Source: a bacterium (GTDB lineage: Bacteria > Arandabacterota > Arandabacteria > Arandabacterales > JALGWA01). From it: 25,432 nucleotides of DNA. This document shows, one piece after another, positions 1-25,432 of this stretch (positions within the stretch are counted from its first letter, which is position 1; every line of letters begins with the position of its first letter). The position numbers were made by a program, and so were the translations under genes. Location: assembly GCA_050125095.1 (NCBI GenBank), contig JASFEA010000028.1, forward strand, positions 1 to 25,432, in the 5' to 3' direction. Under the pieces are notes generated by a model. The model was given only the letters and a program-made list of their open reading frames with translations, was not told the DNA's origin and did not search any database.

Positions 1-1
1 C

Positions 2-1117
2 GGGCTCGAGTGGGTGAAGTTCACAAGCCCGGCGGAGGGCTGGGCCGGGGGTTACGGCGGCACTATACTCCACACCACCGACGCCGGGGAGACCTGGGTG
101 AGCCAGAAGCGGAACCTGCCGCCCGAGGCCATTACTCTCCTTAGAAACGTGTTCGGCACGCTCGAAGGCACGACTTCGGACGAAGAGGTCATCGTATGCG
201 GCCACTTCGACTCGGTTTCCGAAGACCCCATGAACCGCGCGCCCGGGGCGGACGACAATGCGACGGGCACGGCCGGGGTGGTGGAGGCCGCGCGCGTCCT
301 CTCGCGCCACCGCTTCGAGAAGACCATCAGGTTCATTTGCTTCTCCGGGGAGGAAATCGGCCTCCAGGGGAGCGGTGCCTATGCGCCCGAGGCCCGCGTT
401 CGCGGCGACGACATAGCCGGCGTCATCAATCTCGATATGATCGGCTACATTGACGAGGCGCCCGAGGACATAGACCTCATAGGCAATGCCGCTTCGGAGT
501 GGCTGGTCGATTTCACGGCCGCCTGCGCGGAAACTTATGTGCCGGGTCTCCCGGCGAAGAAGATAATAGACCCGACTTATCTTGCGAGCGACCACGCCTC
601 GTTCTGGAACTCGGGCTACAGGGCGCTTCTCGCGATTGAGGACGGGGACATAGGTTATCCCTATTATCACACCACCGCCGACACGCTGGGCAATGTCACC
701 ATGTCGCTGGTGGAGAACACCACAAAGATGGCCCTGGCGGCGCTTGCGCAGGCGGCGGTTCCCGACACCACGGCGCTGCGGCCGGAGCGGGAACCCGCAC
801 CGGAGGCCGTGGCCGGGCGGGCGGCCGGGGCAGAGAGCAGCCCGGGCGACGCCGTTAGCGTATGGCCCAATCCCGTGAGTGAAACTGCGAGCGTTTGCTT
901 CAGCCTGGTGCCGGGCGGACGTGTCGACGCCGCCGTCTATGACGTGGGCGGCCGCCTCATAAGGCGGCTTGCAGGTTCGCATTTCGCCGCCGGCCCGCAT
1001 GAGGTCGTCTGGGACGGGAGGGATGAGAGCGGCCGGAAGGTCTCGGCCGGCATATACTTCGTGAGGATTGACGCCGGGAACCGCAGGTTCTCCTCCAGGG
1101 TAGTACTCCTCAGGTAG
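2..1117 (+). CDS. M28 family Zn aminopeptidase, 5'-partial, with an N-terminal Ycf48/BNR-like repeat remnant and a C-terminal FlgD-Ig/T9SS-like domain
   Basis: Frame is open from the window edge (GLEWVKFTSP...). BNR-like GWAGGYGGTILHTTDAGETW. M28 motifs GHFDS, GADDNATG, SGEEIG, NLDMIG, SDH, YYHT. C-terminal WPNP...YDVGGRLIR...WDGRDESGRKVSAGIYFVRI. Confidence 0.9.
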   Translation, partial: GLEWVKFTSPAEGWAGGYGGTILHTTDAGETWVSQKRNLPPEAITLLRNVFGTLEGTTSDEEVIVCGHFDSVSEDPMNRAPGADDNATGTAGVVEAARVLSRHRFEKTIRFICFSGEEIGLQGSGAYAPEARVRGDDIAGVINLDMIGYIDEAPEDIDLIGNAASEWLVDFTAACAETYVPGLPAKKIIDPTYLASDHASFWNSGYRALLAIEDGDIGYPYYHTTADTLGNVTMSLVENTTKMALAALAQAAVPDTTALRPEREPAPEAVAGRAAGAESSPGDAVSVWPNPVSETASVCFSLVPGGRVDAAVYDVGGRLIRRLAGSHFAAGPHEVVWDGRDESGRKVSAGIYFVRIDAGNRRFSSRVVLLR

Positions 1118-1118
1118 G

Positions 1119-1222
1119 GGCGGACGCCACTGGCGGACGCTGCCGGTACACGCTGCCGGTAGCCGCTGCTGGCGCAAGACCCGGTCAGGTGCTGTGGGCA
1201 GGCGTTGCGGGCGCGGGAGCCT
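1119..1222. repeat. Degenerate 13-bp tandem repeat, about 8 units
   Basis: Units read directly: ggcggacgccact/ggcggacgctgcc/ggtacacgctgcc/ggtagccgctgct/ggcgcaagacccg/gtcaggtgctgtg/ggcaggcgttgcg/ggcgcgggagcct. The first four are clear; the later ones are divergent. Confidence 0.7.
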
Positions 1223-1235
1223 GCTTCCTTATATA

Positions 1236-1265
1236 TTGACACAGCCCCTTTCTGAATCCTAACTT
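1236..1265 (+). promoter_or_regulatory. Putative sigma70 promoter for rhomboid (and possibly clpB)
   Basis: TTGACA at 1236-1241, 18-bp spacer, TAACTT at 1260-1265, in an AT-rich patch 28 bp before the ATG. Confidence 0.5.
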
Positions 1266-1293
1266 GAGTTAGAATTCAAAGCAGGGTGGGATT

Positions 1294-1965
1294 ATGTTTC
1301 CGATCAGGGACGACGTACCATCGAGAACTTATCCATACGCGACGCTGGGGCTTATCATCCTCAACACCTTCATATTCATCCTTCAATTCGGGCACAGGAT
1401 GAGCGACCCCGCCGGCGCCGCCGGCGCCATAGCCTCATTCGGCATGGTCCCCGCGCGCGTCGCGGAGGGAAGGCTCTGGCCATTCCTGACGTCAATGTTC
1501 ATGCACGGGGGCTGGTTTCACCTCATCGGCAACATGTGGTACCTGTGGATATTCGGCGACAATGTCGAGGACAGGCTCGGGCATGCCAAGTATATTGTCT
1601 TCTACATCGCATGCGGCCTGCTGGGCAATTTGGGCCACTTCCTCTCGAGCCCCGGCTCGGCGGTGCCGGCCGTTGGCGCCAGCGGCGCCATAGCCGGGGT
1701 CCTCGGCGCCTATCTCATTTCCTATCCGATGGCCCGCGTGCTCGTCGTGATTCCGCTTTTCGTGTTTCTGCATCTGATGAGTGTCCCGGCGATGTTGGTG
1801 CTGGGATTCTGGTTCATAATACAGCTGGCGAGCGGGGCCATATCGCTCGGACAATCGGGAGCCCATGGAGGCGTCGCCTGGTGGGCTCACATAGGAGGTT
1901 TTCTCGCGGGCATCGCGCTACTCAATGTCATGAGGCCGCGGCCCAGGGTGCTATACAGGCGCTGA
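1294..1965 (+). CDS. Rhomboid family intramembrane serine protease
   Basis: HGGWFHLIGNMWYLWIFGDNVED, catalytic GASG, and AHIGGF motifs; multiple hydrophobic helices. Confidence 0.95.
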   Translation: MFPIRDDVPSRTYPYATLGLIILNTFIFILQFGHRMSDPAGAAGAIASFGMVPARVAEGRLWPFLTSMFMHGGWFHLIGNMWYLWIFGDNVEDRLGHAKYIVFYIACGLLGNLGHFLSSPGSAVPAVGASGAIAGVLGAYLISYPMARVLVVIPLFVFLHLMSVPAMLVLGFWFIIQLASGAISLGQSGAHGGVAWWAHIGGFLAGIALLNVMRPRPRVLYRR

Positions 1966-1980
1966 GCGCTTGCTGTTGAG

Positions 1981-2040
1981 AGATAAGTCGCGAAGACATA
2001 AGTAACACATGTACAGGTCATAGAAACATAACTCGCAGAG
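1981..2040. repeat. Degenerate 15-bp tandem repeat, 4 units
   Basis: agataagtcgcgaag/acataagtaacacat/gtacaggtcatagaa/acataactcgcagag; units 1 and 4 match at 11/15 positions. Confidence 0.5.
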
Positions 2041-2076
2041 GCGAGCGTATCCGCCGGCAGTCGAGGAGGGTGGAGG

Positions 2077-4662
2077 ATGAGACTCGACAGATTCACCATT
2101 AAAGCCCAGGAAGCCATTGAAGGCGCCCAGAAGGTTGCCACGGACAAGTCCAACCAGGAGATAACGCCCGAGCACCTCATGGCCGCGCTTCTCGAGCAGA
2201 CCGAGGGAGTCATAGTGCCCCTCCTTAAGAAGGTGGGCGCCAACCCGGAGACCATCGCCGTGGACTTAGGCGGCGAGATAGACAAGCTCCCCAAGGTCTA
2301 CGGGGCCGAGTCGGGCTCGCATATGTCGCAGACGCTGCGCAAGGTCTTCGACAACTCATTTAAGGAGATGGAGCGGCTCAAGGACGAGTACGTATCGAGC
2401 GAGCATCTCTTGATCGGCATAATCGATACGCCCTGCCCGGCCTCTGAAGTGTTAAAGCGCAGCGGCGTCACAAGGGACAACATCTACCAGGCGCTTCAAG
2501 AAGTGAGGGGCGGCCAGCGGGTCACCGACCAGAACCCCGAGGACAAGTACCAGGCTCTGGAACGTTTCGGGCGCGATCTCGTTGCCCTCGCCAGGCAGGG
2601 TAAGCTAGATCCCGTAATCGGCAGGGACGATGAGATAAGGCGCGTCATCCAGGTCTTATCCAGGCGCACAAAGAATAACCCCGTACTCATAGGCGAGCCC
2701 GGCGTGGGCAAGACGGCCATCGTGGAGGGCCTCGCCCAGAGGCTCGTCTCGGGCGACATCCCGGAGACCTTAAAAGACAAGCAGCTCATCGGGCTGGACA
2801 TAGGCGCCCTGGTCGCGGGCGCCAAGTTCAGGGGCGAGTTCGAGGAGCGCCTCAAGGCCGTGCTCGGCGAGATAGAGAAAGCCGGCGGCAGCATCATCCT
2901 GTTTATCGACGAGCTCCATACGCTCGTGGGGGCCGGGGCGGCCGAGGGCGCTGTGGACGCCTCCAATATGCTGAAGCCCGCGCTCGCGCGCGGCGAGCTC
3001 AGGGCCATCGGCGCCACCACCATCGACGAGTACCGCAAGCACATAGAAAAGGACGCCGCCCTGGAGCGCAGGTTCCAGCCGGTCACCGTGGGCGAGCCCT
3101 CCGTGGAAGACACCATCGCCATCTTGAGGGGGCTTAAGGAGCGTTATGAAGTTCATCACGGCGTCAAGATAAAGGACACGGCGCTGGTGGCGGCAGCCGT
3201 GCTCTCGCATCGCTATATCACCGACAGGTTCCTTCCGGACAAGGCCATAGACCTTATAGACGAGTCGGCCTCACGCCTCAGGATCGAGATCGACTCCATG
3301 CCCACCGAGATAGACGAGATAGAGCGCCGCATCATGCAGCTGGCGATCGAGAAGCAGGCGCTCTCCAAGGAGAAAGACAAGGCCTCCAGGGAGAGGCTCG
3401 GCAAAGTCGAAGAGGAGATGGCCAACCTCTCGGAGAAGAGCGAGGGCATGAAGGCGCACTGGCATGCCGAGAAGGAGGCCATCGAGCGCATCCGCAAGAT
3501 CAAGGAAGACATAGAGAAGGCGCGGCTTGAGGAGGAGACGGCCGAGCGCTCGGGCAACTTGGACCGCGTCGCCGAGATAAGGTACAAGGACATGGTCGAG
3601 CTTAAGGGCGCGCTCGATAAGGAAAGCGCGCGCCTCCAGGAACTCCAGAAGGACAGGGCCATGCTAAAGGAGGAGGTCGACGAGGAAGACATCGGCGAGA
3701 TCGTCTCCAAGTGGACGGGCATACCCGTCGCCAGGATGATGGAGGGCGAGGTCGAGAAGCTCGTCAAGATGGAAGAGCGGCTCAGGCTCAGGGTCGTCGG
3801 CCAGGACGACGCCATCGAGGCCGTCTCCAATGCCGTGAGGCGCGCGAGGGCGGGCCTGCAGGACCCCGACCGGCCGATCGGCTCCTTCATATTCCTGGGG
3901 CCCACCGGAGTGGGGAAGACGGAGCTCGCGCGGGCTCTTGCCGAGTTTCTCTTCGATGACGAGCGGGCCATGGTGCGCGTCGACATGTCGGAGTTCATGG
4001 AGCGCCATTCGGTGGCGCGGCTTATCGGTGCGCCGCCCGGCTACGTCGGTTATGAGGAGGGCGGCTACCTCACGGAGGCCATCCGCAGGAAACCCTACTC
4101 GGTAATTCTCTTCGACGAGATAGAGAAGGCGCATCAGGACGTCTTCAACCTGCTCCTCCAGATCTTAGACGACGGCCGCCTCACCGACGGCAAGGGCCGC
4201 ACGGTGGACTTTAAGAACACCGTCATCATCATGACGTCCAACATCGGAAGCCAGTACATCCGCGACCTTCAGGGCGACGATGAGGAGATCAAGAAGCGCG
4301 TCATGGAGGCGCTAAGGTCCCACTTCAGGCCCGAGTTCTTAAACCGTGTGGACGAGACCATACTCTTTAACAGCCTCGGCCTCGAGGAGATAAAGAAGAT
4401 CGTGGACCTCCAGGTCGAACGCCTCAGGAAGCGCCTCACCGAGAAGCATATCGAAATAAGCCTCACCGATGCCGCCAAGGAGTACATCGCGAGGGAGGGA
4501 TTCGACCCGGCATACGGCGCGCGGCCCTTGAGGCGGGCCATCGAGCGCGACATCCAGAACCCGCTTGCCTTGAGGCTCTTAGAGGGCGAGTTCCCCGAAG
4601 GGAGCCGGGTCAAGGTGGATCTCGACGCCAAGTCAGGCGGCCTCAAGTTCAAGAAGTCCTGA
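2077..4662 (+). CDS. clpB: ATP-dependent chaperone/disaggregase ClpB
   Basis: 861 aa. N-terminal Clp repeats, two AAA+ modules ([14 protein letters not shown] and [15 protein letters not shown]), long coiled-coil middle domain, GARPLRR, no obvious ClpP-binding IGF loop. SD GGAGG directly upstream. Confidence 0.98.
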
Positions 4663-4813
4663 GCCCCTGGCTCCGTGGGAACCCGGGCCTCAGCCGGGCG
4701 TTAAATCACAATGAGAAGGGGCTCATTATACCCCTCGATGCGCCCGGACTGGAATCGCGCCCCGTTGACCCTCGTCTAATAGTACGGGGGTATGGTATAT
4801 TCCCGGCGAAGAT

Positions 4814-5617
4814 ATGAAAAAACAAAAGACAAGAACATACCTACTGATCTCCATAGCGGTGCATATTCTGCTGCTCTTCATATGGGTCGGCACGGAGTCC
4901 TATCTGGAGAGGAGGGACCTGAGGGTCCAGGTCGAGGGGAAGGAGGAAGACCCCTGGGTCTTCGAAATCATCGAGACGCCCGATTTCCTGAAGGACGAGA
5001 AACCCGAAAGGCCGACCAATCTGGTTTCCGACAAGAGCACCCGCGCCGCCGACGAAAATCCCATGACCACGAGGAGCCTGGACATCCCCTACTCGCCCGG
5101 CGAATTCATGTTCAAGACCAATGAGCAGCGCGCAAGCGAGGCGTCCCGGGCCGCGGCGGCGGAGAGAGTTCCCGAGGCCGACCTGGGAGAGGTCGAGACC
5201 GTCGACCTCATGGGAGAAGGCGACCAGGACCGCCACTATCAGATACCGGCCCGCTCGGTGGCTTTCCGGAACCTCACGGCGAGTCTCGAACGAAGGGGCG
5301 GCGTGAGTTTCAATACATACGAGTGGGAGTTCGCGCCCTATATGCTGGCCATGAAACGGAGGGTCGAGCGGAACCTCCATCCGCCGTACGCCTTCACGCA
5401 TATGGGAATGGTGAGCGGCGTGAACATACTGCGCTTCACGGTCTTAAGGGACGGCACCGTCCGCGACCTCACCATACTCGGAAGCGATGCCCACTTCTGC
5501 CTGGACCGGACTAGCGTGAGGGCGATCGAACTCTCCATGCCGTTTATGCCGCTCCCCGACGACTTCCCGGAGGACGTTCTGGAAGTGACCGCGCAGTTCT
5601 CATACATCCTGCGGTAG
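4814..5617 (+). CDS. TonB/TolA-like membrane-anchored protein with TonB C-terminal domain
   Basis: N-terminal TM with SxxxH (ISIAVHILLL), charged linker, C-terminal YM...PYA...LRFTVLRDGTV...LDRTSVRAI...PFMPLP...F pattern. Confidence 0.75.
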   Translation: MKKQKTRTYLLISIAVHILLLFIWVGTESYLERRDLRVQVEGKEEDPWVFEIIETPDFLKDEKPERPTNLVSDKSTRAADENPMTTRSLDIPYSPGEFMFKTNEQRASEASRAAAAERVPEADLGEVETVDLMGEGDQDRHYQIPARSVAFRNLTASLERRGGVSFNTYEWEFAPYMLAMKRRVERNLHPPYAFTHMGMVSGVNILRFTVLRDGTVRDLTILGSDAHFCLDRTSVRAIELSMPFMPLPDDFPEDVLEVTAQFSYILR

Positions 5618-5685
5618 TACGGGAAGCGCTCGCTGCCCCGCAACGGCCGGTATGTCGCGTTCATGTGCGTGGCGTTTCTATGCGT

Positions 5686-6900
5686 TTATAGATAGCCGAA
5701 GCCTTTGAGGCGGGCCTTGACCTCCTCGCCCGCCTCGGCATAGGACTCGATATCACGGTTCCGGGTCTTGAGAATCTCCCTGTAGCCTGCGACCTTGTCG
5801 GCGCTCGGCTCACCCACATCGTTCGTATACAGGTTATCCTTCAAGATGAACTCGAAGTCCTCGTTGCGGTCGAAGAGATAGACCTCTCCGCCTTCATGCA
5901 CGCCGCAGAAGCCTACCTTGGCGTAAGAGGTCGAGATGAGGTTCCGGGTCTTGCCGGCGATGTTCCGGTCGCGGAGACCGAACTTGCCCAGCATCATCTG
6001 GTAGAAGTCCTCGTGGTCGATGAGCGTCGAGTCCACGACGCCGCCCCCGAGCCTGCGGTTATGCCTTATGGCGAAGACCTCGAACTGCTCGAAGCAGAAC
6101 CCGGTGGAGTGATGCCAGAGCGGGTTCTCGGACAGGCCCCAGTTGCCATCGAAGGCCTTCTTGCCGCATTGCGAGAAGCATTCGCCATGGTCGGAGTTGA
6201 CAAGAATCTCGAGGCCCGGGTAGCGCTCCAGCACCACGTCCACGAGCTGCCGCATGAAGTCGTCCACCAGGAGGCACTCGTTGTAGTACATCTTCTCGAC
6301 GATGTCGAGGTCCTCCATGGTGAGCGGGAAGTGCTGCTCGCGCCAGAGCTTCATCTTCTGGCCCATGATGCTCGACTCTTCCTCGTCTATGAAGTCGTAG
6401 CGGCGCTTGAGCCCGTAGTGCTCGGACGTGTAGGGGTAGTGATGGAAGTAGTCGTGCATGAGAAATGTGTGGAAGAAGACCATGTCGCTTTCCTTGAGGC
6501 GGTTGGCGATCATGTTGATCATGCCGTCGAGCTTGCGCGTATCGTAGGTGGAGGCGAAGTAGCGCTGGCTCCTGTACTGGAATATGTCGGATTCGGCGAG
6601 CACTCCGCAGCAGATGAGGCTGGGCCTCACCTCGGCCTCGACGAAGCGGTCGAAGATGAGGTCGGTCGGCTGGCCGGGATAGAGCCTGTAGCCCCAGAAG
6701 TTATGGGAGACGGTGGGCTCGCCCGTGAACATGGATGCATACGACGGAATAGTCCAGTTGCAGCTCGCGATATAATTGTCGTAATAGACCGAGTTGTCCT
6801 TAAGCGAGGTCATGAAGGGCGAGATGGGGATGCCCCGCACCACCTTGCCTATGTTATCTCTCCTGTAGGTGTCGAGTGAGACCACGAGCAACTTGTCCAT
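5686..6900 (-). CDS. Sulfatase-like hydrolase/transferase (alkaline phosphatase superfamily), predicted Thr nucleophile
   Basis: SLDTYRRD, WTIPSYASMFTG, HDY, NSDHGE, WHH, and C-terminal EEVKARLKGFGYL. Start placed at ATG 6900 (GGGAGA SD) rather than 6966. Confidence 0.8.
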   Translation of the reverse strand: MDKLLVVSLDTYRRDNIGKVVRGIPISPFMTSLKDNSVYYDNYIASCNWTIPSYASMFTGEPTVSHNFWGYRLYPGQPTDLIFDRFVEAEVRPSLICCGVLAESDIFQYRSQRYFASTYDTRKLDGMINMIANRLKESDMVFFHTFLMHDYFHHYPYTSEHYGLKRRYDFIDEEESSIMGQKMKLWREQHFPLTMEDLDIVEKMYYNECLLVDDFMRQLVDVVLERYPGLEILVNSDHGECFSQCGKKAFDGNWGLSENPLWHHSTGFCFEQFEVFAIRHNRRLGGGVVDSTLIDHEDFYQMMLGKFGLRDRNIAGKTRNLISTSYAKVGFCGVHEGGEVYLFDRNEDFEFILKDNLYTNDVGEPSADKVAGYREILKTRNRDIESYAEAGEEVKARLKGFGYL

Positions 6901-7036
6901 GTTCTCCCGCCTTTCCGCCTCGTTCCGCTGCGTTCGTATGTGCAAATATGGCCGTGCTTTATCCACTCAGCGCTTGTCACGATTGATATCGGCAAAATAA
7001 GGCGAGTCTTGACACGTAATGGCAGCGGCGCTTTCG

Positions 7037-7066
7037 TTGACACGGGGCCTCTAAGTGTAGTATAAT
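7037..7066 (+). promoter_or_regulatory. Consensus sigma70 promoter for the M14 peptidase gene
   Basis: TTGACA 7037-7042, 18-bp spacer, TATAAT 7061-7066. A second TTGACACG copy lies at 7009-7016. Confidence 0.8.
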
Positions 7067-7082
7067 AGGAATACCAGAAGGC

Positions 7083-7107
7083 GGGGCAGCAATGCTGCCC
7101 CTATTTT
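7083..7107 (+). promoter_or_regulatory. Terminator-like hairpin in the 5' leader of the M14 gene
   Basis: GGGGCAGC-AAT-GCTGCCCC perfect 8-bp stem followed by TATTTT. Confidence 0.55.
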
Positions 7108-7143
7108 GTGACATTAGGTTGAGCTTGGAATGGAGGCCCCGGA

Positions 7144-9366
7144 ATGCGCCGTTTTACGTCTCTTCTCATCGTTCTTATTCTTGTTGTTCTCGCCTCAACC
7201 GCTTTCGCCGCCATCGGCGAGAAGTCTCTCGTCCGCGTCTACTTCGACAGCCCCGAGCACCGAAGCGCGGTGCTTAAGGAGTTCGACGACGTGGCCGGGC
7301 GTGCCAACAGCCGCTTCGCCGATATCGTGGTGCCCGGGGATAAGATGGCCGAGCTCATGGCTCTCGCCCCCAAATACGAGATCCTCATAGCCGATATTGA
7401 CCAGCTCATGCGGGACCGCGGCGTGCTGGATGTGGGAAGCGCATATCACACGTATGAAGAAGTGAACGCCGAGATGGACAGCATCGCGGCGCTCTATCCG
7501 AGCATATGCCAGGTCGACTCGGTCGGCGACACCTGGGAGGGGAGGACCATATACGGCATCAAGGTATCCGACAATGTCGCGACAACCGAGGACGAGCCGC
7601 GAGTGCTCTATATCGGTATGCATCACGCGCGAGAGATAATCACCACCGAGATACCGCTTTACATACTCTTCCACCTCGTAGATAACTACGGTTCCGACCC
7701 CAGGATCACAGACCTTGTGAACAACCGCGAGTTCTACATCATCCCGTGCCTCAATCCCGACGGCCGCGAGTACGTGGAGCACACGGGCGACTGGCGCAAG
7801 AACCGCAGGAACAACGGCGACGGCACCTACGGCGTCGACCTCAATCGGAACTACGGCTACATGTGGGGCTATGACGACAGCGGCTCCAGCCCCAATACGG
7901 GCGATGAGACTTACCGCGGCCCCTACGGCTTCTCCGAGCCCGAGACCCAGGCCATCAAGAACCTGTGCGAGGCGATTCAGTTCTCCACCGGCATCTCATA
8001 TCATTCCCATGGCGACCTCATCATATATCCGTACGGTTATGACTACGTCGTAAACGACGAGGCCGACGTCTTCCAGCGGCTCGCGGACAGCATGGCCACG
8101 TTCAACAACTACCACGCCGGCCCCATAACCGATCTCTACCCGGCCAACGGCGGCACCGACGACTGGATGTGGGGCGAACGCGGCACCAAGGACAAGGTCT
8201 ATTTCCTCACTGTAGAGGTGGGGGACGAGTTCTATCCGTCAGAGTCGGAGATACTGACGCTGTGCTCGGAGAACCTGGGCCCGGCCCTGGTGTTCGCCGA
8301 CTACGCGGATGAGCCCAGGCGCGTGCTCCCGCCCGTTGTGCCAAGTCTGGACCCCATGTCGGACAGCAATGACGGCAACTATACCGTGTCCTGGTCGACG
8401 CCGAGTCCGGACACCCTGAATCCCGCGGTCAAGTACGCGCTCACAGAGCGCATCGGCCCGAGCCGCATACTGGACGACTGCGAGGGCGACTGGGCGCATT
8501 GGATCAAAGATCTGTGGCAGCTCAGAAACGAAAGGTATCACAGCGCCGTTACGAGCTTCTATGGAGGCCGCTCGAACGACCGCAACTCGACCTTCATGTA
8601 CAAGTACGGCATGGACGTCGAGCCGACCGACACGCTCACGTTCTGGACCTGGTATGAAATCGAGGAGAACTGGGACTACGCGTACGTGGAAGTCTCCACG
8701 GACGGCGGCACCACCTTCCGGTCCATACCCGGCAACATCACCACGACCTATAATCCCAACGGCCAGAACGCCGGCCACGGAATCACAGGCGACTCCAATG
8801 GCTGGGTCGAGGCATTCTTCCCGCTCGGAGCGATGGCCGACACTACGACAATCGTACGTTTCCGCTATAAGACCGATGGCTACGTGCTCGAACAGGGCAT
8901 CTACGTGGATGACATCTTCCCGGTCCAGGAGTTCGACTCGTCCGCGGTCCTGAGCGACGTCATCACCAATGAGTACTACGACGTCACCGGCCAGGATGTG
9001 GGCACGTTCTACTATGAAGTGAGCGCCTGCGATGCCGAGGAACAGTGGAGCATGCTGAGCCAGAGGGAAGATATAGAAGTGCTGGCCTCGGGCGTACCCC
9101 GGAACGGCGAAGAGCCGGAGTTCGAGGCCTTCAGGAACCCGGTGCGCATAGGCCAGACGGTCAGGTTCGCGGCCGCCGCGGCCGCCAAGGACCGCGTCTT
9201 TGTTGTGGACGTCATGGGGCGCATGGTCGCCGACCTTGACGTTCCCGAGTCGGGCGCGGAGTGGGACCTCAGGGACGCTAGCGGCAACTACGTATCGCCG
9301 GGCATCTACTTCGTAAGATACGCTTCAGGCAGGGCGCCTGCCGCCAAGCTGGTGGTACTGAAGTAG
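7144..9366 (+). CDS. Secreted M14 zinc carboxypeptidase (carboxypeptidase T-like) with immune-inhibitor-A/MAM-like, FN3-like and C-terminal FlgD-Ig/T9SS-like domains
   Basis: Signal peptide ending AFA. HHARE, NPDG, WRKNR, DLNRN, SYHS and VEV motifs. WYEIEENWDYAYVEVSTDGG beta-sandwich. Tail WDLRDASGNYVSPGIYFVR. Confidence 0.93.
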   Translation: MRRFTSLLIVLILVVLASTAFAAIGEKSLVRVYFDSPEHRSAVLKEFDDVAGRANSRFADIVVPGDKMAELMALAPKYEILIADIDQLMRDRGVLDVGSAYHTYEEVNAEMDSIAALYPSICQVDSVGDTWEGRTIYGIKVSDNVATTEDEPRVLYIGMHHAREIITTEIPLYILFHLVDNYGSDPRITDLVNNREFYIIPCLNPDGREYVEHTGDWRKNRRNNGDGTYGVDLNRNYGYMWGYDDSGSSPNTGDETYRGPYGFSEPETQAIKNLCEAIQFSTGISYHSHGDLIIYPYGYDYVVNDEADVFQRLADSMATFNNYHAGPITDLYPANGGTDDWMWGERGTKDKVYFLTVEVGDEFYPSESEILTLCSENLGPALVFADYADEPRRVLPPVVPSLDPMSDSNDGNYTVSWSTPSPDTLNPAVKYALTERIGPSRILDDCEGDWAHWIKDLWQLRNERYHSAVTSFYGGRSNDRNSTFMYKYGMDVEPTDTLTFWTWYEIEENWDYAYVEVSTDGGTTFRSIPGNITTTYNPNGQNAGHGITGDSNGWVEAFFPLGAMADTTTIVRFRYKTDGYVLEQGIYVDDIFPVQEFDSSAVLSDVITNEYYDVTGQDVGTFYYEVSACDAEEQWSMLSQREDIEVLASGVPRNGEEPEFEAFRNPVRIGQTVRFAAAAAAKDRVFVVDVMGRMVADLDVPESGAEWDLRDASGNYVSPGIYFVRYASGRAPAAKLVVLK

Positions 9367-9475
9367 CAGCCCCGGAGTAGCGGGACTGACGCAACGGTGC
9401 CCGAGCAACTGTGCTGGAATAGCGGGACTGACGTGACTGTCCTGAAGCAACTGTGCTGGAATAGCAGCACCCGAA
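9350..9475. repeat. 14-bp degenerate tandem repeat with a higher-order 42-bp duplication
   Basis: tggtggtactgaag/tagcagccccggag/tagcgggactgacg/caacggtgcccgag/caactgtgctggaa/tagcgggactgacg/tgactgtcctgaag/caactgtgctggaa/tagcagcacccgaa. 9378-9419 and 9420-9461 share two identical 14-mers. Confidence 0.85.
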
Positions 9476-9508
9476 TAAAAGGACCTGCGAGTAGCATCGC
9501 AGGTCCTT
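9476..9508 (-). terminator. Intrinsic terminator for the response regulator, possibly bidirectional
   Basis: Perfect 12-bp stem AAGGACCTGCGA/TCGCAGGTCCTT with a 6-nt loop; reads into TTTTATT on the minus strand; lies between convergent genes. Confidence 0.8.
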
Positions 9509-9575
9509 GAGTTAGTATCTGATTGATAGCGACTCTATTTAGCCGCATACGGCAGCCCGGCCGGCTGAGGCGATA

Positions 9576-9965
9576 CTAGTCGCCCAGCACCTCGTTTACC
9601 GCGGCCTGCAGTTTCGCGGGCTCTATGGGCTTCTCAACGTACACGGCGGGCTTTTCGCCCATGTACTTGCCCATTTCATCCGCCGAGAATCCGAGCCCCA
9701 CCTTCTCCTTAATGCCGGTCAGCATGATCACCGGCGTGGCCTTGAGTTCGTCGTCCTGCTTGATGATGCCGAATACCTGGAAGCCGTCCTTGCCCGGCAT
9801 CTGAACGTCCAGAATGACCAGGTCGGGCTTCTCCCGACGCATCTTCTCGATACCACTGTCGCCATCGTGGGCGAAGACGACCTGGTGCCCCATGGTCTCA
9901 AGGATCTCCTTGGCGAAATCGACGGCATCTGGCTCATCGTCGATCAGCAGCACTTTCTTGGGCAT
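9576..9965 (-). CDS. Single-domain response regulator (CheY-like receiver)
   Basis: LIDDE, phosphoacceptor LDVQMP, MLTG, YVEKP; SD AAGGAGG upstream. Confidence 0.95.
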   Translation of the reverse strand: MPKKVLLIDDEPDAVDFAKEILETMGHQVVFAHDGDSGIEKMRREKPDLVILDVQMPGKDGFQVFGIIKQDDELKATPVIMLTGIKEKVGLGFSADEMGKYMGEKPAVYVEKPIEPAKLQAAVNEVLGD

Positions 9966-10022
9966 ACTTCATACCTCCTTGGGTCCAACTGTATCATGGT
10001 TCAGTGGCTGGTTTAGACCCTG

Positions 10023-10051
10023 ATTATGGGCTCTCGGGCGCCGGGTGTCAA
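10023..10051 (-). promoter_or_regulatory. Sigma70 promoter for the response regulator
   Basis: Minus strand TTGACA (10051-10046), 17-bp spacer, CATAAT (10028-10023). Confidence 0.7.
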
Positions 10052-10181
10052 CAATATATTTGGCCGTACAGAGACGTTGCAGAGGCCCCGGAAAAGGTGT
10101 AGCATCGGATATGCTTGCGTTTGGGCACGAGATCGGCCGCCCGGCCCATACCGCCGGGCCGTCTTGAGGGAGGGCAGCGAC

Positions 10182-11825
10182 TTGGTAAGCATAGTGGTAA
10201 CCAGCGAGGGACAGCAAATCCACAAGGTCAAGGCGAGTCAGGACACGTATATCCTCGGCCGCCACGACTCCTGCGATATTATGCTCGAGGACAAGACCAT
10301 ATCGAGGAAGCATGCCCGGCTCGAGATCAAGGACGATGAGGCGTTTGTCGAGGACCTGGGCTCGAGGAACGGGACATACGTGAACGGCCAGAAGGTCTCC
10401 CGAAAGCAGGTGGCGTCAGGCGACAGCATAGTCATAGGCAAGTTCACCATTACCTTAGAGGGGCTGGCGACCAGCACTGAGAAGCAGGGTGGGCCGGGCT
10501 CGTCGGACGGTGGGCGGGATGACTCGGGGCGGGCCGAATCCCGGCGAGCAGACTCGGGCGGTGCCACTATCCTGACGTCTCTGGACGCCAGCAAGATCGG
10601 CCGCGGCCAGGACATCAAGGACGGCGAAGTCGACCCCGGGGCGGCCACCGAACGCCTCTCGACGCTATACGAGCTCGGCCAGAAGCTCTGCGGCCGGCTC
10701 GGGACCTCGGATATCGCCGGCACCTTCCTCGACATGCTGCTCCGCGTGTTCGATAAGGCCGACCGCGCCGTAGTGCTCGTGGAGGACAGGATGAGCCGGG
10801 AGCTCATGCCCATAGCCGCACTCGACCGCAAGGGCGAGCCCGGTGAGATAAAGCTCTCGTCGACGGTTGTGAACTCGGTCTTAAAGGACAAGTGCGCCGT
10901 GCTTTGCACGGATACGACTGCGGATGAAAGGTTTGCCGAGTCACGCAGCCTCCAGGACCTGAGGATACAGTCCATCATGTGCGTGCCCCTGCTGGCGGCC
11001 GACACCGTGATAGGCATGGTGGAGGTGAGCTCGGCCAAGGGAGGCATAACCTTCAGCGAGGAGGACCTCCGGCTCCTGACGGGGCTGTCATCGGAAGTGA
11101 GCATCGCGCTTGAGAACGCCCGCCTCTACGACCAGGTGGAGCAGTCCAAGCGCCTCGCGGCCATAGGCCAGACCGTATCGGGCGTGGCCCATTGCGTAAA
11201 GAATGTCTTGAACGGCATAGACGGCGGGCTCTTCATAGCAAGGAATGCGCTCGAATCCAATAACTCGGAGAAGCTCGAGAAGGGCTGGGAGATGCTCGAC
11301 CGGAACGCAGGCTTCTTAAAGACCCTCGTGCTGGACATGCTCGACTACTCAAAGCACCGTGAGCCAGAGTACGAGGAAGTGGAACTCGCCGCCTACATGG
11401 AGGACCTGAGGTCCTTCGTGGCCGACAGGGCGTCGGCCATGAAGGTCGAACTCGCGTTTGAGACCGATGAGAGCCTTAAAGTCGTGAAACTCGATGTGAG
11501 GCAGTCCAAGCGCGCCTTCTTAAACATCATCGGAAACGCCATAGAGGCCACCCCCGAGGGCGGAAGGGTGGAGGTATCGGCCAGGAGGAAGTCGGGCTCC
11601 GAGTTCGACCTAATAATCTCCGATACTGGAACGGGCATACCCGAAGACAAGATAGACACCATATTCGAGCCCTTCTTCTCGACCAAGGGCTCCAAGGGGA
11701 CCGGCCTCGGGCTTCCCGTGACCAAGAAGATAATCGAAGAGCACCGGGGCACCATAGAGATAGAGTCAAAAGAGGGCGAGGGCACCACCTTCACCATCAC
11801 CCTCCCCACTGGGGTCAGGTCTTGA
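10182..11825 (+). CDS. Cytoplasmic FHA-GAF-histidine kinase
   Basis: FHA motifs GR, ISRKHA, DLGSRNGTYVN. GAF motifs SIMCVPL, FSEEDL, IALENA. H-box AHCVKN, N-box NIIGNAIEA, G1 DTGTG, F box FEPFFSTK, G2 GTGLGL. In-frame TTG 10182 with GAGGGAGG SD preferred over ATG 10026. Confidence 0.92.
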   Translation: MVSIVVTSEGQQIHKVKASQDTYILGRHDSCDIMLEDKTISRKHARLEIKDDEAFVEDLGSRNGTYVNGQKVSRKQVASGDSIVIGKFTITLEGLATSTEKQGGPGSSDGGRDDSGRAESRRADSGGATILTSLDASKIGRGQDIKDGEVDPGAATERLSTLYELGQKLCGRLGTSDIAGTFLDMLLRVFDKADRAVVLVEDRMSRELMPIAALDRKGEPGEIKLSSTVVNSVLKDKCAVLCTDTTADERFAESRSLQDLRIQSIMCVPLLAADTVIGMVEVSSAKGGITFSEEDLRLLTGLSSEVSIALENARLYDQVEQSKRLAAIGQTVSGVAHCVKNVLNGIDGGLFIARNALESNNSEKLEKGWEMLDRNAGFLKTLVLDMLDYSKHREPEYEEVELAAYMEDLRSFVADRASAMKVELAFETDESLKVVKLDVRQSKRAFLNIIGNAIEATPEGGRVEVSARRKSGSEFDLIISDTGTGIPEDKIDTIFEPFFSTKGSKGTGLGLPVTKKIIEEHRGTIEIESKEGEGTTFTITLPTGVRS

Positions 11826-11864
11826 AATGCACAATCTCCTGGGGTCAGGTCTGACTTTGCACAA
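11809..11864. repeat. Direct repeat of a CTGGGGTCAGGTCT...TGCACAA unit with 30-bp period (REP-like)
   Basis: ctggggtcaggtcttgaaatgcacaa (11809-11834) and ctggggtcaggtctgactttgcacaa (11839-11864); the first copy contains the kinase stop codon. Confidence 0.8.
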
Positions 11865-11973
11865 CCCCCCGGGCTCCCTCGTCACGGCCCCAAACGGCGC
11901 ATTTTTTCTGCTTTTCAACCCCGCGGATTTCTGTTAGGTTTTCTCTTGGACACCCGCATCAGCAGCACCATAT

Positions 11974-12001
11974 TTGACCAGGTTTATACCCGAAATACAC
12001 T
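11974..12001 (+). promoter_or_regulatory. Possible sigma70 promoter for the HMGS cluster
   Basis: TTGACC, 16-bp spacer, TACACT; followed by the SD AAGGGAGGGAG before ATG 12030. Confidence 0.35.
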
Positions 12002-12029
12002 CGTCTAAGCACTTCTAAGGGAGGGAGTT

Positions 12030-13076
12030 ATGGCGGGAATCGTAGGCTACGGGGCGTACGCTCCGCGTTACAGAATCAAAGTCGAGGAAATCGCCAAAGT
12101 CTGGGGCGCGGACGCCCCCAGCTACAAGCGCGGCCTCATGCTCAGGGAGAAATCCGTGCCCGCCGCCGACCAGGACGTGATAACCATGTCGGTGGAGGCG
12201 GCCCGGAACGCTGTCAAGAGGGCCAAAATCGACCCCAAGAAGATCGGCGCCATATACATAGGCTCCGAGTCGCACCCATACGCGGTCAAGCCCTCGGGCA
12301 CCGTGGTCGCGGAGGCCATCGGGGCCACGCCCGAGATCCACTGCGCCGACTTCGAGTTCGCCTGCAAGGCCGGCTCGGAGGGCATGTTCGTGGCCTTAAG
12401 CCTCATAGACGCGGGCACCATGGACTACGCCCTCGCCATAGGTGCCGACACCTCGCAGGGAGCCCCCGGCGACGCCCTCGAGTACTCGGCCTCGGCGGGA
12501 GCGGCGGCCTACATCATGGGAAAGACCGACACCGTGGCCGACTGCGAGCACACTTATGCATTCATGACCGACACGCCCGACTTCTGGCGCCGCGAGTACA
12601 TGCACTACCCGCGCCACGCCGGGCGCTTTACGGGCGCGCCCGCCTATTTCAAGCACGTAACGGGCTGCGCCAGGGGCATTATGGAGAAGTCCGGCACCAA
12701 GCCCGCCGACTTCAATTACGCCATCTTCCACCAGCCCAACGGCAAGTTCCCCTCGACGGTGGCCAAGAAGCTCGGCTTTAGACCTGAGCAGATTGAGCCC
12801 GGGCTCCTCTGCCCCAGGCTCGGCAACACTTATTCGGGCTCCTCGCCCATGGGCCTTTCGGCAACTCTGGACGTCGCCAAGCCGGGCGACCTCATTCTCA
12901 TGTGTTCATACGGTTCGGGCGCGGGAAGCGACGGCTTCATATTCCGCGTCACCGATCGCATAAAGGAGGTCCAGGACCTGGCCTTCAAGGTCACCGACTA
13001 CCTGGACAAGCACAAGTTCTACCTGCAGTACGGCGAGTACGCCAAGCTCCGCAGGAAGATACGCAAAGGCGAATAA
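12030..13076 (+). CDS. Hydroxymethylglutaryl-CoA synthase, archaeal type
   Basis: 348 aa. [24 protein letters not shown] (catalytic Glu), EFACKAG (catalytic Cys), [13 protein letters not shown] (His), [16 protein letters not shown] and YGEYAK match the archaeal HMGS signature. Confidence 0.93.
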
Positions 13077-13104
13077 CTGAATATACAGAGTGAGGGATAG
13101 GGTT

Positions 13105-14262
13105 ATGAGAGACGTTGCAGTAATCGGAGTCGGAATGATCAAGTGGGGCGAGCTCTGGGACAAGTCGCTCCGCGATTTATACGTCGAGGCGGCCCTGAAG
13201 GCCATAGACGACGCCGGGGTGGACAAGATTGACGCCCTCTACGCCGGCTGCATGTCCTCCGGCCTCTTCGTGGGCCAGGAGCACATCGGCGCGCTCGTCG
13301 CCGACTATCTCGGGATGGCGCCCATACCGGGGACGCGCGTCGAGTCGGCATGCGCCTCGGGCGGGCTTGCCATGAGGTGCGGCTTGATGGACGTGGCCTC
13401 GGGCATGAATGACATCGTGCTCGTGGGCGGGGTCGAGAAGATGACCGACGTCGACGGCGGCGGCGCCACCTTCGCGCTAGCAACGGCGGCCGACCAGGAG
13501 TATGAGGTCTATAACGGCGTCACGTTCCCCGGCCTCTACGCCATGATGGCGCGCGCCCATATGGAGCGCCACGGCACGACGCGCAAGCACCTCTCCATGG
13601 TCTCGGTCAAGAACCATGCGAACGGCGCCAAGAACGAGAACGCCCAGTACCGCATGAACCTCACCACCGACCAGGTCGAAGGCTCGGTCATGGTCGCGGA
13701 CCCCCTGACCATATTAGACTGCTCCCCTATTACCGACGGCGCGGCGGCTGCGATTATCTGCCCGCTCGATATGGCCGAGAAGATCGCCAAGAAGGCCGTG
13801 ATCAAGGTCACGGGCTCGGGGCACGCGACAGATATGATGGCGCTTCACCAGAGGAAGGACATCACATGGCTCTCGGCCGTCGAGAAGGCCGGCCAGGATG
13901 CTTACAAGATGGCGGGCGCAAAGCCCGGCGACATCGATCTCGTCGAGGTTCACGACTGCTTCACCATAGCCGAGATCATGACTATCGAGGCCCTCGGATT
14001 TGCAGAGAAGGGCAAGGGCGGCAAGCTCACCGAGGCCGGCGAGACGGCCATCGGCGGCAGGATCCCGGTGAACACTTCGGGCGGCCTCAAGTCCAAGGGC
14101 CACCCGGTGGGGGCCACCGGCGTCGCCCAGATAGTAGAGGTCGTGGAGCAGCTCCGCGGCGAGAGCGGCGAGAGACAGGTCAAGGGTGCGAAGCGCGGCA
14201 TGACCCAGAACATGGGGGGGACCGGCGCGAGCTCCGTTTGCCATATTCTGGAGGTAGCATAA
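13105..14262 (+). CDS. Acetyl-CoA C-acetyltransferase (thiolase), archaeal/SCP-x-like type
   Basis: [10 protein letters not shown] start, ESACASG (catalytic Cys), [33 protein letters not shown] 13105 preferred over GTG 13090. Confidence 0.93.
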
Positions 14263-14661
14263 ATGTCAACTTCAGCCAGATACTGGAGAGAGATACCACA
14301 GCGTTACCGCTACGAGGCCGCCAAGTGCAAGGGCTGCGGCGAGGTTCACTTCCCGCCGCGCCTCATCTGCCCGGGCTGCAAGGGTCGGACCTTCGAGACC
14401 GTCGTGCTCTCAGATAAGGGCAAGGTCGAGACCTTCACCGTGATCCGCGTGGCCCCCTGCGAGTACACCGACGAGGCGCCTTACCCCATAGGCATCATCG
14501 AGCTGGATGACGGCGTCAAGGTGCAGTGCCAGATTGCGGACTGCCCCATCGAAGACCTCAAGACGGGCATGCCCGTCCGAATCGAGTTCAGGAAGGTGAA
14601 GGAAGAGGGGGAGGCAGGCATACTCTGTTACGGCTTCAAGGCCGTGCCGGCAGGAGACTAG
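14263..14661 (+). CDS. DUF35 Zn-ribbon + OB-fold protein (thiolase/HMGS scaffold)
   Basis: RYWRE, CKGC...FPPRLICPGC rubredoxin-like ribbon, GKVETFT, PY.IGIIEL, YGFK. Starts immediately after the thiolase stop (TAAATG). Confidence 0.93.
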   Translation: MSTSARYWREIPQRYRYEAAKCKGCGEVHFPPRLICPGCKGRTFETVVLSDKGKVETFTVIRVAPCEYTDEAPYPIGIIELDDGVKVQCQIADCPIEDLKTGMPVRIEFRKVKEEGEAGILCYGFKAVPAGD

Positions 14662-14666
14662 CGAAC

Positions 14667-15461
14667 GTGACTGACTACGGATCTTATGAGACGGTAGAAG
14701 TCAGGCTCAAGGACAAGGTCCTCTGGATCGCCTTAAACAGGCCCGACGTGAGGAACGCCTTCAATGAGGTCATGATAGCCGACCTATTGGCCGTTCTTGC
14801 CAAGGCAAAGCAAGACAACGGCATCCGGCTTGTGGTGCTCACCGGAAACGGCAAGGCCTTCTGCGCGGGCGCCGACCTTCACTGGATGAAGAAGATGAAG
14901 GACTTCACCGTCGAGGAGAACTACAAGGACGCCCTCGAGCTCGCCGAGCTCATGTATAACCTCTATATGCTGCCCAAGCCCACCATAGCGAGGGTGAACG
15001 GGGCGTCCATCGGCGGGAGTAACGGCCTCGTGGCCGCATGCGACATCGTGGTGGCCTCCCACCGGGCCGAGTTCAGCCTGAGCGAGGTCAAGATAGGTCT
15101 CGTGCCGGCCTGCATCGGGCCCTATCTCATGAAGAAGGTGGGCGAGAGGTCGTGCCGCGAGCTCTTCACCACGGGCGAGCGAATCTCGGCCGACAAGGCC
15201 ATGCGGCTCGGGCTTGTAAACGACGTCGTGACGCATGGCAATCTTACGCGCCGCGTGGAGGAGTACGCCTCCAATCTCATAACGAGCGGGCCCCACGCCC
15301 TGGCAGTGGCCAAGGACTTGATCAGCAATCTTGCCGAGATGCCGCTTGAGGAGGCCAAGGAATACACGGCCAGGGTCATAGCCGAGCTCCGCGTGGGAGA
15401 TGAGGCCCAGGAGGGCATGACGGCTTTCCTGGAGAAGCGCAAGCCGGGCTGGATGACGTAG
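14667..15461 (+). CDS. liuC: Crotonase-family enzyme, methylglutaconyl-CoA hydratase (LiuC)-like
   Basis: LNRPDVRNAFN, FCAGADLHWMK, GGSNGLVAACD, FSLSEVKIGLVPACIGPY and EAQEGMTAFLEKRKPGW resemble the Pseudomonas-type LiuC pattern. GTG 14667 has AGGAG 10 nt upstream. Exact substrate is inferred. Confidence 0.75.
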   Translation: MTDYGSYETVEVRLKDKVLWIALNRPDVRNAFNEVMIADLLAVLAKAKQDNGIRLVVLTGNGKAFCAGADLHWMKKMKDFTVEENYKDALELAELMYNLYMLPKPTIARVNGASIGGSNGLVAACDIVVASHRAEFSLSEVKIGLVPACIGPYLMKKVGERSCRELFTTGERISADKAMRLGLVNDVVTHGNLTRRVEEYASNLITSGPHALAVAKDLISNLAEMPLEEAKEYTARVIAELRVGDEAQEGMTAFLEKRKPGWMT

Positions 15462-15584
15462 CTATGAGCCATGGCTGGATGCCTTAAAGAGCAGAGCAAC
15501 GGAAGGGCGCGAGTCTGCATCTAATTTGTGTATGGTTAAGTGCGGCTTCACTTCAGGCCTTTTGATCACCTAAGGAGGATTTAT

Positions 15585-16052
15585 ATGAGCCCGAGCGAAA
15601 TCAATGTTGGAGACATGGCACCCGGTTTCAACCTCAAGGACCAGGACGGCAACGACCACAGCCTGGGCGACTACAAGGGCAAGAAGATCATTCTGAGCTT
15701 CCATCCCCTGGCATGGACCGGTCTCTGCACCACTCAGATGCAGCAGCTCGACAGTAAGTTCGACAAAATCGCCAAGCAGGGCGGTGTGGGCTTCGGCCTC
15801 AGCATCGACAGCACCTTCTGCAAGCACGCTTGGTGCAAGGACATGGGCGTTGAGAAGACACGCCTCCTCTCGGACTTTTGGCCGCATGGCGGATACGCCG
15901 CCGAGCTGGGCCTCTTCAGGGAGGTAGAGGGCACCGCAAAGCGCGCCGTGGTGATCCTGGGCACGGACGGCAAGGTGGCCTGGAAGAAGGTATACCCTGT
16001 CTCTCAACTCCCCGACATCGAAGAGATAATGAGCGAGTTCGAGAAGGCCTGA
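15585..16052 (+). CDS. Peroxiredoxin, AhpE-like (AhpC/TSA family)
   Basis: PLAWTGLC (PxxxTxxC), SID, LLSDFWPHG, KRAV; strong SD TAAGGAGG before ATG 15585. Confidence 0.9.
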   Translation: MSPSEINVGDMAPGFNLKDQDGNDHSLGDYKGKKIILSFHPLAWTGLCTTQMQQLDSKFDKIAKQGGVGFGLSIDSTFCKHAWCKDMGVEKTRLLSDFWPHGGYAAELGLFREVEGTAKRAVVILGTDGKVAWKKVYPVSQLPDIEEIMSEFEKA

Positions 16053-16124
16053 TGCTTCTCCGGGCTTGGAATCCAAAACCAGTCAGATACTCCGCCGAAT
16101 AGGTGCAATACCCGGCAAGGAGGC

Positions 16125-17936
16125 ATGATGAACGCAATCAGGATAATCCTGACACTGTTGGCATTGCTTATTGTTGCACCGGGCACACAGTCCGTTTCAG
16201 CAGAGGAACCTGCGGATGCGATCTACTTCGGAGGCCCTATTGTTACCATGATACGCGATGGTGATCGCGTTGAAGCTATTGCCGTCGGTAAGGGGAGAAT
16301 CCTGGCGACGGGCAGCCGCGAAGATATCATGGCCCTCAAGGGGCCGGAGACGAAGCTGGTCGACCTTGACGGCAACTGCCTGATGCCCGGCTTCATCGAT
16401 CCCCATTCGCATGTCGCCCTGCAGTCGGCCAAGTTCTCCACCGTGAACCTGGATCCTTATCCCATCGGCGATGTGAAGAATATCGCCGATATTCAGCAGA
16501 AACTGAAGGCGGACATCCGGGAGAAAAACTTGGAGCCGGGCAAATGGGTCTTCGGCTGGGGATATGATGACACCGGGCTCGAGGAAATGCGTCATCCCAA
16601 CCGGGATGACCTGGATCGAGTCTCTACGGAGCACCCCATTCTGCTTGTTCACATCAGCTCGCACCTTGCCGCCTGCAACAGCAAGGCCCTGGAAGTGGTT
16701 GGAATAACCGCCGACACGCCGGACCCGCCCGGCGGCGTGTTTCAGCGGAGGCAAGGCAGCAATGAGCCCAATGGCGTCATGGAAGAGACCGCGTGGATGG
16801 TCTTCGTGACGGAGGTCCCGGCCCCCTCCATGGAGAAGTCCCTGGAAATGCTCAAAGCCGGCCTGGAGTACTATGCGGCCGCGGGGATAACAACGGCATG
16901 TGAAGGGGCCACCACGCCCGGCATTATGAAGATGCTGCGCGCCCTGGAGCAGGAGGGCGAACTGCCTATCGACGTTGTGTCCTATCCCGTCTACAAGGCA
17001 GCCTCCGATGAAGTCGTCGAGGATGTGGCCGGAAACCGTTGGAGTTGGGGCCGCTTTCGTCCGGGGGGAATCAAGCTGATCATCGACGGGTCCATTCAGG
17101 GATACACGGCCTATCTTTCCGAGCCCTATTACAAGCAGGTCGAGGGGGATACGCACGAAGCGAGCGCCTGCGACCACGAAGCCGTAGACAGGCTGTTGCT
17201 GAAGAGCCAAACGGCGGCGGAGCCCGGGACTGAAGCCCACGACCACGGGGATTCGGGAAATCGCGGATATGCTAGCATGACCCCCGAGGATGTTGTCCGG
17301 TGGGTGCGCATTTGTGACGAAAAGGACATTCCGATTCACGCCCACTGCAACGGGGATGCCGCGCTGGACATTTTTCTTGAGGCGCTGAATGAGGTTCGCG
17401 GGGATCGTCCGCGGCCCGACCTCAGAAACGTGATCATACACTCTCAAGTCATGAGGGACGAGCAGCTCAACTCGGCGGTCTCTCACGGCCTTACACCTTC
17501 ATTCTTTCCCATCCATGTGGTCTTCTGGGGCGACCGCCATCGCGACATCTTTCTGGGGCCCGAGCGTGCGGCCCGCATCGACCCGGCCCGTTCGGCCCTC
17601 GACCGCGGGTTGAGAATCACACTGCATCACGATGCCCCGATTGCCGGCATCGGCATGCTGCCCGTGGCCTCGGCGGCCGTTAATCGCCTCACAACGAGCG
17701 GCAAACTGCTCGGCCCGGATGAGCGGATCACCCCATACGAGGCATTGCGGGCAATTACGAAAGACGCCGCCTGGCAGTATTTTGAAGAGCACCGGAAGGG
17801 CACACTCGAACCCGGAAAGCTGGCGGATATGGTTATTCTCGATGGAGATCCGCTCGAAATCGACCCCGGCGAGCTCGGGAACATCGAAGTCCTTGAGACA
17901 ATAAAAGAAGGGCAGACCGTGTTCAGGGCCAACTAG
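16125..17936 (+). CDS. Exported YtcJ-like amidohydrolase (amidohydrolase_3)
   Basis: Signal peptide; PGFIDPHSH, KLIIDGSIQGYTA, HCNGD, IHSQ, HHDAP, GTLEPGKLADMV; SD AAGGAGG. Confidence 0.9.
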   Translation: MMNAIRIILTLLALLIVAPGTQSVSAEEPADAIYFGGPIVTMIRDGDRVEAIAVGKGRILATGSREDIMALKGPETKLVDLDGNCLMPGFIDPHSHVALQSAKFSTVNLDPYPIGDVKNIADIQQKLKADIREKNLEPGKWVFGWGYDDTGLEEMRHPNRDDLDRVSTEHPILLVHISSHLAACNSKALEVVGITADTPDPPGGVFQRRQGSNEPNGVMEETAWMVFVTEVPAPSMEKSLEMLKAGLEYYAAAGITTACEGATTPGIMKMLRALEQEGELPIDVVSYPVYKAASDEVVEDVAGNRWSWGRFRPGGIKLIIDGSIQGYTAYLSEPYYKQVEGDTHEASACDHEAVDRLLLKSQTAAEPGTEAHDHGDSGNRGYASMTPEDVVRWVRICDEKDIPIHAHCNGDAALDIFLEALNEVRGDRPRPDLRNVIIHSQVMRDEQLNSAVSHGLTPSFFPIHVVFWGDRHRDIFLGPERAARIDPARSALDRGLRITLHHDAPIAGIGMLPVASAAVNRLTTSGKLLGPDERITPYEALRAITKDAAWQYFEEHRKGTLEPGKLADMVILDGDPLEIDPGELGNIEVLETIKEGQTVFRAN

Positions 17937-17953
17937 GTCTATAGGAGGGCGTC

Positions 17954-19615
17954 ATGGAGGACTTCTCAATCCTCATAGGCGGCAAGGCGGGAGACGGCAT
18001 TCGCCAGATCGGCGGTCTTGTTGCCGGCCTCCTCGGGAAACTTGGCTATCACGTCTTCTTCTGGGATGACTACCCATCCCTCATAAGAGGCGGCCACAAC
18101 TTCAGCCTCATAAGGGCCTGCCGCTGCATGATCCAGGCCAACACCAGCGATGTCGACCTTATCGTCGCCCTGAATGAAGACACCATCAAGAACCACAGTT
18201 GGCGCCTCAAGCCCAAGGGCAAGGTTGTATACGATGCCGACGCCTTCGAGGCCGAAGGCACAGGCATGAAGTTTACGAGCATCGTAAAAGACGCGGGCGG
18301 CAAGCCCATCATGCGCAACACGGCCGCCTTCGCCGTGATCGGCAGGATGCTGGGTCTCGAGTGGAGCGTCCTGGAGGAACTGGTAAATACCTCCTTTAAG
18401 AAGGAGACCGAGACCAACCTCGCCATTGCCAAGGCCGCATACGAGCAGGCCGGCGAGGCGACGCTTAATATCGAGACCGGCCCGGCCGAGCCGCTTCCCC
18501 TGATGACAGGCAATGAAGCCATCGCGCTCGGCGCCGTGGCCGCAGGCCTCGACCTCTATATCGCCTACCCCATGACGCCTTCTACGAGCATACTTCACTT
18601 CCTCGCTGCCCATGAGGAGGAGCTCGGGATTGTCACCTATCATCCCGAGAACGAGATTGCAGCGGCTGTGACCGCCATCGGCGGCGCCTACGCCGGCGCA
18701 AGGACCATGGTCGGCTCCGCAGGGGGCGGCTTCGCGCTAATGGCGGAGGCCGTGAGCCTTGCCGCCCAGAGTGAAGCGCCCGTGGTTTTCGTTGTAAGCC
18801 AGCGGCCGGGCCCGAGCACAGGCGTTCCCACATACACCACTCAGGGTGACCTCAACTTTGTCCTCTCGGCAGGTCACGGGGAGTTCCTGCGCTTTGTAGT
18901 AGCGCCCGGCGATGTCAACGAGGCCTATGAGCTCACCGGCCTTGCCATGAACATGGCATGGAAATACCAGATACCGGCGTTTGTGCTCACCGACAAGTGC
19001 CTGAGCGAAAGCACATACTGCTTCGAGACGGGAGATCCGGGATTCAAGGAAGTGAAGAATGAAAATGGCTCGCTATGGGACGGCAAGGGCGAGTACAAGC
19101 GGTATCTGGATACAGATAATGGCGTCTCGCCCCTCGCATTTCCGGGTAGAGCCGGAGCCATCGTCAAGGGCACGAGCTACGAGCACGACGAGGCCGGCAT
19201 CACCACCGAGCTCCCCGAAGCCATCGTGGCCATGCAGGATAAGCGCATGAAGAAGAGCTCTGGGCTCATAGAGGATGTCAACAACCCCGAAGCGGTTAAG
19301 ACCTACGGCAAGCCAGACTCGGACGTTGCCCTGCTCACCTGGGGCTCCACCAAGGGAGCGTGTGTGGAGGTTGCAGAGAACCTGGGGCTCAAGGTAGTCC
19401 AGCCCGTTATCCTGGAGCCCTTCCCGACAGAGGCGCTTGAGGCGGCTCTAAAGGGATCTAAGAAAGTGATTGGCGTCGAGGTCAACGTCACCGGCTGCCT
19501 GGCCGACCTGGCATCATGCCACGGAATCGAGGTTCATGAGAAGATCCTCAAATACGACGGGAGGCACTTCACCGTGGACGAGCTTCAGAAGAGGGTGGAG
19601 GGGGTGATGAAATGA
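17954..19615 (+). CDS. 2-oxoacid:ferredoxin oxidoreductase alpha subunit (fused gamma-alpha, KorA-like)
   Basis: GGKAGDG and YPSLIRGGHN (gamma); GNEAIA, YPMTP, ENEIAA, QRPGPSTG.PT...QGD, EHDE.G, WGST (alpha). Substrate not assignable. Confidence 0.95.
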   Translation: MEDFSILIGGKAGDGIRQIGGLVAGLLGKLGYHVFFWDDYPSLIRGGHNFSLIRACRCMIQANTSDVDLIVALNEDTIKNHSWRLKPKGKVVYDADAFEAEGTGMKFTSIVKDAGGKPIMRNTAAFAVIGRMLGLEWSVLEELVNTSFKKETETNLAIAKAAYEQAGEATLNIETGPAEPLPLMTGNEAIALGAVAAGLDLYIAYPMTPSTSILHFLAAHEEELGIVTYHPENEIAAAVTAIGGAYAGARTMVGSAGGGFALMAEAVSLAAQSEAPVVFVVSQRPGPSTGVPTYTTQGDLNFVLSAGHGEFLRFVVAPGDVNEAYELTGLAMNMAWKYQIPAFVLTDKCLSESTYCFETGDPGFKEVKNENGSLWDGKGEYKRYLDTDNGVSPLAFPGRAGAIVKGTSYEHDEAGITTELPEAIVAMQDKRMKKSSGLIEDVNNPEAVKTYGKPDSDVALLTWGSTKGACVEVAENLGLKVVQPVILEPFPTEALEAALKGSKKVIGVEVNVTGCLADLASCHGIEVHEKILKYDGRHFTVDELQKRVEGVMK

Positions 19616-20469
19616 GCGAGATCAACCTTAATACCTACGCCGAGAACACCTGGTGCAAGGGCTGCGGCAACTTCGGCATTCTCACTGCCGCACAGGGGGC
19701 CATAAAGAAACTCGTCGCCGAAGGCTACCCTCTCGAGAAAATCGCCATCGCCTCCGGCATCGGCTGCTCATCCAAGATAGTGGATTACATAAACGTCAAC
19801 TCCTTCTACTCCATTCACGGCAGAGTTCCGCCCACCGTTACGGGCATCAAGCTCGCCAACAAAGACCTCTCAGTCATCGGCTTTACAGGCGACGGTGACG
19901 GCTACGGCGAGGGTCTCGCGCATATCATCATGTCGGCCAAGCGCAACATCGACGTCACCATGGTGATTCACAATAACCGGGTCTACGGCCTCACCACGGG
20001 CCAGTTCACCCCCACGAGCCCGACAGGCTTTCCCGGGAAATCCACGCCACGCGGGAGCGTCGAGCACCCCTTGAATCCCTTGGAGCTCATGTTGGCGGCG
20101 GGCGCTACGTTTGTGGCGAGGGGATACTCGGTCAAAGCCGACCTTCTCGCCGACCTCATCGTCCAGGGCGTGAAACACAAGGGCTTCGCCTTCATCGATG
20201 TCCTTCAGCCCTGCTTCACTTTCTTCAACACCTTCAAATTCTATAACAACAAGGTGTATGAGCTCGAAGGACATGACCCCTCAAACCTCGAGGCGGCCCG
20301 TACGCGCGCCCGGGAGTGGAACTATGACATGGAAGCCGAGAAGATCCCCATCGGGCTCTTCTACAAGGTGGAGCGGCCATCATACGACGAGCAGGTCCTT
20401 AGGGGCCTAGTTCTCGCACAGGAGAGGGATAGGTCCGACATCCCGGCATTCATAAGGTCGCATATGTGA
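19612..20469 (+). CDS. 2-oxoacid:ferredoxin oxidoreductase beta subunit (TPP-binding, KorB-like)
   Basis: WCKGCGN, SGIGCS, HGR, GDGD, NNRVYGLTTGQ, QPC; ATGA overlap with the alpha gene. Confidence 0.95.
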   Translation: MSEINLNTYAENTWCKGCGNFGILTAAQGAIKKLVAEGYPLEKIAIASGIGCSSKIVDYINVNSFYSIHGRVPPTVTGIKLANKDLSVIGFTGDGDGYGEGLAHIIMSAKRNIDVTMVIHNNRVYGLTTGQFTPTSPTGFPGKSTPRGSVEHPLNPLELMLAAGATFVARGYSVKADLLADLIVQGVKHKGFAFIDVLQPCFTFFNTFKFYNNKVYELEGHDPSNLEAARTRAREWNYDMEAEKIPIGLFYKVERPSYDEQVLRGLVLAQERDRSDIPAFIRSHM

Positions 20470-20649
20470 CGCAGCGCCAAGCCGGACTGCGGCTCACGTC
20501 CCCTCTCATATGCTGTTTTCTTGCAGGCGTAGTTGTCTGTCAGATTCCAGCCTGGAACATTCCGAGGGAGATGAGCGTCCTTCCATATAGACGAATTAGT
20601 GCGGCGTTCCTCATTGTCTTACGTGCAGCGAGAACAGGGAGGGATCAGA

Positions 20650-22113
20650 ATGTATAGTCGGAGGAGTAATCTGCTTGTGATCAAGGGCCTGGCCTGTGCA
20701 GTTCTCGCGCTGGCGCTCCTCATGCCTTGTGAGGTTCGGGCATGTTCCACATTCAAGCTTCAGAAGGGGGGCGGGCTTGTCTACGGCCACAACCTCAATC
20801 AGGGGGACATAGGCGTACCCGGCATGATATTCATCAACAAGAGGGGCACATTCAAGCTGGGGACCACCTGGAGCCAACTCGCCACCAGGGAGCAGTCGAG
20901 ACCGTCCTCTCATTCATGGATTTCACGATATGGCTCGGTCACCTTCGATGCCATCGGCCGGGACCTGGCCGACGGGGGCATGAATGAGGTGGGTCTCTAC
21001 ATCTGGGAGATGAATGAGGACGGCGACTATATCAGGAATGACAGCCTGCCCAGGCTCTATGAACTCAACTGGATGCAGTACATCCTGGACAACTACTCCA
21101 CGGTGGACGAAGCCATACGCTGCGCCCATGAGATCGAGGTGGAGGGACCGGGAAAGCACTTCTTTGTCGGGGATGCCAGCGGGGACTGCGCCGCGGTGGC
21201 CTTCATCGACAGCCAGGTGGTCGTTAACCGGGGACATAATATGCCCGTCCCGGGGCTCTTCAACACGCCCTACGCCAGGGAGCTTGAGGTCTTGAAGTAC
21301 TACAAGGGCTTCGGGGGGCTCTATGAGCCCGACCTCGGGGACCTCCGGGTGCCCCGCTTCGTCAAGGCCGCCGTGATGGTAAGAGACTACGACCCCGCCC
21401 AGAACATAGTGGATTACGGCTTCGCCATGCTGGATTCGCTTACCGTATACGATGTGCCGGAGTGGTCCATCATATTCGATGTAAGAGACCGGCGAGTGTA
21501 CTTCAAGACCAGGTTGAACCCGGAGATAAAGACCTTCTCCATGAATGAGGTGGACTTCTCCAACAACGGGCCCGTCCTCATTCTCAATATGGACGTGGCC
21601 GAGGGTGGGGACGTCCTGGACCGGTTCCACCCGTACACCAACAAAGACATGCGGCATTTCATCGAGACATTCCTGCTCCCCATTATTCCCGAAGGCATGA
21701 TCGCCAAGGGGGGAATAACGGTAGATGAATATGTGGAGAGAACCGCCACTCACACCGATGCCGCCGCTCTGGCAGAAAACCAGTTTTTCGCAGGTGTGTG
21801 GAAGAACAAGCCCGAGGACCCGGAGAAGGAAATGACCATCACCGTGAGACTCGTCGCGAGAGGCGATGCTGTGACCGGCGGGATCTCATTCTCGGAGACG
21901 GCCGATGATTTCTACCCGCTGGACCACCTTCATATGATAGGAAACGACATCAGGTTCACCTTCGAGACGGGCGGCAAGAGAAACAAGTTCCTGGAAATCC
22001 ACGGGCATATCGATGGAGACGAGATGCAAGTCTCCCTTCTCGGCATGGAGGATTACTTCGGGGACGATTTGCTCGTGAGAGAGGGCGGGCGGCTGAGCGG
22101 GAGCGGGAAATAG
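20650..22113 (+). CDS. Secreted linear amide C-N hydrolase (choloylglycine hydrolase/penicillin V acylase-like Ntn hydrolase) with extra C-terminal domain
   Basis: Signal peptide ending VRA then CSTF (N-terminal Cys nucleophile); WISRYGSVTF, DGGMNEVGL, WMQYILDNYSTVDEA, WSIIFD. ATG 20650 follows GGGAGGG. Confidence 0.85.
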   Translation: MYSRRSNLLVIKGLACAVLALALLMPCEVRACSTFKLQKGGGLVYGHNLNQGDIGVPGMIFINKRGTFKLGTTWSQLATREQSRPSSHSWISRYGSVTFDAIGRDLADGGMNEVGLYIWEMNEDGDYIRNDSLPRLYELNWMQYILDNYSTVDEAIRCAHEIEVEGPGKHFFVGDASGDCAAVAFIDSQVVVNRGHNMPVPGLFNTPYARELEVLKYYKGFGGLYEPDLGDLRVPRFVKAAVMVRDYDPAQNIVDYGFAMLDSLTVYDVPEWSIIFDVRDRRVYFKTRLNPEIKTFSMNEVDFSNNGPVLILNMDVAEGGDVLDRFHPYTNKDMRHFIETFLLPIIPEGMIAKGGITVDEYVERTATHTDAAALAENQFFAGVWKNKPEDPEKEMTITVRLVARGDAVTGGISFSETADDFYPLDHLHMIGNDIRFTFETGGKRNKFLEIHGHIDGDEMQVSLLGMEDYFGDDLLVREGGRLSGSGK

Positions 22114-22132
22114 CCGGACGGGATCGGAGGCG

Positions 22133-22160
22133 GGGCTCCGGAAAAACCGGGGCAGTTCCA
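22133..22160 (-). mobile_element. Possible isolated IS3-family (IS51/IS6110-like) terminal inverted repeat remnant
   Basis: Minus strand TGGAACTGCCCCGGTTTTTCCGGAGCCC resembles the TGAACCGCCCCGG...CCGGAGAC ends I recall for the IS51 group. No transposase in the window. Confidence 0.4.
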
Positions 22161-22163
22161 CTA

Positions 22164-23003
22164 CTAGATTTCGTCTGCCGTGAGTGGCCTTGGCTGCTTT
22201 CCATCTATGTCTTTGAAACCATATGCTCGTGCAAGCGACGCTGCGACCAGGACCTGACCTGTCTTCTGCATCAGATCCGGATCAGAAGCCAGAGCGGCGA
22301 TAACCCGCCCGATGAACCGCGGCGATTCGGAATTGGATAGATCGAAGTATTCGGACGCCTTCATCACGCTTTCTGTACGAACTAACCCGGGATAGAGACT
22401 CACAACGGCCACATTGTGTTCACGCAACTCGTAAGCCATGCAGGATGCCATCCGGTCGTCTGCCGATTTGGCTACTCCATATACGACACCCTTGTCGTCG
22501 CGTTGCGCTGCAAAGAATGAGATGTTGACGATCAATCCGGATCCTTGCGCAATCATTAAGGGCGCAGCAAAGACACTGGCGATGTAATGTGCTCTCACGC
22601 CTGACTGAAACGACTTATCCCAGCGAGATAGAGGCGCAGACCAGAACCCTTCCTCTTTCCAAAACTCCGTACCATCATTGAAATGCTCATACCCGCCCCA
22701 GACATTATTGACCAGGACATCCAGACGTTTCTGCTCGTTTTGAATAGTCTCAAAAACGTGTCTCACTTCTTCGTCATTGTTATGGTCGCACCGAATCGCA
22801 GTGCATTTCCCACCCAGCGCAGCTACTTCTTCCGCAGTCTGATAAATTGTCCCCGGTAGTCTTGTGACCGCTTTGCCCTCTTCTGTCGTTCGGCCAGTTA
22901 TGTATACAGTGGCCCCGGCCTCGCCCAACCCAAGGGCAACGCCCTTGCCGATTCCCCGACTGGCTCCGGTCACGAGAGCTACCTTACCGGTTATATCTTT
23001 CAT
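22164..23003 (-). CDS. Classical SDR oxidoreductase (DHRS1-like)
   Basis: TGASRGIG, LVNN, NISF, catalytic YGVAK, PG.V.TE, ESPRFIGR. Start at ATG 23003 (GGAGCGAGG upstream). Lower GC (29/60 in 22681-22740). Confidence 0.92.
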   Translation of the reverse strand: MKDITGKVALVTGASRGIGKGVALGLGEAGATVYITGRTTEEGKAVTRLPGTIYQTAEEVAALGGKCTAIRCDHNNDEEVRHVFETIQNEQKRLDVLVNNVWGGYEHFNDGTEFWKEEGFWSAPLSRWDKSFQSGVRAHYIASVFAAPLMIAQGSGLIVNISFFAAQRDDKGVVYGVAKSADDRMASCMAYELREHNVAVVSLYPGLVRTESVMKASEYFDLSNSESPRFIGRVIAALASDPDLMQKTGQVLVAASLARAYGFKDIDGKQPRPLTADEI

Positions 23004-23357
23004 GGAGAAACCTCGCTCCGAGTATGATCGATTCCCCTTCAATTGACTACCGATTACTGTATCAGGCCGGGTGCTGGTTAGGCTGCCTCTTCTCCCGACG
23101 GCTGCTTGGGTTCTAACCTCGTTCTCTCGGTTGACATAGCTAAGAGACCTAGCACTGACGTGGCCAGGGCGCCTAGCCGGCGTGGTCGGCCGATATCCAA
23201 GCTCTTCATAGGCGTCCAGTATCTTGCCGGGAGTTCCATTCCGGGGTACACACAGTCGATAGAAACTTCTCGACTGCCGCCTCTGTGGGGAGCAGTCTTC
23301 GGTACAGAAGGTGCGGGTCCCGGTGGAGCTGGCCTCAGGGCTCCGATCCAGCCACTC

Positions 23358-24108
23358 GTTAGAAGGCGCATGCCAACTAGAAGTGGCGGCGGGAGAAATC
23401 ATCCTGCAACTGCTGAACCGTACACTTATCGCTCACGTGTACCAAAGAGAGCCCGGAGTCGACCCCACGTGATGCAGTTCGTGTGATATGTGGGAACTGA
23501 CGCGGATCCGCCGAATAGCTCAATGTTATCCATACCTTCGACATCGTCTGCCCCCCAAACTAGCTCAATGCGGATCCGCAGATTGGTTACGTTGTTAAGG
23601 AGGTCTTGCCAGGTACCTGAGATAAGGGTCCAGGAACTCTGATTGAGAGGCACAACAATCTGGTTCCATCCACTGACGCCTGATGGAGCACTTCCGATGA
23701 ATTGAGCATAGCCTCCCGGACCACTCAGCCGCACCTCATACGGCAAGATTTCTACAAGTTGATGGATGACAATGATCCTATGCTCAAAACAGAGAGTCCC
23801 GTCATCGGCTAGTGACGACCAGTCCCCCAAAAACGGGAGTGGGGCAGAGAGGAATCCGCCGTCGCCACCGATGTCGGAGAATCGGGCGTAGCCCCCGGGT
23901 CGCAGCTCGTCGCTGGCCCAGCGAAGGTCTCCCTCGGCCGGGCCGCCTTCCGCGTCAACGAGATGCCAGCCCTCAAGAGTGGACCCGTCGAAATGTGTGG
24001 ACGCAACCGGCTGAGCGAGGGATACCGCGGTCGCGGCAATAACGAATGCGACTGTCAGGAGCGAGCATCTGAGCATGGTGTACCTCCGTAGTATCTGAGC
24101 CTTCTAAC
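23358..24108 (-). mobile_element. Putative integron gene cassette carrying the laminin-B-like gene (attC apparently truncated)
   Basis: Minus strand starts GTTAGAAGGC (24108-24099), 22 nt before the ATG, and has GCCTTCTAAC (23367-23358) after the stop: a perfect 10-bp complementary R'/R'' pair. Confidence 0.6.
23426..24076 (-). CDS. Secreted protein with laminin B (domain IV)-like region and C-terminal TWGRLRALF motif
   Basis: Signal peptide ending SLA; STHFD...EGW, APLPFLGDWS...GTL.F, LLNNVTNLRIR, GMDNIEL; SD GGAGG. Domain call is from pattern recall. Confidence 0.7.
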   Translation of the reverse strand: MLRCSLLTVAFVIAATAVSLAQPVASTHFDGSTLEGWHLVDAEGGPAEGDLRWASDELRPGGYARFSDIGGDGGFLSAPLPFLGDWSSLADDGTLCFEHRIIVIHQLVEILPYEVRLSGPGGYAQFIGSAPSGVSGWNQIVVPLNQSSWTLISGTWQDLLNNVTNLRIRIELVWGADDVEGMDNIELFGGSASVPTYHTNCITWGRLRALFGTRER

Positions 24109-24151
24109 GGCCGGTGATCAACGGGTCCCCACGTGAATCGCCGTGTTAGCC
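24102..24151 (-). mobile_element. Degenerate/short attC-like recombination site
   Basis: Minus strand GGCTAAC...GTTAGAA with imperfect arms (plus CGGTGATCAACG 24112-24123 vs CGTGAATCGCCG 24132-24143) and bulged bases. At 50 bp it is shorter than typical attC. Confidence 0.5.
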
Positions 24152-24223
24152 GCCCTCAGTCAACATAATGAAGAATCTCTTATCTCCTCACTTCGTCTAT
24201 CTGACTACTGGTCATGACGATCC

Positions 24224-24242
24224 TTCTAACTAACCCTTGAAC
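24224..24242 (-). mobile_element. attI-like simple site
   Basis: Minus strand GTTCAAG-GGTTA-GTTAGAA is a degenerate L box, 5-nt spacer and R box, with no attC-type hairpin partner found. Confidence 0.4.
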
Positions 24243-24570
24243 TGCTGCCGTTTCCATTCAAACCCGCGTGCTCCGTTCTCAACGACTACAGCAGAATCAT
24301 GAGGTTGTCAAGGCGAATGGCCATATGATCAGCCTTAGGCCGTTGTGGCCCAGCGCCGGACGTCTAGCACGAGGTCGAAGTAGCCGGGTCCGTTAGAGAC
24401 TTGCCATTGTAGAATAATCGACAACGCCAGATTCAGATTGTCCCGCCCGACAGCAGAGTTTAGCCGCCTTGGCGGCTGGTGCCCGCCCCTGTGCCGCGGA
24501 CGCGCTTTGAGGTAGAGGTGCGCCTCTGAATATGGTAAGATATGGTCGGCATAGTTGGTGGAGCTAAGCA

Positions 24571-25389
24571 ATGAGACACTTGCCCCAATCTTTCTCGTGG
24601 ATAGCGGTTTTGCTCGTCTGTATTGTGCTTTCCTGTGGTCCGGAGGCCCAGAGGTGTACCGAGCCCGAGCTCGATGACCATCCTATCGCCTACATCTTCA
24701 GGGACTTCTTCTGCCCGTATCCGGCATGCAGCCAACTCGCGGCCGCTTACTGGTACTTCGAGTGCAGCGCGGGGAGCTGCAGGTACCTGGGCTCTTGGAT
24801 TCCGTCTGAGCATGGGGACCCGCCCGAATGGTCCGAAATCGTCAGGGAGGCCGAGCAGCGTTACGATGACTGGGATTGGGGTTGTGCAGATACCCTCTGG
24901 GCCCCATGCAGTGATCCTGGCAGCACTCCCCGGGAGGACGAGGAGGCAGAGGAAGCGAGTATATGGCTCTCCGGCAGTCTGGTCGCGCCGCAGGAAGCCT
25001 ATGACAGGGTGGTCCACGACCTGGTCGCCATCAGGTCCCGCTACGGGGACGGTATCCCCCGACTCCGGGACATCCACTTTGCGCCGTATCTTAACAGCAG
25101 CGCCATCTATGTCGAGCTGATGCCCGAGGCGGCCTTGCGCCTCAAGGAAGGCCGCTTCCATGACCTCGACTCATTGAACGCGCACTTCAATCTGAGTGAG
25201 ATTAAAACCTACGAGGGCGGCACATGCGGGCCCTCATTCTCGTACATCTTCCGCGGTCGGTATAACACCGAGAAGCTCAGCCAGATTTACAAGGACACGC
25301 CCTCGGTCATTTGGGCGGAATCGGGACTTGCTGACCTGCCTGGGCTCCCTCCGGATATACTGACGGTGATTCCCTGGCCGGTCGAATGA
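24571..25389 (+). CDS. Hypothetical Cys-rich putative lipoprotein
   Basis: 272-aa ORF with hydrophobic N-terminus ending VLSC (lipobox-like) and GGAG SD; no family recognised. Confidence 0.6.
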   Translation: MRHLPQSFSWIAVLLVCIVLSCGPEAQRCTEPELDDHPIAYIFRDFFCPYPACSQLAAAYWYFECSAGSCRYLGSWIPSEHGDPPEWSEIVREAEQRYDDWDWGCADTLWAPCSDPGSTPREDEEAEEASIWLSGSLVAPQEAYDRVVHDLVAIRSRYGDGIPRLRDIHFAPYLNSSAIYVELMPEAALRLKEGRFHDLDSLNAHFNLSEIKTYEGGTCGPSFSYIFRGRYNTEKLSQIYKDTPSVIWAESGLADLPGLPPDILTVIPWPVE

Positions 25390-25432
25390 GTCCAGGCCGC
25401 CCCCAATATTGAACTCACCGTGGGCGCTCGGC

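Follow-up and report, generated by a model that had tools for sequence, protein, structure and literature searches.

The archaeal HMG-coenzyme A (HMG-CoA) synthase, acetoacetyl-CoA thiolase and DUF35 protein form a complex of the mevalonate pathway (PDB entry 6ESQ), the activity of which, as reportedly described by Vogeli et al. in 2018, is the synthesis of HMG-CoA. HMG-CoA synthase usually is treated as practically irreversible, and the summed reaction of three acetyl-CoA probably lies near equilibrium. Outside isoprenoid synthesis, an HMG-CoA synthase and a methylglutaconyl-CoA hydratase also serve the alternative isovaleryl-CoA pathway of Myxococcus xanthus, which consists of MvaS, LiuC, AibA/B, and AibC. 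Leucine and isovalerate are utilized through the Liu pathway of Pseudomonas aeruginosa, encoded by liuABCDE (PMC9636800, in the part used here). The three-protein architecture itself is found in bacteria as PhlABC of Pseudomonas and MucABC of Streptococcus; in the part of PMC12960953 used here, PhlA and MucA are described as lacking the E-C-H-N tetrad of the synthase, and PhlC and MucB as lacking the HDxF motif of the thiolase.

Here, we analyzed a 25,432-nucleotide stretch of contig JASFEA010000028.1 (the window) from the genome of an uncultured wetland bacterium of the phylum Arandabacterota (assembly GCA_050125095.1; completeness, 91%), which carries such a trio. Its most likely role is to connect leucine or isovalerate with acetyl-CoA.

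Results

The three genes are intact and adjacent on the forward strand, from position 12030 to 14661 (Table 1). The initial annotation had located them correctly, and the motifs that it listed (Glu/Cys/His in the synthase, Cys, HD and GHP in the thiolase, and two CxxC in the DUF35 protein) are all present. The synthase and thiolase genes are separated by 28 bases and the thiolase and DUF35 genes by none, with TAA followed directly by ATG, so the two genes do abut as had been described. The synthase scored 553.1 bits against the equivalog model of the archaeal enzymes (TIGR00748; cutoff, 353.35) and 548.7 bits against PRK04262 (cutoff, 244) but only 104.8 bits against the bacterial MvaS model (TIGR01835; cutoff, 360.35), and its tetrad of E80, C112, H234, and N266 was conserved in all 80 related loci. 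The thiolase frame is open from a GTG at 13090; we read the gene from the ATG at 13105 because the alignment with 6esq_A starts there. The thiolase exceeded the cutoff of its wider subfamily (NF004720; 540.9 versus 420 bits) and stayed below that of the Methanothermococcus thermolithotrophicus equivalog (NF053570; 547.4 versus 600 bits). Its catalytic residues are C83, H283-D284-C-F286 (HDxF), and H333 in the GHP motif; the cysteine was retained in 76 of 78 loci and the HDxF motif and the GHP histidine were retained in 74 of 78, with the site not covered in the others. Both domains of the DUF35 protein scored above their cutoffs (PF12172, 38.9 bits; PF01796, 74.3 bits), and its zinc-ribbon cysteines, C22xxC25 and C36xxC39, were kept in 62 to 63 of 72 related loci.

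Table 1. Positions of the operon, its neighbors in the window, and the carboxylase genes on contig C42
Feature	Sequence	Position	Strand	Remarks
Two tandem ~30-base motif copies (CTGGGGTCAGGTCT...GCACAA)	Window	11810..11869	+	Spacer upstream of operon; read from sequence; possible regulator site
Two overlapping sigma-70-like promoter matches	Window	11947..12001	+	204-base spacer before the synthase gene
Archaeal-type HMG-CoA synthase	Window	12030..13076	+	348 aa; TIGR00748; best PDB match 6esq_I
SCP-x/archaeal-type acetoacetyl-CoA thiolase	Window	13105..14262	+	385 aa; NF004720; best PDB match 6esq_A
DUF35 scaffold protein, zinc ribbon and OB fold	Window	14263..14661	+	132 aa; PF12172, PF01796; best PDB match 6esq_E
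Enoyl-CoA hydratase, methylglutaconyl-CoA-hydratase-like crotonase	Window	14667..15461	+	264 aa; GTG start; PF00378, 200.5 bits
Peroxiredoxin (AhpC/TSA)	Window	15540..16052	+	PF00578, 95.5 bits
2-Oxoacid:ferredoxin oxidoreductase alpha(gamma) subunit	Window	17954..19615	+	TIGR03710, 541 bits (cutoff, 482.75)
2-Oxoacid:ferredoxin oxidoreductase beta subunit	Window	19612..20469	+	TIGR02177, 290.7 bits (cutoff, 261.9)
GcdA-like set, biotin carboxylase (BC)	C42	7282-8634
GcdA-like set, carboxyltransferase (CT)	C42	8639-10363
GcdA-like set, biotin carboxyl carrier protein (BCCP)-like	C42	10462-11106

The best solved relative of each of the three proteins is the corresponding subunit of 6ESQ (459.9, 390.5, and 116.5 bits for the synthase, thiolase, and DUF35 protein, respectively). 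The proteins are orthologues of the archaeal complex and retain the same catalytic residues. We infer from the adjacency of the genes and the similarity to 6ESQ that they assemble into a complex, and the predicted activity of the synthase is the condensation of acetoacetyl-CoA and acetyl-CoA to HMG-CoA.

The operon has a fourth gene, overlooked in the initial annotation, that starts 5 bases 3' of the DUF35 gene and encodes a crotonase. This protein missed every NCBIfam cutoff, its best matches being PRK05674 (255.7 bits; cutoff, 426) and PRK07468 (237.4 bits), and among the 50 PDB matches listed for it none was named methylglutaconyl-CoA hydratase, the top ones having generic crotonase names; the substrate assignment therefore rests on context. 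Farther downstream are a peroxiredoxin gene, for which tblastn gave matches in the close relatives L005 and L053, likewise located between the hydratase and oxidoreductase genes, and the two genes of a 2-oxoacid:ferredoxin oxidoreductase. The alpha(gamma) subunit of the latter had an orthologue in 14 of the 16 genomes of the phylum, and in 10 of those 14 it was encoded 3 to 6 kb downstream of the synthase gene on the same contig and strand. From its neighborhood, this oxidoreductase is a candidate for the step from 2-oxoisocaproate to isovaleryl-CoA. On the upstream side, the number of sigma-70-like sites was not above chance (2 found versus 1.2 ± 1.1 expected by shuffling), and their position before the synthase gene is suggestive.

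The surrounding genes are bacterial, as had been noted before, and encode a TonB_C domain (27.7 bits), ClpB, a rhomboid protein, and an M28 peptidase with FlgD_ig, whose Por_Secre_tail match was weak (22.3 bits, below the cutoff of 27); an M14 peptidase also is encoded in the window. An archaeal or chimeric contig was ruled out by these neighbors, by the even G+C content throughout the window (0.54 to 0.66), and by the presence of the synthase gene in all 16 genomes of the phylum. The bacterial context, which the initial annotation had pointed out, is not unusual for the trio, since close relatives occur in at least 594 species-representative genomes. In a tree of homologs made with a quick method, the bacterial sequences formed one clade separate from the labeled archaeal ones (nine partial sequences of at most 277 amino acids); the tree is unrooted and unresolved in its archaeal part and is compatible with transfer as well as with ancient retention of the trio.

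The gene order in relatives connects the trio with a carboxylase. Loci such as L020, L021, L026, L027, L035, L044, and L058 have the order trio, carboxyltransferase, crotonase, biotin carboxylase, BCCP. The carboxyltransferase of L020 is of the methylcrotonyl-CoA carboxylase (MCC) beta type, with 732.8 bits to 3u9r_B and 724.8 bits to 8j4z_J versus about 215 to 280 bits to the solved propionyl-CoA carboxylase beta chains except 9tps_A; the latter entry, named propionyl-CoA carboxylase beta, is the best PDB match (742.5 bits) and counts against this assignment. Among the 54 trio loci with at least 3 kb of downstream sequence, crotonase orthologues (45 to 76% identity) were found downstream of the trio in 36, MCC beta was found in 34, and both were found in 31. 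At the level of whole genomes, 41 of 50 trio genomes had an MCC-beta-type gene and the other 9 a GcdA-like type, so that the two sets were disjoint and together covered all 50. Six of the 41 MCC-type matches were just 46 to 53% identical and may represent another family member, such as geranyl-CoA carboxylase. The same disjoint and complete pattern was seen within the window's phylum, with the GcdA-like carboxyltransferase in 14 of 16 genomes and the MCC type in 2.

This genome has no MCC beta orthologue, the best match being 35 to 37% identical. An assembly gap as the cause was ruled out by the lack of the gene in four genomes of the subclade and by the prevalence of the GcdA-like type in the phylum. 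Contig C42 carries a GcdA-like set whose BC, CT, and BCCP are orthologous to those encoded within the L059 trio operon (68%, 60%, and 39% identity, respectively), and in L005, L037, and L077 such a set is found close to the trio. However, in this genome the carboxylase does not adjoin the trio, which counts against the proposed connection. Among solved structures, the C42 carboxyltransferase is closest to GcdA (PDB 1PIX and 3GF3), its best PDB match at 258.2 bits, a match no better than those to MCC beta chains (240 to 250 bits). GcdA acts on glutaconyl-CoA, one methyl group away from 3-methylglutaconyl-CoA, but the C42 gene is flanked by genes for an ATP-grasp biotin carboxylase and a BCCP-like protein instead of a sodium-pump subunit. 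We infer from these patterns that the GcdA-like carboxyltransferase stands in for MCC beta, with the corresponding substrate as a prediction. An ATP-grasp biotin carboxylase subunit is kept in both carboxylase types.

Acyl-CoA dehydrogenase genes belong to the trio loci L059, L061, L043, and L073. Three acyl-CoA dehydrogenases of this genome (contigs C111, C36, and C72) are 43 to 48% identical to that of L059 and are candidates for isovaleryl-CoA dehydrogenase; none of them has been assigned that role, which counts against the reading preferred below. HMG-CoA lyase (NF004283) did not score above the cutoff in any of the 16 genomes of the phylum and did so in 5 of the 50 trio genomes. The best match in this genome (40.7 bits; cutoff, 246) is an oxaloacetate decarboxylase subunit. 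A search of this genome for family I CoA-transferases (PF01144), the family of acetoacetate activation and of AibA/AibB, gave no match, so that a decarboxylase of the AibA/B type was not found.

Discussion

That the operon belongs to an HMG-CoA node of the Liu type and not to the mevalonate pathway is very probable. The fuller reading, in which the four genes make up that part of a leucine/isovalerate-type pathway where HMG-CoA is handled, with the pathway running in the catabolic direction, has in our judgment a slightly better than even chance of being correct. Leucine from peptides would be transaminated to 2-oxoisocaproate, which the neighboring ferredoxin oxidoreductase would convert to isovaleryl-CoA; from the latter, an acyl-CoA dehydrogenase would form 3-methylcrotonyl-CoA. 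An ATP- and biotin-dependent carboxylase, putatively the GcdA-like BC-CT-BCCP set on C42 in this genome and the classical MCC in most relatives, would then form 3-methylglutaconyl-CoA, and the crotonase would hydrate this to HMG-CoA. Finally, the complex of synthase, thiolase, and DUF35 protein probably would work backwards and turn HMG-CoA and two CoA into three acetyl-CoA, so that all three thioesters would be kept.

The pathway so drawn resembles the Liu pathway in its intermediates and in the MCC beta and alpha parts, the methylglutaconyl-CoA-hydratase-like crotonase, and the acyl-CoA dehydrogenase of the related loci. It differs in that the trio takes the place of the LiuE lyase, in that this genome has the GcdA-like carboxyltransferase for MCC beta, and in that entry probably is via the ferredoxin oxidoreductase rather than a dehydrogenase complex. 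With M. xanthus it shares an HMG-CoA synthase and a methylglutaconyl-CoA hydratase-like protein outside isoprenoid synthesis; however, the synthase there is of the MvaS type, from which the window's enzyme is far removed by score, and a biotin carboxylase set is encoded here instead of AibA/B-type proteins. Compared with the archaeal complex, a crotonase gene has joined the operon, the genes conserved with it encode a carboxylase and a ferredoxin oxidoreductase, the thiolase falls below the equivalog cutoff, and the physiological direction may be reversed. A literature search that covered few subscription journals found no report in which methylcrotonyl-CoA carboxylase or leucine breakdown in bacteria is connected with an archaeal-type trio.

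The catabolic direction fits the ATP-grasp biotin carboxylase of both carboxylase types, which agrees with carboxylation, the acyl-CoA dehydrogenases of the four related loci, the M28 and M14 peptidases in the window, and an apparent auxotrophy. IlvC was absent from all three genomes of the window's genus and LeuA-type enzymes were absent from the two searched genomes of the genus, as would be expected of a bacterium that is auxotrophic for branched-chain amino acids and lives on peptides. What counts against this direction is that HMG-CoA synthesis is the only activity demonstrated for the archaeal complex in the part of PMC12960953 used here.

The same fact favors the converse reading, which we hold to be possible but rather unlikely. 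In this case, the trio would make HMG-CoA from three acetyl-CoA, the crotonase would dehydrate it to 3-methylglutaconyl-CoA, and the biotin enzyme would decarboxylate the product to 3-methylcrotonyl-CoA, the reduction of which would yield isovaleryl-CoA for iso-branched fatty acids or for leucine; in the latter branch the ferredoxin oxidoreductase, which is syntenic with the trio, would reductively carboxylate isovaleryl-CoA to 2-oxoisocaproate. A forward route from HMG-CoA synthase to methylglutaconyl-CoA is known in Streptomyces and myxobacteria (PMC9636800, in the part used here). Additionally, LeuA/CimA-type enzymes (PF00682) were absent from all five good genomes of the phylum, where the only match was an oxaloacetate decarboxylase subunit (OadA), and LeuB did not reach its cutoff in any of the 16; IlvC, in contrast, occurred in 12 of the 16, and several members thus produce valine precursors without the isopropylmalate route to leucine. 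The combination of IlvC with no LeuA-type enzyme was seen in three genomes of the phylum and fits the biosynthetic direction. A forward module throughout the phylum, making leucine via HMG-CoA, 3-methylglutaconyl-CoA, 3-methylcrotonyl-CoA, isovaleryl-CoA, and 2-oxoisocaproate in place of the isopropylmalate pathway, would explain genomes that are 96 to 99% complete and have IlvC without any LeuA-type enzyme; we regard it as distinctly unlikely. A plain decarboxylase needs no ATP-grasp biotin carboxylase, yet both carboxylase types keep one, and the genome has no AibA/AibB-type CoA-transferase-family proteins. Moreover, the enzymes encoded beside the operon in relatives are acyl-CoA dehydrogenases and not enoyl reductases, and the missing IlvC in the window's genus looks like general auxotrophy rather than a special leucine route. 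A LeuCD-like and isopropylmalate-dehydrogenase-like pair on contig C9 of this genome may also weigh against the biosynthetic reading.

The initial annotation had placed the trio at the start of the mevalonate pathway, with HMG-CoA made by the archaeal route. Orthology with the archaeal complex is supported, but the mevalonate role is largely refuted for this phylum and, for this operon, highly improbable. HMG-CoA reductase (PF00368) had no match in this genome, although a control search found it in five named genomes, and none in any of the phylum's 16 genomes, of which ten have a completeness of 90% or more. Mevalonate kinase (TIGR00549) and diphosphomevalonate decarboxylase (TIGR01240) were not found in this genome either, whereas Dxr and IspH of the MEP route, among the genes that the annotation had suggested looking for, are present. 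The GGGP synthase, another of those genes, is encoded next to a geranylgeranyl reductase and could suggest a trio feeding archaeal-type ether lipids; its substrate would come from the MEP route. The fourth operon gene and the conserved partners are likewise of leucine-pathway types. In other lineages the situation may differ: 10 of the 50 trio genomes have a full-length HMG-CoA reductase, in one Zixibacteria genome fused to a GHMP kinase and following an FMN-dependent dehydrogenase gene, and in these 10 the trio may feed mevalonate.

That the trio serves secondary metabolism as a PhlABC- or MucABC-like acyltransferase for the C-acetylation of a small molecule is barely credible and can be dismissed, bacterial derivatives of this architecture notwithstanding (PMC12960953, in the part used here), as the matches to PhlA, PhlC, and PhlB (211.9, 124.7, and 63 bits) score less than about half as high as those to 6ESQ, the tetrad and HDxF are retained, and no biosynthetic cluster genes were seen near the trio in the window; the initial annotation was right to call the complex archaeal in type, and the proteins are not PhlABC- or FabH-like.

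If the catabolic, lyase-free reading is correct, a complex that splits HMG-CoA into three acetyl-CoA would replace HMG-CoA lyase together with acetoacetate activation. By stoichiometric reasoning, this would save one thioester for each leucine or isovalerate, equivalent to about one ATP, and anaerobes that are short of energy in wetlands and sediments would truly benefit from it. An enzyme pair that textbooks call one-way and biosynthetic would then run in both directions in nature, and the GcdA-like carboxylase replacing methylcrotonyl-CoA carboxylase would be a second putative enzyme assignment. In metagenomes, the trio genes currently are taken to mean that the mevalonate pathway is present. 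The trio pattern spans many uncultured phyla, including Eisenbacteria, Zixibacteria, Aminicenantes, Ignavibacteria, and Planctomycetota, and the finding therefore bears on how amino acid turnover is read from metagenomes.

The Trio and Its Flanking Genes

The claim of the initial annotation that three adjacent genes with intact named residues lie at this place in the window was borne out by ORFs, profiles, and a residue check. With TIGR00748, the equivalog model of the archaeal enzyme, HMG-CoA synthase (HMGS) reached 553.1 bits (cutoff, 353.35), compared with just 104.8 bits on TIGR01835, the model of the bacterial enzyme MvaS (cutoff, 360.35). The thiolase ORF is open from GTG 13090, with ATG 13105 being the first position aligned with the solved archaeal thiolase, and its product scored above the cutoff of NF004720 (540.9 versus 420 bits) and under that of NF053570 (547.4 versus 600 bits). 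The HMGS-thiolase gap is 28 bases, and the thiolase-DUF35 gap is 0 bases. The catalytic residues of HMGS (E80, C112, H234, and N266), C83, H283-D-x-F286, and H333 of the thiolase, and both CxxC pairs of DUF35 were all in place. For HMGS, thiolase, and DUF35, the best solved relative was the Methanothermococcus complex 6ESQ (459.9, 390.5, and 116.5 bits, respectively), and the scores to PhlA, PhlC, and PhlB of the Pseudomonas acyltransferase trio were 211.9, 124.7, and 63 bits. With 6ESQ scoring well above these proteins and the residues kept, a PhlABC identity was ruled out, as was the FabH alternative.

A fourth gene, absent from the initial annotation, encodes an enoyl-CoA hydratase (crotonase) and starts 5 bases past the DUF35 stop; its best NCBIfam models were the gamma-carboxygeranoyl-CoA hydratase model PRK05674 (255.7 bits) and PRK07468 (237.4 bits), both under their cutoffs. 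The sensor kinase encoded directly upstream may regulate these genes; at the same position in L004, an Eisenbacteria locus, lies a kinase gene with 53% identity. A ~30-base motif occurs twice in tandem in the interval that separates the histidine-kinase gene from the operon's promoter-like sites, each copy with CTGGGGTCAGGTCT at the start and GCACAA at the end. Elsewhere in the genome, contig C136 carries a second thiolase gene, its product 45% identical to that of the window and barely below the NF004720 cutoff (412.5 versus 420 bits). The next gene encodes a DUF35 OB-fold protein of 113 aa that gave no zinc-ribbon match, and HMGS is missing from this neighborhood.

Positions of features in the window, on other contigs of its own genome (C), and in related loci or examined genome stretches (L)
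Feature	Sequence	Position	Strand	Evidence or remark
FHA-GAF-HATPase_c sensor kinase	window	10026-11825		profile search
Tandem motif copies	window	11810-11869
HMG-CoA synthase	window	12030-13076	+	TIGR00748; six-frame ORFs and profile searches
Thiolase	window	13105-14262	+	NF004720; alignment to solved archaeal thiolase
DUF35	window	14263-14661	+	zinc ribbon and OB fold by profile search
Crotonase	window	14667-15461	+	GTG start; profile search
Peroxiredoxin	window	15540-16052
Peroxiredoxin	L005	11502-11951
Peroxiredoxin	L053	3467-3649
2-Oxoacid:ferredoxin oxidoreductase, two subunits	window	17954-20469		TIGR03710, 541 bits; TIGR02177, 290.7 bits
Biotin carboxylase	C42 (L089)	7282-8634		profile search
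Carboxyltransferase, 574 aa	C42 (L089)	8639-10363		nearest solved relative GcdA
BCCP-like gene	C42 (L089)	10462-11106
Second thiolase	C136 (L092)	3917-5443 (with the DUF35 gene that follows)		NF004720
Methylmalonyl-CoA-mutase-like large subunit	C111	87-2281		TIGR00641, ~765 bits
Methylmalonyl-CoA-mutase-like large subunit	C36	11-3264		TIGR00641, ~765 bits
Geranylgeranyl reductase family gene and GGGP synthase	C6 (L098)	5089-7105		TIGR02032; TIGR01769, NF003198
HMG-CoA reductase-GHMP kinase fusion	G005 (L084)	1369-3711		780-aa ORF

Distribution in Bacteria

The initial annotation had considered the bacterial setting remarkable, which did not hold: at least 600 stretches of species-representative genomes matched, with confirmation for at least 594, and the 80 best loci were all bacterial MAGs. 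A protein search gave at least 8,000 matches, the best 120 at 73 to 96% identity; among the matches listed are sequences from Eisenbacteria, Zixibacteria, Gemmatimonadota, Acidobacteriota, Planctomycetota, and CSSED10-310, and an HMG-CoA synthase annotation is already attached to many of those listed. Vogeli et al. reportedly noted the complex in some bacterial genomes as early as 2018. Among the best 80 loci, thiolase followed HMGS in 78 and DUF35 was present in 72; seven of the eight loci lacking DUF35 end within ~500 bases, and the other (L034) has 6.8 kb downstream with no match. The HMGS and thiolase catalytic residues were invariant among the related loci, and the four zinc-ribbon cysteines of DUF35 were replaced in ~10 of the 72.

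A quick, unrooted maximum-likelihood tree of HMGS was built from 51 rows. Besides the window protein, it held 32 of the 80 loci picked for phylum spread, 3 other bacterial and 5 distant unlabeled rows, and 10 labeled archaeal rows, of which 9 were partial sequences and 1 was the HMGS half, trimmed out, of a Lokiarchaeota fusion protein. All 33 window-type rows formed one clade (SH-aLRT, 99) with phyla intermixed, in which the window HMGS adjoined Eisenbacteria (support, 99); the archaeal rows fell outside it in no resolved order, and a Chloroflexi pair was separate. This topology would fit a single transfer into bacteria, or a single case of retention there, with exchange among phyla afterward; the unrooted tree is compatible with both origins.

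Absence of a Mevalonate Pathway

The trio had been read as the start of a mevalonate pathway, and this interpretation is wrong for the organism of the window. Profile searches of its own assembly (3.35 Mb, 91% complete, 3.45% contamination, with the window as the entire contig C28) found no HMG-CoA reductase, mevalonate kinase, or diphosphomevalonate decarboxylase, and the MEP enzymes IspH (281.5 bits) and Dxr (447.5 bits) were present. Across 16 genomes of the phylum, each at least 80% complete, archaeal-type HMGS was above the cutoff in all and HMG-CoA reductase was found in none. Among 50 trio genomes of other lineages, 36 had no reductase match, 4 a weak or partial one, and 10 a full-length one. 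On a Zixibacteria chromosome (G005), reductase and GHMP kinase are fused in one ORF directly 3' of a gene for an FMN-dependent dehydrogenase, an arrangement with the appearance of a true mevalonate cluster; the reductase match fell on similar ORFs of 773 to 822 aa (920 in one genome) in five further trio genomes. Thus, the full-length reductases and the Zixibacteria cluster indicate that the trio can coexist with the mevalonate pathway, but the 36 genomes without a match and the empty phylum set indicate that in most bearers, and in the whole phylum, it does not.

The check for GGGP synthase proposed in the initial annotation was positive. On contig C6, the first bases of the GGGP synthase gene (TIGR01769, 188.2 bits [cutoff, 161.55]; NF003198, 269.6 bits [cutoff, 247]) are shared with a gene of the geranylgeranyl reductase family (TIGR02032, 169.2 bits; cutoff, 158.8). 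The pair lies between RecA, RecX, and AlaRS genes and a stretch of rhamnose and phosphonate genes, with no adjoining UbiA-type gene, and encodes predicted archaeal-type ether-lipid enzymes in a bacterium with the MEP route alone.

Alternative Carboxylases Accompany the Trio

In many relatives, the trio is followed by genes for a carboxyltransferase (~535 aa), crotonase, biotin carboxylase (BC), and biotin carrier (BCCP). The carboxyltransferase of one such locus (L020) scored 732.8 bits with 3u9r_B, 724.8 with human MCCC2, 431 with geranyl-CoA carboxylase, and ~215 to 280 with the other solved propionyl-CoA carboxylase beta chains; its top match (742.5 bits) bears the name propionyl-CoA carboxylase beta. 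The protein falls in the methylcrotonyl-CoA carboxylase (MCC) beta lineage. Among 54 loci with at least 3 kb past the trio, the crotonase orthologue was present in 36, MCC beta in 34, and biotin carboxylase in 33; crotonase occurred together with MCC beta in 31, and some loci also had acyl-CoA dehydrogenase, methylmalonyl-CoA-mutase-like, and AtuA genes. Two mutase-like genes occur in the window's own genome, one 3' of a BCCP-like gene and the other 5' of an acyl-CoA dehydrogenase gene; similar genes adjoin the trio operon in L020, L031, and L050. The Liu leucine/isovalerate utilization pathway of Pseudomonas is described in PMC9636800, and the operon genes of the relatives correspond to that set save for HMG-CoA lyase, which was above the cutoff in just 5 of the 50 trio genomes and in none of the 16 of the phylum.

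No MCC-beta orthologue was found in the window's own genome and close relatives (best matches, 35 to 38% identical). Contig C42 instead encodes a BC-CT-BCCP set whose carboxyltransferase (CT) had the glutaconyl-CoA decarboxylase subunit GcdA as its best solved relative (258.2 bits, scarcely above MCC beta chains) and belongs to a clade in which no characterized member was found. This set is orthologous (68, 60, and 39% identity) to one that is part of the trio operon in L059, where it separates DUF35 from the acyl-CoA dehydrogenase and crotonase genes, and a GcdA-like set lies a few kilobases from the trio in L005, L037, and L077; with L059, these are all four of the loci with crotonase, without MCC beta, and with more than 4.8 kb downstream. 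The 50 trio genomes comprised 41 with the MCC type (6 of them at merely 46 to 53% identity) and 9 with the GcdA-like type, and the 16 genomes of the phylum comprised 2 and 14, with none having both or neither in either set (at least 3 genomes are common to the two sets under different handles). The two types are strict alternatives at the genome level. This either/or pattern strongly supports a partnership between the trio and a methylcrotonyl-CoA-type carboxylase, with the GcdA-like enzyme as the putative functional replacement for that carboxylase in the window's lineage.

Downstream of crotonase, the window has genes for a peroxiredoxin and an amidohydrolase and for both subunits of a 2-oxoacid:ferredoxin oxidoreductase. 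The alpha-subunit orthologue was present in 14 of the 16 phylum genomes, lying 3 to 6 kb downstream of HMGS on the same contig and strand in 10 and on a short contig separate from that of HMGS in the remaining 4; in several genomes, a convergent GcdA-like carboxylase gene directly follows the oxidoreductase. Conversion of 2-oxoisocaproate to isovaleryl-CoA would fit this neighborhood. A peroxiredoxin gene lies between crotonase and the oxygen-sensitive oxidoreductase in the close relatives L005 and L053 as well.

Direction of Flux

In reverse, the trio would convert HMG-CoA and 2 CoA to 3 acetyl-CoA. Profile searches of the window's own genome found no HMG-CoA lyase and no family-I CoA-transferase, so that this reversal would be the sole visible exit from HMG-CoA. 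With a free energy of about +25 kJ/mol for the thiolase condensation and a release of comparable size in the synthase step, the summed reaction should be near equilibrium, and flux would therefore follow the surrounding reactions. We lean slightly toward a module running in the direction of breakdown, because both carboxylase types retain an ATP-grasp subunit, because dehydrogenases, not reductases, go with the operon in relatives, and because the organism resembles a peptide feeder. From its gene content it looks like one: M28 and M14 peptidases are encoded in the window, IlvC was found in none of three genomes of its genus, and LeuA-type enzymes were found in neither of the two searched.

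The opposite direction, synthesis as a leucine or isovaleryl-CoA route, seems rather unlikely, although it is the sole direction demonstrated for the archaeal enzyme. IlvC, absent from the window's genus, occurs in 12 of the 16 phylum genomes, and three well-assembled ones (G053, G060, and G064) have it with no LeuA-type protein found, which leaves room for such synthesis. A search for the HMGL-like fold (LeuA, CimA, homocitrate synthase, and HMG-CoA lyase) in five genomes 91 to 99% complete (G000, G053, G060, G063, and G064) gave a single kind of match, a subunit of oxaloacetate decarboxylase from the genus of the window.

Full-text searches of literature largely outside the subscription journals found no paper tying the trio to MCC or leucine breakdown in bacteria. 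As far as we have seen, the either/or pattern of the two carboxylase types, the oxidoreductase synteny, and the phylum-wide counts are new. As a gene set, the trio operon is common and already annotated; its pathway context is undescribed, and the pathway proposed for it is testable with a handful of recombinant enzymes.

Follow-up and report, generated by a model that had tools for sequence, protein, structure and literature searches.

The window analysed here is the entire stretch of 25,432 nt of contig JASFEA010000028.1 (assembly GCA_050125095.1; genome G000). At positions 12030-15461 of the forward strand ORF and profile searches identify four closely spaced genes, an archaeal-type HMG-CoA synthase (HMGCS), a thiolase of the SCP2 type, a DUF35 protein and a crotonase (ECH). 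The order to which this genome belongs is represented by a set of 16 genomes. HMGCS (12030-13076, 348 aa) scores 553 bits with TIGR00748 at a cut-off of 353, and 460 bits against chain I of the archaeal structure 6ESQ; in that alignment the stretches GSESHPY, EFACKAG, FHQPNG, and LGNTYSG are identical. An E-C-H-N catalytic tetrad of HMGCS is named in PMC12960953. By our reading of the alignment the catalytic Glu, Cys, His, and Asn are all kept.

The thiolase follows after 28 nt. Its ORF spans 13090-14262. The GTG at 13090 is an alternative start; the alignment to 6ESQ chain A begins at residue 1 with the ATG at 13105, which is probably the correct start of an archaeal-type acetoacetyl-CoA thiolase of 385 aa (13105-14262). 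It exceeds the cut-off of the subfamily model NF004720 (541 bits vs. 420) and falls slightly short of that of the equivalog model NF053570 (547 bits vs. 600). Against 6ESQ chain A it scores 390 bits. ESACASG, VHDCF, and GHPVGATG are present, and CAS, HDCF, and GHP in the alignment correspond to the archaeal motifs CxS, HDxF, and GHx named in PMC12960953. The ATG of the DUF35 gene (14263-14661, 132 aa) immediately follows the thiolase TAA, i.e., the gap is 0 nt. The predicted scaffold protein comprises a zinc ribbon and an OB fold (PF12172 and PF01796, both above cut-off), and among solved structures it matches 6ESQ chain E best (116 bits).

DUF35 ends with a TAG at 14659-14661 and the crotonase GTG follows at 14667, which bears out a distance of 5 nt as claimed earlier. 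A GGAG at 14653-14656 sits within DUF35, 10 nt ahead of this GTG. The proposal of a Shine-Dalgarno sequence inside DUF35 thus holds here and in the genus, not beyond the genus. In related loci the gap between DUF35 and ECH is 5-25 nt in 11 of 14 and 73-159 nt in the remaining 3. The four genes are presumably co-transcribed. A scan for terminator-like sites found none between them and overall yielded no more than shuffled sequences. In the intergenic leader (11826-12029, forward strand) two sigma-70-like hexamer pairs are located at 11947-11974 and 11974-12001, not more than is common in shuffles (2 found, 1.2 expected). The leader region also has two copies, from 11810 and 11840, of a dispersed repeat of about 25 nt; with 93 genomic occurrences of its 13-nt core it is not operon-specific. 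RNA contigs left the four operon genes uncovered; the only covered part of the stretch was a peroxiredoxin gene (AhpC/TSA, 15585-16052, forward strand), which follows ECH downstream in 10 of the 13 genomes of the order that carry an ECH ortholog.

Another conserved neighbour is a two-subunit 2-oxoacid:ferredoxin oxidoreductase (OFOR; 17954-20469, forward strand) with an α-subunit at 17954-19615 (TIGR03710, 541 bits vs. 483) and a β-subunit at 19612-20469 (TIGR02177, 291 bits vs. 262). Orthologs of the α-subunit with 62-90% identity are present in 8 of 10 order-level loci; the gene order was read in G007 and G009. The closest solved structures do not single out a substrate. A link between 2-oxoisocaproate and isovaleryl-CoA is possible.

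The crotonase (14667-15461, 264 aa) scores 201 bits with ECH_1 and reaches the cut-off of no NCBIfam equivalog model. The best is NF004227, the gamma-carboxygeranoyl-CoA hydratase model (257 bits vs. 426), and none among the 25 best listed is named for methylglutaconyl-CoA hydratase. When aligned with the canonical crotonase of the same genome (GGGCE...PEV), the equivalent of the first catalytic Glu, Glu144, is a Gly (GGSNG), shared by five aligned relatives, and the equivalent of Glu164 is kept (SEV). This confirms the single-Glu active site noticed before; such a pattern is described for LiuC of P. putida and for AtuE in PMC13689101. In a phylogenetic tree the crotonase belongs to a clade of 85 sequences (99% local support) separate from ordinary crotonases. 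Members of this clade adjoin the β-subunit of methylcrotonyl-CoA carboxylase (MCC-β), and in at least three phyla the clade is embedded in true MCC clusters. At 57 of 80 loci with ECH orthologs (47-61% identity) MCC genes or an MCC-β ortholog are in the flank. The association is seen in G017 and G016; canonical MCC-β is absent from the window and from the order. Together, the active-site pattern and the MCC neighbourhood of the orthologs uphold the LiuC-like identity and support the prediction of a 3-methylglutaconyl-CoA hydratase, the presumed substrates being those of LiuC.

The linkage is conserved, as the earlier note had wanted to see established. Thiolase-DUF35-ECH is present in 12 of the 13 other order genomes with an ECH ortholog; in the 13th the contig ends inside ECH. 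Across the phylum 17 of 18 genomes match TIGR00748, and trio genes flank 26 of the 80 ECH-ortholog loci. In G017, G016, and Zixibacteria the genes run HMGCS-thiolase-DUF35-MCCβ-ECH-BC-BCCP. In a relative at class level, in Zixibacteria, and in WOR-3, a true MCC-β together with a biotin carboxylase (BC) and BCCP is embedded among the trio and hydratase genes. The zixibacterial carboxyltransferase scores 757 bits against human MCCB, and some zixibacterial clusters add genes for a Leu-dehydrogenase-like protein and an acyl-CoA dehydrogenase (ACAD). The four-gene form derives from this larger trio-MCC-hydratase cluster, a relation that the earlier note had not considered. In a Myxococcota MAG (G044) the same trio-ECH string adjoins an HMG-CoA reductase and the trio there presumably runs forward. 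Apart from one, the genomes are all incomplete MAGs, G000 being 91% complete, and in the 'complete' WOR-3 record a run of N lies within the thiolase gene. Our literature search found no paper describing the four-gene arrangement, in agreement with the initial impression that it is not a described system.

Which enzymes might consume HMG-CoA in these bacteria? None of 22 window ORFs matched a reductase or lyase family, as had been stated for the window. HMG-CoA reductase (PF00368) is found in 0 of 16 order genomes and in none of four others, G017, two Zixibacteria, and WOR-3; the control was positive in five known mevalonate-pathway genomes. Of the 16, 15 encode IspH, which belongs to the MEP route. 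As to an HMG-CoA lyase encoded elsewhere, neither the lyase nor LeuA is found in G000 or any of the 16 order genomes. PF00682 (HMGL-like) yields only matches of 31-70 bits in 9 of 16; these look like OadA because they adjoin OAD_beta in G000, G002, and G007. In the four other trio-plus-MCC genomes PF00682 has no match. An HpcH/CitE match occurs once in each of the 16 genomes; in G000 it is a CitD-CitE fusion beside CitF, near aconitase-like and IDH-like genes. PF01144, the family of AibA/B-type and also of acetoacetate CoA-transferases, is without a match in G000 and is matched in 1 of 16 genomes. IlvD and COX1 are each absent from all 16, and ETF is present in 15. Lacking COX1, these bacteria are taken to be anaerobes. 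With IlvD and LeuA missing and secreted peptidases encoded in the window, leucine is probably taken up, not made.

The converse is seen in Bacteroidales. Five of five genomes with MCCβ-ECH-MCCα-ACAD clusters contain an HMG-CoA-lyase-like gene (178-192 bits), in four on the same contig as the cluster, and archaeal-type HMGCS exceeds the cut-off in none. There the hydratase orthologs reside in ordinary liu clusters, with the lyase-like gene and without the trio. The trio and the lyase show a complementary distribution.

A check for methylcrotonyl-CoA carboxylase did not reveal a canonical MCC-β in the order; the best match has 34-40% identity in 16 of 16 genomes. Elsewhere in G000, as in the order, a divergent GcdA/MCC-β-like carboxyltransferase with its own BC and BCCP is encoded, which scores 258 bits with GcdA and 247-250 bits with MCC-β; the best solved match is GcdA. 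It is an extra enzyme; housekeeping AccA, AccB, AccC, and AccD are all located elsewhere in the genome. An ortholog with 69% identity exists in G044, the only other genome tested in which trio and ECH adjoin directly, and the enzyme is absent from the four genomes with canonical MCC-β. Its substrate would be 3-methylcrotonyl-CoA. A carboxyltransferase fragment at a contig end (G000:C78) is the other, PCC/MMD-like paralog. Among the ACADs of G000 there is no clear ortholog of isovaleryl-CoA dehydrogenase; they are 48-49% identical to the ACAD of the Bacteroidales liu cluster and score best with Bcd/AcrC-like models.

We propose that the four genes would constitute an operon serving an HMG-CoA node that has two exits only. 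The thiolase/HMGCS/DUF35 complex would interconvert three acetyl-CoA and (S)-HMG-CoA, the single-Glu crotonase HMG-CoA and 3-methylglutaconyl-CoA, and a biotin-dependent carboxylase 3-methylglutaconyl-CoA and 3-methylcrotonyl-CoA. The latter would be the true MCC encoded inside the cluster in the relatives, and the divergent GcdA/MCC-β-like enzyme in the order. Because the usual consumers of HMG-CoA are absent, this machine probably runs backwards, splitting leucine-derived HMG-CoA into acetyl-CoA. Leucine or isovalerate would be converted via isovaleryl-CoA to 3-methylcrotonyl-CoA, which with ATP and bicarbonate would give 3-methylglutaconyl-CoA and then HMG-CoA. The reversed complex would turn HMG-CoA and 2 CoA into 3 acetyl-CoA. 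In this manner, which the earlier note had not considered, the trio may substitute for the missing HMG-CoA lyase, and one extra thioester would be kept for ATP formation in an anaerobe.

We infer the direction of flux; a reverse-running trio is favoured because the wider cluster includes an ATP-grasp BC and because trio and lyase are distributed in a complementary way. The conserved clusters carry this BC together with BCCP, which supports the catabolic direction because a pure decarboxylase would not need them. The Leu-dehydrogenase-like and ACAD genes of some zixibacterial clusters and the probable uptake of leucine point the same way. The HMG-CoA synthase step is usually treated as irreversible and we know of no precedent for its reversal; the summed reaction may lie near equilibrium. 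Oxidation of isovaleryl-CoA in these anaerobes needs an electron sink, which counts against a catabolic role. The G044 reductase, the absent canonical MCC-β, and the lack of a clear isovaleryl-CoA dehydrogenase ortholog were likewise counted on that side. On balance, we consider it as likely as not that leucine/isovalerate breakdown ends without a lyase and with the complex in reverse. The extension of this proposal to several uncultured anaerobic phyla (Eisenbacteria, Zixibacteria, WOR-3, and others), with MCC swapped in the order for a GcdA-like ATP-dependent carboxylase, is held slightly more tentatively.

In Myxococcus xanthus isovaleryl-CoA is formed by the Aib pathway using MvaS, LiuC, AibA/B, and AibC, with MvaS and LiuC running forward, and enoyl-CoA reduction is the easy direction in anaerobes. 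Both facts speak for an anabolic shunt of this kind, in which three acetyl-CoA would give HMG-CoA, the hydratase would dehydrate it to 3-methylglutaconyl-CoA, and the biotin enzyme would act as a decarboxylase to yield 3-methylcrotonyl-CoA and, from it, isovaleryl-CoA would arise. The last step would be catalyzed by ACAD/ETF or another reductase, and the product would be used for iso-branched lipids or, via the neighbouring OFOR, for leucine. As in the Aib pathway, an HMG-CoA synthase is coupled to a LiuC-type hydratase with no reductase or lyase between. The complex has been demonstrated in the forward direction only (PMC12960953, citing Vogeli 2018), and the string in G044 is next to a reductase. 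The conserved OFOR, a carboxyltransferase as close to the glutaconyl-CoA decarboxylase GcdA as to MCC-β, and the benefit of a non-canonical leucine source where LeuA and IlvD are not found add to this side. The window HMGCS differs in being of the archaeal three-protein type. The strict analogy to Aib suggested earlier is not supported, the AibA/B-type family being missing in 15 of 16 genomes; a biotin carboxylase with an ATP-grasp subunit is linked instead. The carboxyltransferases are always accompanied by an ATP-grasp BC, for which a decarboxylase has no need. The zixibacterial clusters possess a true MCC-β, and without IlvD valine and isoleucine would still not be made, so a private leucine route is not parsimonious. 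We consider such a shunt unlikely, although it retains some weight.

It is rather improbable that the linkage is real and the substrates lie outside the leucine pathway, with the hydratase acting on another carboxylated enoyl-CoA, e.g., glutaconyl-CoA with the GcdA-like carboxylase, and the trio making HMG-CoA or a related product for some other end. The sub-threshold hydratase scores, the order without canonical MCC-β, the GcdA structure as best match of the carboxyltransferase, and neighbours which are not leucine-specific (peroxiredoxin and OFOR) would fit; the embedding of the hydratase clade in true MCC clusters of three or more phyla, the retention of all catalytic stretches of a solved HMG-CoA synthase, and the failure of the order searches to find another HMG-CoA-using enzyme do not. 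Still more improbable is a hidden non-homologous HMG-CoA lyase, e.g., a citrate-lyase β-subunit or other aldolase, by which leucine breakdown would end in the conventional way, with the trio engaged in a separate HMG-CoA cycle. In M. tuberculosis R-specific leucine catabolism uses the CitE-like (R)-HMG-CoA lyase Rv2498c (PMC6689899), and HpcH/CitE is matched in all 16 order genomes. Yet the CitE of G000, fused to the citrate-lyase acyl carrier and beside CitF, indicates citrate lyase and is not encoded near the operon. A CoA-transferase to reuse acetoacetate is lacking in 15 of 16 genomes, and the position of the trio where other phyla have the lyase would be left unexplained. In haloarchaea and myxobacteria leucine is reported to feed isoprenoids via HMG-CoA, and G044 has a reductase beside the cluster. 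Nevertheless, the suggestion that leucine carbon enters mevalonate and isoprenoids here is contradicted by the lack of the reductase in the order and in the four other genomes, and by IspH in nearly all order genomes; we reject it as extremely improbable.

Returning to the reversed trio, comparisons with known systems are instructive. The archaeal complex from M. thermolithotrophicus (6ESQ) comprises the same three families, each the best solved match of its window counterpart, and shares the catalytic stretches. In contrast to the archaeon, the host here is bacterial, has the MEP route and lacks HMG-CoA reductase; a LiuC-type hydratase gene extends the operon, and the proposed direction is reversed. 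The Liu pathway of Pseudomonas consists of LiuA (isovaleryl-CoA dehydrogenase), LiuB/D (MCC), LiuC, and LiuE (HMG-CoA lyase). The window hydratase shares the single-Glu active site of LiuC, and in Zixibacteria and Bacteroidales MCC genes flank its orthologs on both sides. Yet a LiuE-type lyase is lacking, with the trio in its place, and in the order the GcdA/MCC-β-like carboxyltransferase with separate BC and BCCP replaces canonical MCC-β. Citrate synthase, long thought to be irreversible, runs backwards in the reversed oxidative TCA cycle of Desulfurella and Thermosulfidibacter and saves ATP in anaerobes. The likeness is one of mechanism only, i.e., a thioester-hydrolysing condensing enzyme operating backwards; family and pathway differ, and the reversal is demonstrated there and proposed only here. 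As with Rv2498c, a canonical HMG-CoA lyase would be displaced by a non-homologous enzyme; there the substitute is still a lyase giving acetoacetate (PMC6689899), whereas the candidate here is a synthase/thiolase complex giving only acetyl-CoA.

The host is an uncultured anaerobic sediment bacterium which joins an archaeal-style trio to a leucine-pathway hydratase. In either direction the operon is a small clonable gene set with a clear assay. Should the forward direction prevail, it would add a second way of making branched C5 units from acetyl-CoA, outside the myxobacteria and relevant to isoprenol and isovalerate engineering. If the reverse direction is true, the automatic annotation 'mevalonate pathway' in MEP-only bacteria would be wrong, and a condensing enzyme treated as irreversible would be catabolic in widespread sediment anaerobes. 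Fermentation of leucine or isovalerate would then give more ATP than textbook schemes assume, with one thioester, about one ATP, saved per leucine, as a counterpart of the reversed citrate synthase.

The four-gene operon at 12030-15461 on the forward strand is real and conserved. It belongs to a 3.35-Mb metagenome-assembled genome (268 contigs, 91% complete, 3.5% contamination), the window being its contig C28; close relatives are labelled Candidatus Eisenbacteria in public records. The genes follow each other with gaps of 28, 0, and 5 nt and encode an archaeal-type HMG-CoA synthase (HMGCS; TIGR00748, 553 bits against a cut-off of 353), an SCP2-type thiolase (NF004720, 541 against 420), a DUF35 protein with zinc ribbon and OB fold (both Pfam models over cut-off), and a crotonase of 264 aa (ECH_1, 201 bits). 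Against the M. thermolithotrophicus equivalog NF053570 the thiolase reaches 547 versus 600, slightly under the cut-off. ATG 13105 is the most likely start of the thiolase, since the alignment with 6ESQ_A begins at residue 1 there. The DUF35 stop codon TAG is at 14659-14661, the crotonase starts with GTG at 14667, and a putative ribosome binding site, GGAG (14653-14656), lies inside DUF35. There are no terminator-like sites between the four genes, and the whole scan was no richer in them than shuffled sequences. No reductase or lyase family matched any of the 22 window ORFs scanned. In all these points, i.e., the identities of the four parts, the 5-nt spacing and the absence of reductase and lyase from the window, an earlier note made from the sequence was right.

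The best solved matches of the three proteins which precede the crotonase, henceforth the trio, are chains I, A, and E of 6ESQ, the thiolase/HMGCS/DUF35 complex of M. thermolithotrophicus (460, 390, and 116 bits). The catalytic stretches of the synthase (GSESHPY, EFACKAG, FHQPNG, LGNTYSG) and of the thiolase (CAS, HDCF, GHP) are kept. Bacterial Phl/Muc acyltransferase homologs have lost these motifs, as stated in an excerpt of PMC12960953 (2026). Judged by its motifs, the trio thus is predicted to be of the genuine HMG-CoA-forming type and not of the Friedel-Crafts acylase type. The crotonase and five relatives have a Gly at the position of the first catalytic Glu and retain the second (GGSNG...SEV) when aligned with the genome's own canonical crotonase on contig C78 (GGGCE...PEV). 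Such a single-Glu pattern is described for LiuC of P. putida and AtuE of P. aeruginosa, and it is proposed that a free carboxylate of the substrate stands in for the missing base (excerpt of PMC13689101, citing Wong and Gerlt, 2004; Poudel, 2015). Among NCBIfam models the LiuC/AtuE-type NF004227 fits best, yet at 257 bits the crotonase is below its cut-off of 426; membership in the LiuC family, i.e., a predicted 3-methylglutaconyl-CoA hydratase, therefore is supported by motif and context and not by a curated threshold.

Synteny, which the earlier note had proposed to check, is maintained throughout the order Arandabacterales. Thirteen of the 15 other genomes of the order have a crotonase ortholog with 71-92% identity, and in 12 of these 13 DUF35 and thiolase are positioned directly 5' of it; in the remaining one (G001) the contig stops inside the crotonase. 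Two genomes are without an ortholog: G012 has HMGCS and thiolase on a 2.4-kb contig which stops in the thiolase, and G014 is 73% complete and is missing HMGCS as well. The gap from DUF35 to crotonase is 5-25 nt in 11 of 14 measured loci and 73-159 nt in three. A peroxiredoxin gene is downstream in 10 of the 13 genomes with an ortholog, and a two-subunit 2-oxoacid:ferredoxin oxidoreductase in 8 of 10 order-level public loci, the gene order being taken from G007 and G009. RNA contigs from X17, the one run recorded as RNA among 22 listed, are uninformative with respect to transcription of the four genes: two contigs of 151 nt each map within 11900-16100, both to the peroxiredoxin gene only.

Directly 5' of the operon are a stand-alone response-regulator receiver (9576-9965, reverse strand) and a divergent FHA-GAF-histidine kinase (10026-11825, forward strand). 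Just 5' of HMGCS, at 11810-11864, are two copies of an intergenic repeat of about 25 nt with the core TGGGGTCAGGTCT, followed by TGAAATGCACA. Considered as an operator, this direct repeat was discarded since the genome has 93 copies of its 13-nt core; it is a dispersed, REP-like element whose copies often form tandem or inverted pairs between genes genome-wide. Downstream of the oxidoreductase an ORF of 504 aa (20599-22113) has no Pfam family and matches C45 autoproteolytic acyltransferase/hydrolase proenzymes weakly (29 bits, cut-off 85).

Loci outside the order alter the interpretation. A scan of genome_contigs yielded 80 loci with crotonase relatives of 47-92% identity. Genes were assigned by tblastn at the high-GC loci L067, L069, and L070, as well as at the loci of G004, which differs in codon usage. 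Of the 80 loci, fifteen are flanked by trio genes together with a true beta subunit of methylcrotonyl-CoA carboxylase (MCC-beta), 11 by trio genes without MCC-beta (nine of this order plus L069 and L070), 42 by MCC-beta only, and 12, for the most part short contigs, by neither. In Zixibacteria, WOR-3 and two class-level relatives (G016, G017) the gene order is HMGCS-thiolase-DUF35-MCCbeta-crotonase-(unknown)-BC-BCCP, BC being biotin carboxylase. For the Zixibacterial carboxyltransferase the scores are 757 bits against human MCCB and 739 bits against MCC-beta of P. aeruginosa. Three Zixibacterial loci additionally contain leucine/glutamate-dehydrogenase-like and butyrate-kinase-like genes, two an ACAD gene. 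In Bacteroidota the loci have the ordinary liu arrangement (MCCbeta-crotonase-MCCalpha-ACAD) and no trio genes. A FastTree phylogeny of 97 crotonases, with local support values only, separates 85 LiuC-like sequences from ordinary crotonases as one clade (99%). This clade comprises, among others, a Bacteroidota clade of 42 rows (99%) next to a group of 41 rows (90%), and every trio-linked crotonase falls into the latter. From these clusters and the tree it follows that the four-gene string of the window is derived from a larger trio-MCC-hydratase cluster by loss of the MCC-beta between DUF35 and crotonase.

Some Zixibacterial clusters have a 250-aa protein between hydratase and BC (L051:8876-9628), with copies of 36-70% identity in L047, L060, and L062; it is absent from G017 and Arandabacterales, has no Pfam or NCBIfam family, and its top Atlas score of 0.75 is a lead only. 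In the WOR-3 record titled 'chromosome', the thiolase gene of the cluster contains a run of N (L068:3383-3480) and the HMGCS match is about 530 kb away; absences there must therefore be read with care.

Which carboxylase, then, serves the order? Canonical MCC-beta was not found: the best match to the Zixibacterial protein is 34-40% identical in all 16 genomes. Two carboxyltransferase paralogs are present. Type B (contigs C78 and C111 of the source genome) has as neighbours methylmalonyl-CoA mutase, an epimerase-like gene, a second crotonase, a leucine-dehydrogenase-like and a butyrate-kinase-like gene, and looks like a propionyl/methylmalonyl-CoA enzyme. A carboxyltransferase fragment at the end of C78 was dismissed as the missing MCC-beta, being 77% identical to a PCC/MMD-like paralog of G002. 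Between the leucine-dehydrogenase-like gene and type B is an ORF of 534 aa (C78:12932-14536, reverse strand) with a good coding score and no Pfam or NCBIfam family; in G002, of the same genus, match positions leave too little space for it between second crotonase and type B. Type A (574 aa, C42:8639-10363) is located outside the window between an ATP-grasp BC of 450 aa and a BCCP of 214 aa in a three-gene acyl-CoA carboxylase (C42:7282-11106). Its scores against the glutaconyl-CoA decarboxylase GcdA (258 bits) and MCC-beta proteins (247-250) are nearly equal, those against most PCC-beta proteins lower. The housekeeping acetyl-CoA carboxylase is a separate enzyme, as AccA, AccB, AccC, and AccD are all found elsewhere over cut-off. 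In five genomes (G001, G004, G007, G009, G013) type A and the crotonase share a contig and are 4-8 kb apart. An ortholog (69% identity) is present in the Myxococcota genome G044, the only other genome tested in which the crotonase directly adjoins the trio, and absent in the four genomes with canonical MCC-beta. We infer that type A is a candidate MCC substitute with 3-methylcrotonyl-CoA as putative substrate.

Other enzymes which make or use HMG-CoA were searched genome-wide. Archaeal-type HMGCS (TIGR00748) is encoded in 17 of 18 genomes of the phylum and in all four of G041-G044. HMG-CoA reductase (PF00368) was found in none of the 16 genomes of the order, nor in G017, two Zixibacteria and the WOR-3 chromosome; it was seen only in G044, adjoining the trio-crotonase string. 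The family which comprises HMG-CoA lyase, LeuA, and kin is missing in G017, the two Zixibacteria, and WOR-3 (0/4) and gives matches in nine of 16 order genomes, all of 31-70 bits and in reading frames some 600 aa long. We read these not as lyase but as the oxaloacetate decarboxylase alpha subunit OadA, given the frame length and an adjacent OAD_beta gene, directly downstream of the match in the source genome, G002, and G007. HpcH/CitE matches, one in each of the 16 genomes, were examined because M. tuberculosis has a CitE-like protein as its (R)-HMG-CoA lyase (excerpt of PMC6689899). In the source genome the match was rejected as a lyase: it is a CitD-CitE fusion beside CitF, aconitase-like and IDH-like genes, i.e., citrate lyase. 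The earlier note had suggested looking elsewhere for lyase, MCC, and isovaleryl-CoA dehydrogenase (IVD); neither lyase nor canonical MCC-beta was found in the order, and the source genome has no clear IVD ortholog. All five Bacteroidales genomes with liu clusters have an HMG-CoA-lyase-like gene, in four on the cluster's own contig (NF004283, 178-192 bits, under the cut-off of 246 and far above other matches), and none has an archaeal-type HMGCS over cut-off. Thus, trio and lyase are complementary in distribution around the same MCC-hydratase core.

Citrate lyase (fused CitDE, CitF) at C9:525-8203, beside two aconitase-family genes and an isocitrate/isopropylmalate-dehydrogenase-like gene, and a sodium-pumping OadA-OadB at C162:733-3673 suggest citrate fermentation or a reductive branch in the source genome.

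Since reductase, lyase, and AibA/B were not found, HMG-CoA here probably meets only the complex and the hydratase. Flux would then have to pass from one to the other, and the operon would join acetyl-CoA with 3-methylglutaconyl-CoA and 3-methylcrotonyl-CoA. As for direction, the earlier note had offered two routes. One, feeding leucine carbon into HMG-CoA and isoprenoids, is refuted for this order: reductase was found in none of its 16 genomes, and IspH of the MEP route is present in 15 of 16 genomes. The other, an Aib-like forward route towards isovaleryl-CoA as in Myxococcus, is possible, and type A is as similar to a decarboxylase subunit as it is to a carboxylase subunit; however, the defining decarboxylase AibA/B is missing (CoA_trans, PF01144, which also covers acetoacetate CoA-transferases, occurs in one of 16 genomes), and we consider this route a live rival, though a less likely one than catabolism.

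We lean towards the catabolic direction, to which we give an even chance. It is favoured because the conserved partners include ATP-grasp BC and BCCP, which a decarboxylase does not need, because some clusters hold leucine-dehydrogenase-like and ACAD genes, and because the trio stands in the place of the lyase. The canonical pathway to branched-chain amino acids seems to be lacking: IlvD is absent from all 16 genomes, no LeuA-type member of the HMGL family was found in the order, and KARI is absent from the window's family (0/3) versus 11 of 13 genomes in the sister family. On these grounds, and with secreted peptidases encoded, leucine probably is food and not product. The window itself encodes M28 aminopeptidase-like and M14 carboxypeptidase-like secreted proteins (2-1117 and 7144-9366) with FlgD-Ig/T9SS-type C-terminal sorting domains, which fits a peptide-degrading lifestyle. 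Operating backwards, the complex would convert HMG-CoA and 2 CoA to 3 acetyl-CoA and would retain the thioester which the lyase route gives up as free acetoacetate, a saving that would matter in cells which have no CoA-transferase. The thiolase condensation requires about 25 kJ/mol and the synthase step releases roughly as much, so the summed reaction would be near equilibrium, and channelling should favour either direction. To our knowledge reversal of HMG-CoA synthase was never shown. Further points speak against catabolism. The organisms are anaerobes (COX1 0/16; close DNA matches come from wetland and sediment metagenomes), and for them the oxidation of isovaleryl-CoA thus requires an outlet for electrons; 15 of the 16 genomes encode ETF, and the lack of a clear IVD in the source genome counts against this direction. 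In G044 the trio presumably runs forward because the same string adjoins a reductase there.

The earlier note did not know the four-gene arrangement as a described system, and we likewise found no paper on it. In the main texts of openly accessible journals, no paper links a DUF35-type trio to methylglutaconyl-CoA hydratase or MCC, and none proposes HMGCS reversal in leucine breakdown; full-text searches returned no paper which joins Zixibacteria with methylcrotonyl-CoA or DUF35 with methylglutaconyl-CoA. The best-supported reading of the sequences is a variant of the leucine/isovalerate pathway which would do without the lyase and be built on the archaeal-type complex. To this the window contributes the four-gene string as a derived form, tests for absence across the order, the finding that canonical MCC-beta has been lost, and a candidate GcdA-like substitute.
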